Shown: one piece after another, positions 1 through 64,000 of the stretch
Layout of the letters: each line of letters begins with the position of its first letter
Numbering within the stretch: the stretch's first letter is position 1
Source: an uncultured Acidimicrobiia bacterium
GTDB lineage: Bacteria; Actinomycetota; Acidimicrobiia; Spongiisociales; JAENVV01
Direction of reading: 5' to 3'
Assembly (NCBI GenBank): GCA_965366365.1
Contig: CBDUEV010000003.1
Location: forward strand, 28,098 to 92,097
DNA length: 64,000 nucleotides
Translations under genes and position numbers: made by a program
The notes under the pieces: generated by a model
Told to the model about the DNA's origin: nothing
Databases searched by the model: none
Seen by the model: the letters and a program-made list of their open reading frames with translations, nothing else

Positions 1-529
1 AGGCGGCCGGCACGCCGTCAGCCTCCGCCATGAACAGGCGCGCCCCCGCCTGGCGTTCCAGTTTGCCGGGATAGTCGGCGAGGGTGCGAACCGTTGCTTC
101 GTTCCGGCCGAGATGGGCCCGCACGTGCTTCTCCAGCAGCTCGACGACATCGTCGTGTTTCACCGCCTGCGCCGTCGGCATCCCCGGAGGCGGCGCGGGT
201 TCCCGCCGCAGGACCATGAGGACGTACTGGCTGGCGGACCAACCCAGTTCGATGAATCCCGGCCGCAGGTCCTCGAAGTATCCGGGTGGATCGACGAGGA
301 CCACTCGATGTTCGAAGCCCGCTCCGCCGAGCAGACGATCTGCCTCAGCGGCCAACTGGTCTGCGGACAGGTCTTGGACACCGTCGACCCACAAGAAGTT
401 CGAGCCGTATCGGAGGGGAAAGTCGTCGTCGAAGTAGGCCGTACCCCACCCCAGGGACTCAACGTGGGTGCTCATCCGCTGCTCGAGGCGGTGCCCAAAA
501 GCTATCGAGCGGGCCTGATCCGTCGTCAT
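1..529 (-). CDS. Partial CDS running off the window edge; possibly a GNAT-family acetyltransferase
   Basis: Manually read open frame from ATG 529 (MTTDQARSIAFGHRLEQRM...GTAYFDDDFPLRYGSNFLWV...GARLFMAEADGVPA) with no stop before position 1. Absent from the ORF track. Family is a guess from the '..RLFMAEADG.PA' strand pattern. Confidence 0.55.
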   Translation of the reverse strand, partial: MTTDQARSIAFGHRLEQRMSTHVESLGWGTAYFDDDFPLRYGSNFLWVDGVQDLSADQLAAEADRLLGGAGFEHRVVLVDPPGYFEDLRPGFIELGWSASQYVLMVLRREPAPPPGMPTAQAVKHDDVVELLEKHVRAHLGRNEATVRTLADYPGKLERQAGARLFMAEADGVPAA

Positions 530-553
530 GACCGACCACGCTAGCGATCCGTC

Positions 554-1057
554 TCAGTCGAGCGGCGATCGATCCCTGACGTCCTCCACGGCCACCAGTG
601 CTTCGCGCAGTTCCGCGATCCAATCGGTCTCGTGACGACTCACCAGGCGCACACACCAGGCCAGTGCCTCCGAACGGCTCCGCGCGATCCCGCCGTCGAT
701 GAGCGTGTCCAAGACCTTCCGCTCCCGCATCCTCAACCGAGTCATCGCCGGGACCGCCAAGTGGGTGAAGAGGATTCCCACCTCCCCGCATCGTGCCCCC
801 CACGACACCTTCCGATCGAATTTCCGTTGTGCTTCGTCTGCGATCTTCATTCGCTGCCGGCGGGTGTCCTCACGAAACCCTTCGATGCGACTCGTGCACG
901 CCAGAGTGCTCTCTTCTTCGCCCGCATCCTCGGAGAGAGCGGGGACCTCGAGCCTTCCGATCACGACGATCTCATCGCGATCGACCTCGACGTCGATATC
1001 GGCGAACCAGCCATCAGGGAGGCGGCCCTTGAACCAGGATTCGATTTCTGTAATCAT
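554..1057 (-). CDS. Conserved actinobacterial hypothetical protein with C-terminal ribbon-helix-helix-like DNA-binding segment
   Basis: ORF 554..1084 trimmed to ATG 1057. C-terminal VPAMTRLRMRERKVLDTLIDGGIARSRSEALAWCVRLV fits the CopG/Arc-type strand-helix-G-x-SRSE-helix pattern. Confidence 0.7.
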   Translation of the reverse strand: MITEIESWFKGRLPDGWFADIDVEVDRDEIVVIGRLEVPALSEDAGEEESTLACTSRIEGFREDTRRQRMKIADEAQRKFDRKVSWGARCGEVGILFTHLAVPAMTRLRMRERKVLDTLIDGGIARSRSEALAWCVRLVSRHETDWIAELREALVAVEDVRDRSPLD

Positions 1058-1073
1058 GATTACATCATTACAT
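1049..1073. promoter_or_regulatory. Operator-like site: 16-bp palindrome TGTAATCATGATTACA plus an 8-bp-period TGTAAT repeat over the start codon
   Basis: Perfect palindrome 1049-1064. Minus strand 1073-1059 reads ATGTAATGATGTAAT, identical to 42125-42139. Confidence 0.65.
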
Positions 1074-1093
1074 ACCCCGGACACACGGTCAAC

Positions 1094-1657
1094 CTACTGC
1101 ACGCTCACCTGCACGAGACGGGCGACCGCTTCCTCGTACCAACCTCCGGCAGCCAACACCGCCAGGACGCCGAGCCCCACCGCGGGCCAGACCGGTCGCT
1201 TGCCCACCCAACGAGCTCCGATGGTTTGCACGAAGAGGCCGAGGCCGACCGGAACCATTGACAGCCCCACGCCGTAGGCAACCAGCGGCAGCATGGCGCT
1301 CCAGGGATCGGTGCCGGCCATGGTCAACGCCGATCCGAGATGGAGCCCGACGCACGGCTGCCACATCCAGGCGGCCGCGGCGCCGGCGACGACCGCCCCC
1401 ACCGGCGGCGCCCACCACCAACGCAGTACGAACAGGGCGATTGCGGCGAGGAAGCCTCCGGCGACGATCCAGCCTCGAGGCGGCATGGCGAAGAAACCAC
1501 CCGCACGGAGCCACAGCATCACTCCGATGGTGAGAGCGTAGATGGTGGAAGTCAGCAAGGCCCGTTGGCTGCCGATCACCGCCACCAGCACGCCAGGCAC
1601 CACGATCGCCGCCGCACAGGGAAGGAGTACGTCGCCCAGACCCTCGAGAAAGATCAC
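1094..1657 (-). CDS. CcdA/DsbD-like transmembrane electron-transfer protein
   Basis: Hydrophobic 187 aa with two Pro-Cys motifs (LLPCA, WQPCVG); start overlaps the redoxin stop. Confidence 0.7.
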   Translation of the reverse strand: MIFLEGLGDVLLPCAAAIVVPGVLVAVIGSQRALLTSTIYALTIGVMLWLRAGGFFAMPPRGWIVAGGFLAAIALFVLRWWWAPPVGAVVAGAAAAWMWQPCVGLHLGSALTMAGTDPWSAMLPLVAYGVGLSMVPVGLGLFVQTIGARWVGKRPVWPAVGLGVLAVLAAGGWYEEAVARLVQVSVQ

Positions 1658-2271
1658 GCTTGGCTGAGGAGCGTGGCCACCGTTCGTTCGAGCTCGTCGT
1701 AGGCACCCTCACCGATCCGGTCGAACCGAATCCGACCGTCTTGGTCAACGACGAAGGTGCGCGGCCAGTAGGCGGGACTGCCCTGCCACGCAAAGAAGTT
1801 TCGTTTGTTCGTGTCCAACGCAATGGGCCAGGTGACCCCCAAGTCGGCGGCGGCTGCGCTGATCGCCTCGGGATCCTTTTCTCGGTCGAATTCGGGAGAA
1901 TGTACTCCCACGATCTCCATGCCCAGGTCGCCGTAGTCGGCGTACAAGGCCTGGAGGTGGGGAAGGGTGTTCTTGCAGTTGTAGCAACCGAAGGTCCAGA
2001 ACTGTACGACGACGACTCTCCCGCGCAATTCTTCGAGGGACTCGACGTCCGATTGCAGCCACCCGTCGAGATCCGCCAGGGTCCCGGCCTCGCCGAGATC
2101 CGGCGGCACGAAAGCAGGCTCGGGGATCACGGAGGTGGCCGGGATGACGGAGGTGGCCGGGGTGTCGGGTGCGGTGGTGGTCGACGGCGTCGCGGAGTCA
2201 CCGACGGCGTCGCCCGCCGCACAGGCGCTCAGTGACAGGCTCAGGGCGAGGAGGGCAGTCAGCTGCCTCAC
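1654..2271 (-). CDS. TlpA/DipZ-like redoxin lipoprotein
   Basis: Lipobox LSAC; FWTFGCYNC active site; GVHSPEF and YWP motifs. Confidence 0.85.
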   Translation of the reverse strand: MRQLTALLALSLSLSACAAGDAVGDSATPSTTTAPDTPATSVIPATSVIPEPAFVPPDLGEAGTLADLDGWLQSDVESLEELRGRVVVVQFWTFGCYNCKNTLPHLQALYADYGDLGMEIVGVHSPEFDREKDPEAISAAAADLGVTWPIALDTNKRNFFAWQGSPAYWPRTFVVDQDGRIRFDRIGEGAYDELERTVATLLSQA

Positions 2272-3833
2272 GCCACACCCACGCTCACGGAGCGCGTGTG
2301 GTACCCGGTGGCGCCATCCGGTCGAGGTTCGGCCAACTCCTCGGTCTGGGTGTGGCCGGTTCGGTCGGTCGCTCTCACCTGGATGGTGTGGGAACCGGCG
2401 GACATCTCCGTCCTAAGGATCCATTGGCGCCAAGCGTCGTCGCTCAGCGAGTCCCCCAGATCGGCGTCTTGCCAGGCTCCATCGTCGACTCGAACCTCGA
2501 CCCTTTCGATCCCCTTATTGGGAGCCCACGCCACGCCGGCCACGTTGACCGGCCCCGCCATCAGCGTGGCGTTGGCGGCAGGCACATCGATTCGCGATTG
2601 GGTCTTGATGGGCGCTTCTTTGGACCAACCGCGCGGTACCCAGTAGGCGTCGAAGCCTTCCCAGGTGGTCAGCTCGATTTCCGAGAGCCACTTGGTGGCG
2701 GAGACGTAGCCGTACAACCCGGCCACGACCAGACGCGCCGGGAAGCCGTGGTCGAACGGAAGAGGTTCGCCGTTCATGCCGACGGCGATGAGGGCATCTC
2801 GTCCGTCGAAGGCCGCTTCTGTGGGAAAACCGACGGTGAAATCGTCCACCGACCGGCCGACGATCTGGGTGGCTCCGGATTGGATCCCGGCGCGTTCGAG
2901 CACGTCGGACAGCAGGACGCCCTGCCACTTGGCCGTCCCGACCAGGCTTCCGCCCACCTTGTTGGAAACGCAAGAAAGCGTGATGTAGCGCTCGACCATC
3001 GGCAGCTCAAGCAGGTCGTCGAACGTGAGCTCGTAGGGAGTGTCGACCATGCCGGTGATCTTCAAAGACCATCCGGCCGGATCGACGTGCGGCGTCATCA
3101 CGGCAGTATCGATCTTGTAGAACTGGTCGTTTGGGGTGATGACGGGGACCGCCCCCTCTACCTGCGCACCGGCCGGCGGAGCCGCGATGGGGCGTCGCAC
3201 TCCGGGAAGGATCACATCGGCTCGCAGAGCCGCCGACTCCATCCGATTCACGAGCCACCTCCCGACCCCGGCGCCCACCACCGCCAGCGCCGCCACTGCC
3301 CCGGCCCCCTTGAAGAAGTCCCGACGCCCGCGGTCGTGCTGCGTCCAGCGGTCACCGCTGCCCAGTCGGTGAAGGAAGGCGAGGGCAGCCAGCCCGGCGA
3401 CGACGGCGGCCACCGAGGCGGCCACCACGGACGTGGGGTCGTTGAGCGGATCCACCAACCCGGCGGCTAGGCCCAGAGCTCCGAAGGCAACGAATCCCAC
3501 CAACGCCACCCAGAACCTCCTCGCCGCAAGTCGCCCGACGATGGCGCCGATCAGCAGACTGACCACGAGAATGCCGATCACGAGAGCCAGCTTGTCGTAG
3601 ATCCCGAACACGCGAATCGCCCATTTGGCCACCGCCGAGGGAACGGTGTCGATGGTGAAGTCGGCGATGGAAGGCACGAGCGATCGACCGGAGCCGATCA
3701 GGCTGGGCACGAGCTCGGACGCACCGAGGGCGGCGCCTACGGCGAGGGCTCCGGAGAGCGCTGCGAAGCGGGTGGTGAGCGAGGGAGGGGGACCTTCGGA
3801 GGTTTCGCCTGGAGGCGCGTCTGTGGTGTGCAT
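2268..3833 (-). CDS. Membrane-anchored molybdopterin-dependent oxidoreductase (sulfite oxidase/MsrP family)
   Basis: N-terminal TM helices, internal GRRDFFK twin-Arg motif, LSCVSN Mo-ligand Cys, DHGFPARLVVAGLYGYVSATKW, C-terminal Ig-like domain. Start chosen at ATG 3833. Confidence 0.85.
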   Translation of the reverse strand: MHTTDAPPGETSEGPPPSLTTRFAALSGALAVGAALGASELVPSLIGSGRSLVPSIADFTIDTVPSAVAKWAIRVFGIYDKLALVIGILVVSLLIGAIVGRLAARRFWVALVGFVAFGALGLAAGLVDPLNDPTSVVAASVAAVVAGLAALAFLHRLGSGDRWTQHDRGRRDFFKGAGAVAALAVVGAGVGRWLVNRMESAALRADVILPGVRRPIAAPPAGAQVEGAVPVITPNDQFYKIDTAVMTPHVDPAGWSLKITGMVDTPYELTFDDLLELPMVERYITLSCVSNKVGGSLVGTAKWQGVLLSDVLERAGIQSGATQIVGRSVDDFTVGFPTEAAFDGRDALIAVGMNGEPLPFDHGFPARLVVAGLYGYVSATKWLSEIELTTWEGFDAYWVPRGWSKEAPIKTQSRIDVPAANATLMAGPVNVAGVAWAPNKGIERVEVRVDDGAWQDADLGDSLSDDAWRQWILRTEMSAGSHTIQVRATDRTGHTQTEELAEPRPDGATGYHTRSVSVGVA

Positions 3834-3987
3834 GCCGCCAGAGTGGATCGTGGCGGTCCCAAAGGCAAGAGCAAAGCCAGGTTGTTCCGCTCCTGTTAAT
3901 CGGGAACATCCCGCCAAATTTGAGTTTGTGTGCCATTTTCGGCGGTGAGCACGTAGGGTGGGCGGCGACGATGCCGGAGAGCGATTC

Positions 3988-5184
3988 ATGACCGTTTTCG
4001 ACCCGTGGGACCCGTCGGTCCGCGCCAACCCCCATCCCCTCTACCACCGGATGCGGAACGAGGCACCGGTCTATCGCGCCACCGGACCTCTCTCGGGCGA
4101 AGGCATTTGGTTTCTGACGCGCTACGAGGACTGTGACACCGCCCTCCGGGATCGCAGGATCGGCAAAGAAATCGAGAAGCATGTCCCCGGCGCCGGTGCG
4201 GTCGATGTTCCCCAGACCGGTTTTGAGGTCTTGAATCGCAACCTTCTGTTCGTGGACCCACCGGACCACACTCGCCTGAGACGCCTGGTCTCGACCGCAT
4301 TCACCTCCCGTACCGTGGCAGCCCTGGAGCCTCGCATCGCCGAAATCGCCTCCGACCTGATCCAGCAGATGCGGGCGAAGAGAGAAGTCGATCTCATCGC
4401 CGAATACGCCTTTCCTTTGCCCGTCACCGTGATCGCCGAGATGCTGGGGATTCCCGCCGCCGACCGGGACCTGTTTCGCAACTGGACCAAACGCCTGTTG
4501 TTCACCGATGACGAAATGGACGCGCAACTCGCCGGACTCGAATTCATTGCCTACATGAACGATCAGATCGCCATCCGGAAGAACGACCCGCGCGACGATC
4601 TCCTCAGCCGATTGCTGCACGCCGAGGAGGACGGCGATCGTCTCGATCACGCCGAGTTGCTGGCCATGGTCCTTCTCCTCCTCGTGGCAGGACACGAGAC
4701 GACCGTCAACCTGATCGGCAACGGCACCCTGGCTCTGGTTCAGAACCCGGACCAACTGGCCAAGCTGCGCGCCAATCCGGACCTCATGGAGGGAGCCATC
4801 GAGGAGATGCTCCGCTACGACGGGCCGGTGGAGGTGCCGACTCTACGGTGGGCGTTCGAGCCCATCACCGTGGGTGACCAGGTCATCCCCGCAGGTGAAT
4901 TGGTGGTCCCGGTGCTTCTCGCCGCCAACCGCGACCCCGCCCAGTTCGAGGATCCCGATCGATTCGAGATCACCCGCACACCCAATCGACACATCGCATT
5001 CGGCAGCGGCATCCATCATTGCCTGGGAGCACCCCTGGCCAGACTCGAAGCCAGGGTGGCCTTTGCGGCACTGCTGGCCGAGTTCTCGGAGATCGACATG
5101 GCCGTACCCCGGGAGGACCTTCGCTGGAACATGATGCTGTTCCTCAGGGGCATGAAAGCGCTCCCGCTGGCCGTCGATCGATGA
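3988..5184 (+). CDS. Cytochrome P450 (CYP107-like)
   Basis: AGHETT I-helix, EEMLR Exx[11 protein letters not shown] heme motif; GGAGA RBS before ATG 3988. Confidence 0.95.
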
Positions 5185-5936
5185 CCGTCCGAGTAGAGCG
5201 AGAGGGGCCGGTCACCACCGTCGTCTTGAGCCGCCCGGAAGTGAAGAACGCAGTCGATCCCGCCACAGCGGACGCCCTCCGCGCCGCTTTCGTCGAGTTC
5301 GACCGGGACGACGCCCAGTTGACGGCTGTGCTGTGGGGCGAAGGCGGCACCTTCTGTTCCGGATTCGATTTGAGCGTGGCAGCCTCGGGGTCCCTGGACT
5401 ACGACCCCGAGGGCGAGGGACCCATGGGGCCGACCCGCATGATGCTCTCGAAACCGGTCGTCGCCGCCGTGGAAGGTCACGCCGTGGCAGGCGGGCTCGA
5501 GCTGGCGCTGTGGTGCGATCTGCGGGTCGCCGCCCAGGACGCCACCTTCGGCGTCTTCTCTCGCCGATGGGGCGTGCCGTTGATCGACGGGGGCACGGTT
5601 CGGCTGCCTCGCCTCGTCGGCCAGGGCCGAGCTCTGGACATGATCCTCACCGGTCGGGCCGTCGATGCCGACGAGGCCCAAAGCTGGGGACTGGCCGACC
5701 GGGTGGTTCCTCCTGGTGCGGCTCGGTCCGTCGCCGAGCAGCTTGCCCACCGCATTGCTGCGTTTCCGCAGGCTTGTGTCCGGGCAGATCGTTACGCTTG
5801 CATCACCCAATGGGGGGAGGAGTGGTCCGCCGCCCTCCGGAACGAAGGACTGGGTGGGGTTCTACCCCTTCGCACGGCCGCCGAGGGAGCATCCCGATTC
5901 GTGCAAGGCGAAGGCCGGGGAGGAACGGGAGTCTGA
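5181..5936 (+). CDS. Enoyl-CoA hydratase/isomerase (crotonase) family
   Basis: FCSGFDL, AVAGGLELALWCDLRVA; ATGA overlap with the P450 stop. Confidence 0.9.
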   Translation: MTVRVEREGPVTTVVLSRPEVKNAVDPATADALRAAFVEFDRDDAQLTAVLWGEGGTFCSGFDLSVAASGSLDYDPEGEGPMGPTRMMLSKPVVAAVEGHAVAGGLELALWCDLRVAAQDATFGVFSRRWGVPLIDGGTVRLPRLVGQGRALDMILTGRAVDADEAQSWGLADRVVPPGAARSVAEQLAHRIAAFPQACVRADRYACITQWGEEWSAALRNEGLGGVLPLRTAAEGASRFVQGEGRGGTGV

Positions 5937-6740
5937 ATGGCGTGGCGTTTGGTTTTCGACGGAGCTCAGCTCGTCGGCCAGTCGAGCGGGGAAGGCGACG
6001 GTCTTGTCTTTCTGCACGCCGGCGTCGCCGACCGGCGGAGCTGGGCCGAGTCTCAATCGGAGATCTCGGCCACCCACCACGCCGTGTCCTACGACCGCCG
6101 CGGCTTCGGTGAGACGAGCTACGAAGAAGGGTCCTTCTCTCACCTGGACGACCTCTGCGCCGTTCTCGACCATCAGAAGATCGAGACCGTCACCCTGGTA
6201 GGAAACTCGATGGGCGGCGGCCTGGCTCTCGACTTTGCCCTGGCCTTCCCCGACCGGGTGAGCGGTTTGGTCCTGATCGGAACGGCCGTGTCGGGCGCCC
6301 CGCCACCGAAGGACATGTCCGAGCCCCTTCTCTCGCTCGACGCCGCACTCGACGCCGCAGACGAGGTAGGCGATCTGGAGGCCGTCAACCGTCTCGAAGC
6401 ACACCTGTGGCTGGACGGGCCGGCCGGACCCGAGGGACGCGTGACGGGTGAGGTGCGAGAACTGTTCCTCGAGATGAACGGACGCGCCCTGGCCGCCCCC
6501 GGCCCTGGCGACGAGCGGCCCCGCCCGCCCGCTTTCGACCGGCTCGGCGACATCGCCGCGCCAACCCTCGTGTTGGTGGGAAGCCTCGATCTCCCTTTCA
6601 TCGTCGAACGCTCGACGCTGGTCGCCAACCAGATTCCGCAGGGTGAGTTCCTCGAAATTGCCGGCGTGGCCCACCTGCCCGCCATGGAGCGTCCGGACCT
6701 CTTCCTGCCGGTGCTGGAAGATTTCCTTCACCGGCTCTGA
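5937..6740 (+). CDS. Alpha/beta hydrolase
   Basis: FLHAG, DRRGFG, GNSMGG nucleophile elbow, C-terminal AHL. Confidence 0.9.
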   Translation: MAWRLVFDGAQLVGQSSGEGDGLVFLHAGVADRRSWAESQSEISATHHAVSYDRRGFGETSYEEGSFSHLDDLCAVLDHQKIETVTLVGNSMGGGLALDFALAFPDRVSGLVLIGTAVSGAPPPKDMSEPLLSLDAALDAADEVGDLEAVNRLEAHLWLDGPAGPEGRVTGEVRELFLEMNGRALAAPGPGDERPRPPAFDRLGDIAAPTLVLVGSLDLPFIVERSTLVANQIPQGEFLEIAGVAHLPAMERPDLFLPVLEDFLHRL

Positions 6741-6784
6741 CGGGATCGCGGCCCGCTCCTCGGGTGAGGGCGCTCCAGTCCTGC

Positions 6785-7609
6785 TCAGTCGAGGAAAATG
6801 TCGGTCTGGAGGTCTGCGTCGGCGCGGTAGGCATAGCCCGAGAGATCGGTGATGCCTTCCTCGGCGAGTACCTCATCGTCGATGTAGAAGTTGCCCGTGG
6901 CGTTCCGGCTCGGTCGGCAGAAGATGGCGTAGGCGGCGTCAGCCATGATCTCGGGCTTGCGTGACCGAGCCATGGCCTCGTCTCCACCGAGGAGATTCTG
7001 GACGGCAGCGGTGGCGATGATCGTGCGAGGCCACAAGCTGTTGACTGCGATCCCATCCGAGGCGAACTCGGCCGACATCCCCAGGGTGCACATGCTCATG
7101 CCGTATTTGGCGATGGTGTATGCGGCATGGTTTTGAAACCAGTGTTGGGCCATGTTGAGCGGAGGACTGAGGGTGAGAATGTGAGCGTTGGCGGATTTCT
7201 TGAGTACCGGCAGGCAGGCCTTCGACACGAGGAAGGTACCGCGAGTATTGATCGTCTGCATGAGGTCGTATGACTTCATGGAGAGCGCTTCGGTCCCCCG
7301 CAGGTCGATCGCCGAGGCGTTGTTCACGCACAGATCGATCCCGCCGAACTCGGCAACCGTCCGCTCGACAGCCTCCAACACCTGATCTTCGAACCGGATG
7401 TCCCCCACGATGGGCAGGGCCTTCCCGCCCGCTGCCTCGATCTCAGCCGCGGCGGTGAACACCGTTCCCTCGAGCCGCGGATGGGGTTCCGCCGTCTTGG
7501 CCACCAGGGCCACGTTGGCGCCGTCCGCAGCGACCCGTTTGGCGATGGCCAGGCCGATGCCACGGCTGGCTCCTGAAACGAACATCGTCTTCCCTGTCAG
7601 CGCTGCCAC
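6785..7609 (-). CDS. Short-chain dehydrogenase (HSDL2-like)
   Basis: SGASRGIG, NNASAI, YTIAKYGMS, NSLWPRT. Confidence 0.92.
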   Translation of the reverse strand: MAALTGKTMFVSGASRGIGLAIAKRVAADGANVALVAKTAEPHPRLEGTVFTAAAEIEAAGGKALPIVGDIRFEDQVLEAVERTVAEFGGIDLCVNNASAIDLRGTEALSMKSYDLMQTINTRGTFLVSKACLPVLKKSANAHILTLSPPLNMAQHWFQNHAAYTIAKYGMSMCTLGMSAEFASDGIAVNSLWPRTIIATAAVQNLLGGDEAMARSRKPEIMADAAYAIFCRPSRNATGNFYIDDEVLAEEGITDLSGYAYRADADLQTDIFLD

Positions 7610-7625
7610 GTCTTCATCCCATCAG

Positions 7626-7639
7626 TTAACGAACGTTTA
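7626..7639. promoter_or_regulatory. Imperfect palindrome TTAACGAACGTTTA, possible TetR-type operator between divergent lipid-catabolism genes
   Basis: AT-rich AACG-N2-CGTT dyad in the 78-bp SDR/crotonase intergenic region. Confidence 0.4.
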
Positions 7640-7687
7640 CATCCGCATAGTAGATTATCCAAACACCACACGATCAGAGGACGGGCG

Positions 7688-8350
7688 ATGAGTTACGAAC
7701 TGACCCGCCAGGGCGACGTATTCGTCTTGACCATGGACGAGGGAGAGAACCGCTTCAATCGGGAGTCGCTCAGTCTGCTCAACACTTTCCTGGACGAAGT
7801 CGAGGCCGCCGAGGGTCCGGCCGCCCTCGTCACCACCGGGGTTGGCAAGTTCTACTCCAACGGCCTCGACCTCGAATGGATCATGAGCGGCCAAGCCGAC
7901 ATGACGCTCGGGGAGCTGGCCGGCGAGACCCAACGGTTCCTCGCCCGAACCCTCACGTTCCCCCGCCCGACCGTCGCCGCCATCAACGGACACTGTTTCG
8001 CCGCCGCCGCCATGTGGTCGCTTTGTCACGACTTCCGCATCATGCGGGCCGATCGCGGATTCTGGAGCCTGCCCGAGGTGGATATCCGAATCCCGTTCAC
8101 CGACGGCATGGGCGCACTGATCCAGGGCCGGCTCGATCCCCAGACAGCACACCTCGCCATGACGACCGCCCATCGGTTCGGTGGCGAAGCAGCCGCAGCC
8201 AGGAGCATCGTGGACGAGACGGCCACCGAATCCGACGTTCTGGAGCGCGCGGTCACCTTGGCGGGCGAGCTGGCCGGGAAGGACCCCGCCACGCTGGGCG
8301 CCATCAAGACGGGCATGTACGGCTCGATCGTCACCGCCCTCATTCCCTGA
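7688..8350 (+). CDS. Enoyl-CoA hydratase/delta-isomerase family
   Basis: KFYSNGLDL, TVAAINGHCFAA, LPEVDI. Confidence 0.9.
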   Translation: MSYELTRQGDVFVLTMDEGENRFNRESLSLLNTFLDEVEAAEGPAALVTTGVGKFYSNGLDLEWIMSGQADMTLGELAGETQRFLARTLTFPRPTVAAINGHCFAAAAMWSLCHDFRIMRADRGFWSLPEVDIRIPFTDGMGALIQGRLDPQTAHLAMTTAHRFGGEAAAARSIVDETATESDVLERAVTLAGELAGKDPATLGAIKTGMYGSIVTALIP

Positions 8351-8459
8351 CTCGATCATCGCCACCGGGGTTGGTCGCCCGGGAGGGCAGACGCCCGGAG
8401 ATCGAGCGGCCTCGACGGCCCGCCCGACCTGGCGTGACGAAACCGCCCTATCGCCGCTC

Positions 8460-9140
8460 TCAGTTGCGACCTGCGATCGACTCCAAAGTCGGTCGGTCGA
8501 CGATGTGCACGCGCCGATAGGCGGTGGCGACGGCCCCCGTTTCGCGCAGAAGCCCCAGCGCCTCGTTGACGGTTTGGCGGCTGGCGCCCAGCAACTCCGC
8601 CATGCCTGCCTGGGATAGATGCACGTCACCTCGCACGTCGCACTCGTCGAGAATCAGCTCCGCGACTTGTTCCCTCACGGTGCGTTGCATGAGGCCGAGA
8701 ACGCGTCGCTGAGTCGACTCGAGCTGCGTCAAACCTGCCACCAGCCAGCGCAGCGTGATCACCGGGCGCTGTACGAGGACCGGCAGCAGCAGATCACGAT
8801 CGAACCTGAAGGCAACGAGTCGCATGGTCGCTCGGGCGGAGAGCTTGTAGGGCTCACCCTGAAACATGGCGATGTCGCCCAACACAGACCCGGTGCCCGC
8901 CCTACCCACCGTTCGCTTGGCCGATCTCGCGCCTCGGTAGAGCTCGACCTGGCCACTCTCGAGAACAAAGGCGGAGCGGGACTCCTCTCCTTCCTTGAAC
9001 AGGTGAGTGCCGGGATACTTCTCGATCACCTCGCCCGTCGAGGCAAGTGCTTCCAGGTCGGACTCCCTGAGCGGAAGGTAGTCGGTGCGTCCAAAGCTGC
9101 GCGCCAACCAGGCGAAATGCCTCCGGTCGCTTTCGTCCAT
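8460..9140 (-). CDS. Crp/Fnr-family transcriptional regulator
   Basis: cNMP-binding domain (LFKEGE...LESGQV...GSVLGD) and HTH (LSQAGMAELLGASRQTVNEAL); GAGGAG RBS before ATG 9140. Confidence 0.9.
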   Translation of the reverse strand: MDESDRRHFAWLARSFGRTDYLPLRESDLEALASTGEVIEKYPGTHLFKEGEESRSAFVLESGQVELYRGARSAKRTVGRAGTGSVLGDIAMFQGEPYKLSARATMRLVAFRFDRDLLLPVLVQRPVITLRWLVAGLTQLESTQRRVLGLMQRTVREQVAELILDECDVRGDVHLSQAGMAELLGASRQTVNEALGLLRETGAVATAYRRVHIVDRPTLESIAGRN

Positions 9141-9241
9141 GGCGGGCTCTCCTCGTTGGACTCGACAACGCCGGCTGGTCCCAAACCCTTCCGACGCGGT
9201 CCGATTCGCCAGCTCCGACACCTCGGGTAGCATGCGCTCCC

Positions 9242-9769
9242 ATGCATCCTCTGAGCGGCCCACTCTTCGTTGCCCTGGTCGTCCTCACCCTTGGCGGGGT
9301 TCTCAAAATCGTCCGACCTGACGACACGGCCAACGCCATGCGAGCGATGGGACTGCCGTCGCACCGGGCTCTCGTCCGGTCGATGGGGGGAGCCGAGGTA
9401 GCTCTCGGCCTCAGCACTCTGGTGTGGGCGATGCCGATCCTGGCCTTTGCGGTCGCCGTGGCATATGTGGCGTTTGCCGGCTTCGTCCTCCTCGCCCTCC
9501 GCAGAGGACTCTCCATCCAGTCCTGCGGCTGTTTCGGTCGGGTCGACACTCCTCCGTCGGCCGCTCACCTGGCCGTCAACCTCTCGGCGGCGGCCACTGC
9601 AGTCGGCTGGGCCGTCACCGCCGACCGTTCGTTCGTGTCCCAACTCGGCGACCATCTGGCGGAGGGCATTCCGTTGTTGGTGTTGAGCCTGGTGGGGGTG
9701 TACCTCGTCTACGTCGCTCTGACCGCCTTCCCCGAGACCATGGCCGAAGTCCGGAGGCGGGCAACGTGA
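9242..9769 (+). CDS. MauE/DoxX-family membrane protein
   Basis: GGVLKI, AEVALG, SCGCFG motif typical of MauE; about 5 TM segments. Confidence 0.8.
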   Translation: MHPLSGPLFVALVVLTLGGVLKIVRPDDTANAMRAMGLPSHRALVRSMGGAEVALGLSTLVWAMPILAFAVAVAYVAFAGFVLLALRRGLSIQSCGCFGRVDTPPSAAHLAVNLSAAATAVGWAVTADRSFVSQLGDHLAEGIPLLVLSLVGVYLVYVALTAFPETMAEVRRRAT

Positions 9770-11145
9770 GCAACTGGCTCGTGCATCGCACGACGGAAAT
9801 CCTCGAGCGCACGGTGAGCAGGCGCAGTTTCCTCACCCGGGTCGCCACAGTCGGATCGGCCCTGGTGGCAGCTCCCCTCACCTACGCGCTCAAGCCGACT
9901 TCCGCCTTTGCGGCGGTCTGTTCCTGCTCAGGCTCCACGTGCAGCTGCAGCGCTCTCTGCTGCGACGGCTACACCGAGTTCTGTTGCACGATTTACGGCT
10001 CCAACACCTGTCCGCCGGGAACCCAGGTAGCCGGCTGGTGGAAGGCGGATGGATCCGGCTTCTGCGACGTCGACGGCGTGCCCAAGCCCCGCTACTACCT
10101 GGACTGCAACGCCAGCTGCAACGGGTGCGGATGCGGTTCCAGCGGGCTGTGCTCCCCTTCGTGCTCCGACGGGAACTGTCAATGCGCGCTCGGCTCGTGT
10201 AACAACCGGAAGACCAACTGCACGCTGTTCCGGTACGGGCAGTGCGGCAACCACATCGAATGCCTTGGTCCCATCGTGTGTCGCGTGGTGACCTGCACGG
10301 CACCCTGGATCTGGGACGACTCGTGCGGCACGACGAGCCGCACCGACAACAACACTCGCTTCCACGACCGTCCGTGCCTTCACGACGCACCCGACTATCC
10401 CGCTCTACCCGGGGTCTTCGCAGCCGGTACCTGGCGCCTCGCCACCGGGACCGGGGCCAGCGACCCTCTCAGCGTCTTCGCCTTTGGTACCCTCGGCGAG
10501 ATACCCGTGACGGGAGACTGGAACGGCGACGGCACCGTGACCCCGGGCGTGGTGCGCAACAGCCGATTCGGGCGGTACAAGGACGGCGTGATGTGGTGGC
10601 GTCTGCGCAACAACGCCGGGTCGGGCGAGCCGGACTATGTCTTCTCCTACGGCAAGCCAGGCGACATCCCCATCGTCGGCGACTGGAACGGCAACGGGAT
10701 CCAGACCCCCGGAGTCATCAGGGGCAATACGTGGTATCTCCGCAACGCCAACAGCACCGGAGCCGCCGACATCACATTCCAATTCGGAGAAGTCGGTGAC
10801 ACCTTCGTCGTCGGCGACTGGAACGGAGACGGAATCGACAACCCGGGCGTGGTGCGCGGAACCACCTGGCTCCTCCGCAATTCGAATTCGGGAGGAGCCT
10901 CGGATCTGAGCTTTGCGTTCGGTGAGCCAGGTGACCAGTTCGTGGTCGGCGACTGGAACGGAGACGGAATCGATGGACCCGGCGTGGTGCGAGGGACCAC
11001 GTGGCTCCTCCGTAACGACCCGAGTGCCGGAGATCCCGACCTCATCATGGACCTGGGAGCCGAAGGCCTGCCTGTCGTGTGGAGCGCCGGCACGCTGGCA
11101 GCAGTTCCCGAACCGGTCGATCCAACCGCACCGAGGCTCGCATGA
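9766..11145 (+). CDS. Tat-exported Cys-rich protein resembling the amine dehydrogenase light chain (MauA-like), fused to FG-GAP/VCBS-like propeller repeats
   Basis: GTG 9766 overlaps the mauE-like stop, GGAGG RBS; SRRSFL Tat motif, AFA cleavage site; 26 Cys; CCDG..CPPGT..WW..YYLDC; four GDWNG(D/N)G repeats. Confidence 0.7.
   Translation: MSNWLVHRTTEILERTVSRRSFLTRVATVGSALVAAPLTYALKPTSAFAAVCSCSGSTCSCSALCCDGYTEFCCTIYGSNTCPPGTQVAGWWKADGSGFCDVDGVPKPRYYLDCNASCNGCGCGSSGLCSPSCSDGNCQCALGSCNNRKTNCTLFRYGQCGNHIECLGPIVCRVVTCTAPWIWDDSCGTTSRTDNNTRFHDRPCLHDAPDYPALPGVFAAGTWRLATGTGASDPLSVFAFGTLGEIPVTGDWNGDGTVTPGVVRNSRFGRYKDGVMWWRLRNNAGSGEPDYVFSYGKPGDIPIVGDWNGNGIQTPGVIRGNTWYLRNANSTGAADITFQFGEVGDTFVVGDWNGDGIDNPGVVRGTTWLLRNSNSGGASDLSFAFGEPGDQFVVGDWNGDGIDGPGVVRGTTWLLRNDPSAGDPDLIMDLGAEGLPVVWSAGTLAAVPEPVDPTAPRLA
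10510..11015 (+). repeat. Intragenic repeats (135-bp/45-aa period for copies 2-4) encoding GDWNGDG propeller blades
   Basis: 29-bp identity between 10810-10838 and 10945-10973; four copies at protein level. Confidence 0.85.
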
Positions 11146-11161
11146 CTGCGGAGCCCGGCCG

Positions 11162-11923
11162 ATGACCGTCGCCCTTCTCGTCATCGAGGCAGTCGTCATT
11201 CTGGTCCTCGGCATCCTGGTGGCAGGCCTTCTCAGAAGCCACGCCGAGATACTCCGCTCACTTCACGACCTCGGTGTCGGCGAGGATGGCGAACGGGTCG
11301 CCGCCCCGGCCCGCCAGACCCCCAACGTCATCCCCGGCGTCCCCGAGCCGCGCCAATCCTCGACCCCGGCATTCGACATCGCCGGAGTGAAGACCGACGG
11401 AGCCGCACGGCGCATCGCGGTCGTCGAGACGGATCACACCACGCTGCTGGCGTTTCTCTCGACCGGCTGCACGACCTGCGCGTCGTTCTGGAAGGCGTTC
11501 AGCGAAACCGATCGTCTCGACCTGCCCGGGGTCGACACCCGCCTCGTGGTGGTCACCAAGAGTCCCGGGGAGGAGTCGGAGTCCCGGCTGCGGGATCTGG
11601 CTCCCCGCCAGTTTCCTCTGGTCATGTCATCGGAGGCATGGAATGACTATCAAGTGCCTGTGTCGCCCTACTTCATCCTCATCGATGGCCGGGCAGGACG
11701 CGTCCTCGGCGAAGGGGCGGCCGCCACCTGGGGACAGGTGAAGCATTTGTTGGCGCAGGCCGTTGCCGACCAGTCGATCGTCACCCGGACCCCCGTTCCC
11801 GGCGTGTCGTCGGGAGCCGACCGTGAAGACCGCATCGACCGCGAGTTGCGCGAGGCCGGAATCGAGCCCGGGCACGCCAGTCTCTATCCGGCCGCCACAC
11901 CCGACGTGGAGAGAGCGGAATGA
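11162..11923 (+). CDS. MauD-like membrane-anchored thioredoxin-fold protein
   Basis: N-terminal TM followed by LLRSHAEILRSL, FLSTGCTTC CxxC, VSPYF cis-Pro loop. Confidence 0.75.
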   Translation: MTVALLVIEAVVILVLGILVAGLLRSHAEILRSLHDLGVGEDGERVAAPARQTPNVIPGVPEPRQSSTPAFDIAGVKTDGAARRIAVVETDHTTLLAFLSTGCTTCASFWKAFSETDRLDLPGVDTRLVVVTKSPGEESESRLRDLAPRQFPLVMSSEAWNDYQVPVSPYFILIDGRAGRVLGEGAAATWGQVKHLLAQAVADQSIVTRTPVPGVSSGADREDRIDRELREAGIEPGHASLYPAATPDVERAE

Positions 11924-12603
11924 ACCTCCCCGTCCTGGTCGGGGTGCTCGTCGGCGTTACGGCGGCCGTCCGGTCGAGTTGGTCACCATGAGGAGAATCG
12001 ATGCTGTCGAGCATCACGCCGCTCGGTGAGCGGACGAGGGACAATCGATGGGGTGCCACCGTCGCCTGGTACGTGGCGGGTTCGGCCCTGGGCGGCCTCA
12101 CCTTTGGTGTGGCGGCAGGGTTGTTGGGAAGTCTCGCCGAGACGCTGTGGTGGCCGACCGAGTTCGCCTTGGGCTTGACCGTGGTGGGGATACTCCTGGT
12201 CGGGTTGGTGTTCGATTTCGGCCTGGTCGGCTCCGTCCCGTCGATCCATCGCCAGGTCAATGAGGACTGGCTCAGTCTCTACCGGAGCTGGGTGTACGGC
12301 GGTGGATTCGGATACCAACTAGGCCTGGGGGTGGTGACGATCGTCCCGACCGCCGCAACCTACGTGGCCTACTCGATGGCGTTCCTGTCCGCTTCGATCC
12401 CAGGAGGCGCCGTCGTCGGCGTGGCCTACGGGTTCGCCCGAGCCCTTCCGATCCTCACGGTACGGCGAGCGGTGGATCCGTCGGGCCTGCGTACCTTCCA
12501 CCGCAGGATGCAGCGGGTCGGGCCGAAGGTCGGCCGGTTGACGAACGCCGGCCTCGCCGCCGGTTTGATCGTCGCCGTCTCCTCCTTGAGTGGGGGGTTC
12601 TGA
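11920..12603 (+). CDS. MauF/DsbD-like membrane protein with an in-frame TGA at codon 24 (candidate selenocysteine, WSP-U-G)
   Basis: ATG 11920 overlaps the upstream stop (ATGA); frame reads MNLPVLVGVLVGVTAAVRSSWSP*GESMLSSITPLGER and continues into ORF 12001..12603 (RQVNEDW, YGGGFGYQLGLG). Confidence 0.7.
11992..12033 (+). promoter_or_regulatory. Candidate bacterial SECIS hairpin(s) directly 3' of the UGA
   Basis: GATGCT-GTCG-AGCATC (12000-12015) and CCGCTC-GGT-GAGCGG (12019-12033); both perfect 6-bp stems with G-initiated loops. Confidence 0.45.
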
Positions 12604-12605
12604 CA

Positions 12606-13076
12606 GTGGCCCAGATCGCCGACCAGCGCGTGAGTGTGGACCTGCCACCCGGATGGGAGGCCGAGTTCATTCGCCGAGCCCCCGATCCGGCTCCCCTTGG
12701 CACCACCACCCCGGAGGAGACCTATGCGGTCCTTCACATCGCCAACTGGCCGATGCCGACCGAGCGAGGCGACTTCGGTTCGGGCGCCGTCGAGGTCATG
12801 CGGAGCGGGGACGTCCTCGTCATCCTGGCCGAGTACGGCCCGGAGAACCTCGGAACCGCCCTTTTCAAACGAGTGGGAGTTCCGTGGCCCCTCGACGCCG
12901 CCGACTTCGACAAGAACCGCCTGCAGCGCCCGCTCCCCGGACAGGGTGGCCTGCAACAGTTCTTCGCCGAATCAGACCGGGCATTCTGCCTCTACGTGGT
13001 GCTCGGCAACCTGGCGGACGCCGATCAACTGGTCGGCACGGTCAACGCCCTCCTCGAAACGGTGGCGATCACATGA
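12606..13076 (+). CDS. Hypothetical protein in the mau-like operon
   Basis: 156-aa ORF, 2 bp after the previous stop, overlapping the next start. Confidence 0.7.
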   Translation: MAQIADQRVSVDLPPGWEAEFIRRAPDPAPLGTTTPEETYAVLHIANWPMPTERGDFGSGAVEVMRSGDVLVILAEYGPENLGTALFKRVGVPWPLDAADFDKNRLQRPLPGQGGLQQFFAESDRAFCLYVVLGNLADADQLVGTVNALLETVAIT

Positions 13077-14086
13077 GGGGATGGCGCACGACCCGAGCTC
13101 TCCGGACCCTGCTGGTCTCGATCCTGCTCGCGGTTGTGGCACTGCCGGCGGCAGGAGCCGCCGAACTCGACATCAACGGCTACTTCGACGATGACAACTC
13201 CTCGGTGCACGAACAGGACATCGATTCGATCGCCGCCGCCGGCATCACCCTCGGATGCAATCCACCCGCCAACACCAATTTCTGTCCGGCCCAGGACGTC
13301 ACCCGAGGCGAGATGGCCGCTTTCCTCCGCAGGGCAAAAGGCCTGCCGTTCGTGACCACCGACTACTTCTGGGACGACAACGGGTCCACATTCGAGGACG
13401 ACATCAACGCCATCGCCGCCGACGGCATCACACAAGGATGCGGAGGGGGGCGCTATTGCGGCTCGGTGCCGATGCGCCGATCGGAGATGGCGGCCATGCT
13501 CGCCAACGCTCTCCGGCTGCCCCAATCGAGCACCGACCACTTCGTCGACGACAACGGCAACCCGCTCGAGGAAGCGATCAACTCCATCGCCGATGCGGGC
13601 GTGACTCTGGGGTGCAACCCTCCCGACAACGACAGGTTCTGCCCGGATCTCACGGTGTCCCGGGCCCAGATGGCGAGCTTTCTGACGAGGGCCTTCGACC
13701 TTCCCGCCGTCTACATCGAAGGCCCCTTGGAGTTCGCCCTGCCGTTCTCCGGCGTCTGCGACTCCCAACAGACCTCCTGCAGTGCCACGATCACGCTTCC
13801 CAGTATCGATGCCTACCTGATCAACGAGGGTTGGTTCTACAAGCCTCCTTTTGCGCCGGGAGAACAGGCTCTCTTCGAGGCCGGCACCACCGATTTTCGG
13901 GCCCGCCTCGACGGCATCGCGATCGATCTGGACTCGGCTCCGACGGAATCGGAGGGGGGGTCGTTCGTGCGACGGTTCACGGGCACCATTCCGCGGCTCT
14001 CCAAGGGCAGTCATGAGGTGACCGGTGAATGGCGCTGGGACGGCACCGTGGTGTACGAAACACGGCTCACCCTGATCATCGACTGA
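13073..14086 (+). CDS. Secreted protein with three S-layer homology (SLH) domains
   Basis: Signal peptide; three F.DD...I..IA..GIT.GC...C....TR.(E/Q)MA.(F/M)L repeats; C-terminal beta-rich domain. Confidence 0.85.
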   Translation: MRGWRTTRALRTLLVSILLAVVALPAAGAAELDINGYFDDDNSSVHEQDIDSIAAAGITLGCNPPANTNFCPAQDVTRGEMAAFLRRAKGLPFVTTDYFWDDNGSTFEDDINAIAADGITQGCGGGRYCGSVPMRRSEMAAMLANALRLPQSSTDHFVDDNGNPLEEAINSIADAGVTLGCNPPDNDRFCPDLTVSRAQMASFLTRAFDLPAVYIEGPLEFALPFSGVCDSQQTSCSATITLPSIDAYLINEGWFYKPPFAPGEQALFEAGTTDFRARLDGIAIDLDSAPTESEGGSFVRRFTGTIPRLSKGSHEVTGEWRWDGTVVYETRLTLIID

Positions 14087-14089
14087 CCG

Positions 14090-14554
14090 ATGAGGGTGCT
14101 GACGGTCTGCCTCGGCAACATCTGTCGGTCGCCCACGGCCGAGGCGGCACTACGCGAAGTCGCCGCCCACCACGGTTTCTCGATCGATCTGGACTCGGCG
14201 GGAACGGCTGACTATCACGTGGGCAAGCCGCCCGATAGACGGATGACCGAGGCGGCGCGCCAGGCCGGCCTCGGCCTGGGCGGTTCGGCCCGCCAGGTCG
14301 AGACCGCCGATTTCCACCGGTTCGACATCATCCTGGCCATGGACCGGTCCAATCTCGCCGACCTGCAGGCCATCGCCCCCAGCCCTGAGCTGGCCGCCAA
14401 GGTGCGCCTCTTCCGATCCTTCGACGCCACGGCGACCGACCTCGACGTCCCGGATCCCTACTACGAAGGCGACGAAGGGTTCCGGGAGGTGGTGGCCATC
14501 TGCCGCCGCGCCGCGGCCGGGTTCGTCGACCGGATGGCGGGCGACGCTCCCTGA
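14090..14554 (+). CDS. Low-molecular-weight protein-tyrosine phosphatase
   Basis: CLGNICRS P-loop, DSAGT, VPDPYY. Confidence 0.95.
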   Translation: MRVLTVCLGNICRSPTAEAALREVAAHHGFSIDLDSAGTADYHVGKPPDRRMTEAARQAGLGLGGSARQVETADFHRFDIILAMDRSNLADLQAIAPSPELAAKVRLFRSFDATATDLDVPDPYYEGDEGFREVVAICRRAAAGFVDRMAGDAP

Positions 14555-14565
14555 GGCCCAGCTGG

Positions 14566-15761
14566 TCAGGCGGTGCGCAACGCTTCCGTGGGACTCATGC
14601 GGGCCGCCCGGATGGCGGGATACAAACCGGCGATCGCTCCGATCACCAAGGCTGCAACGAAGCCGCCCACGATGGCGATCTCCGGTACCAGGGTCGACCA
14701 GCCTTTGTACTGGGCGTAGGCCGTGGTGACCGCAAAGCCAAGCGCCACACCGCCCGCCCCGCCGATTCCGGCCAGCAGGAGGGCTTCCATCAGGAACTGC
14801 AGGGCGACGTGCCGTTTGGTGGCCCCGAGAGCCCGGCGCAATCCGATCTCCGATCGCCGCTCGAGTACCGAAATGACCATGACGTTGGCGATCCCAACCC
14901 CTCCGACGAGGAGCGCAACAGCACCCAATCCGAGAAACAGCGCGGTGAAGGCGTCGTCGGCCGCCTCACGGGCTTCGAGCGCGTCGGAGGGTCTATCGAC
15001 TTCCACCTCTTCTGGGTTTTCCGGGTTGGCCGTCGGAGCCAGAACTCCCATGACGGCGTCCACCGAAGCAGGATCGGTGCGCACATAGATCGAAGATGGC
15101 ACGACCTCTTGATTCAGGAAGTCCTCGGCGACGGCCACTCCGATCAGAGCGGCGCGGTCGAGGTCCGGGCTCAGCTCGAACGGCTCGAGGATCCCGACCA
15201 CCGCGAACCACTCGTCACCCAACCAGACGACGGGACTCGCCTGAAGATCGGTCACCCCCAGACGTTCGGCGGCAACCGAGCCGAGAACGGTGGCCGGATA
15301 GGAGGCTGTCGCCGCGTCGAGCCAGCGTCCGTCCGCCATCGACCCGGACAGGGTGTCGAGCAGACTGAGGTCGGCGGCCTTGACCGTCACTCCTCCGGTT
15401 TGAGTGGCGGGGATGTAGTCGGTCCGATAGACGTTGGCGTCCACCTCGCTGACCGCCGAGGTGGCCTCGACGGGTCCGATCCTGCTGATCATGGCGGCGG
15501 CGTCTTCGGGTAGCTGGCCCGTCCCGAGTCCGATCCCGGTGCCGGCTTGCACGGTGAGCAGGTTGGTGCCGAGGCGATCCAGCTGGGCCAAGAGATCGGA
15601 TTTCGAGGATTCCGACAGTCCCAGGACCGCCACCATCGCCGCGATCCCGATCATGATCCCCAACGCAGACAGGGCGGCCCGAAGCTTTCGTGTGCGAAGC
15701 CCGACCGTGGCCGTGCGGCCGAGATCCGAAGGGTGGATACGACTCGGCCGAAGCTCCGTGG

Positions 15762-15765
<4 letters not shown>
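14566..15765 (-). CDS. MacB/FtsX-type ABC permease
   Basis: GGVGIANVMVISVLERRSEIGLRRALGA, YPAIRAARMSP. Confidence 0.92.
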
Positions 15766-16493
<728 letters not shown>

Positions 16494-16500
16494 CGCTGCC

Positions 16501-17607
16501 CTAGGGGACCACGACGCGATCGCCGGGTTGGAGACCGTCGGCGTCGATTTCGACGAAACCGTCGGCGAAGAACCCGGGATCGACGGCGATGTAGCTGAGC
16601 GTCACGTCGTCGTCGGCGACCTGAACCGCGTATCCGCCTTCGGAGAGAGCTACCAGAGCGGTGACCGGAACCGCCAGGACGTTCTCGACCGAGTCGGCCA
16701 CCACCTCGATCTCGACCGGAGCCTCGTCGAGGTTTCCGGCGACCGACGGATCGTCGAGGCTCACCTCCACTTCCACCGTTGCGGAGCCCTGCGCGTCGGT
16801 GGTGGCGATCGTCCCCACCGAGGTCACTGTCCCTGACGTTTCGGTGTTGTCAGGCAGCACCACGATGACCGAATCTCCTTCTTCCAGCACTCCTTGATCG
16901 GCAGTGGGAAGGTCGATCAGCACGACGATGTCGACGGACGACGTCATCAGCAACTGGCTTCCGCTCTGGAGGGGAGAACCGACTGCGGCGGTGACGTCGG
17001 CGATTCGGACGTCACCGGGAAGGAAGATCACCTCACCCAACTCCACTACGCCGTCGTCCTCCACCCCCAGATCTTCCTGCCACCGCTGCACCATGTCCTC
17101 GGTCAACGTCGTGAATTCTTCGTCGATGGTGACGGTTTCGTCGGGGTCGTACCCGAGGTCGGCCAGTGCCCTTTCAAGCTGCTCGACATCGGGGCCTTCG
17201 TCGACGCCTTCCTCCAGTTGACGCCAGGCCGGCAGGTCACCCGGCAGCAGGACCACCGGGTAATCATCGACACGGTACAGCTCCTGGCCCGCCGTCACGG
17301 TGGCACCCGGGGCGACCGCGGCGGTGAGGGTGCCTGGGGCGCGATTGAGGATGGCGTCGCCGTCCGATCGCCCCAGCGTCCCGTCATAGGTTTCCACCTC
17401 GACGAGGTCTCGGCGGACCACTTCGGCGAAAGACAGCTCGACCTCTGCTTCTGGTTCGACGGGAGCTTCGGCCTCCTGGCTCAGGTACCACCAGCCGACC
17501 GTCGCCGCCGCCACGACGACCAAGAACAGGATCCACGTGCGGCCTCCCCGGCGGGTCGGGGCCGTCGAACGCGTTTCTTCCGTTGCTGCGTGCGATTCAG
17601 TCGTCAT
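16501..17607 (-). CDS. Periplasmic adaptor-like protein with inserted peptidoglycan-binding domain
   Basis: N-terminal TM; GPDVEQLERALADLGY...WQEDLG..DG PG-binding pattern; ENVLAVPVTAL MFP tail. Confidence 0.8.
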   Translation of the reverse strand: MTTESHAATEETRSTAPTRRGGRTWILFLVVVAAATVGWWYLSQEAEAPVEPEAEVELSFAEVVRRDLVEVETYDGTLGRSDGDAILNRAPGTLTAAVAPGATVTAGQELYRVDDYPVVLLPGDLPAWRQLEEGVDEGPDVEQLERALADLGYDPDETVTIDEEFTTLTEDMVQRWQEDLGVEDDGVVELGEVIFLPGDVRIADVTAAVGSPLQSGSQLLMTSSVDIVVLIDLPTADQGVLEEGDSVIVVLPDNTETSGTVTSVGTIATTDAQGSATVEVEVSLDDPSVAGNLDEAPVEIEVVADSVENVLAVPVTALVALSEGGYAVQVADDDVTLSYIAVDPGFFADGFVEIDADGLQPGDRVVVP

Positions 17608-17615
17608 CGTGTCTA

Positions 17616-18251
17616 TCAGTTTCGTCCCCTGCCGAACCCACCGCCACCTGGGCCGAACCCGGCGAGGATTTCCTCACAGGCTTCCTGAGCGGCGATGAAG
17701 TCGGGGTCTTCCCGGTCGAGGGCTCCAAACGGGCCGCCTTGGCCAGGCTCACCGTCGCCACCGGCGCCGGGACCAAAGCTGGAGAAGTCGGGATCGGGCA
17801 TGTCGTAGCCGTTGTCCCGCATGCATTGGGCGTACTCGATCATCGTGTCCTCGAGCTCGACGATGTCCGTTCCCTCGAATCCGAGCCGGGCGCCGTCGAG
17901 GAACTCCCCACAGGCTTCCCTGGCAGCCTCTACTTCCTCCCGATCGAACTCCTCGACCTCTTCGCCGGGTTGGCCGGGCCGGGCCAGCTGGACGTTGCCG
18001 TTGGCGTCGACTGTCGGGTCGGCCATCTCCACGCCGTTGTCGCGCATACACGCTGCGAAGGCGAGCAGAGCTTCCTCCCGGTCCACGGGTTCCTCGCCTT
18101 CGCCTGGCGCCACCAGCGCCCCCTCGGCGTCACCACCCGATTCCAGACTGGCCACCTCTTCCGCGGACGAAGGCGACCCCGTTCCACACGCGGCCAGGAC
18201 CATGGCCAGGGCGGCCATCACCAGGACCAGCTTCACCATCGTTCGCTCCAT
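17616..18251 (-). CDS. Lipoprotein with duplicated (F/Y)AxCMRDNG-x-PDP modules
   Basis: Lipobox LAAC; two CMRDNG...AxEAC repeats. Confidence 0.8.
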   Translation of the reverse strand: MERTMVKLVLVMAALAMVLAACGTGSPSSAEEVASLESGGDAEGALVAPGEGEEPVDREEALLAFAACMRDNGVEMADPTVDANGNVQLARPGQPGEEVEEFDREEVEAAREACGEFLDGARLGFEGTDIVELEDTMIEYAQCMRDNGYDMPDPDFSSFGPGAGGDGEPGQGGPFGALDREDPDFIAAQEACEEILAGFGPGGGGFGRGRN

Positions 18252-18298
18252 GACACCGCTCCTCTCACGCGCAATGGCTCAGAGTGTCGACGGCACGT

Positions 18299-18337
18299 CT
18301 AAGTGACGGCTGAGTGCAACATGAACGTCAGGTGAGA
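18299..18337 (-). promoter_or_regulatory. OmpR/MprA-type direct-repeat box (four hexamers, 11-bp period)
   Basis: Minus strand: TCTCAC-N5-GTTCAT-N5-ACTCAG-N5-ACTTAG upstream of the lipoprotein/ABC operon. Confidence 0.55.
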
Positions 18338-18361
18338 AGGCACCCCGAGTCGTGGCGCCGC

Positions 18362-18922
18362 TCATCCGCCCGGGGTGATGTCGGCAAGGATGTCTTCGCA
18401 CACCGTGTTGGCGGCCACGAAGTCCGGATCTTCGGGATCGATGTCGCCGAACGGCCCCGCGGCCGCTCCACCGGAGGCGAAGTTGGAGAAGTCGGGATCG
18501 GGGAGGTCGAACCCGTTGTCCCGCATACATTGGGCGTATTCCAGCAGGCCATCCTGGAAACCGGTCAAGTCGGTTCCGATGAAGCCGGTGATGACGCGAC
18601 TCAACTCCTCGGCGCACGCCGCCTGCGCCGCCGCCAAGGCATCCTCATCCAGGGTCGAAGGGTCGATGTCCTGGCTGAATTGGACGTTGCCGTCGGCGTC
18701 GACGGCAGGATCGGGCAGATCGACACCTTGTTCCCGGAAACACGCCACCGCTTCCAGTGCGGCTGCCTCCATGTCGATCGGGGCGGCCGTCGTGGTCGGA
18801 CCCGCCACCGTCGATGCGGTGGTCTCGAGTGTGGCGACGGAATCGTCGGTTTGCGTGTCACCGCCGGAACAGGCGGCCAGTGTCAGAACGAGAATCAGTG
18901 CTGCGGCGTAAGTCCGTTTCAT
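18362..18922 (-). CDS. Lipoprotein paralogous to 17616..18251
   Basis: MKRTYAAALILVLTLAAC lipobox; YAQCMRDNGFDLPDPDFS nearly identical to the neighbour. Confidence 0.8.
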   Translation of the reverse strand: MKRTYAAALILVLTLAACSGGDTQTDDSVATLETTASTVAGPTTTAAPIDMEAAALEAVACFREQGVDLPDPAVDADGNVQFSQDIDPSTLDEDALAAAQAACAEELSRVITGFIGTDLTGFQDGLLEYAQCMRDNGFDLPDPDFSNFASGGAAAGPFGDIDPEDPDFVAANTVCEDILADITPGG

Positions 18923-19027
18923 GGTCTCATTCTGGCGAGGTTCTGCACCTATGCCACCTCGGCCCGCATTGGCGGCGGGAGACGGGTCGCTCGGACTGAC
19001 CACCCGCCTGGCCGGGCCGGCCATCGG

Positions 19028-19055
19028 TCTTAGGTTCTTCTTAGGTGACCCTCAG
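19028..19055 (+). promoter_or_regulatory. MprA-like autoregulatory box
   Basis: TCTTAG-N5-TCTTAG-N5-CCTCAG upstream of a TACAGT -10 (19077-19082) and an apparently leaderless ATG 19090. Confidence 0.65.
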
Positions 19056-19089
19056 CCCGTTCCTACCCGGGCTGATTACAGTTTCGTCG

Positions 19090-19767
19090 ATGAGCAAGGT
19101 CCTGATAGCCGAGGATGACCGGGCCGTACGGCTGTCACTGCAACGCGCCCTCAAGTTCGAAGGCTACGAGGTATCGGTCGCCCACGACGGCGCCGAGGCC
19201 CTCGAAGCGGTGGCGACCGACACACCCGACGTCATCGTGCTGGACGTCATGATGCCCCACATCGACGGCCTGACCGTGTGTCGCCGACTCCGCTCGAAAG
19301 GCTCGACCACCCCGATTCTCATGTTGACGGCTCGCCAGGAGGTGTCGGATCGGGTGGCGGGTCTCGACGCCGGCGCGGACGACTACCTGGCCAAGCCCTA
19401 CGCCTTGGAGGAGTTGTTGGCCCGCCTGCGGGCGCTGCTGCGCCGCGCCGATCCGGAGGAGCCGTCCGACGAGCTCATCTACGGCGATCTCGTCCTCAAC
19501 CCCTCGACCCGCCAGGTGACCAGGGGCGACACACGAATAGAGCTGACCAAGACCGAGTTCGACCTCCTCGAGCTGATGATGCTCAACGCCGAAATCGTGC
19601 TCACCCGGGACGTCATCTATGACCGGATCTGGGGTTTCGACTTCGCGACGTCATCCAATTCGCTCGACGTGTACATCGGGTACCTCCGTCGCAAGACCGA
19701 AGAAGGTGGCGCCTCTCGGCTCATTCACACGGTGCGTGGAGTTGGCTACGCCCTCCGCGAGTCATGA
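19090..19767 (+). CDS. OmpR-family response regulator (MprA-like)
   Basis: [42 protein letters not shown]. Confidence 0.93.
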
Positions 19768-21101
19768 GCCTCCGAACCCGGCTGACCTTGCTGGTGTCGG
19801 GGGCGGTCATCGTCACCGTCACTCTGGTGGCCGGGGCGGCGTTCGCCTCCGCCGTGCGCGAGGTGCGCGAGGAGGCGGACGCGGTTCTGCGCTCCCGCGC
19901 CTCCGATTTGGGAGCGGCCGACTATCCGATCGGGCGCCAGACCGACGGGAACGATCGACGATTCTTCAATCGATCGGACCCTGTCCAGTTCCTCAACTCC
20001 GAAGGGACACCGTTTGCCATCGGCGGCTTGGACGATCCGCTACCGGTCGGGTCGCTCGATCTCGCCGCCTTGGAGGATCAGACGATCTCACCCATCCACA
20101 CGGTCTCGACCAAACAGGGCGACTTCCGGGTCATCACCGTTCCCCTGTCCGATGGCGCGATCATGTTGGCCCGCGACCTCTCGGAGCAGGAAGCCGTGCT
20201 GGACGGTCTCCGAGTCCGTTTCACGACGATCGGATTGCTCGGCGCCATCGTTGCGGGGATGATCGGATGGTTGGTGGTCAATCGGGCGCTGGCGCCCGTC
20301 AACGAACTGGCCAGCACCGCTGAGCATGTTGCCGCCACGCAGGATCTCACTGCCTCCATCCGCGTGGATCGAGACGACGAGTTGGGCCGGCTGGCCGTGA
20401 GCTTCAATACGATGCTGGCCGCCCTGGGAGCTTCCAGGCAGCAGCAGCGACGCCTGATCGACGACGCCAGCCACGAGTTGCGGACCCCTCTCACGGCGCT
20501 GCGCACCAACATCGACTTCCTCACCCGAGCGTCCGAGTTGCCGACCGAGGAGAGACAGGAAATCCTCGCTGACGCCACCTTCGAGCTCGAGGAGCTGACG
20601 TCTCTGGTGTCGGAACTGGTCGAACTCGCCACCGACACCGAGGCGACCGAGGAGCCGCGACTCAACGTGGCCCTCGACGAACTGGTGGCACGGGTCGCCG
20701 AACGAGCCGAGCGGCGTTGGGGGCGACCCATCAACCTGCGAGCCGAACCGGTGCTGGTGGAGGGTCGCCCCAATCTGCTCGAGCGAGCTGTGTCGAACCT
20801 GCTGGACAACGCGGCCAAATTCAGCGACCACGGGAGCCCGATCGAAGTACTCGTCGAGGCTGGAAACGTGCGGGTGACCGACCACGGCGTCGGCATCCCC
20901 GACCACGAGAAGTCCCGTGTCTTCGACAGGTTCTATCGGGCGAGCGAGGCCCGGACCCTTCCTGGCTCCGGACTGGGACTTTCCATCGTAAAGCAGGTGG
21001 CGGAGGCGCACGGCGGGACCGTGTTCGTCGAGGATGCGGACGGAGGAGGATCCGTCGTGGGCTTCACGATCCCCGTCCAGGACGATCGGACCGTTTCCTA
21101 G
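19764..21101 (+). CDS. HAMP sensor histidine kinase (MprB-like)
   Basis: Two TMs, [29 protein letters not shown]. Confidence 0.93.
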
Positions 21102-22765
21102 ATGCCGGCGGCCACCACACAGTTCCGGCCGAGGTCCTTCGCTCGGTAGAGAGCCTTGTCTGCTTCGTGCAGCAGACTGTCGAAGTCCGGGACGTCGGAT
21201 GACAGTTCGGCCACCCCCGCCGACAGGGAGATCTGGATGAGACCTCCGGTCGTGCGTATGGGCGTTTCGGCCACCCTGCTGCGCAGACGGTCGACGACTG
21301 CGAAAGCCCCACCCAGATCGGTGTCGGGCATGACGATGGTGAACTCCTCACCCCCGTACCTGGCGAGGAGGTCACCTTCTCGGACGGCGTGCTGAAGGCG
21401 ACCCGCCAGCGCCACCAAGACCTCGTCGCCCAGGGCGTGACCGTGGGTGTCGTTGATCACCTTGAAGTTGTCGACGTCGACCATGGCCACGGTGATGGGC
21501 CGGCCCCGGACCGCCGCCTGGGTGGCGAGCTGAGCAGCCGCGTCGAGGAGGTGCCGGCGGTTGGCCAAGCCAGTCAGTTGATCCGTGTCGGCGATGCCCT
21601 GAAGTTCGTTCATCGGGGCCAGAACTCGTCGGGCGATCCACAGACCGGCGCCGGCCAGGACGATCGAGATCGCCACGCCGAGGTAGACATTGGTGCGTTC
21701 GTTGTCCCGCAGCCCACCGAGGAAGTCCTTCTCCGGGGCGTGCACCCCGATGATCCACGTTGTTGCCTCGTCAATCTCGAACGGCACGAAGGCCGCCTGG
21801 TGGACTTCGCCCCCGTGCGAGAACTCCCGGGTCCACGATGCCGCGGGGGTCCCGGCACCTCCCCCGGCCACGAACGCCGCGTAGGCGGCCTCGGAGGCAG
21901 TCGTCTGGGAGGAATCGACCTGCCACGACTCGATCGGGTCGGAGCCCGTCACCGGGGCAACCGGCTCAGACCCCTCGATGAGGTCCGAATAGGCGATCAA
22001 CTGACCCTCTTCGTCAACGATGAAGGCCGAGCCGCGCTCGCCGATATCGAGCGATCCAAGGAAGGACGCCAGAGCGGAAAGATCGATATCGACACCGACC
22101 ACCCCCACCAGCTGACCGTCCTTGTGGACCGCCTCTGCCACCGTGATGCCCGGTTGCTGTGAGGAGAAGAACATGTACGGGTCGGTCCACACCGGTTCGT
22201 CCGACGCAGCGGCTGACACGTACCAAGGTCGCCCGCGCGGATCGTAGGAGTCTTGCGGATCTGGCCGGGCGGACAGCTCCCGATGCTCGGTATCCCGCCA
22301 CGAGAGACTGACGCTTCGGTTGCCGTTGACGTCCCGTTCCACCACCTTGAGGCGATAGACGGCTTCCGGCTCCGTGAAGTCCCGATTCACGAAGGTGAAC
22401 GAGCCATCAGCTCCCCCGAAGTAGATGCCGTCGAACTCGGGATTGGCGTCCATGACATCGAAGAAGAACTGCTCGACCTGGTCGGGTTGGCCGACATCGA
22501 GGGCCGAGGTCTCGAGCAGAGCCGCGGTGAGCTCGGTGGTACGCACCGCCGGGTCCAGAAATCCGAGCGTTCGAACCTCCGACCGATCAGCGGCGCCAAC
22601 CAAGATCTCCTGCATGTGGGCAAGCAGCACGCCCTGGGACGTCACATGGGAGGAAATCAGGAGGGCTCCGACCGCAACGAGTTGCAGCAGCACGAGACCC
22701 AGAATGAGCCAGAGGCGGAACGCCCGGGGAAGCGCGCGTTCGAGCCTGACGGGACGATTGAACAT
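21098..22765 (-). CDS. Diguanylate cyclase with extracellular dCache sensor
   Basis: YDPRGRPWY/WTDPY dCache motifs, TM, DQLTGLANRR, REGD I-site, RYGGEEF. Start uncertain (22765 vs 22852). Confidence 0.9.
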   Translation of the reverse strand: MFNRPVRLERALPRAFRLWLILGLVLLQLVAVGALLISSHVTSQGVLLAHMQEILVGAADRSEVRTLGFLDPAVRTTELTAALLETSALDVGQPDQVEQFFFDVMDANPEFDGIYFGGADGSFTFVNRDFTEPEAVYRLKVVERDVNGNRSVSLSWRDTEHRELSARPDPQDSYDPRGRPWYVSAAASDEPVWTDPYMFFSSQQPGITVAEAVHKDGQLVGVVGVDIDLSALASFLGSLDIGERGSAFIVDEEGQLIAYSDLIEGSEPVAPVTGSDPIESWQVDSSQTTASEAAYAAFVAGGGAGTPAASWTREFSHGGEVHQAAFVPFEIDEATTWIIGVHAPEKDFLGGLRDNERTNVYLGVAISIVLAGAGLWIARRVLAPMNELQGIADTDQLTGLANRRHLLDAAAQLATQAAVRGRPITVAMVDVDNFKVINDTHGHALGDEVLVALAGRLQHAVREGDLLARYGGEEFTIVMPDTDLGGAFAVVDRLRSRVAETPIRTTGGLIQISLSAGVAELSSDVPDFDSLLHEADKALYRAKDLGRNCVVAAGI

Positions 22766-22997
22766 ATCCAGATGTATCGGCCCACGAAGTCCGCCCGGTA
22801 AGCGATTCCTTCGCTCGAGGCGTCCGACGCACCGAGCCCGTTTCTCATCCAACTCTTAGGTTCCTTTGACAGAGCGTTCAGAACCGCGCCCAATACTGAG
22901 AGTCCAATACGGGAATACGGAACCAAGCAATCGAAATCGAGACCGTCGAAGCAGGACCAGTTGCCGGAAGAGGCATCCAAGCACATGTGAATGAAGA

Positions 22998-23075
22998 CCG
23001 GCAAGGTTTCATCCTCCCGAGACCGGCCACCGTGAAGCGTGCGGGCGATCGGATCCTCCCTCCCCGATCGCCCGC
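22998..23075 (+). ncRNA. Candidate 6C/cuckoo-like RNA: two hairpins with AUCCUCCC loops
   Basis: GGTTTC-ATCCTCCC-GAGACC (23005-23024) and GCGGGCGATCGG-ATCCTCCCTCC-CCGATCGCCCGC (23041-23075). Confidence 0.5.
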
Positions 23076-23098
23076 CACCTCTCCTGAAAGGAACCCAC

Positions 23099-23287
23099 AT
23101 GGACCACGCTATTTCTGCCAAACGACCGGCCGGCAGGCCGCGTCGCCCCAAGAGCTACGAAGCCGGGCGCGTGTGTGGTGGGACCGGATGCGAAACGCGC
23201 CTCTCCCGATACAACAAGGGCGAGTTCTGTCATGTGCACGCACCGGTCAAGTTCCCGCGAGTACGCGGCCGGGTCGAGGAGCAGTAG
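23099..23287 (+). CDS. Small basic putative zinc-finger protein (62 aa; C-x4-C-x12-C-x2-H)
   Basis: AAAGGA RBS then MDHAISAKRP...RVCGGTGCETRLSRYNKGEFCHVH. Confidence 0.7.
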   Translation: MDHAISAKRPAGRPRRPKSYEAGRVCGGTGCETRLSRYNKGEFCHVHAPVKFPRVRGRVEEQ

Positions 23288-23336
23288 CGTTCAGTCCGGG
23301 TAGGCTCCCGGACGAGTCGTCCAACGGGAGAGCCAC

Positions 23337-24287
23337 ATGCGGTACCGAAGCCTGGGGAAGTGGGGAGTGAAGGTCTCGGAGGTCTCGCTGGGGGCATGGA
23401 CCACCTACGGCGACAGTGTCCGCGATCTCGCCCAGATTCGCGAGATTGCTCGGATCGCCTATGACGCCGGGGTGAACTTCTTCGACAACGCCGACGTCTA
23501 TGCCACCGGAAAGGCCGAAGAGGTCATGGGTGAGGTGCTGGCCGACTTCCCTCGTCACACCCTGGTGCTGTCCTCCAAGGCGTTCTGGCCGATGTCCGAC
23601 GACGTCAACGATCGTGGGCTGAGCCGCAAACACCTGCGCCACTCGATCGACCAGACCCTTCGGAGATTGAGAGTCGACTACGTCGACCTCTATTTCGCTC
23701 ACCGGTACGACCCCAACACCCCCATGGAAGAGATCGTCTCGACGTTCTCGGGCCTGGTCGATCAGGGCAAGATCCTCTACTGGGGCACCTCGGAATGGCC
23801 CGCCGCTCGCATCGCCGAGGCTGTGGCCTTTGCCAATGGACACGGATACCATCCCCCCGTGGTCGAACAGCCCCAGTACTCGATGCTGGTTCGCGACCGT
23901 GTGGAGAAACGCATTCTTCCTGTCACCGACTCGACCGGCATGGGCGTCGTGGTGTGGAGCCCGCTGGCCATGGGAATGCTGACGGGCAAATACGACGAAG
24001 GGATGCCTGAAGGGGCGCGCCTCACCAGCAATGACGGATTCCGGGAACAGTTGCTCAATGACGCGAACCGGCGCCGTGTGGTGGCACTGCGCGAGGTGGC
24101 AGACGATCTGGGAATCACCCGCACTCAGCTGGCCCTGGCGTGGGTCCTGCGTTCCCCTTCGATCTCCTCTGCGATCACCGGTGCCACTCACCCGAGCCAA
24201 ATCGCCGAGAGCCTCGGGGCCAGCGGTGTCGATCTTTTGCCAGAGTCCGTCGAACGCATCGACGCCATCCTCGCCTCAGACGACTGA
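23337..24287 (+). CDS. Aldo/keto reductase (Kv-beta-like)
   Basis: FFDNADVY, LSSK, AHRYD, GTSEW, WSPLAMG. Confidence 0.93.
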   Translation: MRYRSLGKWGVKVSEVSLGAWTTYGDSVRDLAQIREIARIAYDAGVNFFDNADVYATGKAEEVMGEVLADFPRHTLVLSSKAFWPMSDDVNDRGLSRKHLRHSIDQTLRRLRVDYVDLYFAHRYDPNTPMEEIVSTFSGLVDQGKILYWGTSEWPAARIAEAVAFANGHGYHPPVVEQPQYSMLVRDRVEKRILPVTDSTGMGVVVWSPLAMGMLTGKYDEGMPEGARLTSNDGFREQLLNDANRRRVVALREVADDLGITRTQLALAWVLRSPSISSAITGATHPSQIAESLGASGVDLLPESVERIDAILASDD

Positions 24288-24350
24288 CGCCCACGCAGCT
24301 CTCTCGTCGGGATCGCCGCTCGCGAGCCGGCGGACGGGACGCTCGCCTGA

Positions 24351-25811
24351 TCAACGCTGCTCGACGGTGGGCAACTCGAAGCGGAACTCGCTCCATCCGT
24401 CGATGTAGTCGTAGGTGAGGTCACCGTCCATCATTCGGGCGAGCTGCCGCGAGACGGCTAGCCCCAGTCCGGCTGCGTCGGGCCTCGAAGCCCCGCCGGT
24501 CGACTGGAACGGCTCGAAAGCCCCGGCGCGGTCGTCCACAGGGATCCCGCTGCCGTTGTCGCTCACGACGAGAGTCACGACCTCGTCCTGCCGCACCGTT
24601 TCGATCCGGACGATGTCGCCGCCGTAGCGGCTGGCGTTGGTGAGCAGGTTGCGGACGATTTGTCGGGTCCGGAGGGGATCGGCGAGCACCATGGTCGGAG
24701 AGGCCTGCACCACGAACTCCTTCCCGGCGTCCCGCTGCAGTGGTTCATAGGCGGCTATCACCTCGGCGCTCAGGTCCATCGGAACCGGGTCGATACTCAC
24801 CGTTCCCAGGTCGGCGCGCGCCCCCACGATCAAGTCCTCGATGATGTCGGAGACCTCCTGAGCCTGAGAGAACACCATGCGAGTCGCTTCGGTCCGGCCC
24901 TCCACGTCGTCGCCAAAGGCTCCGGCGCACAGCATTTCGGCGAAGCCGAGAACGGCCGTCAACGGCGTCCGTAGCTCGTGCGAGATCGTGGCAACGAACT
25001 CGTCCTTGGCATCCACCAGGCGCTGCATGTGTTCCTTCTCGGCCGCCGCTTCGAGGGCCGAGAGGTCATGGCACACCACCGAGAAGTACGCCTGGTCGTC
25101 GTGGTCGGATTTCTCATGATGCATGAGGGTCACGGTGTGACGAATCGGCACGCCGTGGACGTTGACCAGGTAGCGGTCTTCACGCCACGAGCCATCCAGG
25201 AGGAGATCCGGTAGCACCGCGTACCAGAAGGCCGAGTCGTCGTCTGTGGCGAAAAGAGCCGACGCCCGCAAGCTGGGAAGCGCATCCAGGTTCGGATTCC
25301 CGAAGAACCGATGGGCGGATGGATTCATGAAGAAGACTCGTTCGGAGGCGTCGATGAGCAGGACGAGGTCGTCGGCGGCTTCGATGATCGCCGCCAGGCG
25401 AGCGTTGCGCGCCTCGGAGGCGCCCAGGTCCAAACCTGCCTGGCGTCGATAGTCCGCGTAGCGCAGGGCGCGACCCAATGCCGCCGCATTCACCGACTCG
25501 CGAGCGATACTGTCATCGGCTCGACCTTCCTGGACGGCAGCCTCCCCCAGCAGGGGATCGTCGACGATGGCGATGAGAGGCGCGCTGCCGATCATGGCCC
25601 GCACGGCGCGCAGTCCGGCAATGCCGTCGGCGTCAGGCACGCCTAGATCCAAAACCACAGCATCAGGGGGGCGCTCGTGGAGCGCAGTGAAACCCTCGGC
25701 GAGCGAACCCGCCGTTCTGATCACGTCGGTACTGCCTGAGCTTTCCACGAGCCGGCACAAGGTGCCTGGTTGTGAAGACTCAACGACGAGCACCATGCCG
25801 AGCTTCTTCAT
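24351..25811 (-). CDS. Cytoplasmic hybrid histidine kinase (REC-PAS-HisKA-HATPase)
   Basis: PDAVVLDLG receiver, PAS (MNPSAHRFFG), [22 protein letters not shown]. Confidence 0.88.
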   Translation of the reverse strand: MKKLGMVLVVESSQPGTLCRLVESSGSTDVIRTAGSLAEGFTALHERPPDAVVLDLGVPDADGIAGLRAVRAMIGSAPLIAIVDDPLLGEAAVQEGRADDSIARESVNAAALGRALRYADYRRQAGLDLGASEARNARLAAIIEAADDLVLLIDASERVFFMNPSAHRFFGNPNLDALPSLRASALFATDDDSAFWYAVLPDLLLDGSWREDRYLVNVHGVPIRHTVTLMHHEKSDHDDQAYFSVVCHDLSALEAAAEKEHMQRLVDAKDEFVATISHELRTPLTAVLGFAEMLCAGAFGDDVEGRTEATRMVFSQAQEVSDIIEDLIVGARADLGTVSIDPVPMDLSAEVIAAYEPLQRDAGKEFVVQASPTMVLADPLRTRQIVRNLLTNASRYGGDIVRIETVRQDEVVTLVVSDNGSGIPVDDRAGAFEPFQSTGGASRPDAAGLGLAVSRQLARMMDGDLTYDYIDGWSEFRFELPTVEQR

Positions 25812-25861
25812 ATACAGTTTTCATCGGCCCGGATCGACCCGGCTTGAGCGCTGTGATGGCT

Positions 25862-27046
25862 TCAGAGACCGGCCTGGCGCCACGCCTCTCGAATCTTGGT
25901 TCGGCCCGAACGAAGGATGCCACCTCGGTAGATCCGGGCCGCGATCCGTATCAAGACGATGGTGCTCACCACCGTGGAGGCGATGGCGACGCCGAACTGC
26001 CAGGGCGGGACCTCCAACGCGGCGGATCGCACGAGCATCACCATCGGAGCCGTGATCGGCAGCATGGACGCCACCTCGACGAGAGTCGTCTCGGGATCGG
26101 CGGTGGCAACGAGGGCGATGAAGTAGCCGGGGAGAATCGCAACGATGGGGATCCACGAGACGGACTGGACGTCCTCCTGCCGGGAGACGAGCGACCCGGC
26201 GGCGGCGAAGAGAACGCTGTAGAGGCTATAGCCGAGGAGGAACCACATCACCACTGAAAGCAGAATGCCGAGACCCATTTCGCCGAGGTCGGGCAGGTCC
26301 GCGAGGTCGATGACGTTCAGGATCGCCACCAGGGATCCCCCGATCAGGATGAGCTGGACGAGACCGAGCAACCCGATGCCAATCACCTTCCCGGCGAGCA
26401 ACTCGACGGGGCGCACCCGAGACAAGACGACCTCGGCAACTCGACCCGCCTTCTCCTCGAGGACACCGAGCAGCACGAATTGACCGAACATCACAATCGA
26501 GATGAAGAGAAGCAGCACACCAACGTAGGCAGCCGCCGAGCGCGCCTCGGCGTCGGGGTCGGGTTCGGACAGCGTCACCACCTCGGGCGGTTCGGGGGCC
26601 AGGAGCGCAGCCAGCTCGTCGGGAGCGAGGCCAAGTTCGACGCTGGCGATCTGACGGTCGGCGAACCCGAACGCGGCCACGAAGATCGCTTGCAGAGTCC
26701 CCGAGGCTTGCTGGCGATAGACGACCTCGCGTCCGTCGACGAGGGCCTCCACCTCCCCGGCGTCGAGGGCGACCTCGCCCAACTCCCGAGAGGAGTAGCT
26801 CTCGACTTCGAGATCGACCCCGGCCCCGTCCGCGGCAAAGTCGAGCGCCGCTTCGAACTCGACTGCGAAGGGGGTCACCATTCCGACAGGAATCGCACTC
26901 GGACCTTCGAGCACTTGGGCGAGGAGGGGCACACCTCCGAAGATCGCAGCCATCACCGCCAACGTCGCCACGAGGAATATCCGACTCTGGGCACGCTGGA
27001 CGAAATCCCTGCGGGCCACCTCGAAGATCGAACGCCATCGACTCAT
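25862..27046 (-). CDS. ABC-2 type permease (NatB/YhaP-like)
   Basis: GVLEEKAGRVAEVVLS, LLAGKVIG, RIYRGGIL; start overlaps the ATPase stop. Confidence 0.88.
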   Translation of the reverse strand: MSRWRSIFEVARRDFVQRAQSRIFLVATLAVMAAIFGGVPLLAQVLEGPSAIPVGMVTPFAVEFEAALDFAADGAGVDLEVESYSSRELGEVALDAGEVEALVDGREVVYRQQASGTLQAIFVAAFGFADRQIASVELGLAPDELAALLAPEPPEVVTLSEPDPDAEARSAAAYVGVLLLFISIVMFGQFVLLGVLEEKAGRVAEVVLSRVRPVELLAGKVIGIGLLGLVQLILIGGSLVAILNVIDLADLPDLGEMGLGILLSVVMWFLLGYSLYSVLFAAAGSLVSRQEDVQSVSWIPIVAILPGYFIALVATADPETTLVEVASMLPITAPMVMLVRSAALEVPPWQFGVAIASTVVSTIVLIRIAARIYRGGILRSGRTKIREAWRQAGL

Positions 27047-27927
27047 GAACCGACCGCCTGGCGGAAGAGATCCGAGAGGTGGGGCGGACCATAGGAGAAA
27101 TCGGTCACGTCGCCCTCGGCTCCGGCCTGGGCAAGAACATCGTCGAGCCGGATCGTGGCCGGAACCAGGAACCCAGCACCACGGGCGTTTCCGGTCGCCG
27201 GCGCCATCCCTTCCAGGTCGGGAGACCACGCCACGCCGTCGACCGACACCTCGATGCGGATCAGATCGGTTTGGGAACGAAGGGTGGCCACCTCTCCGGA
27301 CAGGACGACCGTGCCTTTGTGGATGATCACGACGTCCTGACAGACGTCCTCGACGAGGTCGAGCTGGTGGCTCGAGAAGACGATGCCGACCCCTTCCTCG
27401 GCCAGGTCGACCAGCAGGGTGGACATCGCCGTGATTCCCAGGGGATCCAAACCGGCGAACGGCTCGTCCAACACGAGCAGCTGGGGCGAGTGCACGAGCG
27501 CGGCGGCGAGTTGGACTCGCTGCTGGTTTCCATGCGACAGCTCCTCGAGACGCGAATTCGCTCGGTCGGCCAGGCCCAGTCGAGTCAGCCAGTGATCGGC
27601 CGCCGCGGCCGCCTTCTTACGTGGCAAGCCGGACAACACCCCGAAGTAGGCGAGTTCGTCAGCCACCTTCATCTTGGGGTAGAGGCCCCGTTCCTCGGGC
27701 ATGTACCCAAACCGCAGGCGCGTCTCGTGCGTGACCGGTAGGCCCTTCCAACGCACCTCGCCGGCATCCGGCTCGGCAAGGCCGAAGATGCACCGCATGG
27801 CAGTGGTCTTCCCGGCGCCGTTCGGACCGAGGAATCCGACGATTCGGCCGGGGGGCACCACAAAGCTGGCCGCATCGAGGGCAACCACCTCGTTGTATCG
27901 CTTCGAAAGAGCGTCGATTTCGAGCAT
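27043..27927 (-). CDS. ABC transporter ATP-binding protein (YhaQ-like)
   Basis: GPNGAGKTT, GYMPEERGLY, LSHGNQQR, LDEPFAGLD. Confidence 0.93.
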   Translation of the reverse strand: MLEIDALSKRYNEVVALDAASFVVPPGRIVGFLGPNGAGKTTAMRCIFGLAEPDAGEVRWKGLPVTHETRLRFGYMPEERGLYPKMKVADELAYFGVLSGLPRKKAAAAADHWLTRLGLADRANSRLEELSHGNQQRVQLAAALVHSPQLLVLDEPFAGLDPLGITAMSTLLVDLAEEGVGIVFSSHQLDLVEDVCQDVVIIHKGTVVLSGEVATLRSQTDLIRIEVSVDGVAWSPDLEGMAPATGNARGAGFLVPATIRLDDVLAQAGAEGDVTDFSYGPPHLSDLFRQAVGS

Positions 27928-28121
27928 CAGCCTCCGAACCGTAGCCGGTCCCCACAGACCCAGCCAGGGGCGAATTGCCACACACCTGACGGCTCGCCAA
28001 GCGAGCGACCCTGCAGAGAAACACGCTCCACGGCGGGGCAGGAGTGTGGACCTGCCTCCAGCTCAACTATCGTCGCAGGTGACAAAGCGAACAGATACGC
28101 AAAGACGGACAGCGAGGCATT

Positions 28122-29270
28122 ATGCGAATCGGAATCCTCACAGGCGGCGGGGACGTCCCCGGGCTCAACCCCTGCATCAAGGCGGTCGTCAACCGCGTTG
28201 CGGACCGAGGCCACGACGTCATCGGAATTCGGCGAGGCTGGGCTGGAGTTGTCGACCACAACCCCGACGACCCCACCTCGGTGGACCGCCATTTCCTGCA
28301 CCTCACCCCCAACGTTGTCAGAACCATCGACCGCAGCGGCGGCACGATGCTGCATACCTCGCGGACCAACCCTCAGCGTGTCCGCGACAGAGAGGTCCCC
28401 GATTTCCTGCGGGATCAGGTGGAGGGCGACGGCCCCCACGATCTGACCGACCATGTCTTGCGGGTCCTCGAAGATCAGAAGTTCGACGTGCTCATTCCGA
28501 TCGGGGGCGACGACACACTGTCCTACGGGCAGCGGCTCCACGAAGAAGGCTTTCCTGTCATCGCCATCCCGAAGACCATGGACAACGACGTGCACGGTAC
28601 CGAGTACTGCATCGGCTTCTCGACCGCCGTCACCCGCGGGGTCCAGTTCATCACGAACCTTCGCACGTCGACCGGTTCGCACGAGCGGATCGCCGTCGTC
28701 GAACTGTTCGGTCGCAACAGCGGCGAGACCTCTCTCGTCACGGCCTACCTGTCGGGCGTCGATCGGTCGATCATCTCGGAGGTTCCCTTCGACATCGACC
28801 GGCTCACGGATTTCCTGGTTGAAGACCGAGCCAAGAACCCCAGCAAATACGCGATCCTCACCATCTCGGAGGGAGCACAGCTCATCGACGGGGACATCAT
28901 CGAGAGTGGCGAATCCGATGCCTATGGACACCGCAAGCTGGGCGGCATCGGCGCCCACACCGCCGAACTCATCAAGGCGCGGACGGGTATCGGCATCATC
29001 GAGCAACGCCTCGGATACCTGATGCGCTCCGGGAGCCCCGATTCGCTCGACCTCATGGTGGCGATCAACTTCGCGGTCATGGCGGCCGAGCTGGCCATGG
29101 AGGGCGCCACCGGACGGATGGTTGCCCTGCGCGGCGGCACGTACACCGCTGTGCCGATCTCTGTCACCAAGGAAGGCGTGAAGCGTGTGGACGTGGACGA
29201 GCTCTACGACCGAGACGAATACCGCCCCAAGGTGCGCCACGTGACCGGCAAACCGATGTTCTTGTACTGA
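28122..29270 (+). CDS. Phosphofructokinase, PPi-type signature
   Basis: [28 protein letters not shown]. Confidence 0.9.
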
Positions 29271-30298
29271 TGCGCAATGTCATAGGCGTACTCACCGCAG
29301 GCGGAGACTGCCCGGGCCTCAACGCGGTCATTCGTTCGGTCGTCAGTAGGGCGGTCGAACACCACGACGCAGATGTGGTCGGGATTATGAACGGCTGGGA
29401 GGGCTTGATGGACGGCCGGACCAGGCCCCTCGATCGCGACGACGTGCGAGGGATCCTGCAGCGGGGCGGGACCATCCTCGGAACCTCCCGCAAGGATCCG
29501 TACGTCCACGGCGACGGGTACGAAAGCGTCCGGCGAACGGTAGAGCGCAACGACATCACCTCGCTCATCGTGATCGGAGGCGACGGAACCCTGCGCACCG
29601 CCCTCAAGCTCTCCGAAGAGGGTCTCTCGGTGGTCGGCGTCCCCAAGACCATCGACAACGACATTTCGGCCACCGACTACACCTTCGGCTTCGATACCGC
29701 GCTGAGTATCGCAACCGACGCCGTCGATCGCATCGCCACGACGGCCGAGGCCCACAACCGAATCATGCTCGTCGAGGTCATGGGACGGACCAAGGGATGG
29801 ATCGCCACATACGCAGCCATCGCCGGTGGTGCCGATGCACTTCTCATCCCGGAGATCCCCTACGACCTGGACGACATCGCCCGGAACCTGAAGCGGCGCC
29901 ACCGAAAAGGCAGGACCTACTCCGTTGTGGTCGTCGCCGAGGGCGTGGCTCCCCCGGCAGGCGTCACCACCGACAAATCTCTCGACGCCTTCGGCTTCGA
30001 GCGGCTCGGCGGCGTGGCCTACCAAATCGCCCCCGAGCTCGAAGAACGCACCGGTTTCGAGACGCGGGTTACCGTTTTGGGACACCTCCAACGAGGTGGC
30101 ACGCCGACTGCGTTCGATCGTGTCCTGGGAACTCGATTCGGGGCGGCGGCCGTGGACATGGCCATCGCCGGGGAGAGCCAGGTGATGGTTGCTGTTCGTT
30201 CTGATCAGATGGTCGCCGTCCCCCTCGCCGAGGCGTGCGAGTCGATCAAGGGCGTCGGAGACGACCTCTACGACCTCGCCGCCACCTTCTTCAACTGA
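29270..30298 (+). CDS. pfkA: 6-phosphofructokinase, ATP-type signature
   Basis: TAGGDCPGLN, GGDGTL, PKTIDND, EVMGR, LGHLQRGG. Confidence 0.92.
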   Translation: MRNVIGVLTAGGDCPGLNAVIRSVVSRAVEHHDADVVGIMNGWEGLMDGRTRPLDRDDVRGILQRGGTILGTSRKDPYVHGDGYESVRRTVERNDITSLIVIGGDGTLRTALKLSEEGLSVVGVPKTIDNDISATDYTFGFDTALSIATDAVDRIATTAEAHNRIMLVEVMGRTKGWIATYAAIAGGADALLIPEIPYDLDDIARNLKRRHRKGRTYSVVVVAEGVAPPAGVTTDKSLDAFGFERLGGVAYQIAPELEERTGFETRVTVLGHLQRGGTPTAFDRVLGTRFGAAAVDMAIAGESQVMVAVRSDQMVAVPLAEACESIKGVGDDLYDLAATFFN

Positions 30299-30381
30299 GT
30301 CCCCTGGACTCCGGCCAAGACTGAGGCCCGGCCCATACCGTGAGTGTCGCCGCCCTGGATTGGCGGCATCGGTTTCGCCGA

Positions 30382-31425
30382 TCAGGGGAAGAGGACCATC
30401 TCATCGGTACGGGTGGGTCGCTCCAGCGCCACGTATCCGGGAACGTGGTGGTGGGGCGTGTCCAGGTAGACCTTGGCTTCCGGTACCTGGGCGAATCGAC
30501 CGTGACTCCACCGCACCTCGACATGGCCAACCACGTCCACCTGCTCGCCGGACGCCTTCTCCTTGAAGCGGGCTCGCCAACCTACGACCGGTTGTCCTCG
30601 GTCGCGATCCGCCCAATGGTCCAGGCCGACGAAGTCGTAGCGAGACCGCAGATCCCACGGTGTCCCGACCCGATAGGCAAGCGGGTGACCCTCCGCCGAC
30701 TCCCCCAGAACGAAGTAGGGAGCCGACTGGAGCCGAAGGAGACGCCACACCATCTGCTCGCGGGCGCCTTTGGTGCGCAACTCGCCCTCCCACCGGCGAT
30801 TCGATCCCTCCGCCACTTTGGGCACGAAGGCGCGGTAGGCGACGAGTGCGTCGCCCGCCAACCTGCCCCGCAGGTGCCGTTTGAGTCGATCTCGATCCGC
30901 CTGGGTGAGGTCGGCGACGTGGTCGGGGAGACCCTGGTCGTCCGTGATGGCACGGCACACGTGGTAGAAGTCCTGGTAGGCACTCGGGGCCACCTCGAGG
31001 AACCAATCCGTCCGCTCCTCCTGGCGGTCCGCGAGCAGCCGGTCGAAGAGATTCATGGGCGAAGAGTTGGTGAGGATGTTCGAGCCGTACTTGCACGACA
31101 CCAGGTAGACGTGATCGACCCGCAGGTCCGCCGGGATCTGGTCGTAGCCGGGAGGGCGATGCGAACCTTTCCACTCGACCACCCATGGCGGTCGACCTCG
31201 CAGTCCTTCAGTCGAACGGGCGAACTGAGTGCCGTTGCGCCAGGCCGTGGCGAAGAGGTGTGCCTCGGCACCGCCGGCGTTGACGTCGACGAGGCGATCG
31301 TACTCCGCCACCGACACCCCGAGGAAGCTCTCGGGTCGCACGTCCAGCGCATGTTCGACACTGGGAAACCCGAACATGGCCAAGCCGGTCACGATCTCGG
31401 AGATCTCGGTGCGGATCGAGGGCAT
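30382..31425 (-). CDS. Hypothetical protein, putative PD-(D/E)xK-fold endonuclease
   Basis: 347 aa; IPADLRVDHVYLVSCKY resembles a PD...SxK catalytic motif; operonic with the DNA methyltransferase. Confidence 0.55.
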   Translation of the reverse strand: MPSIRTEISEIVTGLAMFGFPSVEHALDVRPESFLGVSVAEYDRLVDVNAGGAEAHLFATAWRNGTQFARSTEGLRGRPPWVVEWKGSHRPPGYDQIPADLRVDHVYLVSCKYGSNILTNSSPMNLFDRLLADRQEERTDWFLEVAPSAYQDFYHVCRAITDDQGLPDHVADLTQADRDRLKRHLRGRLAGDALVAYRAFVPKVAEGSNRRWEGELRTKGAREQMVWRLLRLQSAPYFVLGESAEGHPLAYRVGTPWDLRSRYDFVGLDHWADRDRGQPVVGWRARFKEKASGEQVDVVGHVEVRWSHGRFAQVPEAKVYLDTPHHHVPGYVALERPTRTDEMVLFP

Positions 31426-31428
31426 CGC

Positions 31429-31749
31429 CTAGCCGTCTCGGAACAGGCGGGTGAATTGGAGCTGAGCGCCGATCAAATCGGCAGGGAGCCGGTCACTGGT
31501 GTACACGGGAAGGTACGTGTACACGTCCACCGCCACACCGCGCAGTTCCATCCACATCACCACTGCGTCGCCCCAACGCTCCTCGAGCAGGGCTTGGCGA
31601 AGTTCCTCGGCGCCACCGGGAGCGAGTTCTCCCGGGTCGGTGCGAGCCACGAGCTCGAAGGCGAGGACTCGCTGCAGGACTTCGATGTCTTCGGCGAGGA
31701 ACACCTCGGGCGGATCGAACCGCACCACCGAGTAGGCGACACCGGTCAT
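31429..31749 (-). CDS. Small hypothetical protein (about 106 aa)
   Basis: ATG coupled to the methyltransferase stop (TGATG); 3 bp from the next gene. Confidence 0.65.
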   Translation of the reverse strand: MTGVAYSVVRFDPPEVFLAEDIEVLQRVLAFELVARTDPGELAPGGAEELRQALLEERWGDAVVMWMELRGVAVDVYTYLPVYTSDRLPADLIGAQLQFTRLFRDG

Positions 31750-33338
31750 CAAGGATCGGGGGGACTGGCTGTCTCGAACTGGTCCACCGAGGCGAGGTCG
31801 TCGAGGCTCCAGAAGCCCGGCAAGGCCTCGTCCGCTCCTTCCGCGTACCGGCGTAGGCGTTCCTGGCCGCGCGGGTCGAACATCTCGATCGCGTCGAAGA
31901 CGCTCCAGGGCCCGACGGCGCGGAGAGCTCGGTCCCCGGGGCTGGAGGGTCGGGGAAGGTTCGAGGTGAGGACGAGGAGGCGGGCGGCCGAATCCTGTGC
32001 TTTCAGGACATGGGCTCGGCCGAGCGTCTTCCAGAGCGTATCCGTCCGCATGAGGCCGGGCCGGACGGTGGTGAATGCACCGGATACGTCCACGAGGTAC
32101 TCACGGTCCTCGTCGGCGTCGATCACACGGAAATTGAACTGAACACCGACTTTCGGAATCTTGTAAGGCTCCTTGATGACGCGAAAACCCGCCTCCTCCA
32201 GCACTTTGCGAGCCAGGTCCTGGGCCTTCTTCCCTTCCGATGTGGCTCGAGCCTGGAAGTGCTCGGCACGTTCGTCATGCGACTCCGGCAACTCGAACGG
32301 CAACGGATCCGTCGCCAGGACCTCGAGGGGACGCGGACGAACGCGAGTCGCTTCGGCGAGATAGCGCTGGCGGGCGATCTCCACATAGGCGGAATCGAGG
32401 TCATAGCCGACCGCGCGGCGTCCCGACCGGGCGGCCGCCACCAGGGACGTCCCCGAACCGACGAAGGGATCGAGCACGAGATCGTTCTCGTAGGTGTAGA
32501 GCTCGATGAGGCGGCGAGGGAGCTGGAGGGGGAAGGGTGCCGGGTGCTGGACACGACGCGCGCTCTCGGCGTCGATCCGCCAGACGTCGAGCGTGGCCTC
32601 CATGAACTCGTCGACGGACATGGTGTTCTTGTGTGGATACCCCTCCTGCTCGCGCTGTTGGGGGCTCCTGGCCCGGTCGAAACGTCCCTTCGATGCGACG
32701 ATGACCCGCTCGGTCAGGTCCCGCAGAACCGGATTGGTGGCCTTGCGGAACGATCCCCATGCCACCGAACCGGCGGCTCCGTCGGCTTTCACCCAGAGGA
32801 TCTCTCCGCGCAGCAGCAGACCGAGATCGTCCTGGAGGATTCGAATCACATCGGCGGAGAGGCTGCGGTACGGCTTCCGCCCCAGGTTGGCGACGTTCAC
32901 CGCCATCCGACCCCCTGGCTCGAGGACGCGTTTGCACTCGGCGAAGACGTCGCGGAGCATCTCCAGGTACTCGATATACGACTCCGGCGGGGCAGATCCG
33001 CCCGACTCGGCGCCCGTCCCGGTCACGGCCTGCTCGTACTCCTTACCGACGAAGTAGGGCGGCGACGTGACCACCAACGCCACCGAACGATCAGGGAGAT
33101 CGGTCATGGCCCGGGCGTCGCCGAGAATCACCGGCGGGTCAGGCAGGCGCACATCCTCCGGCTTGGGGCCGAGCTCATCGTCATCCGACAGTTCAGGTGG
33201 AGCGAACCTGGCGTAGAAGGCCGAGGCGTCGTGGTTCTCACGCCGCCCCACACCGAAAGCGGAGGTGGTGGTGCCTCCTCGCTTCGAGTCGGCGGTATCG
33301 CGGCGCGTCGGCGTCGTGGGTGGAGTTGGTTCGGTCAC
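31749..33338 (-). CDS. Beta-class N4-C/N6-A DNA methyltransferase with C-terminal restriction-endonuclease-like domain
   Basis: VTSPPY (motif IV), HPAPFP, LDPFVGSGT (motif I); extra ~170-aa tail. Start GTG 33338 follows a TAAGGT -10. Confidence 0.88.
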   Translation of the reverse strand: MTEPTPPTTPTRRDTADSKRGGTTTSAFGVGRRENHDASAFYARFAPPELSDDDELGPKPEDVRLPDPPVILGDARAMTDLPDRSVALVVTSPPYFVGKEYEQAVTGTGAESGGSAPPESYIEYLEMLRDVFAECKRVLEPGGRMAVNVANLGRKPYRSLSADVIRILQDDLGLLLRGEILWVKADGAAGSVAWGSFRKATNPVLRDLTERVIVASKGRFDRARSPQQREQEGYPHKNTMSVDEFMEATLDVWRIDAESARRVQHPAPFPLQLPRRLIELYTYENDLVLDPFVGSGTSLVAAARSGRRAVGYDLDSAYVEIARQRYLAEATRVRPRPLEVLATDPLPFELPESHDERAEHFQARATSEGKKAQDLARKVLEEAGFRVIKEPYKIPKVGVQFNFRVIDADEDREYLVDVSGAFTTVRPGLMRTDTLWKTLGRAHVLKAQDSAARLLVLTSNLPRPSSPGDRALRAVGPWSVFDAIEMFDPRGQERLRRYAEGADEALPGFWSLDDLASVDQFETASPPDP

Positions 33339-33451
33339 GGTCGCAACCTTACCGGCTCGCTGTGACGAAATCGGCCCATGTCCCGGCACCCGAGTGGCTG
33401 GATTCGGCCGGCCCAGATGCGACGAGTCAGGAACGACCTAGTATCTCTCGG

Positions 33452-35332
33452 ATGTCCACCAACCCCGAACGGTCGGGAATGACCGAAGAGCAGCGGCGCA
33501 GGCGCCAGGAGCAGCGGCGCAGGCGCCTTGAGCAGCCTCGTCAGCAGGTGAACCGCAAATCGTTGAGTCAGCTTCGGCGACTCGGCCAATTCGTGAAGCC
33601 GTACCGTCGGTATCTGGCTCTCGCCTTGCTCGGCGTCATGGCGGCCAGCGTCCTCGGGTTGGTCTTTCCCCAGGTGATGGGTTCGCTGGTCGACACCGCC
33701 TTGGCCGGCCTCGACAACAACGACACCACCGAACTCGACCGCATCGCTCTGATTCTCATCGCCGTGTTCGCCGGCCAGGCCCTCTTCAATGTGCTCAGGG
33801 TCTACTACGCCGGGATCATGGGAGAGGCCATCGTCGCCGATCTCCGCAAAGGCGTCTACCGCCACCTGATGACGCTCCCGGTCACCTTCTTCGATCAGCG
33901 CAAGACGGGCGAGATCACCTCCCGGCTGACCTCGGATGTCGCGGTTGTGCAGGCCACGGTTTCAACGGCCCTGGCGCAAGCCTTCGCACAGGGTTTCACA
34001 CTGTTGGGTGGCGTGGTCTTGATGTTCCTGACCAGTTTCAGGCTGTCGCTGACGGTGCTGTCCTTCCTTCCGATCGCCGTGGTGGCGGCGCGCCTGTTTG
34101 GTCGCCGACTCCGGCAGATCTCTACGCAGTTCCAGGACCGGGTGGCTGAAGCCAACAGCTATGCCGAGGAAGCCATCTCGGCCAATCGAGTCGTGAAGTG
34201 GTTCACGGCAGAAGAAATCGAGATCGAGCGCTATACCGGTGCAGTCGACAAGTCCTACCAAGTCGCTCGCCGTCGGGCAAAGCTCCAGGCGATCTTCAAC
34301 CCTTCCGTGACCTTCGTCGCCTTCGGGACTCTGGCCGTGGTGATGTGGGTAGGGGGCCGCCAGGTGCTCGACGGACAACTCACCGCGGGAAGCCTGGTCA
34401 CCTTCCTGCTCTATACCGTGACCGTCGCCGGCGCCATCGGTTCCCTGACCGGCCTCTATGCCCAACTTCAGCAGACCCTCGGCGCCACCCACCGAATCTT
34501 TCAACTCCTCGACGAACGAAGCGATGTCGTGGAGCCGGAGAACCCCGTCCACCTCGAGTCGGTGGAAGGCCGGCTCTCCTTTGAGGACGTCTCTTTCGCC
34601 TACTCGGACCGAGACGTGGATGTCCTCTCCGAGGTGACCTTGAAGGTCGAACCCGGGGAACGCCTGGCGATCGTGGGTCCCAGCGGAGCAGGGAAATCGA
34701 CTCTCGTGCAGTTGATCCCCCGTTTCTTCGACCCCGATGAGGGTCGCATTCTGCTGGACGGCGTCGACCTGAAAGATCTGGTCACCATCGATGCCCGCAA
34801 GCACATGGCCGCCGTGCCCCAGGAGACCCAGCTCTTCTCCGGCACGATCGCCGAGAACCTCCGAGTTGCCAAGCCGCATGCCTCCGACAACGAACTGCAC
34901 GAGGCGGCCCTGGCGGCCAACGCCCACGATTTCATCGTTGAGTTCCCCGACGGCTACGACACGCTGGTGGGCGAGCGGGGCGTGAAGCTGTCCGGAGGCC
35001 AGCGCCAGCGAGTCGCCATCGCTCGAGCCCTGCTCAAGGACCCGCGCATTCTCATACTGGACGAGGCAACCAGCTCACTCGACTCCGAGGCCGAGGCGCT
35101 TGTGCAAGAGGCCCTCGAACGACTCATGGAAGGCCGGACCTCTCTGGTGATCGCTCACCGCCTCAGCACGGTCAGGGACGCCGACCGCATCATCGTCGTC
35201 GACCGGGGACGGATCGTTCAAGAAGGAACCCATGACGCCCTTCTCGAACAGGGCGGCCTCTACGCCGAGCTTTCCGCCCGTCAGTTCGTCGACGAACCGA
35301 ACTCCGGACCCGACGAGCACCCACCCGCCTAG
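33452..35332 (+). CDS. ABC exporter, fused TMD-NBD (MsbA-like)
   Basis: Six TMs, GPSGAGKST, LSGGQRQR, LDEATSSLD, IAHRLST; TAGTAT -10 before ATG 33452. Confidence 0.93.
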   Translation: MSTNPERSGMTEEQRRRRQEQRRRRLEQPRQQVNRKSLSQLRRLGQFVKPYRRYLALALLGVMAASVLGLVFPQVMGSLVDTALAGLDNNDTTELDRIALILIAVFAGQALFNVLRVYYAGIMGEAIVADLRKGVYRHLMTLPVTFFDQRKTGEITSRLTSDVAVVQATVSTALAQAFAQGFTLLGGVVLMFLTSFRLSLTVLSFLPIAVVAARLFGRRLRQISTQFQDRVAEANSYAEEAISANRVVKWFTAEEIEIERYTGAVDKSYQVARRRAKLQAIFNPSVTFVAFGTLAVVMWVGGRQVLDGQLTAGSLVTFLLYTVTVAGAIGSLTGLYAQLQQTLGATHRIFQLLDERSDVVEPENPVHLESVEGRLSFEDVSFAYSDRDVDVLSEVTLKVEPGERLAIVGPSGAGKSTLVQLIPRFFDPDEGRILLDGVDLKDLVTIDARKHMAAVPQETQLFSGTIAENLRVAKPHASDNELHEAALAANAHDFIVEFPDGYDTLVGERGVKLSGGQRQRVAIARALLKDPRILILDEATSSLDSEAEALVQEALERLMEGRTSLVIAHRLSTVRDADRIIVVDRGRIVQEGTHDALLEQGGLYAELSARQFVDEPNSGPDEHPPA

Positions 35333-35352
35333 AAGATCGGCGCTCTCCGCCT

Positions 35353-36495
35353 TCAGACCGTCGGGACGATCGCGTCGAGGCGGTCCAGGATCTGAGCGAG
35401 CACCTCCGGGTACGTGGCGAAGTTCAGGCGGGCGTGCCCACGCCCCCCGGTGCCGAATTGCGCTCCCGGGCTGAGGGCGACCTGCGCTTCTCGCAACGCC
35501 ACCTCGTAGGGCTCCTCGTTCCACTGCAGCGGCCGGAAGTCGAGCCAGGCCAGATAGGTCGCCTCGGGGGACCGATGCCCGACCCGACCACCCGCCCAAT
35601 CGGCGACTCGAGAGCGATTGGCCGCCAGGAGCTGCAGGGTTTCCTCCAACCAGGGACCACCCGACTCCCAAGCCGCGGCGGTGGCCCGCACCCCGACACC
35701 CGAGGGGTGGCCCATCAGGCTGGTGGGAAGGGCTTCGAAGGCCTCCATGAGCCGCTCCGACCCGAAGCTGGCCACCGCACACCCCACGCCGGCCAGGTTG
35801 AAGGTCTTGGAGGCGGACATGAGCGTGACGGTGCGCTCGGCGATATCCGGGCCGAGCACGGTGATGGGAATGTGGCGATTCGGTTCATAGACGAGATCGG
35901 CGTGGATCTCGTCCGAGACCACCACCAGGTCGTGCTCCACCGCCAGAGCCGCGATCAGTCCGAGTTCTTCGAGCGACAGCACGCGGCCACAGGGGTTGTG
36001 CGGGTTCGAAAGCAGGATCATCCGAGCACCCTGGGCGATGGCCGATTCCATTGCCTCGGCGGTGACTCGATAGCCCGACTCACGGTCGGAGAGAGGAGCC
36101 TCGACGATCCGGCGGCCGGCCGACTCGATGGCGATCCCAAACGGGTGATAGATGGGGGTCTGGATGATGACGCCGTCGCCGGGCTCCGTCAGCCCCGCCA
36201 GGCATGCGGCCACGCCCTGCATCACGTCCCCGACGACTCGCAGCTGTTCGGTTTCCGGGCGCCATCCGTGCCGGTCCGCGGCCCAGGACTGCAGGGCTTG
36301 GGTGACCCGCCGATGGTGGACGAGGGGGTTCACATAGCCCCAGTCGCCGTCGTCGATATAGCGTCGCAGTTCTTCTGCGATCGGAGCCGGTGGCGGCAGA
36401 TCCATGTCGGCCACCCAGGCAGGCAAGACGTCGGGTGGGTAGTGCGTCCACTTGACGCCTTGACGCATGGCCACTTCTTCCGGTCCGAAAGGCAT
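35353..36495 (-). CDS. MalY/PatB-family PLP enzyme (cystathionine beta-lyase)
   Basis: WVADMD, NPHNP, SDEIHAD, SASKTFNLAG, EATYLAWLD. Confidence 0.92.
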   Translation of the reverse strand: MPFGPEEVAMRQGVKWTHYPPDVLPAWVADMDLPPPAPIAEELRRYIDDGDWGYVNPLVHHRRVTQALQSWAADRHGWRPETEQLRVVGDVMQGVAACLAGLTEPGDGVIIQTPIYHPFGIAIESAGRRIVEAPLSDRESGYRVTAEAMESAIAQGARMILLSNPHNPCGRVLSLEELGLIAALAVEHDLVVVSDEIHADLVYEPNRHIPITVLGPDIAERTVTLMSASKTFNLAGVGCAVASFGSERLMEAFEALPTSLMGHPSGVGVRATAAAWESGGPWLEETLQLLAANRSRVADWAGGRVGHRSPEATYLAWLDFRPLQWNEEPYEVALREAQVALSPGAQFGTGGRGHARLNFATYPEVLAQILDRLDAIVPTV

Positions 36496-36518
36496 GCGGC
36501 GAGATTAGTAGGCACCAT

Positions 36519-36552
36519 GCGAGGCCGACCGGGCGAGGCCGACCGGGCGAGG
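36519..36552 (+). repeat. 14-bp tandem repeat GCGAGGCCGACCGG x2.4 in a divergent intergenic region
   Basis: Direct inspection. Confidence 0.7.
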
Positions 36553-36615
36553 GCCAAGCGGCGAAGCCGACGGGGGGCGCCCGCGCCTCCCCCACCACCC
36601 TCGTAGACTCCGCTG

Positions 36616-37080
36616 GTGCGCTTCGAACTGGACCTCGAGGAATTCCTCTACTTCACCGACCGCGCCCTCGACGGGATGATGGAAATCGTTGGCGGGCTCG
36701 GCGACGACCTCGCCAACTCAACACCGAACCTTCCCGGAGCGAATTCGCCCGTGGCGATCCTCGTTCACTGTCTGGGTGTGATCGAGTTCTGGACCGGCGC
36801 CGTGATCGCCGGACGGGTGGTCCGTCGCGACCGCTCCGCCGAGTTCACCTCGGTGGCCACGGTGGCGGACCTGACGAAGCGGGTCGCCGTCGCCAAGACC
36901 CAGATGCGCCAGGATCTGGCGACCATGGACTCGCTTGCACCTCCACGAACCGTGCCTCCTGGACGCTTCCAGGGCCCGGACCGACCATTGACCCAGGGGG
37001 CCGCTCTGGTGCATGTCTTGGAAGAACTCACCCAGCACCACGGCCATGTGGAACTCAGTCGCGACATCCTCCTGACCTGA
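36616..37080 (+). CDS. DinB-family (DUF664-like) protein
   Basis: NSPVAILVH, HVLEELTQHHGHVE metal-binding His; TAGACT -10. Confidence 0.85.
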   Translation: MRFELDLEEFLYFTDRALDGMMEIVGGLGDDLANSTPNLPGANSPVAILVHCLGVIEFWTGAVIAGRVVRRDRSAEFTSVATVADLTKRVAVAKTQMRQDLATMDSLAPPRTVPPGRFQGPDRPLTQGAALVHVLEELTQHHGHVELSRDILLT

Positions 37081-37103
37081 TCTCGTTGGGGCTCCTTCTG
37101 GAC

Positions 37104-39716
37104 CTACTCGTCCTCCAGGTAGGTCCCGACCACCTCGGAGATCTCCTGCAGGGTCAAGAAGGATCCGCCGATGAACCAATCGAGTGGCTCCGGTTCGGCC
37201 GACGGAAGTCCGGTGGCCGGGTCGATGACCACCAACGTGCTGAGCAACTCCCCGAGTTCGTGGTTGTCGATCGAGTCGAGCTCGGCCAGGTCGATCTCGA
37301 GAGTCACAGTCTCGCCGGTGGTGGCGTCCACCAGGGCTCCCTGATCCGATAGGGCCTGGAGCACCGCATACCCGTAGGGGTCGCGCCGGGTGAGGGCGGC
37401 GATGGCATCCATCTGAGCCTTCTCGAGATTGTCGACAGGGAATGCTTCGTTGGTGTAGAGCGACTTGACTCCGTTTCCCACGACCTGCCCCACTCCGAAC
37501 TTGGCAATGGCGGCGTATCCGGCCGATCCGAGCACGGTGGCCGGCGCGAAAAAGAAGGCGGCGGTGGTGATGGCGGCTGCCGTGAAGATTCCCGTCCACT
37601 GCCGGAGGGCGCTATTCCGAGCGTCCTCGTCGGCCGCATCGGCCAGGTGCTCGTCGATCCAGATGGCCGACGTCAGTCCCTCCAGGCCGGCCAGGTCGTT
37701 GGTGTATTGGTGACGCAGATCGGGTTGGGAGGGGTCGGCCACCCCACCGAGCGTCTCGTAGTTGAAGAGCATCATGTTGGTGATGAACACCTCGGCGGCG
37801 ACCTCCTCACCGAGCACCACGTGCATGAGAGCCTCGAGGGTCGCCTGCGAGTCGGCGCCTTCTGCTTCGAGGTGCTCGCGAAGGACCCCCATCGGCAACT
37901 CGCCCGGTATGTAGAGCGTCCCGAGTTCACGCTGGCGCTCCACCGAAGGAACAAACGAATCGATGTGCGGGGCCACCATGACGGCTGCTCCGATCGCCAC
38001 GCCCGCCTCGACTTCGTGACCCTCTGCCTCGATCCCGGCCAAAGCCATCACGGCCGCCGTCGTGGCGGCCATCCCGGAGGGACCGGGCACGTCGACGAGA
38101 TTGGCCAGCACGTCGCCCATGGCCACCCCGTCGTCCCTGAATTCCGCGTCGAGCAGACCCTCGAGGAGACCGGCTGAACCGAGGGCATTGACCAGCATGA
38201 CCGATGCGTCGGGCAGGTCGGCGAACTGCTGAAGCAGCATGACGCGGGCATCGACCACAGCTCCCAGGTTGGTGGCCGGTTCGTACGCGGGGGTGAAGTG
38301 CTGCATCCCGGTGTTGGCGGGGATCTCACCGCGCGCCACGGCCGCCACGGTGGCGCTCACCAGGAACTCGTCCGAGAAACTCCCATAGGTGAAGAGCCAG
38401 GCGGGGTCGACCGTATTGACGATCATCGGATCCAGACCGACGCCGTTGATCAGGTCGGCGCCCGAGAAGGAAAGCTCGCCCACCAATGTGGCCGCCCCCA
38501 GGGTCTCCGAGAGCAGGCGAATCATCGCCTCGGCCTGGTGCTCATCGGTGGAAAAGGCGTTGAGTGCCAGATTGGCCGTCCGGTAGGTTCCCGCCGCATC
38601 CAGGGTGTTGTAGAAGGCTGCCGCCGCGACCCCGTCGTGGCCTTTCAGCAGCTCGAGGATCTCGAGATGCTCCTCGGGAGCGGCGAAATCCTCCCACCCC
38701 GTTTCCCATTCCGTGGCGAGGTACTCGCCCACCACACGGGAACGGTCCGTCGGCCGGACAAAGGGAACCCCGGCGAGATAGTCGTATACCTCTTGCCGGC
38801 TGACAGGCGCAGTGAGTTCTTCATACCTGGCCTCCAGGCCGGCGAGCCGTTGGGCGACACCATGCTCGACGTCCCGGGCGTCTTCGTACGCCTGGGCCTT
38901 GGCGCGATAGTCGGAATCCCGCAGCACGAGGCCCCCCAGGATTCCATCGGCATGCTTCATCTCCCAGTAGGCCAAGCGGGCGGTATCCCCGGCAGCTTCG
39001 AGCTCCTCGCGAACCTCCTCGATCTCCACCTGGAGGCTTCCCGCTTCGGCCATCCTGGACACGTAATCGGCTGGAAAGAGGTACTCGGGTAGGCCGGCCG
39101 CCGCCGGCGAGATCCCCGACCGCATCGCCACGGACACTTCGACGAGATCCTGCCGGGTGACCCCCAGGGCCGAGGTGAGCCTGAGGATCTCCTCTTCGGC
39201 ACCCACCCGCATGACGTCGACCCACGATCCCACCGAGCCCATCCCCAAGGCGATATTCCGATTCTCCAACGCCTCGGCGAGGAGCTGCTCGCGATGGCGA
39301 CGCAGCTGCATGCCGAGGACGGCCGCCTTGGCCACCAGGCGAAAGTATTCGGCATCCAACACCCAGCCGCTGTGCTGGTCGATTTCGCTCTGAGCCGCCA
39401 CCAAGGCGAGAGTCAGCCGCTCCTCCTCGGTGGGAGGTGGCGGCGCCAGGAGCATGCTGGCGAACGTGTCGACGCCGAGATCCTGTCGAACTCGAACCGC
39501 CAGCTGATCGAGGTACGCCACTCTCCCGTCCAGATCGGAAGCGCGCCCGCGCATGGCATCCACGGCGGCCGACAGCGCACTGGTCGAACCCGAATATCGG
39601 CCGACCGCGCCGAGGCGACTGAGAATCGAGGAGCGGGTGGCAGCTAGCCCGTCGGCGGTCGACCGCAGCGTCGTCGCCTTCTCCCGAAGATCGCCATGAT
39701 CGAAGATCCATGTCAT
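37104..39716 (-). CDS. Large helical hypothetical protein with WXG100-like N-terminus
   Basis: 870 aa; N-terminal helical hairpin centred on RYSG, coiled coils, late Gly/Ala-rich hydrophobic hairpin. Confidence 0.6.
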   Translation of the reverse strand: MTWIFDHGDLREKATTLRSTADGLAATRSSILSRLGAVGRYSGSTSALSAAVDAMRGRASDLDGRVAYLDQLAVRVRQDLGVDTFASMLLAPPPPTEEERLTLALVAAQSEIDQHSGWVLDAEYFRLVAKAAVLGMQLRRHREQLLAEALENRNIALGMGSVGSWVDVMRVGAEEEILRLTSALGVTRQDLVEVSVAMRSGISPAAAGLPEYLFPADYVSRMAEAGSLQVEIEEVREELEAAGDTARLAYWEMKHADGILGGLVLRDSDYRAKAQAYEDARDVEHGVAQRLAGLEARYEELTAPVSRQEVYDYLAGVPFVRPTDRSRVVGEYLATEWETGWEDFAAPEEHLEILELLKGHDGVAAAAFYNTLDAAGTYRTANLALNAFSTDEHQAEAMIRLLSETLGAATLVGELSFSGADLINGVGLDPMIVNTVDPAWLFTYGSFSDEFLVSATVAAVARGEIPANTGMQHFTPAYEPATNLGAVVDARVMLLQQFADLPDASVMLVNALGSAGLLEGLLDAEFRDDGVAMGDVLANLVDVPGPSGMAATTAAVMALAGIEAEGHEVEAGVAIGAAVMVAPHIDSFVPSVERQRELGTLYIPGELPMGVLREHLEAEGADSQATLEALMHVVLGEEVAAEVFITNMMLFNYETLGGVADPSQPDLRHQYTNDLAGLEGLTSAIWIDEHLADAADEDARNSALRQWTGIFTAAAITTAAFFFAPATVLGSAGYAAIAKFGVGQVVGNGVKSLYTNEAFPVDNLEKAQMDAIAALTRRDPYGYAVLQALSDQGALVDATTGETVTLEIDLAELDSIDNHELGELLSTLVVIDPATGLPSAEPEPLDWFIGGSFLTLQEISEVVGTYLEDE

Positions 39717-39723
39717 GCAACGT

Positions 39724-39753
39724 AAACTACTGCAAATCTACCTTGACATGCAA
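39724..39753 (-). promoter_or_regulatory. Sigma70-type promoter for the leaderless 870-aa gene
   Basis: TTGCAT (39753-39748)-18 bp-TAGTTT (39729-39724), 7 bp before the ATG. Confidence 0.55.
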
Positions 39754-39781
39754 ATAATCATTCCGGGTCGAACCACGGCGT

Positions 39782-42094
39782 TCAGGACAGGACCGGTGCC
39801 AGCGCCACCGCAAGCACCTCGGGAACGCTGCTGACCACGTGAAACGTGATCGCCTCACGTACCTCCGCCGGCACGTCGTCGAGATCGATCTCGTTCCTAG
39901 CCGGGACCACCACCTCGGTGATTCCGGCGCGGTACGCGGCCAGGACCTTCTGTTTCAGTCCACCGATGGGCAGGACGGCGCCCTGGAGCGTCACCTCGCC
40001 GGTCATACCGACCGTCTCCTTGACCGACTGATCGGTCAGCAGGCTGGCCAGCGCGGTCACCATGGTGATGCCTGCCGACGGCCCGTCTTTGGGGATCGCC
40101 CCAGCCGGCACATGGAGGTGGATCTTTCGATCGAAGGCCTCATCGGCGATTCCAAGACGAGCGGCATTGGCTCGCACGTAGCTGAGGGCGATCTGGGCAG
40201 ATTCCTTCATGACGTCACCGAGCTGACCGGTCAGTGTCAAGCCCGGCTCCCCGCCCATGGCGGACGCCTCGATGAACAGGACGTCTCCACCGGCTCCCGT
40301 CACCGCCAGGCCGGTGGCAACGCCCGGCACCGCGGTCCGATCGGCCACTTCGTCATGGTGGACCGTGGGCTTTCCGACCAGATCGACGAGATCCTCGGCG
40401 TCGATCTCGACAGGTCCGGCGAGCTCTCCAGTGGCGATCTTCGTCGCCACCTTCCGCGCCAATTTCCCGAGCTGTCTTTCGAGACCACGAACGCCGGCCT
40501 CCCGGGTATATCCGTCGACCAAGGCTTCCAACGCTCCCTCGGTGAGCGAGACCTCGTCCGTCGTCAGGCCGGCCGAGCGCAGCTGGCGTCGGGCCAGATG
40601 ATCCCGACCGATCGCCACCTTCTCGGCGTCCGTGTAACCGTCGATCCGGATCACCTCGGTCCTGTCGAGCAGCGGCGCCGGAATGGTGTCCAGAAGGTTG
40701 GCGGTGGCCACGAAGAGGACATCGGAGAGATCGAGGTCGTACTCGAGATAGTGGTCGCGGAAGGTGTGGTTCTGAGCAGGGTCGAGCACTTCGAGAAGGG
40801 CGGAGGAGGGATCGCCACGCCAGTCCGAGCCCACCTTGTCCATCTCATCGAGCAAGAAGACCGGATTCATGGAGCCGGCGTCGATCAGCGCCCTGGCGAT
40901 CCGTCCGGGCCGCGCTCCGACATACGTGCGTCGATGCCCGCGGATCTCGGCCTCGTCTCTCAGCCCGCCGAGAGCCACTCGCACGAAACGTCGCCCCAGC
41001 GCTCGCGCCACCGACTCGCCGAGGGAAGTCTTGCCGACTCCCGGCGGGCCGACCAGCAGGAGTATTGCGCCGGACCGGCGATCGCCTTCTGAGGATTCGA
41101 TCCCCCGCTCGGCTCTCAGTTTTCGCACCGCTAGATGCTCGATGATCCGTTCTTTGACGTCATCGAGTCCGGCGTGATCGTCGTTCAGCACCTGGCGCGA
41201 GGCGGCGAGGTCGAATGTGTCCTCGCTGAAGACGCCAAAAGGGAGCTCGAATGTGGTGTCCAGCCAGGTCCGGATCCAACCGTGCTCCGGGCTCTGCTCG
41301 TTCATCCTCTCGAGCCGATCGATCTCACGCTCGATGGCTTCGGCGACGTGCTCCGGGAAGTTCGCCTCGCCGAGGCGCTTCCGGTATTCGGCGATCACAT
41401 CGTCGCCACCCTCGTCGAGTTCCGAACGGATGGCGTCGAGTTGCTGGCGGAGCACATACTCCCGCTGGCTCTTCTCCATCCGTTCGGCGGCGTCTTCTCG
41501 AACCCGACGTCGCAGCGTGAGCTCTCCGAGGACGTCGGTCATCCAGGCCATCAGTTTCCCGAACCGTTCGTGGAGGTCGGCGGTCTCGAGAAGCTCGACT
41601 TTCTGTTCGAGTGACAGGTCGGGCGAGTAGGCCGCCAGGTCGGCCAGCTGCCCCGGGTGGTCGATGCCGAGAATCCTTTCGGCCACCTGGCCCATGCCCC
41701 GCAGCTCGAGCACCTCCGACACCGTGGCGCGGTACTCGGCCACCATCTCCTCGAGAGCGGCGTCGGTGAAGTCCATGTCGGGCAGTTCCTCGGCGTCGAC
41801 CCAGAGGGCGCCGTCTTCGCCCCGGCGACCGGCCCCCACCCGCGCTCGGGCGAGACCCCGCACCACGACACCTGCGCCGCCCGACACGTCCTGGATCTCC
41901 GCGATCGTGCCGACGCGCGCATAGGTGTCCCCGACACGGGGAACCAGCAGAATCCGGTTTTCGGTGCCGCCGGCAGCCGCCAGAGCGGTCGCACCCTCGT
42001 CCGAATCGATCGTGAGCGTCACCACCATGTGGGGGAACACGACCCCGTTTCTGAGGGGGAGAACGGGAAGGGTCAGTTTCGTGGTTTCGGGCAT
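39782..42094 (-). CDS. lon: Lon protease
   Basis: LPVLPL N-domain, GPPGVGKTS, PKDGPSAG, PIGGLKQK; AGGAG RBS. Confidence 0.97.
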   Translation of the reverse strand: MPETTKLTLPVLPLRNGVVFPHMVVTLTIDSDEGATALAAAGGTENRILLVPRVGDTYARVGTIAEIQDVSGGAGVVVRGLARARVGAGRRGEDGALWVDAEELPDMDFTDAALEEMVAEYRATVSEVLELRGMGQVAERILGIDHPGQLADLAAYSPDLSLEQKVELLETADLHERFGKLMAWMTDVLGELTLRRRVREDAAERMEKSQREYVLRQQLDAIRSELDEGGDDVIAEYRKRLGEANFPEHVAEAIEREIDRLERMNEQSPEHGWIRTWLDTTFELPFGVFSEDTFDLAASRQVLNDDHAGLDDVKERIIEHLAVRKLRAERGIESSEGDRRSGAILLLVGPPGVGKTSLGESVARALGRRFVRVALGGLRDEAEIRGHRRTYVGARPGRIARALIDAGSMNPVFLLDEMDKVGSDWRGDPSSALLEVLDPAQNHTFRDHYLEYDLDLSDVLFVATANLLDTIPAPLLDRTEVIRIDGYTDAEKVAIGRDHLARRQLRSAGLTTDEVSLTEGALEALVDGYTREAGVRGLERQLGKLARKVATKIATGELAGPVEIDAEDLVDLVGKPTVHHDEVADRTAVPGVATGLAVTGAGGDVLFIEASAMGGEPGLTLTGQLGDVMKESAQIALSYVRANAARLGIADEAFDRKIHLHVPAGAIPKDGPSAGITMVTALASLLTDQSVKETVGMTGEVTLQGAVLPIGGLKQKVLAAYRAGITEVVVPARNEIDLDDVPAEVREAITFHVVSSVPEVLAVALAPVLS

Positions 42095-42124
42095 CGTGGC
42101 CGCTCCTCATGGGAAGACGAAGGA

Positions 42125-42139
42125 ATGTAATGATGTAAT
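42125..42139. promoter_or_regulatory. Second copy of the ATGTAATGATGTAAT operator-like repeat, upstream of lon
   Basis: 15/15 identity to the reverse complement of 1059-1073. Confidence 0.6.
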
Positions 42140-42176
42140 GTCGCGGCCGGGGCTGGATATTCCTCGATCCAGGGAA

Positions 42177-42197
42177 TATGATAAGGGTCGACTCAAG
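42177..42197. promoter_or_regulatory. HAIR (HspR operator) between lon and dnaK
   Basis: TATGATA-N7-ACTCAAG versus consensus CTTGAGT-N7-ACTCAAG; right half perfect. Confidence 0.65.
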
Positions 42198-42297
42198 TTA
42201 TAACGACACGAGATACTAAGATGACACAAACCAAGTGTGAACACGGCTGCCGCCGACCCCTGGCGGCGAGCACCCATCAGAGAGGAAAGAACCCACC

Positions 42298-44151
42298 ATG
42301 GCACGAGCAGTAGGTATCGATCTCGGTACCACCAACTCAGTGATCGCCACCCTCGACGGAGGCGAACCCACCATCATCCCGAACGCCGAGGGCGGACGCA
42401 CCACCCCGTCGGTCGTAGCGTTCAAGGACAACGAGGTTCTGGTCGGGGAGATCGCCAAACGCCAGGCCATCACCAACCCCGACGGCACCGTACGTTCGGT
42501 GAAACGCCACATGGGCACCGATTGGTCCATCAAGGCTGACGGCAAGACCTTCACCGCTCAAGAGGTCTCAGCCCGCATCCTGATGAAGCTGAAGCGGGAC
42601 GCCGAAGCGTTCCTGGGCGAGGAGATCACCCAGGCGGTGATCACCGTCCCGGCCTACTTCGGGGACGCCCAACGCCAGGCAACCAAGGAAGCCGGCGCCA
42701 TCGCCGGGCTCGAGGTCCTTCGGATCATCAACGAACCGACCGCGGCATCCCTCGCCTACGGCCTCGACAAGGCCGACGAACAGACGATCCTCGTCTTCGA
42801 CCTCGGAGGCGGCACGTTCGACGTGTCGGTGCTCGAGATCGGCGAGGGCGTCTTCGAGGTGAAGGCCACCAGCGGCGACACGAGCCTGGGCGGCGACGAC
42901 TGGGATCAGGCGATCATGGACTGGCTGGTCAAGGGGTTCAAGAACGAGCACGGCGTCGATCTCTCCGAAGACCGGATGGCGATGCAGCGCCTGAAGGAAG
43001 ACGCCGAGAAGGCCAAGATCGAGCTTTCGTCTGTTCCGGAAACCGAGATCAACCTACCGTTCATCACGGCGACCTCTTCTGGGCCGCTCCACCTCCAGAA
43101 GAAGCTGTCGCGGGCCGAGTTCGAGAAGATCACCGCGCCCCTGCTCGAACGCGTTCGTCGGCCGTTCCTGTCGGCCATCAAGGACGCCGGACTCACCGTC
43201 GATCAGATCCAACAGATCGTTCTGGTGGGCGGGTCGACCCGTATGCCGGCCGTGGTGGAACTGGTCAAAGAGCTCGGAGGCAAGGACCCTCAGAAGGGGG
43301 TCAACCCCGACGAGGTCGTGGCGGCCGGAGCGGCCCTTCAGGCGGGTGTGCTCAAAGGTGACGTCAAGGACATCCTCCTCCTCGACGTGACGCCGCTCAC
43401 CCTGGGTATCGAGACCAAGGGTGGGGTCATGACCAAGATGATCGAACGCAACACGACCATCCCGACCCGACGTTCCCAGACCTACACGACGGCAGCCGAC
43501 AACCAGCCGGAGGTCGAGATTCACGTCCTCCAAGGCGAAAGGGAAATGGCGCGCGACAACAAGAGCCTCGGCAAGTTCAACCTGACCGGGATTCCGCCGG
43601 CACCGATGGGGATGCCGCAGATCGAGGTCACGTTCGACATCGACGCCAACGGGATCGTTTCCGTCAACGCCAAGGACCTCGGCACCAATCGTGAGCAGGC
43701 AATGACGATCACCGGAGGGACCGCCGTCTCGAGCGAAGAGATCGACCGGATGATCAAGGACGCAGAGGCGCATGCCGAAGAGGATCGCGCCAATCGCGAG
43801 CGGGCCGAGACGCGCAACCAAGCCGAACGGCTCGCCCACGACACCGACAAACTGTTGGTGGACCAGGCCGACAACCTCAACGACGACGAGAAGAGCGCCA
43901 TCGAGACGGCCCTGGCCGATCTCAAGGCGAGCATCGAGAAAGAGGACGCCGGTACCGACGAATTCAAGCCGAAGATCGAGGCTCTCCTGACCGCCTCGCA
44001 GGCTCTGGCCCAGCGTCTCTACGCACAGGCACAAGAGGAAGCTGCGGCCGCAGGCGGGGCAGGCGACGACGCCGAGGCGATGAACGACGATGACGATGAC
44101 GACGTCGTCGAAGCGGAGATCATCGACGATGAATCGGGTGACGAGGCGTGA
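42298..44151 (+). CDS. dnaK: Chaperone DnaK
   Basis: [28 protein letters not shown]. Confidence 0.98.
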
Positions 44152-44188
44152 GCCTCCCCACCCACCGCCAAACGCAGGTGTTGGACCA

Positions 44189-44875
44189 ATGACGGAACAC
44201 GACATCACCGGTACCGAAGCCGGCCCCGCCGAGGACGCCACGGAGTCGACCGAGCAAAGCTCGGAGCATTCCGAAACGTCCCAAGGCGGCGCCGGCGGCG
44301 AAGGTGCTGCCGAGGTGGTGACCGCCGAGTCGCTGGGAATCGAACTCCCGGATGACGCCGACACCGCCACGGCCATGCTGCTCGGAGAAGTGGCACGAGC
44401 CCGGGCGGACGCGGCCGACTACCTCGACCAGCTCCAACGAAAAGCGGCCGAGTTCGACAACTACCGGAAACGGACTCTGCGAGAAACGGCCCTCGTTCGC
44501 GAGTTGGGGGCGGAACGGCTCGTCTCCGCGCTCCTGCCGGTGCTGGACAGCTTCGACGCAGCTCTGGCGTTGCCGGCTGAGTCCGAGAACGAAAAACGCC
44601 TCCTGGCCGGGATGAGTGGTACGTACGACCAACTCGTGGACGCCTTGAGTCGAGAGGGCTTTTCGGCGGTCCCCGGAGTGGGCGCCCCCTTCGATCCCTC
44701 CGTTCACGAAGCGGTGTCGTCGCCGCCGGACGCCACCGGCGCTCTGGTGGTCGCTCACGAGCTGCGCAGGGGATACCGCCTGAAGGAGAAGCTGCTGCGG
44801 GCCGCTTTGGTCGCCCTCGGCGAAAGCACCGGCGAACCGGATCAAGATGAAAGCCAGGTCGGAAGCGAGACGTGA
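44189..44875 (+). CDS. grpE: Nucleotide exchange factor GrpE
   Basis: AEFDNYRKR, FDPSVHEAV, RRGYRL; position in operon. Confidence 0.95.
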   Translation: MTEHDITGTEAGPAEDATESTEQSSEHSETSQGGAGGEGAAEVVTAESLGIELPDDADTATAMLLGEVARARADAADYLDQLQRKAAEFDNYRKRTLRETALVRELGAERLVSALLPVLDSFDAALALPAESENEKRLLAGMSGTYDQLVDALSREGFSAVPGVGAPFDPSVHEAVSSPPDATGALVVAHELRRGYRLKEKLLRAALVALGESTGEPDQDESQVGSET

Positions 44876-45999
44876 ACAAAGACTGGATCGAGAAGGATTA
44901 CTACGCCGTACTCGGGGTCCCGGCCACCGCCAGCCGAGACGAGATCAAGCGCGCCTATCGCAAGCTCGCTCAGGCGAACCATCCTGACGCCAATCCGGAC
45001 AATCCGGCGGCGGAGGAGACGTTCAAGAACGTGTCCGAGGCCTACGGAACTCTGTCCGACGAGGAACAGCGACGCCAGTACGACGAGGTTCGCCAGATGG
45101 TGGCAGCCGGGGGTTTCTCCGGCTACGGCACCGGGCCGAGCGGCTTCGGAGGCGGCCAACGAGTCCGGGTAGAGGATCTCGGAGATCTCCTGGGGGGCTT
45201 CGGCGGCCTGGGCGATCTGTTCGGCGGCGGGCGTCGTTCATCTCCACAGGGGCCGCGCCGGGGTCAGGACCTGAGTGCCGATATTCATCTGGAATTCGAG
45301 GACGCCGTACGCGGCCTCACCACCACTCTGTCGGTGACCGGCGCCGCCAGCTGTTCTCGCTGCAAGGGGAACGGCGCCGAGCCCGGCAGCGCCGTTGAGA
45401 CCTGTCCCAGCTGTGGCGGCAGTGGCACGGTCGCCCAGAACCAGGGCCTGTTCTCTTTCGCTCAACCATGCCGCCAATGTCGAGGACGCGGCCGGATCAT
45501 TCCCCAGCCGTGTGCGAACTGCCGCGGGACGGGCTCGGAGGTCCGCAACCGCCAGATCACCGTCAAGATCCCGCCGGGCGTCAAGGATGGATCCACCATC
45601 CGACTCCGCGGCAAAGGGGGCCCGGGGCAGAACGGTGGACCCTCCGGCGACCTACTCGTGAAGGCTCACGTGGCCCCACACGCCTACTTCGGGCGCCGAG
45701 GCGACAACCTCACGGTCACGGTCCCCATCACCTTCACCGAAGCCGCTCTGGGCGGCCAGATCGATGTGCCGACCTTGAACGGCCCGGTGACGCTGAAAGT
45801 CCCCGCCGGCACGACCAACGGGAAGACGTTCCGTATTCGAGAACGCGGGGTTCCGCGTTCCAAAGGCAAACCCGGCGACCTCCTCGCCACCGTTGAGGTA
45901 GTTGTCCCGAAGAAGCTCCCGAGGGCAGCCCGCAAGCTGCTCGAGGAGTTCCGCGACCAATACGAATCCGGTAATCCGCGCGCCGAATTGGGGTTGTGA
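44872..45999 (+). CDS. dnaJ: Chaperone DnaJ
   Basis: HPD J-domain, G/F region, four CxxCxGxG motifs. Confidence 0.97.
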   Translation: MNKDWIEKDYYAVLGVPATASRDEIKRAYRKLAQANHPDANPDNPAAEETFKNVSEAYGTLSDEEQRRQYDEVRQMVAAGGFSGYGTGPSGFGGGQRVRVEDLGDLLGGFGGLGDLFGGGRRSSPQGPRRGQDLSADIHLEFEDAVRGLTTTLSVTGAASCSRCKGNGAEPGSAVETCPSCGGSGTVAQNQGLFSFAQPCRQCRGRGRIIPQPCANCRGTGSEVRNRQITVKIPPGVKDGSTIRLRGKGGPGQNGGPSGDLLVKAHVAPHAYFGRRGDNLTVTVPITFTEAALGGQIDVPTLNGPVTLKVPAGTTNGKTFRIRERGVPRSKGKPGDLLATVEVVVPKKLPRAARKLLEEFRDQYESGNPRAELGL

Positions 46000-46000
46000 C

Positions 46001-46390
46001 ATGACCAACGAAAGACACGCAGTGTTCGTCATCTCGGTGGCTGCCGAACTGGCCGGCATGCACCCGCAAACGCTGAGGATCTGGGAGCGCCGGGGGTTGG
46101 TGGAACCCTCGCGCACGCCAGGAGGAACCCGCCGCTACTCGCAAGCCGACATCGAGCGGCTGGCACTGATCCAGGAGCTCACCGAGCAAGGCCTCAATCT
46201 CGAGGGGGTCAAGCGAGTGCTGGCCATGCAGCGCAAGATCGCCAAGCTGGAGACCGAGAACGCCTCCCTGCGCGATCAGATCGTCCGCGAACGGCGCGCC
46301 GCGGCCTCCGAGATACGGGACGTCCATCGCAGCTATCGGCGCGAGATCGTCGTGCGGAACCCCCTACCCCCCGACGTCCGGCGTCGGTGA
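46001..46390 (+). CDS. hspR: Heat-shock repressor HspR (MerR family)
   Basis: VFVISVAAELAGMHPQTLR, PSRTPGGTRRYS; last gene of the dnaK operon. Confidence 0.95.
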   Translation: MTNERHAVFVISVAAELAGMHPQTLRIWERRGLVEPSRTPGGTRRYSQADIERLALIQELTEQGLNLEGVKRVLAMQRKIAKLETENASLRDQIVRERRAAASEIRDVHRSYRREIVVRNPLPPDVRRR

Positions 46391-46407
46391 GCCCGGCCCG
46401 ACAACGT

Positions 46408-46440
46408 CGAGGGGGACCAGGCATGGCCTGGTCCCCCTCG
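46408..46440. terminator. Bidirectional hairpin between hspR and mscL
   Basis: Perfect 15-bp stem CGAGGGGGACCAGGC-ATG-GCCTGGTCCCCCTCG. Confidence 0.8.
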
Positions 46441-46457
46441 GATGGTCGGACGAATCT

Positions 46458-46838
46458 CTAGCGGTTCAGGGCGTCGCGAATCTCGCGCAGCAGAACGAGG
46501 TCCTCGGGGTCTTCCTCGACCTCCTCCTCGACCGGCTTGGCGGTGCGCTCCTGATAAGCCTGGAATGGCTTGATCACGAAGAAGAACACCGCAAAGGCGA
46601 TGGAGATGAAGGTGATCACGGCGGTGAGAAACACGCCGAACAGAATCGTGCTGTCGCCGAGACCGACGGCGAACAACGAACTGAAGTCAGGCTGACCGAA
46701 CACCGCCGCCACGATCGGCATGAGGATGTTCTCGACGAGCGAGGTGATCAGCGCGCCGAGCGCAGCCGCCATCACCAAGCCGACACCGATCTCGATGAGG
46801 CCCGGTTTCATGGCGAATTCCTTGAATTCCTTGTACAT
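46458..46838 (-). CDS. mscL: Large-conductance mechanosensitive channel
   Basis: EFKEFA, SLVENILMP, VFFFVIKP, LLREIRDAL. Confidence 0.92.
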   Translation of the reverse strand: MYKEFKEFAMKPGLIEIGVGLVMAAALGALITSLVENILMPIVAAVFGQPDFSSLFAVGLGDSTILFGVFLTAVITFISIAFAVFFFVIKPFQAYQERTAKPVEEEVEEDPEDLVLLREIRDALNR

Positions 46839-47007
46839 CTGGTTCCTTCCAATAGGGGGATAGATTGAGCGGAGCCAGGCTAGCGGTTTGGCATCGACGG
46901 CGCGACCTTTCAGTGTCCCTCGCGCCACGGAAAGCGTCCGCTCTGTGATCTATCCAGGGACGCCAAGTTACTGAAGGGCACCGACCAGACTGCCGATACG
47001 GAATCGC

Positions 47008-48477
47008 ATGGACAACAGCTCCGATCTCCGAGTTCTTCTCGCTTCACCAGCGTCCCTGGTGCTCGCCGAGACGCACGAAGAGGAACGCTTCTTGGGTCTC
47101 CTACGTGACATCGCAGGAGAAGTCGGTCACGCGGTGTGGACCTGGTCGACCACCAGTGGCCTCGTCAACGCCGACGGTCAGCGAATGTATAGGACCGAGA
47201 ACCCCCACCAGGCCCTGGCATGGATTCAAGACCTGACCGCCCCGGCTGTTTTCGTGTTCGTCGACGCCCATCCGATCCTCTCGGACGCGTACGTCGTCCG
47301 CCGCATCAAGGAAACCGCCCAGAGGATCCAACCCCACCAGACTCTCGTCTTCACCGCGCCGGTCCATGAGGTGCCTCCTGAGCTGACGAGCGTGGCACAC
47401 GTCTGGAAGCTCCGCCCCCCGGATGAGGCGGAACTGGTGGATCTGGTGTGGCGCACCGCCCGGGATCTGGCTGCCCGGGGCTTCGACGTGGCGATCGACG
47501 ACGCGCAGGTTCCCCATATCGCCGGCACGCTCAAAGGCCTCAGCATCAGCCAGGCTGAGCGCCTCGTCCAGCAGGCGGCCATCTCGGACGGGGCTCTGTC
47601 CGATCGCGACATACCGCCCCTGCGCCTCGCCAAGGCCCAACTCTTCACCGCCGAGGGCATCCTCGAACTGGCGGAGGCGGACGTCGGGACCCTCGACAAG
47701 GTGGGGGGTCTGGAAGGGCTCAAGAAGTGGCTCCAGCTGCGCATGCGCGCCACCGGCCCGGCGGCCGCCCAGCTGGGTCTCCCAGCTCCGCGCGGGGTGC
47801 TTCTCACCGGTATTCCCGGATGCGGGAAGTCCTTCGTGGCCAAAACGCTGGCGCGCACCTGGGGTCAACCGTTGGTCCTCCTCGACCCAGCCCGCCTGTA
47901 CAGCAAGTACATCGGGGAAACCGAACAGCGGCTCAGCCAGGCACTGACCGCCGTGGACGCAATGGCACCGGCCGTGCTCTGGATCGATGAGATCGAGAAG
48001 GGTTTTGCGGTGTCCGGTGGTGGTTCGGATGGCGGGGTGAGCACCCGACTCCTCGGGACGTTTCTCCGCTGGATGCAAGACCGCCCCGACGGCGTGTTCG
48101 TGGTAGCGACCGCCAACGACGTCCGGTCGCTGCCGACCGAGTTCCTGCGCAAAGGCCGTTTCGACGAGATCTTCTTCGTCGATCTGCCCACGGAAGCGGC
48201 CCGCCGCCAGGTGCTCACGATCCACCTGACCAACCGGGGTCACTCTCCAGGCGAATTCGGCCTCGAGCAGTTGGTGAGGCTGACGGACGGGTTCTCGGGG
48301 GCCGAGATCGAAGCCGGGATCGTGGGCGCTCTCTATCGAGCCTTCGCGGAGGGCCAGGGCCTCTCGACCGAAAAGCTGGTCACCGAGTTCGGGGACACCG
48401 TTCCCCTCTCCCGCGCGCGGTCGGAAGACATTGCCGCGCTGCGCTCCTGGGCGCGGGACCGGGCGGTCCCCGCCTGA
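47008..48477 (+). CDS. Ycf46-like AAA+ ATPase
   Basis: ETHEEER N-domain, VGGLEGLKKWL, GIPGCGKS, WIDEIEK, RKGRFDEIFFVDLP, LRSWA. Confidence 0.88.
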   Translation: MDNSSDLRVLLASPASLVLAETHEEERFLGLLRDIAGEVGHAVWTWSTTSGLVNADGQRMYRTENPHQALAWIQDLTAPAVFVFVDAHPILSDAYVVRRIKETAQRIQPHQTLVFTAPVHEVPPELTSVAHVWKLRPPDEAELVDLVWRTARDLAARGFDVAIDDAQVPHIAGTLKGLSISQAERLVQQAAISDGALSDRDIPPLRLAKAQLFTAEGILELAEADVGTLDKVGGLEGLKKWLQLRMRATGPAAAQLGLPAPRGVLLTGIPGCGKSFVAKTLARTWGQPLVLLDPARLYSKYIGETEQRLSQALTAVDAMAPAVLWIDEIEKGFAVSGGGSDGGVSTRLLGTFLRWMQDRPDGVFVVATANDVRSLPTEFLRKGRFDEIFFVDLPTEAARRQVLTIHLTNRGHSPGEFGLEQLVRLTDGFSGAEIEAGIVGALYRAFAEGQGLSTEKLVTEFGDTVPLSRARSEDIAALRSWARDRAVPA

Positions 48478-48532
48478 CGATCAACCGCGATCATTGCACT
48501 CGCGGTGTTCACACCCACTACCCTGCATCGAC

Positions 48533-48919
48533 ATGAGACCGCGACGACCAGCCCTATCCCAGTTCGAAGAAGACGTGAAGGGCGAGGATGCCCATGTGAC
48601 GGTGACCCTCGCCTGGAATGAGGAGGCTTACTCCGGAGAATCCAACGGGTCGGCCGAACCTCACGCACGTCCCAGACTCATCGGCGAGGCGACCCTCCGC
48701 GCCGTCGAGAAGATCTCCGAAGGGAAGCTGGTTCTGGACCTCGCCGCTGTCGCCACCACCGACCTCGGCGCCTCGCGGGTCGCCATCGCCCAGGTGACCA
48801 GCAATTCGGCGCCCGGTTCCCTGGTCGGCAGCGCCGTGATCCACGAGGACAATCCATCGAAGGCGACTGCCCGTGCCGTGCTGGATGCGGTCAACCGGCA
48901 CCTCGCCCAGGCCCTCTAG
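48533..48919 (+). CDS. Hypothetical protein
   Basis: 128 aa with two similar halves (EATLRAV / RAVLDAVNR). Confidence 0.65.
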   Translation: MRPRRPALSQFEEDVKGEDAHVTVTLAWNEEAYSGESNGSAEPHARPRLIGEATLRAVEKISEGKLVLDLAAVATTDLGASRVAIAQVTSNSAPGSLVGSAVIHEDNPSKATARAVLDAVNRHLAQAL

Positions 48920-48938
48920 CCCGGCCGGCCGGCTCGCA

Positions 48939-49424
48939 CTAGAGACCGGATTCCAGATGCTCCCGCAGCGCAACACGGGCTGATCGGCGCGTTTCTGCCG
49001 CCCGCTGACGGCGGCGTTCCGCCTCAGACGTGGCCGTCAAGGAGGGGACGCCGACGGGTCGCCCTTCGGTATCCACGGCCACCATGGTCAGATGTGCCTG
49101 CGTGGTGAGTTCACCCTCGCCGCTCTGGGGATCCTCGCGGCGAACGGTCACCTCGACCTCCATCGACGACGTCCATGCCTGAGTGACGAGCGCAGTGATG
49201 GAGAGGAGATCGCCGATGTGCACGGGTGCCAAGAACGACAGCGAGTCGACGTGCGCAGTCACCACCCTGCCTCGAGCGTGACGCATCGCCGCCACCCCCG
49301 CCGCCGTATCGACCATCTTCATGATCTCGCCGCCGTGGACGAAGCCCGCCGAGTTGGCATGACCGACGTTCATGAGATTCGTCATCGTGGTCAGGCTTTC
49401 CTCCGGCGTCCTCGAATGGGTCAT
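48939..49424 (-). CDS. Acyl-CoA thioesterase (hotdog fold)
   Basis: [27 protein letters not shown]. Confidence 0.92.
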
Positions 49425-49560
49425 CAACTCGCCTCCTGCTCCTGCCACGGTCGCCCAATCAGGCGAGGCCCGCCGTTCACGCGATGGGTCCGGTGAGCAT
49501 TCTATTGGGGGACGCGTCCGGCACACACAACCGGACGACGAGGTCTCTCTATCTCCCAAA

Positions 49561-49581
49561 CTTGATACGTTATGACTCAAC
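49561..49581. promoter_or_regulatory. HAIR (HspR operator) upstream of clpB
   Basis: CTTGATA-N7-ACTCAAC, 11/14 match to consensus. Confidence 0.75.
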
Positions 49582-49636
49582 TTTTATGTTGGGAAATGAT
49601 ATATACTTTGGGAGACGGATCACGAAGGACAATCGC

Positions 49637-52204
49637 ATGGACATGAACAAGCTCACCCACGCCTCACAACGGGTGGTGCTCGGGGCGATCGACGCAGCAA
49701 AGGATGCCAGCCACCAGTATGTGACGCCCGCTCACCTCGTCGAGGCGCTGCTGGCGGAGACCGATGGGATCGTCTACCCGCTGCTGGCCAGACTGGAGGT
49801 GCAGGCGACCTCCGTCCGCAACGCCACGGTCGAGATTCTGAATCGTCTCCCCAAGGTGTACGGCAGTACGGAAGTCCAATTCTCACCCGAGGCCGCCGCC
49901 ACGCTGAAGCTGGCCGAGGACGAGCGGACCGGCTTGGGTGACGACTACACCTCGCTCGAACACCTCGTTCTGGCCCTCGTCGAGGACTCCGGCGAGATGG
50001 GCAGGACCCTCAGGGATCTCGGTCTGACCCGCGAGAAGGTGAAGGAGGCGCTCCTCACCATCCGCGGGTCTCAGCGGGTCACGTCTCAAGATCCGGAAGC
50101 CACCCTCAACGCCCTGGAGCAGTACGGGCGCGATCTCACCGCGGCGGCGCGGGCCCAAAAGCTCGACCCGGTCATCGGGCGCGACGAAGAGATTCGCCGG
50201 GTGATCCAGGTCCTCTCACGACGCACGAAGAACAATCCGGTCTTGATCGGTGACCCGGGCGTCGGCAAGACCGCCATCGTCGAAGGTCTCGCCCAGCGAA
50301 TCGCAGACGGCGACATCCCCGAATCGCTCAAGAACCGCCGCTTGATCGCGCTCGACCTCGGTTCCTTGATCGCCGGAGCGAAGTATCGAGGCGAGTTCGA
50401 GGAGCGCCTCAAGGCGGTCCTCCAGGAGATCACAGAGTCCCAGGGTGAGGTCATCACGTTCATCGATGAGTTGCACACCATCGTCGGCGCCGGAGCTGCT
50501 GAGGGCGCCATGGACGCCTCCAACATGCTCAAACCGCTGCTGGCGAGAGGGGAGCTGCGGATGGTCGGGGCCACCACCCTCGACGAGTATCGCAAGCACC
50601 TGGAGAAGGACGCCGCCCTGGAACGCCGGTTCCAGCCGATCCTCGTCGAGGAGCCGTCCGTGGAGGACACCATCGGGATCCTGCGCGGCCTGAAAGAACG
50701 CTACGAGGTGCACCACGGCGTGCGAATTCAAGACTCGGCCCTGGTGGCGGCCGCCGTCCTCTCGGACCGCTACATCACCGGCAGGCAGCTGCCTGACAAG
50801 GCGATCGATCTGATCGACGAGGCGGGGTCGCGTTTGAGGATCGAGATCGACTCTCTGCCGGAGGAGATCGACGAGCTCGAGCGACGCATTCGGCAACTCG
50901 ACATCGAACGGGCGGCCCTGCAGAAGGAGTCGGACTCCGCCTCACAGGCTCGCCTCGAGACTCTCGAAGAGGAACGAGCCAATCTCGGCGAGGAGAGCGA
51001 CCGTCTCAAGGCGCACTGGAGTCTCGAGAAAGAGGCGATCACCGCGATTCGTGAACTCAAGGAAGAGATCGAGTCGACGCGGAGCGCCGCCGAGCGAGCC
51101 GAGCGCCAGAGCGATCTCGAGAAGGCTGCCGAACTCCGCTACGGCACCATGCCCACCCTCGAGGCAGACTTGGCAAAGCGCGAACAACACCTGACGGGTC
51201 TCCAATCCGGAATGAGGATGCTGACCGAAGAGGTGGACGACGAACAGATCGCCGAGGTGGTGAGTCGCTGGACCGGGGTGCCCATTTCCCGCCTCATGGA
51301 GGGTGAGATCGAAAAGCTCATCCGCCTCGAGGACCACCTTCACGAGCGGGTGGTTGGGCAGGACGCCGCGGTCGTGGCCGTCTCCAATGCCATTCGACGG
51401 AGCCGCTCAGGACTCGCCGACCCGCATCGCCCCATCGGCTCGTTCGTGTTCCTGGGTCCGACAGGGGTCGGCAAGACGGAGCTGGCCAGAGCATTGGCAC
51501 AGTTCCTGTTCGACGACGAACAAGCCATGGTCCGCATCGACATGTCCGAATACATGGAGAAGCACTCGGTTTCCCGCCTCATCGGGGCGCCGCCCGGCTA
51601 CGTCGGCTACGACGAAGGCGGTCAGCTCACCGAGGCGGTTCGACGACGTCCCTACTCGGTGATCCTGCTCGACGAGATCGAGAAGGCTCATTCCGATGTC
51701 TTCAACGTGTTGCTGCAGCTGCTCGACGACGGACGGCTCACCGACGGCCAAGGCAGGACCGTCGACTTCAACAACGCGGTGCTCATCATGACCTCGAACC
51801 TCGGGTCCGAGCTGATCGACCGCTCTGCCAGCGACGAGCAGGTCCGCGAACAAGTCATGGGCGTGGTTCGGCAGCATTTTCGCCCCGAGTTCCTCAACCG
51901 CATCGACGAGCTGATCGTCTTTCAACGACTCACCCGCCAGGACCTGCGAAAGATCGTCGAAATCCAGTTGGGGCTGGTCAAGGCACGTCTCAGCGAACGG
52001 CGCATCACGTTGAAGGTGGAGGAGCCGGCCCTCGACTGGCTCGCCGACCACGGATACGATCCTGCTTACGGCGCCAGACCGCTCAAGCGGCTGATCCAGA
52101 CCAGCATCATCAATCCGCTTTCCATGAAGTTGCTCGAAGGCGCCTACGCCGACGGCGACACGGCAACGGTCGACGTCGCCGACGAGATGATCGTCCTCGC
52201 CTAG
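49637..52204 (+). CDS. clpB: Disaggregase ClpB
   Basis: Two AAA modules ([16 protein letters not shown]), coiled-coil M domain, GAPPGYVGY; AAGGA RBS before ATG 49637. Confidence 0.97.
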
Positions 52205-52275
52205 CTAGATCGCCCTGAGCGGCAATGCCCGAAGACAATGCCCTGAGCGGCGGTGCCCCGAAACACAGTGCGCTG

Positions 52276-52310
52276 AACAACAATAAGGGGTTGCCGTCTC
52301 CGGCAACCCC
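52276..52310 (-). terminator. Intrinsic terminator
   Basis: Minus strand GGGGTTGCCG-GAGA-CGGCAACCCC followed by TTATTGTTGTT. Confidence 0.75.
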
Positions 52311-52510
52311 GAACTGTCTTCCCTGGCACGGGTCGGCCTCACAGCCGACTCGGATGCCTCCCCTGGCTTGGGTTCGTGCCGACTCTCGCCGACCCCTGGC
52401 CAAAGCTCACCCATGAACTCATGCAACGCCTCCCAATGCCGCACGAGCCAATGCGATTTGCCTCCCGGATTTCGATCCGGTGCCCCCCCGGTGTTTCCAC
52501 CTTGGTGCGA
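52276..52510 (-). ncRNA. Candidate ~230-nt structured RNA with repeated GGGAGGC motifs
   Basis: TACCAT -10 (52520-52515), serial hairpins with G-U pairs favouring the minus strand, own intrinsic terminator. Confidence 0.45.
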
Positions 52511-52890
52511 TGCCATGGTACGTCGGCATGTCCGAAAAGGGCGACGCAAGAGGGGTTCATTTCGCAAAGGTACGATTCGCACTAGACACTCTCGGTCCAT
52601 CGCCACCCACCTTGCGTGGCCGTCCTGGCGTGAAGGCTTCGGAGGGCAGACACGCTCCGTGAGGATCAATCAACGACGCCCTTTCGCCGCCCCGGTCTGG
52701 GAGGAGTTCCGGTTCCTCCCCCGCTCCGAAGCGCCCTGGACTTGGGCCGTGTGGGACCGAGACCGAGCCAGGTGGTGCGTCGTTCGCTCTCAGTGAGATC
52801 CGGGCCGACGTCGCTCGACACGCTGGGTGGTGGCGAGCCCGAGGGACGCCGGGGTACCGGACTAGTCAGGTGGCGAATCGACCGTGGGTA

Positions 52891-53241
52891 TCAATGAACG
52901 GCGGTGGCAGCGAATTCCTGGAACGCTTCGAGCGCGCGCGGACCGTGAATGGTGGCCGGCCCACCGCCCATGAGCAGGGTGACACCGAGCGCCTCCGCGG
53001 CTTCTTCCTGCGTAGCGCCCTTGTGGGCAGCCGCGCGAGCGTGATAGGCGATGCAGCCATCACACCCCTCGATGACAGCGATCGCCAGGGCGATCAGTTC
53101 TTTGAACTTGGCGGGTAGGACGCCGTCGGCCACGGCCGCCTTGTGCATCTCGGCGAAGCTGCCCCACACGTCGGGGATGGCGTCGCGAAGATCTCGCGAC
53201 GGTTGCCTCAGCTCGCCGATGATGTCGTGATAGTGGCCCAT
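52891..53241 (-). CDS. Carboxymuconolactone decarboxylase/AhpD-like protein
   Basis: KELIALAIAV..GCDGCIAYH, LMGGGP; GGAGG RBS. Confidence 0.9.
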   Translation of the reverse strand: MGHYHDIIGELRQPSRDLRDAIPDVWGSFAEMHKAAVADGVLPAKFKELIALAIAVIEGCDGCIAYHARAAAHKGATQEEAAEALGVTLLMGGGPATIHGPRALEAFQEFAATAVH

Positions 53242-53332
53242 GGGTCCTCCGCTGAGTAGTAGTGGCCTGATGGTACGGACCGGAGGCATCCGCCCGGTAC
53301 GGCCGATCGTCACATTGGGGTGGGACGCGCAA

Positions 53333-53357
53333 GAGCCCGGGTCCGGGACCCGGGCTC
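53333..53357 (-). terminator. Hairpin after the amino-acid ABC operon
   Basis: 11-bp perfect stem GAGCCCGGGTC/GACCCGGGCTC about 20 bp past the stop. Confidence 0.65.
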
Positions 53358-53376
53358 CCCTCCCTCCAAGGCTCGC

Positions 53377-54117
53377 TCAGAGAATCTGACTGAGAAAGAG
53401 CTTGGTTCGTTCGTGCTGGGGATTGGTGAAGAAATGGTCCGGCGTTCCGGCCTCCACCAACTGCCCGTAATCGAAGAACAACACGCGGTCGGCCACCTCG
53501 CGGGCGAAGCCCATCTCATGGGTGACCACCAACATCGTCATCCCCGTACCCGCCAACTCCTTCATCGTGTCGAGCACCTCCTTGACCATCTCAGGGTCCA
53601 GGGCGGAAGTGGGCTCGTCGAACAGCATCACCTTCGGCTCCATCGCCAGGGCTCGGGCAATCGCCACACGCTGCTGCTGCCCACCGGACAGCTGACCGGG
53701 GAACTTGTCCGCCTGCTCGGGGATGCCGACTCGGTCGAGCAGGCTTCGCCCGATGGCTTCGGCCTCGGTGCGCGACTTCTTCCTCACCCAGATCGGTCCC
53801 AGGGTGATGTTGTCGAGCACCGTCAGATGCGGAAAGAGGTTGAAACTCTGAAAGACCATCCCGACTTCGGAACGAATGGCCTCGATGTTCCTGAGGTCGT
53901 TGGTCAGTTCGATCCCGTCGACCGAGATCAAGCCCTCCTGATGCACTTCGAGCCGGTTGATACAGCGAATGAAGGTGGACTTCCCAGAGCCGGAGGGACC
54001 GATGATCACCACCACCTCGGCTTCCTTGACGGTCAGGTCGACGCCATGGAGCGCCTGGAAATCGCCGAACCACTTCTTGACGCCTTTGCAGACGATGATG
54101 TCCTTGTCTCCGGGCAT
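53377..54117 (-). CDS. Polar amino-acid ABC ATP-binding protein (AapP/BztD-like)
   Basis: [35 protein letters not shown]. Confidence 0.95.
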
Positions 54118-54130
54118 TGTCTTCCCTTTC

Positions 54131-55957
54131 CTAGCGCTGACCGACGCCCAGACGCCGTTCAAGGCGCATGGAAGCACGGGAGAATGCGAACGTGAATACC
54201 CAGTAGATGACCGCCACCGCCACGATCGACTCGAGGAACGACCCGAGGAACTGAGACTGTGATGGGATCACCTTCTGAGCGATATACAACAGGTCGAAGA
54301 GGCCGATGATCGCCACCAGGGAGGTGTCCTTGAAGAGAGCGATGACCTGGCCCACCAGGGCGGGGATCACTGCCTTGAGCGCCTGCGGGAGGATGATGAG
54401 CGAGGTCTTCTGGATGGTGGTCATGCCGAGAGCGTCGGCAGCTTCGTACTGCCCTTTGGAAAGGGACTGCAGTCCGCCTCGCACATTCTCGGCGAGATAC
54501 GCCGCCGAGAACAGGGTCACGGCGCCCACCGCCCGCACGACCTGATCCAGCTCCAGTCCCCCGGGGAGGAAGAGCGGAAACAGGTTCAAGGAGGCAAACA
54601 GCCACGTGATGAGCGGAACCGATCGCACCAACTCGATGTACACGGTGGACACGGTCCGGAAGATCGGCAGAGTGCTGGTGCGGCCCAATGCCAGGATCAC
54701 ACCCAGCGGGAACGACAGACCGATGCCGAAGATGGCAATGACAAAGGTGAGGGCCAGCCCGCCCAGGAAGTCGGAGCCACCAAAGCCAAGAGCCGACTCC
54801 GAAGACGAGAGCCGCACCACCAGAACGATGAGGAACACCGTGGCGAACCACACCGCCACGAGTTGGCGGCGGGCCTGGGGCGAACCACCGAAGTTGGGGG
54901 CGAGGAGGCCGAACAAGCCGAGGGTCAGAACCAGAAGCTTGACCACCATGAGGACGGGGGCAAGGAAGAGGGCGATGAGGCCGCCGAGAAAGATGAGTCC
55001 CGCCACCGCTCGTCCCGGTTCACCTGAGCTCTCGGTGCCCAGCCACGACACCAACACGCCTCCGCCCACACCGAAGGCGAGGAGGATGGGCACGTCAAGT
55101 GTCAGCACGCTGCGCGAACCGGTCCAGGCCAGATCGGGCGCCCGGAGAAGAATCATCACGATGAACGGGGAGGCCAGCGTCCAGCCCGCCACGGTCGCCG
55201 CCCTGAGACCCTCGAAACGGTCTCGGATCAGCACCCCGAGCCAGTAGGCGAGCAGACCCACTCCGGCCAGAATCGTCCAGGGAAGTTTGGTGGAGAGGGC
55301 GATGGGCTCCCACACGTCGGCATTGAATCCCTGCTCGTTCACTCCGGGAACCGGGGCGCGCATCACCCACAGCGAAGCCACGACGCCGAGGAGAGCGAGC
55401 CCCATCAGGGCCAGGGTGGAGATGGATTCCTCGGTGGCGTTCTCGCCTTGCCGGTCGACCCAGAACCGTGTTCCCATGAACACCGCTCCGAACACCACCA
55501 GCCATACCACTCGATTCAGCGAATAGGGGACAGCCGCCACCAACACGGTCACGAAGAGAAAGCCCGAGGTGCCCATGACGATCCGTCCGAGTTGCCGCCT
55601 GCTGATCTTGTCGCCCACTCGATAGGCCGCCACCGAGAGGCCCGCCAGCACGACGATGACCCCCACCGACGCCCACACTCTCCACATGGCGTCCTGGGGA
55701 TAGGCCTGGATCATCAAGAGCCGCGAGTTCTGAGCCACCGCCCGCCATTGGCGGGTCCCTTCGAGTGCCCATGCGGCGATACCTGACAAGGACGCCAGCA
55801 AGGCGGCGATGATGGCGATCGAGAGGAGCGAATTGGCCACCGACGAGAAGAGGTTCTCCTTCACCCAGACGAAGGCTCCTGCCGGAGGCGGTTCGGGGGC
55901 GGGCGCCGACTCCGGTACTCCGAGGTCCACGCTGACCGGAAAGCGTTTTTCGTCCAT
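54131..55957 (-). CDS. Amino-acid ABC permease (AapM-like, extended)
   Basis: [33 protein letters not shown]. Confidence 0.9.
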
Positions 55958-57516
55958 CAGCGTTCCACCAGTTTGAGACGGTTGTTCCAATAGTTGACCA
56001 CGCTCGAAAGACCCAGGCTCACCAGCGAGTAGAAGACCATCCAGAACAAGAAGATCGGGAGGACCGCACCGGTCTGGTTGTAGATCGTCGACCCGACGGC
56101 CACCACATCGGAGAAGCCCGTGGCGATTGCCAACGACGTGTTCTTGGCCAGGTTCAAATACTGGTTGCCGATAGGTGGCAGAACGATTCGGAATGCCTGG
56201 GGAAGCACGATCATCCGGAGGAGTTGGCTCCGCTTCAGTCCCACCGCCAAGCCGGCCTCGGTCTGGCCTTTCGAAACCGCCATGACGCCCGCCCGGACCG
56301 CCTCGCCGACGAACGCCGCCGTGTAGATGACCAATGCTCCCCAGAGAGCGGCGTAGGAGATCGTCACGACCTTCCCGAAGCTGCTGTCGTAGTTGACGAA
56401 CGTGCCCTCGGTCAGGACGGGGAGGTTGGGATCGAAGGGCGCCCCGCCTCGCATGAACTCGAATCGGTCGGCCGCCGCGCCGAACAGCCTCTCAAAGCCC
56501 GAAGCTTTGCCGAACACGTCCGCCCGCCCGATGATGGCTTCGGTCACGGCCGGGACAGCGAAGAGGAAGACCGCCACGATGAGAGCCATCAATCCGGCGG
56601 TGATGATCCTGTACCAATCGTCGTCCGAGAACTTGCCGTAGCCGTTCGGGGTTCTGAGCGAGTCGAGGCGAGCTTTGATGACCCAGTAGCCGCCGTAGAG
56701 GACCAAGAGGGCGAGCAACACCTGGAACACCAAGACCGGGAGGGTGGCGAACACCCACTCGATGCTGCCGAAGATCCATCCCAGGAAGCCCATGATCGGG
56801 TGAAGCCACCAGCCGGCGACCGCGAACAGGACCAGGGTGCCGATCGAGTAGATCCCGACCTTCGCCTCGCCGCGACCGGACTCCTGGATGCGAATACGCC
56901 AGCGATAGACGAGGACAGTGGCCAGGATCCCGACAACGAAGAACGCCACCCATTGCCAGCGCGTCTCGGTGGGGTTGAACCAGGGCAGCGCGAAGCCCTT
57001 GGCGGAGTAATAGAAGAAGTCTCTCTCCATGAACGGCAGGCTGATACCGGACTCAGTGGTGAGCTGGCCGAAGAGGCGGATGATGATCAGCCAGAAGAAG
57101 ATCTGGACAAGGAGCGGAATGTTGCGGACCGTCTCGATGTACCCGGTGGCGGCCTTGTTGACGATCCAGTTGTGCGAGAGCCGGGCCACACCCAGAATCG
57201 TCCCCAACACCGTGGCGGCGATGATCCCCGAGAACGTGAGGCGGAACATGTTGACCACGCCAACGGTCAACGCCTGCAAGGCCGAATCGGGAACGGTGAC
57301 GTAACTGCCTTCGGACAGGGTGATCCCGACCGGCTTGGAGAGGAAGTCGAAGGAGATCGTCTTGCCTTGGTCCCCCAGGTTGCCCGTCGCCGTGGAGGCC
57401 AGGAGCCAGAGGACGAAGAGGACGCCGCCAAGAACTGCGAACTGGGCGATCCATTTCAGGATCCTGACGTCACGCCAGATTGGTGGCCTGGCCTGTCGTT
57501 CGATCACTGACGCCAC
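55957..57516 (-). CDS. Amino-acid ABC permease (AapQ-like, extended)
   Basis: WRDVR, ARLSHNW, ETVRNIPLL, GNQYLNLAKNTSL. Confidence 0.9.
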   Translation of the reverse strand: MASVIERQARPPIWRDVRILKWIAQFAVLGGVLFVLWLLASTATGNLGDQGKTISFDFLSKPVGITLSEGSYVTVPDSALQALTVGVVNMFRLTFSGIIAATVLGTILGVARLSHNWIVNKAATGYIETVRNIPLLVQIFFWLIIIRLFGQLTTESGISLPFMERDFFYYSAKGFALPWFNPTETRWQWVAFFVVGILATVLVYRWRIRIQESGRGEAKVGIYSIGTLVLFAVAGWWLHPIMGFLGWIFGSIEWVFATLPVLVFQVLLALLVLYGGYWVIKARLDSLRTPNGYGKFSDDDWYRIITAGLMALIVAVFLFAVPAVTEAIIGRADVFGKASGFERLFGAAADRFEFMRGGAPFDPNLPVLTEGTFVNYDSSFGKVVTISYAALWGALVIYTAAFVGEAVRAGVMAVSKGQTEAGLAVGLKRSQLLRMIVLPQAFRIVLPPIGNQYLNLAKNTSLAIATGFSDVVAVGSTIYNQTGAVLPIFLFWMVFYSLVSLGLSSVVNYWNNRLKLVER

Positions 57517-57549
57517 GGTGTTCCTCTCAGTGCGGTGCCTCCTATGTGA

Positions 57550-57575
57550 GTGGGGGGCGCTTGCGCGCCCCCCAC
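57550..57575. terminator. Intercistronic hairpin after the substrate-binding gene
   Basis: GTGGGGGGCGC-TTGC-GCGCCCCCCAC. Confidence 0.6.
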
Positions 57576-57588
57576 TTCTCTTGGTTGT

Positions 57589-58725
57589 CTATCGAGCCGG
57601 CGGTGCGTAGATCAGGCCACCGTCGAACCATTGTGCGTTCGGCGTGCCCTCTCGGAAGATCTCGAGGCCCGAAAGGTTGGACGTGAAGATCTCGTCGTAG
57701 TTGCCGACTTGCTTGATCACCTGATAGAAGCCATCGGCGGGGATACCCATCCCGCTCTGCAGCTCGTCCTCGGTCACGCCGAAGAGTCGGCCCAACTCGG
57801 GATCGAGTTCTGCCTCCGCGATGACCGAATCGATGTTGCCGGAGTTCACGCCCTTCTCATCGGCGATGAAGGTGGCGTAGATGGTCCAGTCGACGATGTC
57901 GGCCCACTGGCTGTCGTTCTGGCGGTACACCGGGCCGAGTGGCTCCTTGCTGATAGGCGCCCGGGGGAAGACGATCCAGTCGCCATCGGCGATCTCGCCG
58001 TTGGCGATGGCCTGGAATCGGTTTCCGTACAGGCCCGAAGCGTCGGTGGTGATCAGGTCGCAGTCGCCGGCCTTGAAGCCTTCAACGGCTTCGGGGAACT
58101 CGGCAACCGTCTTCAGGTCGATGCTCACTCCGAAGACCGCAGCACCCTCGGTGATGTTCTTCTCGGTGGTGGTACCGGCGTTGGTGCAGAGCACCGCTCC
58201 GTCGATATCAGCCAGGGTGGAGTCTTCGGTGAAGCCGAACTCGGCCTTCCCCATCAGCGCCTGACCGTCGTAGTAGGTGGTCGGAGCGAAGTCGAGGCCC
58301 AGGGTGGTGTCACGAGTCTGCGTCCAGGTGGTGTTCCTCATGAGGACGTCGATCTCGCCGGACTCCAGGACGGAGAATCGTTCCGAGGCTGTCGTTTCGG
58401 TGAATTCGACCTTCGTTGCGTCGCCGAGAACGGCGGCAGCGAGGGCTCGGCAGAAGTCGGCATCGAGACCAGTCACCGAACCGTCGGGCTGGGTCTCAGA
58501 GAAACCAACCGCTGAACCGGATACGCCGCACTTGAGCGTGCCGCGCTCGAGCACGGTCGCCAAGGTGGCGCCGCCGGTTTCCGTTTGGGCCCCGGTTTCG
58601 GAACCGCTTTCAGTGGCAGTAGTTTCTTCGGTCGCCGTCGTCTCGTCGGATTCGGCCGTGCACGCAGCAGCGAGCATCGCCAAGACCAGGATCGGAAGCA
58701 GCAAAGTGCGGAGTTTCAAGTTCAT
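57589..58725 (-). CDS. Amino-acid ABC substrate-binding lipoprotein (AapJ/BztA-like)
   Basis: Lipobox AAAC, RGTLKCGV, RNTTWT, ISKEPLGP, GLIYAPP; AAGGAG RBS. Confidence 0.93.
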   Translation of the reverse strand: MNLKLRTLLLPILVLAMLAAACTAESDETTATEETTATESGSETGAQTETGGATLATVLERGTLKCGVSGSAVGFSETQPDGSVTGLDADFCRALAAAVLGDATKVEFTETTASERFSVLESGEIDVLMRNTTWTQTRDTTLGLDFAPTTYYDGQALMGKAEFGFTEDSTLADIDGAVLCTNAGTTTEKNITEGAAVFGVSIDLKTVAEFPEAVEGFKAGDCDLITTDASGLYGNRFQAIANGEIADGDWIVFPRAPISKEPLGPVYRQNDSQWADIVDWTIYATFIADEKGVNSGNIDSVIAEAELDPELGRLFGVTEDELQSGMGIPADGFYQVIKQVGNYDEIFTSNLSGLEIFREGTPNAQWFDGGLIYAPPAR

Positions 58726-58912
58726 AGCTCTCCTTACAGGACAGGATCGCGGGGAACTAGACACCCCCGCAGGTTCAGGAGAGTAGCCACGCGTCCGGAC
58801 GGGATTCAACCGAGATCGGGAGATTTCTTCCAGGTGCCCGTGGCCACTCGACCGAGCAAACCCGATTTGCGCCCGTTTGCGGGCCCCTTTTTCCGGGCAG
58901 CCCGGCGCGCGC

Positions 58913-59590
58913 TCAGAGCAGGTAGCGGGCGAGGGCTTCGGTCAGCTCGCTGTACGTTTTTGACCGAACCTTGACGTCGGGGCGCCGGTCGTACTGGCCG
59001 AGAGCGGCGGCGGAAGATGCCCCGAGAGCGGCCACCACCAGCCCGGTGAAGCTCCGATTGGTGGCCCATCCGTGGACGGCGGGAGCGGAGACGAATACAG
59101 CCGCGTCGACGGGCTCCGTGCTGGGCGAGATGGGAACCGTGCAGTAGACGGGAACCGCCACCAGGCTCCGGGCGGCATCCTTCAACGCCACGATGGCACG
59201 CGGATCAGAACTCGCCGAATGAGGGTAGGCCACCGACAGCTTGGCCACCCGTCCGAGCAATTCCTCGGCCAGATCGAGAGAGCTCCCCGTCCCGACATGC
59301 ACCACTTTGCCGCCCCTCTCGGCCACGCTGGTGGCAGTGGCCGGGCCCACCACGGCGATCGCCGCGAGAGGGAGAGGCCCATCGGGCCAGAGCAACGAGA
59401 GTGGCCGAGAGGAGGTCAGCACCACCAGATCTGCCTCTTCGCAGGCAGCCCGCGCCCGAGCGAGGTCATCGGGACGCCCCACCTGCACATCGATGCACGG
59501 CAGGGACACAGGCTGGAGCCCGACGGCCACCAACTCCACCGCCATCCCAGGCGCACGATCCGCGCTCGTCGTCACAGCCACCCTGGTCAC
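58913..59590 (-). CDS. hemD: Uroporphyrinogen-III synthase
   Basis: RVAVT, LTSS, AVVGPATA, VYCT, FVSAPAV. Confidence 0.75.
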   Translation of the reverse strand: MTRVAVTTSADRAPGMAVELVAVGLQPVSLPCIDVQVGRPDDLARARAACEEADLVVLTSSRPLSLLWPDGPLPLAAIAVVGPATATSVAERGGKVVHVGTGSSLDLAEELLGRVAKLSVAYPHSASSDPRAIVALKDAARSLVAVPVYCTVPISPSTEPVDAAVFVSAPAVHGWATNRSFTGLVVAALGASSAAALGQYDRRPDVKVRSKTYSELTEALARYLL

Positions 59591-59649
59591 TCATCAAACA
59601 TACCGGGCGGATGACGGGACCGGAGCAGGTCACGCCTGCGATCTGGAAG

Positions 59650-61698
59650 TTACGTGTGGTGGGCTCGGAGCAAGGCCCGGCGCTGCAACTCCTCGTGCGT
59701 GTCGTATCCCTGGGCCTGTTCCGTCTTCAGCCAGGACCCGTCGGCCTGAAGGTCCCACGCCAGGCGGTCGTCGCCGGAGAGAACGTCGAGGATCTCCTCG
59801 ATACGCTGACGGAGCTGGGGACGTTCGATCGGCACCAGAGCCTCCACCCGTCGATTGAGGTTGCGCGGCATCATGTCGGCGGAGCCGATGAAGTAGTCGT
59901 AGCCGCGGGCGCGAGTTCCAAAGCGCCAGATCCGCGAGTGCTCCAGAAAGCGGCCGACGATCGAACGCACCGTGATGTTCTCGCTCAGGCCGGGCACTCC
60001 GGCTCGGAGGCAGCAGATGCCGCGCACGTACAACTCGACCTTGGTCCCAGCCGCGGAAGCCGCGTACAGCTCATCGATCACCTCAGGGTCGACCAGGCTG
60101 TTCAGTTTCATCACGACATGACCGTCCTCCGCGGCGGCCTCTCTCCGGATCAGCTCCATGATTCTGTCTCGCAGGCTGAACGGGGCCACCAGCAGCTTCC
60201 GGAATCGGCCCTGTCGGCTGTACCCGGTGAGATGGTTGAAGAGATCCCCGAGATCAGCTCCGATCTCGGGATCGGCCGTGAGGAGACCGAGATCTTCGTA
60301 GATGCGGGCGGTTGCGCCGTTGTAGTTACCGGTCCCGATATGGGCGTACCTGCGCACCAACTCACCTTCTTGGCGCACCACCAAGGTCACCTTGGCATGG
60401 GTCTTGAGGCCCACCAGTCCGTAGACGACGTGCACCCCCGCCTCCTCGAGTCGGCGCGCCCATTCGATGTTGCGTTCCTCGTCGAACCGCGCCTTCAACT
60501 CCACGAGAGCCACCACCTGCTTCCCGGCATGGGCCGCCGTGATCAGATTGCGCATGATCTCGGAGTCTTCGTCGGTCCGGTACAGCGCCAGCTTGATCGC
60601 CAGCACGTGAGGGTCCCGGGACGCCTGCGCTATGAATTCGTTGACGGAGGCGGCAAACGCGTCGTAGGGATGCTGCACGATGAAGTCCTGTTCGGAGAGG
60701 GCCGCGAAGATGCTCGGCGACTCGCCATCCATCGGGGTCAGAGCAGGGAGCCCGACACCGTGCCATGCAGACCATTTCAGTTCCGGGCGGTCGAGCGCAT
60801 AGGGCGCCCACATGCCGTTCAGGTCGAGTGGTCCATGGAGGAAATGGACATCCTCGGAGGTCACCTGGAGCTCTCTCACCAGCAATCGCAGCGTCTCCGG
60901 GTCCATGTCGTGCTCGACCTCGAGGCGTACGGCGCGACCGAAGCGGCGGCGATTCAGTTCCATGGCCACGGCTTCGAGCAGATCGTCGGCCTCTGCCTCC
61001 TCGAGGACGAGGTCGGCATTTCGGGTGACCCTGAATGGGTGGTGCGACAGGATCTCCATGCCGGGGAAGAGGTCACCAAGGTGTGAGGCCATGACCTGCT
61101 CCAGGAGCACGAACCTCTTCCCGTCGGGCAGCGCCAGGAACCGGGGCAGGATGGGCGGCACCTTCACCCGGGCAAACCGGACCGAGCCCTCCTGAGGATC
61201 GCGGATAGTCACGGCCAGGTTCAGGGAGAGATTCGAGATGTAGGGGAACGGATGTGCGGGGTCGACGGCCAGCGGCGTCAGCACGGGGAACACCTTGGAT
61301 AGGAATTCATCGTCCACCCAGGCCCGGGCCTCGGGATCGAGTTGCTCGGGGTCGGCAAAGATGATCCCCTCCGCAGCCAGGGCAGGCAGGATCTCGGTGC
61401 GGGTGAGGGCAGCATGGCGCTCAGACAGAGAAGCGGCCCGGCGCCGAACCGCGTTGAGTTGTTCGGTCGGTGTCATCCCGTCCGGCGGCGTGGAGGAGAC
61501 TCCGGCGGCCACCTGTTCCATCAGGCCTGCCACTCTGACCTGAAAGAAGTCGTCCAGGTTGGTGGCGAAGATGGCCAGGAACTTGGCGCGTTCCAGGAGC
61601 GGAACCGCCGGGTCCTCGGCGACGGCCAGCACTCGTTCGTTGAAGTCGAGCCACGACAGTTCGCGGTTCACGAAACGATCTGAGCCACCAGCCGCCAT
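59650..61698 (-). CDS. ppk1: Polyphosphate kinase 1
   Basis: NRELSWLDFNERVL, HPFPYISN, KTHAK, GRFLEHSR, GSADMMPRN. Confidence 0.97.
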   Translation of the reverse strand: MAAGGSDRFVNRELSWLDFNERVLAVAEDPAVPLLERAKFLAIFATNLDDFFQVRVAGLMEQVAAGVSSTPPDGMTPTEQLNAVRRRAASLSERHAALTRTEILPALAAEGIIFADPEQLDPEARAWVDDEFLSKVFPVLTPLAVDPAHPFPYISNLSLNLAVTIRDPQEGSVRFARVKVPPILPRFLALPDGKRFVLLEQVMASHLGDLFPGMEILSHHPFRVTRNADLVLEEAEADDLLEAVAMELNRRRFGRAVRLEVEHDMDPETLRLLVRELQVTSEDVHFLHGPLDLNGMWAPYALDRPELKWSAWHGVGLPALTPMDGESPSIFAALSEQDFIVQHPYDAFAASVNEFIAQASRDPHVLAIKLALYRTDEDSEIMRNLITAAHAGKQVVALVELKARFDEERNIEWARRLEEAGVHVVYGLVGLKTHAKVTLVVRQEGELVRRYAHIGTGNYNGATARIYEDLGLLTADPEIGADLGDLFNHLTGYSRQGRFRKLLVAPFSLRDRIMELIRREAAAEDGHVVMKLNSLVDPEVIDELYAASAAGTKVELYVRGICCLRAGVPGLSENITVRSIVGRFLEHSRIWRFGTRARGYDYFIGSADMMPRNLNRRVEALVPIERPQLRQRIEEILDVLSGDDRLAWDLQADGSWLKTEQAQGYDTHEELQRRALLRAHHT

Positions 61699-62306
61699 CA
61701 GGCCGAGAAACCACTCAACATGACGTCCGCCATGGCTTCGGCGATGACAGGTAGGTCTGCCTTGGGGTCTTCGGAGTCGATGACCGCCTTGGCTGCGGAC
61801 ATGATCAGGTCCTGGACGAAGTGACCCGCCAGGCGGAGGGGGAGTTCCTTCAGCTGGCCGGCCTCGACACCCGAACGGTAGATGGCGCCGAACTCGGCGG
61901 AGAGACCGCGGTGCGCCACCGCCACGCGATGCTGTGCTTCCGGACCGAGGGTCTGGATCTCGCGATGCAGGAGCAGGCCGAGGGTTGGGTCATTGACCAC
62001 GAACTCGACCATCTTCACCGCCAGGGCGACGAACCGATCCCGATCCGACAAGCCGGTCGGAATGGAACCGACCATCTCGTCTACCTGGGCCGGCAGGGTC
62101 TCCTCGACCAGGGTGGCGAGGAGATCGTCCTTGTCTCTGAAATACTCATACAAGGTGGTGCGACCCACCCCGATGGCAGCCGCCACGTCGCCCAGCGAGG
62201 TCTCGTGATACCCCTGCTGCTGAAAGAGCTCTTGGGCAGCCTCGAGGACCTGAGCTCGCATCTGGGTCTTGTGCTCAGCGATGCTGGCGGCGCGAATCCT
62301 CGGCAC
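61698..62306 (-). CDS. TetR-family regulator
   Basis: GYHETSLGDVAAAIGVGRTTLYEYF; coupled to ppk1 (TGATG). Confidence 0.92.
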   Translation of the reverse strand: MPRIRAASIAEHKTQMRAQVLEAAQELFQQQGYHETSLGDVAAAIGVGRTTLYEYFRDKDDLLATLVEETLPAQVDEMVGSIPTGLSDRDRFVALAVKMVEFVVNDPTLGLLLHREIQTLGPEAQHRVAVAHRGLSAEFGAIYRSGVEAGQLKELPLRLAGHFVQDLIMSAAKAVIDSEDPKADLPVIAEAMADVMLSGFSA

Positions 62307-62330
62307 AGGTCCACCTCCCCTCGTCCATAG

Positions 62331-63698
<1,368 letters not shown>

Positions 63699-63699
63699 C

Positions 63700-64000
63700 G
63701 TGCGGGTCCTCCTCATCGGCGCCGGGGGCAGGGAGCACGCCCTGGCATGGAAGATCGTCCAGAGCTCGCGGGTCACATCGTTGACCAGCCTGCCCGGCAA
63801 CCCCGGTCTCGCCACGCTGGGCGAGACCATCGAGGGCATCGATCCCACCGACGCCGGCGCCGTGGCGGCCGTCGCCGTGCAGCATGGGTTCGATCTGGTT
63901 GTGATCGGACCCGAGGCTCCCCTGGCCGCCGGAGTGGCCGACGCGCTCGGTTCCGCCGGCGTCCCCGTGTTCGGCCCGAGCAGAAGCGCCGCCCGGCTCG
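63700..64000 (+). CDS. purD: Phosphoribosylamine-glycine ligase, 5' part (runs off the window)
   Basis: GTG 63700: MRVLLIGAGGREHALAWKI...PGNPG...VIGPEAPL...FGPS..AARL; absent from the ORF track. Confidence 0.93.
   Translation, partial: MRVLLIGAGGREHALAWKIVQSSRVTSLTSLPGNPGLATLGETIEGIDPTDAGAVAAVAVQHGFDLVVIGPEAPLAAGVADALGSAGVPVFGPSRSAARL

Follow-up and report, generated by a model that had tools for sequence, protein, structure and literature searches.

A Mau-type five-gene cassette with a probable selenocysteine-containing MauF homologue and a putative cysteine-rich client protein in Actinomycetota

Analysis of a 64,000-nt stretch of DNA (the window) from an uncultured Acidimicrobiia bacterium showed a conserved unit of five genes, encoding a MauE-like membrane protein, a Tat-leader Cys-rich exported protein, a MauD-like thioredoxin-fold protein, a MauF-like membrane protein and a 156-aa accessory protein. 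The cassette is widespread in Actinomycetota and probably serves as a Mau-type extracytoplasmic thiol-redox maturation system for one client, the putatively wall-associated Cys-rich protein. An in-frame UGA in the MauF-like gene very probably encodes selenocysteine (Sec), which would make the system a user of selenium. The features of the locus, in window positions, were as follows:

8460-9140, minus strand: Crp/Fnr-type regulator (cNMP_binding E 5.7e-15, HTH_Crp_2 E 1.9e-11)
9242-9769, plus strand: MauE-like membrane protein (PF07291 E 9.9e-14)
9766-11145, plus strand: Tat-leader Cys-rich exported protein (TIGR01409), overlapping the MauE-like gene by 4 bp
11162-11923, plus strand: MauD-like CxxC thioredoxin-fold protein, 16 bp after the Cys-rich gene
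11920-12603, plus strand: MauF-like membrane protein of 227 residues, overlapping the MauD-like gene by 4 bp
11989-11991, plus strand: in-frame TGA inside the MauF-like gene, read as the probable Sec codon
12000-12015, plus strand: hairpin 1 (GAUGCU, 4-nt loop, AGCAUC), beginning 8 nt past the UGA
12017-12035, plus strand: hairpin 2, the best SECIS candidate (6-8 bp stem, GGN apical loop)
12606-13076, plus strand: 156-aa accessory protein, 2 bp after the MauF-like gene
13073-14086, plus strand: SLH-repeat surface protein (SLH PF00395 E 1.2e-6), overlapping the 156-aa ORF by 4 bp
14090-14554, plus strand: LMW-PTP (LMWPc PF01451 E 9.7e-39), 3 bp after the SLH gene

The ORF list and coordinates bore out the first-pass annotation: seven genes run in one direction, with gaps or overlaps of at most 16 bp (largest gap 16 bp), and the Crp gene diverges from the MauE-like gene across a spacer of 101 bp. 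The neighbourhood comparison suggested there showed that the genes do co-occur. Among 80 related loci, 48 were well flanked (4 kb or more on each side), and 37 of these had all five cassette genes within 7 kb in six gene orders, an arrangement that exceeds chance for five of the genes. The remaining well-flanked loci had four genes (8/48), three genes (1/48) or the MauF-like gene alone (2/48), and the solitary genes count against a dedicated cassette. A homologue of the 156-aa ORF was found by tblastn in 70 of the 80 loci, and fusions of the MauE-like to the Cys-rich gene also occur (P0260 and further ORFs). The whole locus had been proposed as one unit, which did not hold: an SLH homologue adjoined the cassette in only four of the 80 loci (L013, L024, L033 and L053), a phosphatase homologue was near it in none, and a Crp homologue was found by tblastn in one, with a weak match (45 bits) approximately 6 kb away. 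The SLH protein, the phosphatase and the Crp regulator are neighbours of this lineage only and lie outside the conserved cassette. The SLH protein has a signal peptide, 8 Cys and three SLH-like repeats that can be read by eye in the translation; the NCBIfam SLH-bearing region comprised two stretches, and the Pfam output gave the best stretch only.

In proteobacterial methylotrophs, MauD, MauE and MauF mature the disulfide-rich MADH light chain. The proposed relationship of the three helper proteins to these families was upheld by PF07291 for MauE, BLASTP for MauD and hhalign for MauF. The MauE-like protein scored 52.2 bits with PF07291 (cut-off 27) and was the only MauE-family match above cut-off in its own genome. 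Its only two Cys both fall in a CGCFG motif, and 46 of the 55 homologue ORFs that were reconstructed have this motif. Because another gene, of the DsbB family, lies elsewhere in the genome (49.9 bits), the cassette is read as dedicated rather than general. The MauD-like protein showed 27% identity to Paracoccus versutus MauD over 108 aa (E 6e-8, CxxC included), and its match to TIGR02661 MauD (E 7e-5, 22.4 bits) was well under the cut-off of 188.6. It has a C-T-T-C motif, with CxxC present in 69 of 73 homologue ORFs, a conserved C-terminal tail (alignment A5) and one hydrophobic segment, an N-terminal membrane helix at residues 1-31. There are no positive residues before this helix and several after it, so that by the positive-inside rule the thioredoxin domain would lie in the cytoplasm, which counts against the preferred explanation.

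The 156-aa protein had no Pfam or NCBIfam match, no signal peptide and no conserved Cys. Its structure model (pLDDT 95.2) had best structural matches to Tsi3, TplEi, PsbP, LpqN, MTC28 and Mog1 (Z 7.2-5.1), and the predicted fold is PsbP/Mog1-like. Complex prediction, which the first-pass annotation had proposed for the component pairs, was run on the Cys-type proteins of another genome (L037) with the 156-aa protein as scored partner. The score was 0.56 compared to 0.00 for the best of three controls, and it fell to 0.00 once the MauD-like chain was replaced; contact agreement between runs was 57% or more, and the partner had pLDDT of at least 75. Of 80 solved complexes, 58 passed the mark used, as did 2 of 110 mismatched pairs; only 7 of these 80 complexes passed with a score of 0.60 or lower, and both passing mismatches did so. 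The prediction gives weak support to a contact of the 156-aa protein that would depend on the MauD-like chain. Since the 156-aa protein lacks a signal, such a contact also points to a cytoplasmic MauD-like thioredoxin domain.

The Cys-rich client consists of a Tat-type leader (9766-9912; TIGR01409 18.1 bits, cut-off 16.7), an N-terminal 26-Cys domain of approximately 155 residues (about 9913-10380) and, as far as 11145, FG-GAP-like repeats without Cys (FG-GAP_3 E 3.3e-4, under cut-off). All 26 Cys fall within 170 residues, with none in the rest of the protein, and no Pfam domain covered the Cys-rich part in the profile search. The family comprised 598 representative clusters at E ≤ 1e-3, with proteins of 187-742 aa in which wall-binding or repeat domains stand behind the N-terminal Cys-rich domain; the 78 longer members scanned included 31 with LGFP repeats, 6 with CW_binding_2 and 1 with SLH. 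The client is placed outside the cell, putatively associated with the cell wall, because of its Tat leader and the wall-binding modules of its relatives. Surface display, as first proposed, is therefore retained by way of the family members' own C-terminal modules, while the supposed dependence on the neighbouring SLH gene is not. Tat export is unusual for a protein that needs many disulfides, and this counts against the preferred explanation.

The client had also been called MauA-like, and an alternative reading takes its Cys-rich domain as a very distant MauA/AauA-type small subunit with a cross-linked cofactor such as a tryptophan-derived quinone. MauA carries the same kind of leader and is accompanied by the same three helper families, and the leaders align ahead of and around the twin arginines (hhalign 90.8%, E 1.2e-6, 29 columns). 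A CPPGT motif with Trp after it occurs in both proteins, which are colinear in the relaxed alignment; client residues W79 and W80 do not vary across 25 sequences, and the top Foldseek rows for the Cys-rich domain were nearly all MADH or AADH light chains. However, only the leader aligns convincingly: the mature domain reached an hhalign probability of 7.6% with MauA, the structural matches to light chains were poor (Foldseek E 0.7-5, VIA-align Z 2.1-2.2), and a profile search of PDB sequences returned no MADH chain. PF02975 matched none of 25 family members at E ≤ 10, and in the relaxed alignment the client family lacks Trp at the position where MauA has its second, invariant Trp (W165 of A4). 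As the first-pass annotation had noted for the heavy chain and MauG, no partner gene was found: searches of the own genome, 96.2% complete, gave nothing for the MADH light chain (PF02975), for MauG/CCP (control positive in four genomes) or for the heavy chain, where the control of the search was silent. We consider this reading unlikely. If it were true, the cassette would mature a new wall-bound quinoprotein enzyme.

The membrane protein encoded at 11920-12603 is, by family alignment, a MauF homologue. Alignment A1 matched P. versutus MauF with an hhalign probability of 98.8% (E 9.6e-17, 186 columns), and the only two tblastn matches among 72,556 plasmids were both annotated mauF. The in-frame UGA (residue 24) aligns with the invariant Cys of MauF (WSP-U-G and WSPCG), and long homologues carry Cys in that column. 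The protein has about six hydrophobic membrane segments, and the window protein reached no Pfam or NCBIfam model (NCBIfam release 20). CcdA and DsbD work with a Cys pair; since the family alignment has a single conserved Cys/Sec per protein, the MauF-like protein would be unable to act as they do. That lone residue could instead be a ligand, with the MauF-like protein transporting a metal or a sulfur or selenium species and loading the client, which would be a metal-binding wall protein. Such a role agrees with the weak DsbD_2 (PF13386) matches shown by 4 of 19 members of the family (best E 7e-7), with the name 'sulfite exporter TauE/SafE family protein' given to relatives by some database sources, and with the several membrane transporter selenoproteins in a 2026 catalogue (PMC13188914). 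It is nevertheless quite improbable, given the constant linkage to two thiol-disulfide proteins whose CGCFG and CxxC sites are conserved, the homology to MauF of the MADH maturation cluster, whose client is a disulfide-rich subunit, and the lack of a metal-binding family match (Pfam, NCBIfam) in any of the five proteins. A RiPP-like cluster with the Cys-rich protein as precursor of a secreted disulfide-knotted product is very improbable: the available text of PMC7794033 describes decRiPPter candidate families in Streptomyces with mauE, and in one also mauD, beside predicted precursors with at least 8 Cys, but the present clients have a Tat leader, lengths of up to 742 aa and wall-binding or repeat domains, and the related loci had no conserved protease, exporter or leader-recognition gene.

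The possible selenium dependence raised in the first-pass annotation has become very probable. The UGA is read as Sec because the genome has selA (421 bits), selB (331.8 bits), selD (375 bits, with a TGA of its own) and tRNA-Sec (79.9 bits), because the 80 related loci hold either TGA (52) or TGC/TGT (28) at the site, and because two downstream hairpins are kept only in the TGA forms. Hairpin 1 (MFE -8.7 kcal/mol in the window) had a perfect 6-bp stem in 51/51 TGA forms compared to 1/28 Cys forms, with 100% of cells paired across the TGA forms, and the Ser codon AGC in its 3' arm was present in 51/51 and 6/28, respectively. Hairpin 2 had a perfect 6-bp core in 45/51 TGA forms compared to 3/28 Cys forms, a GGU, GGG, GGC or GGA loop in 50/51, an MFE of -7.5 kcal/mol or lower in 51/52 and both-sided changes at five of eight pairs (e.g. 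pair 30-46: CG 36, UA 10, UG 4). With 33 nt separating UGA and loop, it fits the bSECIS model as given in section 5 of PMC13188914. Among 301 sampled Actinomycetota genomes there were 42 matches, 35 with one TGA counted at any position, and contigs from three runs (X4, X5 and X6) of another study carried the TGA with no letter different. That the UGA is an ordinary stop, with the true start at ATG 12001 (200 aa) and no selenium, deserves next to no credence: the choice of the gene callers (closest database homologues of 196-202 aa, starting just past the UGA) and an 81-nt fold z-score of only -1.14 stand against the in-frame conservation of the 23 upstream codons in 80/80 loci, the first helix and WSPCG motif of the Cys forms and MauF, the TGA-restricted hairpins, the complete Sec machinery and a quick tree in which the Cys forms are two clades nested inside a TGA background.

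In the preferred explanation, a dedicated Mau-type maturation system, the MauE-like CGCFG site would act after export of the client as a quinone-linked DsbB-type oxidase, and the membrane-tethered MauD-like CxxC thioredoxin would exchange disulfides in the pathway. The membrane-embedded Sec/Cys of the MauF-like protein may be a second redox centre, serving as a reductive or isomerising arm or as a selenosulfide relay. Together the three would let approximately 13 client disulfides, a number suggested by the Cys count, form correctly. The 156-aa PsbP/Mog1-like protein may be an accessory or adaptor in the cytoplasm and might bind the MauD-like protein.

The mau cluster of P. versutus pTAV3 (L093) likewise has the three helper families co-oriented beside a Tat-leader Cys-rich exported protein; the cassette retains MauF WSPCG, MauE CGCF and MauD CxxC, and the client leader resembles that of MauA. 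It differs in having no heavy chain, MauG, amicyanin, MauJ or MauM/N, in a client that is not detectable as MauA family and is usually fused to wall-binding modules, in Sec for Cys in MauF, in the added 156-aa gene and in its host, a monoderm-type actinobacterial lineage. The pairing of a six-segment membrane protein, with a Ser-Pro-Cys type motif in its first helix, and a membrane-tethered thioredoxin-fold protein also resembles CcdA/DsbD with ResA/CcmG, but no link to cytochrome c maturation was seen at the cassette. With the DsbB-DsbA, VKOR and MauE oxidative folding pathways it shares a thioredoxin-fold partner and a membrane protein in which Phe-Gly comes after a short Cys motif. In the accessible text of the bioRxiv preprint 10.64898/2026.03.05.709764, MauE homologues replace DsbB in Escherichia coli via a CXC site and MauE is presented as a generalist, whereas here it belongs to a cassette for one putative client, together with MauF and a fifth gene; that text has 0 occurrences each of MauF and selenocysteine. 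On the disputed direction of MauE chemistry, which counts against the preferred explanation, it refers to a study that puts MauE forward as a reductase. The membrane selenoproteins in Table 1 of PMC13188914 (e.g. rhodanese/DsbD fusion-like TsoB, the YeeE/YedE family and the SO_0444 family transporter) similarly carry Sec at what is presumed to be a redox or ligand site and were predicted from Sec/Cys pairs and a downstream hairpin, but neither MauF nor a P-U-G-E motif family is among its 119 prokaryotic selenoprotein families/subfamilies. A 2026 Actinomarina preprint lists deep-Sep candidates matching K07090 in 49 genomes, which might be the same family as the MauF-like selenoprotein. Overall, the locus points to a dedicated, selenium-using disulfide-folding machine.

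The locus at 8460-14554 was found to consist of seven co-directional genes and one divergent regulator gene, with two RNA hairpins located downstream of an in-frame UGA in the fourth gene of the run.

Features of the locus (positions in the window)
8460-9140, minus strand: Crp/Fnr regulator, with cNMP-binding and HTH domains
9242-9769, plus strand: MauE-like protein (ORF list and coordinate script)
9766-11145, plus strand: Tat-leader Cys-rich protein, here called the client (ORF list and coordinate script)
11162-11923, plus strand: MauD-like thioredoxin (ORF list and coordinate script)
11920-12603, plus strand: MauF-like membrane protein (ORF list and coordinate script)
12000-12015, plus strand: hairpin 1, 6-bp stem
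12017-12035, plus strand: hairpin 2, GGN loop, 6-8 bp stem, 33 nt from the UGA
12606-13076, plus strand: 156-aa protein (ORF list and coordinate script)
13073-14086, plus strand: SLH protein (SLH match, E 1.2e-6)
14090-14554, plus strand: low-molecular-weight protein tyrosine phosphatase (PF01451, 133.3 bits against a cut-off of 23.2, E 9.7e-39)

The ORF list and the coordinate script reproduced the tight packing of the seven genes described in the first-pass annotation, with junctions that were either 4-bp overlaps or gaps of 2, 3 and 16 bp, as well as the divergent Crp/Fnr gene across a 101-bp spacer. A promoter scan of the region gave 0 promoter-like sites, while 4 terminator-like sites were found against 2.8 expected. 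On the minus strand, 14566-17607 holds three convergent genes which, by reading of the translations alone, resemble a permease of FtsX/MacB type, an ABC ATPase and a periplasmic adaptor-like protein; they lie downstream of the locus.

The conserved unit was delimited by tblastn of eight window proteins against 80 related loci (the best of 583 confirmed relatives in species-representative genomes), and the count was confined to the 48 loci flanked by 4 kb or more on each side. All five genes from the MauE-like gene to the 156-aa gene lay within 7 kb of each other in 37 of these 48 loci, four genes in 8 and three in 1, and a MauF-like gene without the other four was seen in 2. For these five genes, co-occurrence in other genomes was borne out by this gene-neighbourhood check. 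Six gene orders were present among the 37 complete cassettes. The Cys-type cassettes mostly ran thioredoxin, 156-aa, MauE, Cys-rich and MauF, and the Sec-type cassettes kept the block of thioredoxin, MauF and 156-aa. The proposal that the whole locus forms one system therefore held for the five-gene core but not for its neighbours, as the SLH gene was adjacent in 4 of the 80 loci, all of them closest relatives, the phosphatase was near the cassette in none of the 80, and a Crp gene was found in only one, as a weak and distant match. Some loci that seemed to lack MauE had it in the same open frame as the Cys-rich gene; such single open frames were seen at related loci L018, L031, L083, L085, L086 and L091, and in the database protein P0260 a MauE domain (residues 7-112) precedes the Cys-rich domain (residues 190-388).

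Neither the MauF-like protein nor the 156-aa protein matched any model in Pfam or NCBIfam. For the former, a protein search returned 1,654 relatives among the 8,000 candidates that were scored, and some sources give relatives the name TauE/SafE. The closest relatives (196-202 aa) start right past the TGA position, and MauF-like genes were systematically truncated by gene callers. Remoter relatives are 253-327 aa long with an extra N-terminal helix, and in the longer relatives the Cys of R-S-T-W-S-P-C-G aligned exactly to the UGA of the window. MauF of P. versutus aligned with the family by hhalign at 98.8% probability (E 9.6e-17, 186 columns) with coincident T-W-S-P-C-G columns, and when 72,556 plasmid records were searched by tblastn with the window protein, only two places matched, both annotated as Paracoccus mauF (35.7% identity, E 0.1). 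These alignments make the membrane protein a homologue of MauF. CcdA and DsbD use two membrane-embedded Cys as a redox pair, whereas a single invariant Cys column is present in alignments A1 and A6. DsbD_2 (PF13386) matched 4 of 19 family members, with a best E of 7e-7, and did not match the window protein.

The in-frame TGA lies at 11989-11991, 23 codons past an ATG overlapping the thioredoxin stop codon, and it was reproduced with 0 differing letters in contigs of three sequencing runs from a different study. At the corresponding site, 52 of the 80 loci have TGA (including L074, which has a variant motif) and 28 have TGC or TGT, and the frame upstream of this codon was conserved throughout the 80 loci. 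In a sample of Actinomycetota searched at E≤1e-10, 41 of 301 genomes had a match and 35 of 42 matches contained one TGA, wherever in the match it stood; with six unpublished genomes set aside, 35 of 295 genomes had a match and 29 of the 36 matches contained one TGA. A quick tree placed the Cys forms as two clades (25 and 3 rows, SH-aLRT 100) inside a TGA background, with an uncertain root. The genome of the window encodes the machinery for selenocysteine, with selA (421.1 bits), selB (331.8 bits), selD (375.5 bits) and tRNA-Sec (79.9 bits) all over their cut-offs and selB adjoining selA. The selD match (G000:C23:34378-35307, listed as L003) itself has one in-frame TGA, so SelD of the host genome is probably also a selenoprotein. 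The suggestion that the system might depend on selenium gained ground from this machinery, from the Cys homologues at the UGA and from a SECIS-like hairpin in the TGA forms, and the UGA of the MauF-like gene very probably encodes selenocysteine at the invariant Cys of MauF.

Both hairpins were compared between 51 TGA forms and 28 Cys forms, L074 having been missed by the motif search. Hairpin 1 had a perfect 6-bp stem in 51/51 TGA forms and 1/28 Cys forms, and its 3' arm used AGC as the Ser codon in 51/51 and 6/28, respectively. A perfect 6-bp core was present in hairpin 2 of 45/51 TGA forms and 3/28 Cys forms, and the apical loop was GGN in 50/51 TGA forms. The minimum free energy of hairpin 2 was −7.5 kcal/mol or lower in 51 of 52 loci and −10.2 kcal/mol in the window. 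Both-sided changes occurred at 5 of 8 pairs (one pair, for example, was CG in 36, UA in 10 and UG in 4), and 94% of the cells of hairpin 2 were paired overall, compared to 36-48% with the partners slid. The bacterial SECIS model set out in section 5 of PMC13188914 has a loop of 3-9 nt with G at its first two positions, a stem of 4-16 bp, a distance of 16-37 nt from the UGA and a minimum free energy of −7.5 kcal/mol or lower, and as a predicted fold hairpin 2 fits this model. It was preferred over hairpin 1 because the loop of the latter is too near the UGA, at 14 nt, and often has no G at its first two positions. An Rfam scan of 8400-14700 gave no match at E≤1, and the 81-nt fold around the UGA had a z-score of −1.14, which is by itself uninformative. 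Runs X4 and X7 also contained additional short contigs (records 2 and 8, each with 5 differing letters) that matched only the UGA-plus-hairpin stretch at 11975-12035 and diverged on both sides of it. They look like related strains sharing the conserved RNA element.

The assignment of MauE-, MauD- and MauF-like genes stood, with PF07291 over its cut-off for the first, a BLASTP match to MauD for the second and the hhalign match to MauF for the third. The MauE-like protein scored 52.2 bits against PF07291 (gathering score 27, E 9.9e-14), and its only two Cys are held in a CGCFG motif that was found in 46 of 55 homologous ORFs. According to a 2026 preprint (10.64898/2026.03.05.709764) whose accessible part mentions neither MauF nor selenocysteine, homologues of MauE can take the place of DsbB in E. 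coli via a CXC site followed by Phe-Gly. The thioredoxin scored 22.4 bits (E 7e-5) against the TIGR02661 equivalog, under the cut-off of 188.6, and was therefore called MauD-like and not MauD; BLASTP to P. versutus MauD gave 27% identity over 108 aa (E 6e-8) and spanned the CxxC. This CxxC was present in 69 of 73 MauD-like ORFs, the remaining 4 being faulty ORF reconstructions. A single hydrophobic segment was found at residues 1-31, and the MauD-like protein resembles canonical MauD in having no positive charge before the helix and several after it, so the thioredoxin domain could face either side of the membrane. Outside the thioredoxin fold, the alignment of the family showed a conserved juxtamembrane L-L-R-S-H-A-E-I-L-R and a C-terminal tail A-G-I-x-P-G-D-P-S-L-Y-P. 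Elsewhere in the genome (96.2% complete), a DsbB-family gene was found at G000:C8:25972-26346 (49.9 bits), and VKOR and Thioredoxin_4 (DsbA-like) gave no match.

The client matched a TAT signal domain (18.1 bits, cut-off 16.7) and, past the leader, contains 26 Cys in a stretch of about 155 residues and zero in the next 240. A profile search against 1.84 billion proteins produced 475 representative clusters at E≤1e-10, rising to 598 at E≤1e-3, with the Cys-rich domain nearly always N-terminal and protein lengths of 187-742 aa. A Pfam scan that covered 78 proteins out of the 150 listed, for the most part longer ones, and in which some proteins had two of the domains, showed LGFP repeats in 31, CW_binding_2 in 6, DUF4214 in 4, FG-GAP in 3, and SLH, Ricin lectin, Tectonin and MauE in 1 each, with no family in 36. 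By these accompanying domains, tethering to the cell wall is typical of the Cys-rich domain. The SLH protein at 13073-14086 has 8 Cys in total, with a close pair in each of its three SLH-like repeats and another in the C-terminal domain, and it could likewise be a disulfide-bonded surface protein.

The client had also been called MauA-like, and a distant homology to MauA would make it a relative of the methylamine dehydrogenase (MADH) light chain. Two results speak for such a homology: its leader aligned with a 27-sequence MauA alignment (hhalign 90.8%, E 1.2e-6, 29 columns), and MADH and AADH light chains were the top Foldseek rows for the client-domain model (pLDDT 70.9), at E 0.7-5. However, only the leader aligned, and with leaders removed the hhalign probability fell to 7.6%, CPPGT being the sole confidently aligned part. 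The aligned leader stretch lies before and around the twin arginines (window 9766-9912), and the MauA leader is unusually long. The light-chain family PF02975 matched none of 25 client members at E≤10 and nothing in the genome at E≤1, a profile of the Cys-rich domain searched against PDB sequences returned no MADH chain and a pollen allergen alone (E 1.4), and superposition on the light chains gave Z 2.1-2.2 with rmsd 3.5-5.7 over 66-78 aligned residues. Distant homology of the mature domain to MauA is accordingly treated as an improbable rival reading and not as established. In the client family, CPPGT is followed by an invariant pair of Trp, and the second invariant Trp column of MauA is not Trp there in a relaxed, non-significant alignment. 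An ESM Atlas search with the domain gave no usable match. The absence of the heavy chain and of MauG agreed with the genome searches: the MauG/CCP family PF03150 had no match in the genome, its control giving matches in 4 genomes, and the heavy-chain family PF06433 had none, though its control matched nowhere. Unlike a methylamine dehydrogenase cluster, the genome thus gave no family match for mauB (control silent), mauA or mauG.

The 156-aa protein lacks a signal peptide and any conserved Cys. Its family gave nothing against MauJ (probability 0.1%), and Pfam on 40 members returned no consistent family. The best structural matches of its model (pLDDT 95.2) were Tsi3 (Z 7.2, rmsd 3.5, 106 aligned), TplEi (6.8), PsbP (6.1), LpqN (6.1) and Mog1 (5.3), all of them sandwiches of PsbP/Mog1 type with Z below 8, a range into which common arrangements fall by the guidance of the tool. 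Six longer forms (P0394-P0399, all single-member clusters) join the 156-aa protein to the Cys-rich, MauF-like or MauE-like product and none to the MauD-like product; these are either real fusions or read-through gene calls. A complex of the Cys-type MauF-like, MauD-like and 156-aa proteins of L037, in which the 156-aa protein was the partner scored, was predicted with a score of 0.56 compared to 0.00 for the best of 3 controls, contact agreement of at least 57% and partner pLDDT of at least 75. Replacement of the MauD-like chain reduced the score to 0.00. In the calibration, 58 of 80 solved complexes passed the mark, as did 2 of 110 mismatched pairs, and the passes at 0.60 or less comprised only 7 of the 80 solved complexes together with both mismatches, so the prediction lends weak support to an association of the 156-aa protein.

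The best explanation of the cassette draws on the three Mau homologies, the conserved redox motifs, the tight linkage to the client and the fifth gene whatever the gene order, and selenocysteine at the MauF Cys. The MauE-like protein would introduce disulfides, the quinone pool serving as its acceptor, the MauD-like protein would exchange these disulfides, the Sec/Cys of MauF would act as a second redox centre in proofreading, reduction or a selenosulfide relay, and the 156-aa protein would be accessory. The natural Sec/Cys pair likely marks the one invariant Cys of MauF as a catalytic redox site. A bolder and improbable scheme would set the MauF type alongside DsbB/VKOR and DsbD/CcdA as a third class of thiol/selenol oxidoreductase in the membrane, working with a single membrane-embedded Sec/Cys. 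It would be fed by a cytoplasm-facing MauD-like protein held by the PsbP/Mog1-like protein and would relay redox equivalents through the membrane to the client, which would be a very remote wall relative of MauA with a Trp-derived or cross-linked cofactor.

The literature searched yielded no mechanism for MauF, and no description was found of MauF with DsbD/CcdA, MauE or MauD, or of a selenoprotein with MauE or in Acidimicrobiia. NCBIfam gave no match for a MauF-like selenoprotein family, and the sections consulted of PMC13188914, a 2026 review whose Table 1 covers 119 families or subfamilies, name no membrane family of MauF type or with a P-U-G-E motif, and neither does that table. An Actinomarina preprint reports, in its available part, deep-Sep candidates matching K07090 in 49 genomes, which may belong to the same family as the window protein because of the TauE/SafE name given to some relatives. 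MauE/MauD clusters beside Cys-rich precursors were described in Streptomyces with decRiPPter, in the portion of PMC7794033 drawn on here.

Overall, the MauE/D/F trio appears as a portable module whose client here is other than methylamine dehydrogenase, and the cassette is spread over hundreds of actinobacterial species, with 583 relatives in species-representative genomes and matches in 41 of the 301 sampled. The client family represents a large, unnamed, wall-associated Cys-rich domain. With respect to the consulted sections of the prokaryotic selenoprotein catalogue, the MauF-like family would add a membrane selenoprotein type, and the natural Sec/Cys exchange makes the question of MauF activity testable.

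Follow-up and report, generated by a model that had tools for sequence, protein, structure and literature searches.

The window analyzed here, a stretch of 64,000 nucleotides from the genome of an uncultured bacterium of the class Acidimicrobiia, harbors a gene whose product was originally predicted to be a single-chain quinoprotein, i.e., a cysteine-rich domain resembling the light chain of methylamine dehydrogenase (MADH), MauA, fused to its own beta-propeller. The locus thus raises the question of whether this domain is indeed a relative of MauA and whether it carries a Trp-derived redox cofactor or represents an exported, disulfide-rich protein of another kind. The gene and its product are referred to below as the client, and the cysteine-rich part of the latter as the head.

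Architecture of the Client Protein

The client gene (9766..11145; like all the features described below, on the + strand) encodes 459 aa comprising a Tat leader, a head with 26 Cys residues, a flexible linker, and a putatively five-bladed propeller; its GTG start codon shares the tetranucleotide GTGA with the stop codon of the upstream mauE-like gene. In the long twin-arginine leader (residues 1–49, 9766..9912), a conserved helix precedes the RR motif, and cleavage is expected at an A-x-A site, where A47 is invariant and A49 nearly invariant in the family alignment. The Tat signal expected from the original prediction, SRRSFL, is present at residues 18–23 and is recognized by the model TIGR01409 (18.1 bits vs. 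the cut-off of 16.7). The head (residues 50–205, 9913..10380) contains all of the 26 Cys, situated between residues 52 and 204 in a span of 153 aa (initially estimated as ~157), and the motifs CCDG (65), CPPGT (82), GWW (90), YYLDC (110), and PWIW (180) follow each other in the anticipated order. The FG-GAP-type beta-propeller (residues 213–440, 10402..11085) displays the loop DWNG[DN]G in four of its five predicted blades: three of the four GDWNGDG repeats reported initially are exact (at 250, 350, and 395), but the one at 305 is a variant, GDWNGNG.

In contigs from four runs of another study, the client gene is free of indels, and the sole common variant is T>C at 9984, the third base of the C73 codon, read as synonymous. 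The presence of selenocysteine within the cysteine-rich gene was considered and rejected: the TGA found inside the matches of its relatives is the stop codon of stand-alone forms of ~200 aa.

The Head Domain Family and Its Cysteines

Homologs of the head are numerous (2037 of near-full length and 244 shorter); clustering at 50% identity left 596 representatives with E ≤ 1e-3. At least 591 client loci were counted in a collection with one genome per species, and the client is present in 50 of the 201 sampled genomes of the class Acidimicrobiia. The head is the part conserved throughout this large actinobacterial family, which has no name and is distributed mainly in Acidimicrobiia. An Atlas search with this domain returned no usable named match, and a search of the literature outside subscription journals turned up no study of the family.

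Eleven positions (N80, P83, W91, W92, R109, D113, F155, R156, Y157, G158, and R173) are fixed in 132 of 132 representatives, and Y110 is nearly invariant; W181 is represented by Trp in 106 and by Tyr in 23 of them. The cysteines behave differently from these fixed positions, being gained and lost in pairs. The family range is 16–28 Cys, and the count is even in 119 of 139 representatives. Reciprocal pairs of Cys columns were evident from their phi values: 54–66 (1.0), 52–61 (0.94), 129–133 (0.94), 138–152 (0.93), 65–140 (0.84), and 74–204 (0.83). Each of C52, C54, C61, and C66 occurs in 52–54 of the 132 representatives and those from C118 to C133 in 70–93, the loss being pairwise. Since even counts along with paired gain and loss fit structural disulfides and not a Cys-Trp cofactor, the Cys-Trp quinone contemplated in the original prediction finds no backing here. 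With its 26 Cys, the head could potentially hold up to 13 disulfides.

The C-Terminal Propeller and Its Substitutes

The original prediction also envisaged the fused propeller as a possible substitute for the MADH heavy chain. Its AF2 model, in which the pLDDT exceeds 90 over most of the propeller, displays 20 strands, which can be read as five blades of four. The Foldseek matches of the propeller include UmbA4 (9oee_A, E 3.1e-7) and the fungal GlcNAc lectins 4tqm, 4tqj, and 2bwm (E 4.5e-5 to 8.8e-5); no MADH heavy chain appears in the 50 rows listed. Four-stranded blades and D-x-N-x-D-G-type loops are shared with the lectins PVL (Psathyrella velutina) and AAL2 (Agrocybe) and with Streptomyces UmbA4. 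At the same time, fungal FG-GAP lectins have seven blades, whereas five are predicted in the client, and the Pfam model FG-GAP_3 scores 21.6 bits on it, under the cut-off of 26.9.

Across 80 related loci, the propeller was found in only 24 of the syntenic orthologs, and the stand-alone ~200-aa forms lack it. Among 100 family representatives, the C-terminal Pfam domains are LGFP (21), FG-GAP_3 (4), SLH, CWB2, ricin, and DUF4214 (2 each), and three further families represented once each; the remaining 64 have no Pfam match. Because the propeller is confined to 24 of 80 orthologs and gives way to LGFP, SLH, CWB2, or ricin modules or to nothing elsewhere, and its fold is that of glycan-binding FG-GAP lectins, it is not a built-in heavy chain. 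Seemingly, the C-terminal module is an interchangeable lectin or wall-binding module, by which the head may be tethered to the cell wall.

MauE- and MauD-like Helpers

That the genes for MauE, MauD, and MauF are required to make the MADH small subunit has been known for three decades. The genes flanking the client are mauE-, mauD-, and mauF-like, which was missed initially. The mauE-like gene (9242..9769) encodes 175 aa with a C-G-C-F-G motif and matches the Pfam family MauE (PF07291, E 9.9e-14). In the hhalign comparison of its family with Paracoccus denitrificans MauE (Prob 93.3%, E 2.7e-7), the CGCF motifs are aligned. Its homologs were detected in 68 of the 80 loci, mostly directly upstream of the client. 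The mauD-like gene (11162..11923), with an ATG start at 11162 and a GGAG at 11150, encodes 253 aa comprising an N-terminal membrane helix and a thioredoxin fold with the motif C-T-T-C. The model TIGR02661 (MauD) matches it at E 7.2e-5, with a score well short of the family cut-off; the family-level comparison with P. denitrificans MauD by hhalign yields Prob 96.2% and E 2.3e-9. This gene is present in 73 of 80 loci, mostly directly downstream of the client.

Of the three helpers, MauE alone has a recently assigned biochemical function, described in a preprint (10.64898/2026.03.05.709764). As reported there, two MauE homologs replace DsbB in Escherichia coli via a CXC site, usually followed by FG, and these two were experimentally found to be required for disulfide-dependent activities; the same preprint reports MauE as a generalist, with MauA in only 10.2% of MauE-bearing species, and refers to a previous suggestion that MauE acts as a reductase (10.64898/2026.03.05.709764). 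The mauE-like protein of the window possesses CGCFG, comparable with the CXC-FG arrangement outlined in that preprint, and is likely a disulfide-generating membrane protein. If MauE is a generalist, as this source has it, the MauE/MauD neighborhood alone is no marker of a MauA relative.

The role of the helpers bears on one more reading of the head, in which it binds a metal (as an Fe-S, Cu, or Zn-thiolate center), is exported folded via the Tat route, and has its thiols kept reduced by the thioredoxin-like proteins. Tat leaders, one of which the client has, are typical of cofactor-carrying proteins, and the runs CSCSGSTCSCSALCC and CNGCGCGSSGLCSPSC, read directly from the sequence, resemble metal-thiolate motifs; the earlier proposal of MauE as a reductase, mentioned in the preprint, would be in line with it (10.64898/2026.03.05.709764). 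Nevertheless, it is in these Cys-dense runs that the family varies, Cys being lost in pairs, and the experimental replacement of DsbB by two MauE homologs, reported in the same preprint, speaks against it (10.64898/2026.03.05.709764). Furthermore, in natural MauE-client fusions (P0043, P0049, and others), PF07291 is N-terminal, so the leader is placed inside a membrane protein; if these genes were called correctly, the export of a cofactor protein folded beforehand by the Tat route is not a necessity. Taken with this evidence, metal binding is highly improbable, and structural disulfides are the preferred reading of the cysteines.

A Putative Selenocysteine-Containing MauF-like Protein

The mauF-like gene (11920..12603) encodes a membrane protein of 227 codons, including an in-frame UGA at 11989–11991; its ATG overlaps the stop codon of the mauD-like gene (ATGA). 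MauF is represented by no Pfam or NCBIfam model. The mauF-like family aligns with P. denitrificans MauF over 149 columns (hhalign Prob 97.4%, E 1.6e-11; controls: MauE 0.1%, MauJ 0.3%), and when the mauF-like protein was searched against the 653-kb plasmid of P. denitrificans, the sole match fell within mauF (E 1.9e-7). A crude hydropathy/positive-inside estimate places the loop with the UGA-encoded residue in the cytoplasm, the helix count being ambiguous.

The gene was found in 55 of 80 loci. At the motif WSP[U/C]G.SML, TGA is present in 41 loci as well as in the window, Cys in 12, and two were unreadable; in P. denitrificans MauF, the same motif reads STWSPCGYSSIS (WSPCG, with Cys). The TGA is also covered by contigs from four other runs, for which no difference is listed there. 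Downstream of the UGA, two hairpins (12000..12033) can be formed, GAUGCU-GUCG-AGCAUC at 12000–12015 and CCGCUC-GGU-GAGCGG at 12019–12033. According to RNAalifold, the first hairpin is conserved in 43 distinct Sec-type sequences (−12.75), and no hairpin is formed in 12 Cys-type sequences (−0.23). The genome contains tRNA-SeC as well as selA and selB, which exceed their cut-offs with 421.1 and 331.8 bits, respectively. The features expected of a selenoprotein, i.e., a UGA opposite Cys, a downstream hairpin, and selA/selB/tRNA-Sec in the genome, are thus found together, so the in-frame UGA is read as a putative selenocysteine codon and the two hairpins as a SECIS-like element. Nothing on a selenocysteine-containing MauF was found in the literature, again outside subscription journals.

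Composition and Conservation of the Cassette

The fifth member of the cassette encodes a conserved protein of 156 aa (12606..13076), in which no signal peptide or membrane helix was seen. The gene is present in 70 of 80 loci and in some of them resides between the mauD-like and mauF-like genes. This protein has no Pfam match at E ≤ 0.01 and no match among PDB sequences at E ≤ 10, and its family reaches an hhalign Prob of at most 0.6% against eight proteins of the P. denitrificans mau cluster (MauJ, F, G, B, M, N, R, and amicyanin). The clusters retrieved for it from the Atlas are only unnamed ones of Actinomycetota; those bearing names, at 0.90–0.91, are weak leads. As to a role of this protein as a chaperone binding the leader, a predicted complex of the 156-aa family with leader residues 1–50 scored 0.01 vs. 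the mark of 0.32, which counts neither way.

Start/stop overlaps join genes 1 and 2 as well as genes 3 and 4, and the five cassette genes appear to be translated together. Neighbors were counted over the 80 loci by targeted tblastn, and among those tested from the window, only the five cassette genes recur. Other candidate members were rejected on these counts: the upstream Crp/Fnr regulator and enoyl-CoA hydratase, the LMW phosphatase, and the FtsX permease were each found in 0 of 80 loci, and the downstream SLH protein in only 8. The association of the client with the mauF-like gene also holds at the genome level: among 201 genomes of the class, 49 possess both, one only the client, one only the mauF-like gene, and 150 neither. 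In some genomes, the mauF-like gene is far from the client.

In comparison with the P. denitrificans mau helpers (NC_008688.1, 216737–220072), homologs of mauF, mauE, and mauD are all present here (Prob 93–97%), with the MauE C-x-C-F, MauD CxxC, and MauF WSPCG motifs kept. The differences include the gene order (E-client-D-F vs. F-B-E-D-A in P. denitrificans), the redox residue of MauF (selenocysteine here), and its length (227 aa vs. 277 aa); the cassette has the extra 156-aa gene but no mauB, mauG, mauJ, or amicyanin genes. The pairing of a disulfide-generating membrane protein with a thioredoxin-fold carrier resembles that in DsbB/DsbA and VKOR systems. Unlike in those, the helpers here are dedicated, sharing an operon with one client, and include a third, selenium-containing membrane component.

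Probable Relationship of the Head to MauA

The likeness of the head to the MADH light chain, the core of the original prediction, is supported by common motifs, a MauA-type leader, fold matches, and the flanking Mau helper genes. Local alignment of the client with mature P. denitrificans MauA gave a BLOSUM62 score of 75, compared with 40.4 ± 7.6 in 1000 composition-preserving shuffles (z 4.6), none of which reached 75; the likeness is, therefore, above chance. This alignment pairs CPPGT, W92 with W57, and D113 with D76. The P. denitrificans MauA sequence displays the features cited in the original prediction (SIDG with D32, CPPGT, SW with W57, YRDCC with D76, and 12 Cys) and, in addition, W108. 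The spacing was indeed similar between the client and MauA: 16 vs. 15 from the Asp of the DG motif to CPPGT, 10 vs. 11 from CPPGT to Trp, and 21 vs. 19 from Trp to Asp.

The client family aligned with the MauA family by hhalign from the leader through CPPGT (Prob 96%, E 4.4e-9), and none of the 334 RR-motif N-termini in the genome scores higher against the profile of MauA leaders than that of the client (33.1, E 1.3e-7; the next scores 25.3). The AF2 model of the head (pLDDT 83.1, pTM 0.80) returned MADH/AADH light chains in all of the best 28 Foldseek rows, and in a fold search over 48,161 chains these were the sole family returned, with scores below the usual thresholds. The alignment of the folds is colinear (model residues 12–132 vs. 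chain residues 7–128) and covers 77–84 residues with 20–22% identity. The QHNDH gamma subunit and LodA-type quinoproteins, likewise considered, were not among the fold-search matches listed.

PF02975 (MauA) has no match in the client at E ≤ 0.1, in the whole genome at E ≤ 10, or in any of 100 family representatives at E ≤ 1e-4, and the NCBIfam scan of the client retrieved the Tat-signal model alone and not TIGR02659; as a positive control, P. denitrificans MauA was recognized by PF02975 with 180 bits and by TIGR02659 with 399 bits. A search with the client family profile retrieved neither an MADH chain from the PDB sequences (E ≤ 10) nor anything from the P. denitrificans plasmid; trimming the leaders left an hhalign Prob of 3.4% (E 0.013) over 11 columns around CPPGT, and BLASTP gave E 0.034. 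An unrelated Cys-rich fold, in which CPPGT, Trp, and Asp-Cys arose by convergence or chance and a general MauE/MauD folding pair happens to stand beside a demanding client, had to be weighed: besides the failure of profile methods on the mature domain and the low fold scores, the generalist nature of MauE argued in the preprint would agree with it (10.64898/2026.03.05.709764). Yet the family returned from 48,161 chains, and in the best 28 Foldseek rows, was the one proposed a priori; the alignment outscored composition-matched shuffles, the unusual leader extension before RR is common with MauA, and a mauF-like gene is also there, co-occurring with the client (only 2 of 201 genomes have one without the other). 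Overall, an unrelated fold is unlikely, and homology of the head to MauA is favored, as we infer from these data. Most likely, the head is a very distant relative of the small subunit of TTQ dehydrogenases (MauA/AauA), in which both the Trp-Trp cofactor pair and the heavy-chain partner were lost or never acquired.

The head shares with MauA/AauA (PF02975, TIGR02659; 2bbk_L, 3c75, 2agl_D) a long Tat leader with a conserved helix before RR, a small, disulfide-dense, mostly beta domain, the order C-x-DG, CPPGT, Trp, Y-x-DC at similar spacing, and a location beside relatives of mauE, mauD, and mauF. In contrast to MauA with its 12 Cys, the client family has 16–28 Cys with extra Cys-rich inserts and falls outside the family HMMs; it lacks a Trp108 equivalent, its Asp32 equivalent is not conserved, the heavy chain, MauG, and amicyanin are missing from its context, and the head is fused to wall- or glycan-binding modules. 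The client family belongs to Actinomycetota, whereas the known MauA proteins are from Pseudomonadota.

Does the Head Carry a Trp-Derived Cofactor?

On sequence spacing only, W92 and D113 would be placed at a TTQ-like site. Both catalytic Asp and the cofactor Trp had appeared to be retained: D113 (the Asp76 position) and W92 (the Trp57 position) are invariant in the 132 representatives, but only 69 of these have Asp at the position of D67 (corresponding to Asp32 by motif), with Ser in 30 and Glu in 10, and Trp108 has no conserved counterpart. Opposite Trp108, the client has E165 and the family A, P, G, or S, as judged from a low-confidence extended hhalign alignment on which this assignment depends. 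We propose that W91-W92, R109, Y110, D113, F155-R156-Y157-G158, and R173 may constitute a ligand-binding or catalytic site at the place of TTQ.

A self-contained quinoprotein, i.e., a surface amine dehydrogenase or oxidase in which W92 and D113 yield a MauG-independent Trp quinone and the propeller acts as the heavy chain, would explain why W91, W92, and D113, along with R109, FRYGQ, and R173, are fixed as expected of an active site. It would also fit the MauA-like leader, nearest folds, and helper genes, as well as the conservation of the head, which is higher by tblastn identity (54–72%) than that of the mauE-like (27–51%), mauD-like (34–59%), and mauF-like (34–51%) genes. In MADH, the first hydroxylation of Trp57 is not known to require MauG, and the catalyst of this step is not known. 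Still, the lack of a second TTQ Trp, the variable Asp32 equivalent, and the even, paired Cys, among which none is obviously free to form a Cys-Trp quinone, are at odds with such an enzyme. The absence of mauB and mauG from the window, stated in the original prediction, extends to the whole 96.2%-complete genome, in which neither MauB (PF06433) nor MauG (PF03150) was found; in the controls, PF06433 detected P. denitrificans mauB at E 2.4e-212, and PF03150 was above the cut-off in 4 of 14 control genomes. Together with the recurrence of only five cassette genes and with an interchangeable, lectin-like propeller, these findings leave the single-chain quinoprotein unsupported and improbable. There is an equally slim chance that the W91-W92/D113/R109/FRYGQ site bears a Trp-derived redox cofactor made without MauG, e.g., a hydroxylated or quinone form of Trp introduced with the aid of the selenocysteine MauF-like protein. 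If true, Gram-positive bacteria would possess a new class of quinoproteins consisting of one subunit and anchored to the wall, and this would pinpoint the long-unknown first oxidation step of TTQ-type biogenesis.

A Possible Mode of Action

The client is, more probably than any cofactor-bearing enzyme, though with appreciable doubt, an exported protein with a disulfide-knotted, MauA-related surface head, folded by a dedicated MauE/D/F system and tethered to glycans or the wall. In such a scheme, MauE would oxidize MauD after export (the order of the steps being our own reading), MauD would introduce disulfides into the head, and MauF might add a proofreading, isomerizing, or electron-relay step by means of its single conserved redox residue, putatively selenocysteine here and Cys in some relatives. 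Eventually, the propeller, or the LGFP, SLH, CWB2, and ricin modules of the orthologs, would keep the folded head on wall glycans.

Significance

In many uncultured Acidimicrobiia, MauE/D/F-like helpers occur without a dehydrogenase and are tied to one abundant, highly conserved client, the head of which ranks among the better-conserved surface proteins of the class. The key residue of the MauF-like protein appears to be selenocysteine, a hallmark of catalytic redox residues, which makes the cassette a clean natural system for probing the role of MauF. It also provides a system for asking how a protein with potentially ~13 disulfides crosses a Tat-type route and what the ancestor of the TTQ light chain may have been.

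The client protein and its head-domain family

The gene referred to here as the client (9766–11145, + strand) encodes a protein of 459 aa and begins with a GTG start codon that overlaps the stop of the gene preceding it; it was found indel-free in contigs from four runs of a separate study. In the original prediction, its product was viewed as a candidate single-chain quinoprotein, with a head resembling MauA, the light chain of methylamine dehydrogenase (MADH), fused to its own beta-propeller, which might replace the heavy chain or act as a Ca-binding or adhesion module. The features cited for the client itself were recovered: the Tat signal SRRSFL at residues 18–23 (TIGR01409, 18.1 bits vs. 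a cut-off of 16.7), 26 Cys within residues 52–204, and the motifs CCDG, CPPGT, GWW, YYLDC, and PWIW in this order. Three of the four claimed GDWNGDG repeats are exact, the fourth being GDWNGNG. The MADH features used for comparison (D32 in SIDG, CPPGT, W57, D76 in YRDCC, W108, and 12 Cys) are present in MauA from the authentic mau cluster of Paracoccus denitrificans (plasmid NC_008688.1), and the motif spacings in the two proteins are indeed close.

Residues 50–205 (the head) are the part conserved throughout a large family lacking a Pfam or NCBIfam model. Searches yielded 2037 homologues of comparable length plus another 244 that are shorter, and with clustering at 50% identity, 596 cluster representatives match the head at E ≤ 1e-3. 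In a collection with one genome per species, at least 591 loci match, of which 80, from metagenome-assembled genomes mostly labelled Acidimicrobiia, were kept for synteny. In evenly drawn samples, 50 of the 201 genomes from the window's class carry the head, as do 23 of the 301 from its phylum (the unpublished genome G449 counted in). Its distribution among the families of the class is patchy, e.g., 18/20 in one family and 0/47 in another. The window's genome harbors a single copy, and stand-alone forms of ca. 200 aa (leader and head) occur on long contigs. In G028, a genome of the same family, a second, partial head match is located near the mauF-like gene at a contig end (G028:C18:52178-52357 and G028:C69), which may mean that the assembly is split there or that the genome has two copies.

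After the removal of seven rows covering <130 residues of the domain from the initial 139, the residues N80, P83, W91, W92, R109, D113, F155, R156, Y157, G158, and R173 were invariant in all 132 head representatives, as was a core set of Cys. The suggested retention of the cofactor Trp and both catalytic Asp is supported for W92 and D113 but not for D67, which is Asp in only 69/132.

Probable relationship of the head to MauA

Standard profile methods say no to this relationship: the PF02975 profile had no match in the window's genome at E ≤ 10, and the head-family profile retrieved no MADH chain from PDB sequences at E ≤ 10 and nothing from the P. denitrificans plasmid. The hhalign comparison of the client and MauA families (Prob 96%, E 4.4e-9) aligned the leader and the domain start through CPPGT; after leader trimming, only 11 columns around CPPGT were left (Prob 3.4%, E 0.013). 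At the same time, the BLOSUM62 local alignment with mature MauA scored 75 vs. 40.4 ± 7.6 in 1000 composition-preserving shuffles, none of which scored as high, and placed W92 opposite W57 and D113 opposite D76. Like that of MauA, the client leader has an unusual, conserved helix preceding the RR motif; scored with the MauA leader profile, it came first among the 334 RR-motif N-termini of the genome (E 1.3e-7, 33.1 vs. 25.3 for the next best). Each of these supporting lines, including the gene context described below, is weak singly; in combination, they make distant common ancestry of the head and MauA the most likely reading and a fairly probable one.

The quinoprotein reading

The TTQ cofactor requires two tryptophans. 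No conserved counterpart of the second one is seen: in an extended alignment of low confidence, the family has A, P, G, or S opposite Trp108, and the other conserved Trp of the head, W181, is replaced by Tyr in 23/132 representatives. The number of Cys is even in 119 of the 139 head representatives, and variable Cys columns are gained or lost in reciprocal pairs (54-66, 52-61, 129-133, 138-152, 65-140, and 74-204; phi 0.83–1.0), as structural disulfides predict. This pattern leaves the head with no obvious spare Cys for a Cys–Trp quinone. Neither MauG, the TTQ-forming di-haem enzyme, nor the heavy chain MauB was found in the window's genome (96% complete), and beyond the five genes of the cassette, no tested window neighbour recurs across the 80 loci. 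Collectively, these findings speak against a self-contained quinoprotein.

The C-terminal propeller

The structure of residues 213–440 was predicted with pLDDT >90 across most of the domain, and its 20 strands are read as five blades of four strands each. The best matches include glycan-binding FG-GAP propellers, i.e., UmbA4 (E 3.1e-7) and fungal GlcNAc lectins (E 4.5e-5 to 3.2e-4); none of the best 50 fold matches is a MADH heavy chain. The propeller occurs in only 24/80 syntenic orthologues. Of 138 newly listed family representatives, 100 were scanned against Pfam; their C-terminal position was occupied by LGFP (21), FG-GAP_3 (4), SLH, CW_binding_2, ricin, and DUF4214 (2 each), or Tectonin, fn3, and B_lectin (1 each), with no Pfam family in 64. 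The families encountered are wall-anchoring or carbohydrate-binding modules; hence, the propeller is best read as a tether and not as a catalytic partner. The low model confidence of the linker (residues 194–209) precludes claiming a fixed head–propeller interface.

The helper cassette

The client belongs to a five-gene cassette on the + strand. In the 80 loci, counted unfiltered and including many cut by contig ends, homologues of the mauE-like gene (9242–9769) were found in 68, usually directly upstream of the client, and those of the mauD-like gene (11162–11923), encoding a membrane-anchored CxxC thioredoxin, in 73, usually directly downstream. The mauF-like gene (11920–12603, 227 codons; a membrane protein entered in the locus counts at 200 aa) and the gene of a 156-aa protein (12606–13076) are represented in 55 and 70 loci, respectively, usually farther downstream. 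The 156-aa protein lacks a Pfam or PDB relative, and its gene separates the mauD-like gene from the mauF-like one in some loci.

Compared as profiles with their P. denitrificans counterparts, the mauE-like and mauD-like proteins gave Prob 93.3% and 96.2%, respectively. According to a 2026 preprint, two MauE homologues substitute for DsbB in E. coli via a CXC site, mostly followed by FG, and MauE is argued to be a generalist and MauD to be DsbA-like (10.64898/2026.03.05.709764). The mauE-like protein of the window carries CGCFG. For MauF, lacking a Pfam or NCBIfam model, the family comparison gave Prob 97.4% (E 1.6e-11, 149 columns) vs. 0.1% and 0.3% for the negative controls MauE and MauJ, and a single-sequence search of the whole 653-kb plasmid returned mauF as the sole match (E 1.9e-7). 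Within the class sample, 49 genomes possess both the client and the mauF-like gene, one the client alone, one the mauF-like gene alone, and 150 neither; these counts are inflated by genome kinship, but the pattern is nonetheless seen in many families.

The cassette is not always intact, since in some genomes of the class (G056, G111, G151, G127, and G083) the mauF-like gene is separated from the client by hundreds of kilobases or located on a different contig; it also occurs there within longer open frames (258–448 aa). In five orthologues of ca. 620 aa (P0043, P0049, P0067, P0102, and P0106), a MauE domain is fused ahead of the leader and the head, making the twin-arginine motif internal to the polypeptide. 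Either these fusions are real or gene calling repeatedly goes wrong at the GTGA overlap; if the gene calls are correct, the fusions (e.g., P0043 and P0049) suggest that the head can get outside without classical Tat export.

Among the neighbours, a Crp/Fnr-type regulator with cNMP-binding and HTH domains (8460–9263, − strand) is divergent from the mauE-like gene; neither this regulator nor the upstream hydratase is kept in any of the 80 loci. An SLH-type-repeat protein (13076–14086; Pfam SLH, E 1.2e-6) follows the cassette in only eight of them. Elsewhere in the window, the AT skew is unusually high (0.21–0.24) in three 2-kb bins (26001–28000, 42001–44000, and 54001–56000), two of which have GC slightly below their surroundings.

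Selenocysteine in the mauF-like gene

The ATG start of the mauF-like gene at 11920 overlaps the mauD-like stop codon (ATGA), and an in-frame TGA, read as selenocysteine, is situated at 11989–11991. Standard gene callers would truncate the gene; the standard ORF call, 12001–12603, is shorter than its true extent. This TGA, seen also in contigs of four other runs, falls within the motif R-[SA]-[ST]-W-S-P-[U/C]-G, which contains TGA in 41 loci and the window and Cys in 12 loci, two being unreadable. The P. denitrificans MauF displays STWSPCGYSSIS at this motif, its Cys aligning with the in-frame UGA of the window. A 6-bp hairpin (12000–12015) is conserved in the TGA-type genes only (RNAalifold −12.75 for 43 distinct TGA-type sequences vs. 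−0.23 for 12 Cys-type ones). The tRNA-SeC, selB, and selA were all found in the window's genome.

Proposed mechanism and significance

The client would be exported through its MauA-type leader, and the genome encodes TatC. The mauE-like protein would oxidise the mauD-like protein, which could then form up to 13 disulfides in the head, and the Sec-containing mauF-like protein may add a further redox step, e.g., isomerisation, proofreading, or electron relay. Once folded, the head would be displayed on the wall, its invariant aromatic and charged residues being candidates for a putative binding or catalytic site. No paper on the head family or on Sec-MauF was found in the literature outside subscription journals. 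Overall, the finding is a MauA-like client accompanied by Mau helpers without the dehydrogenase.
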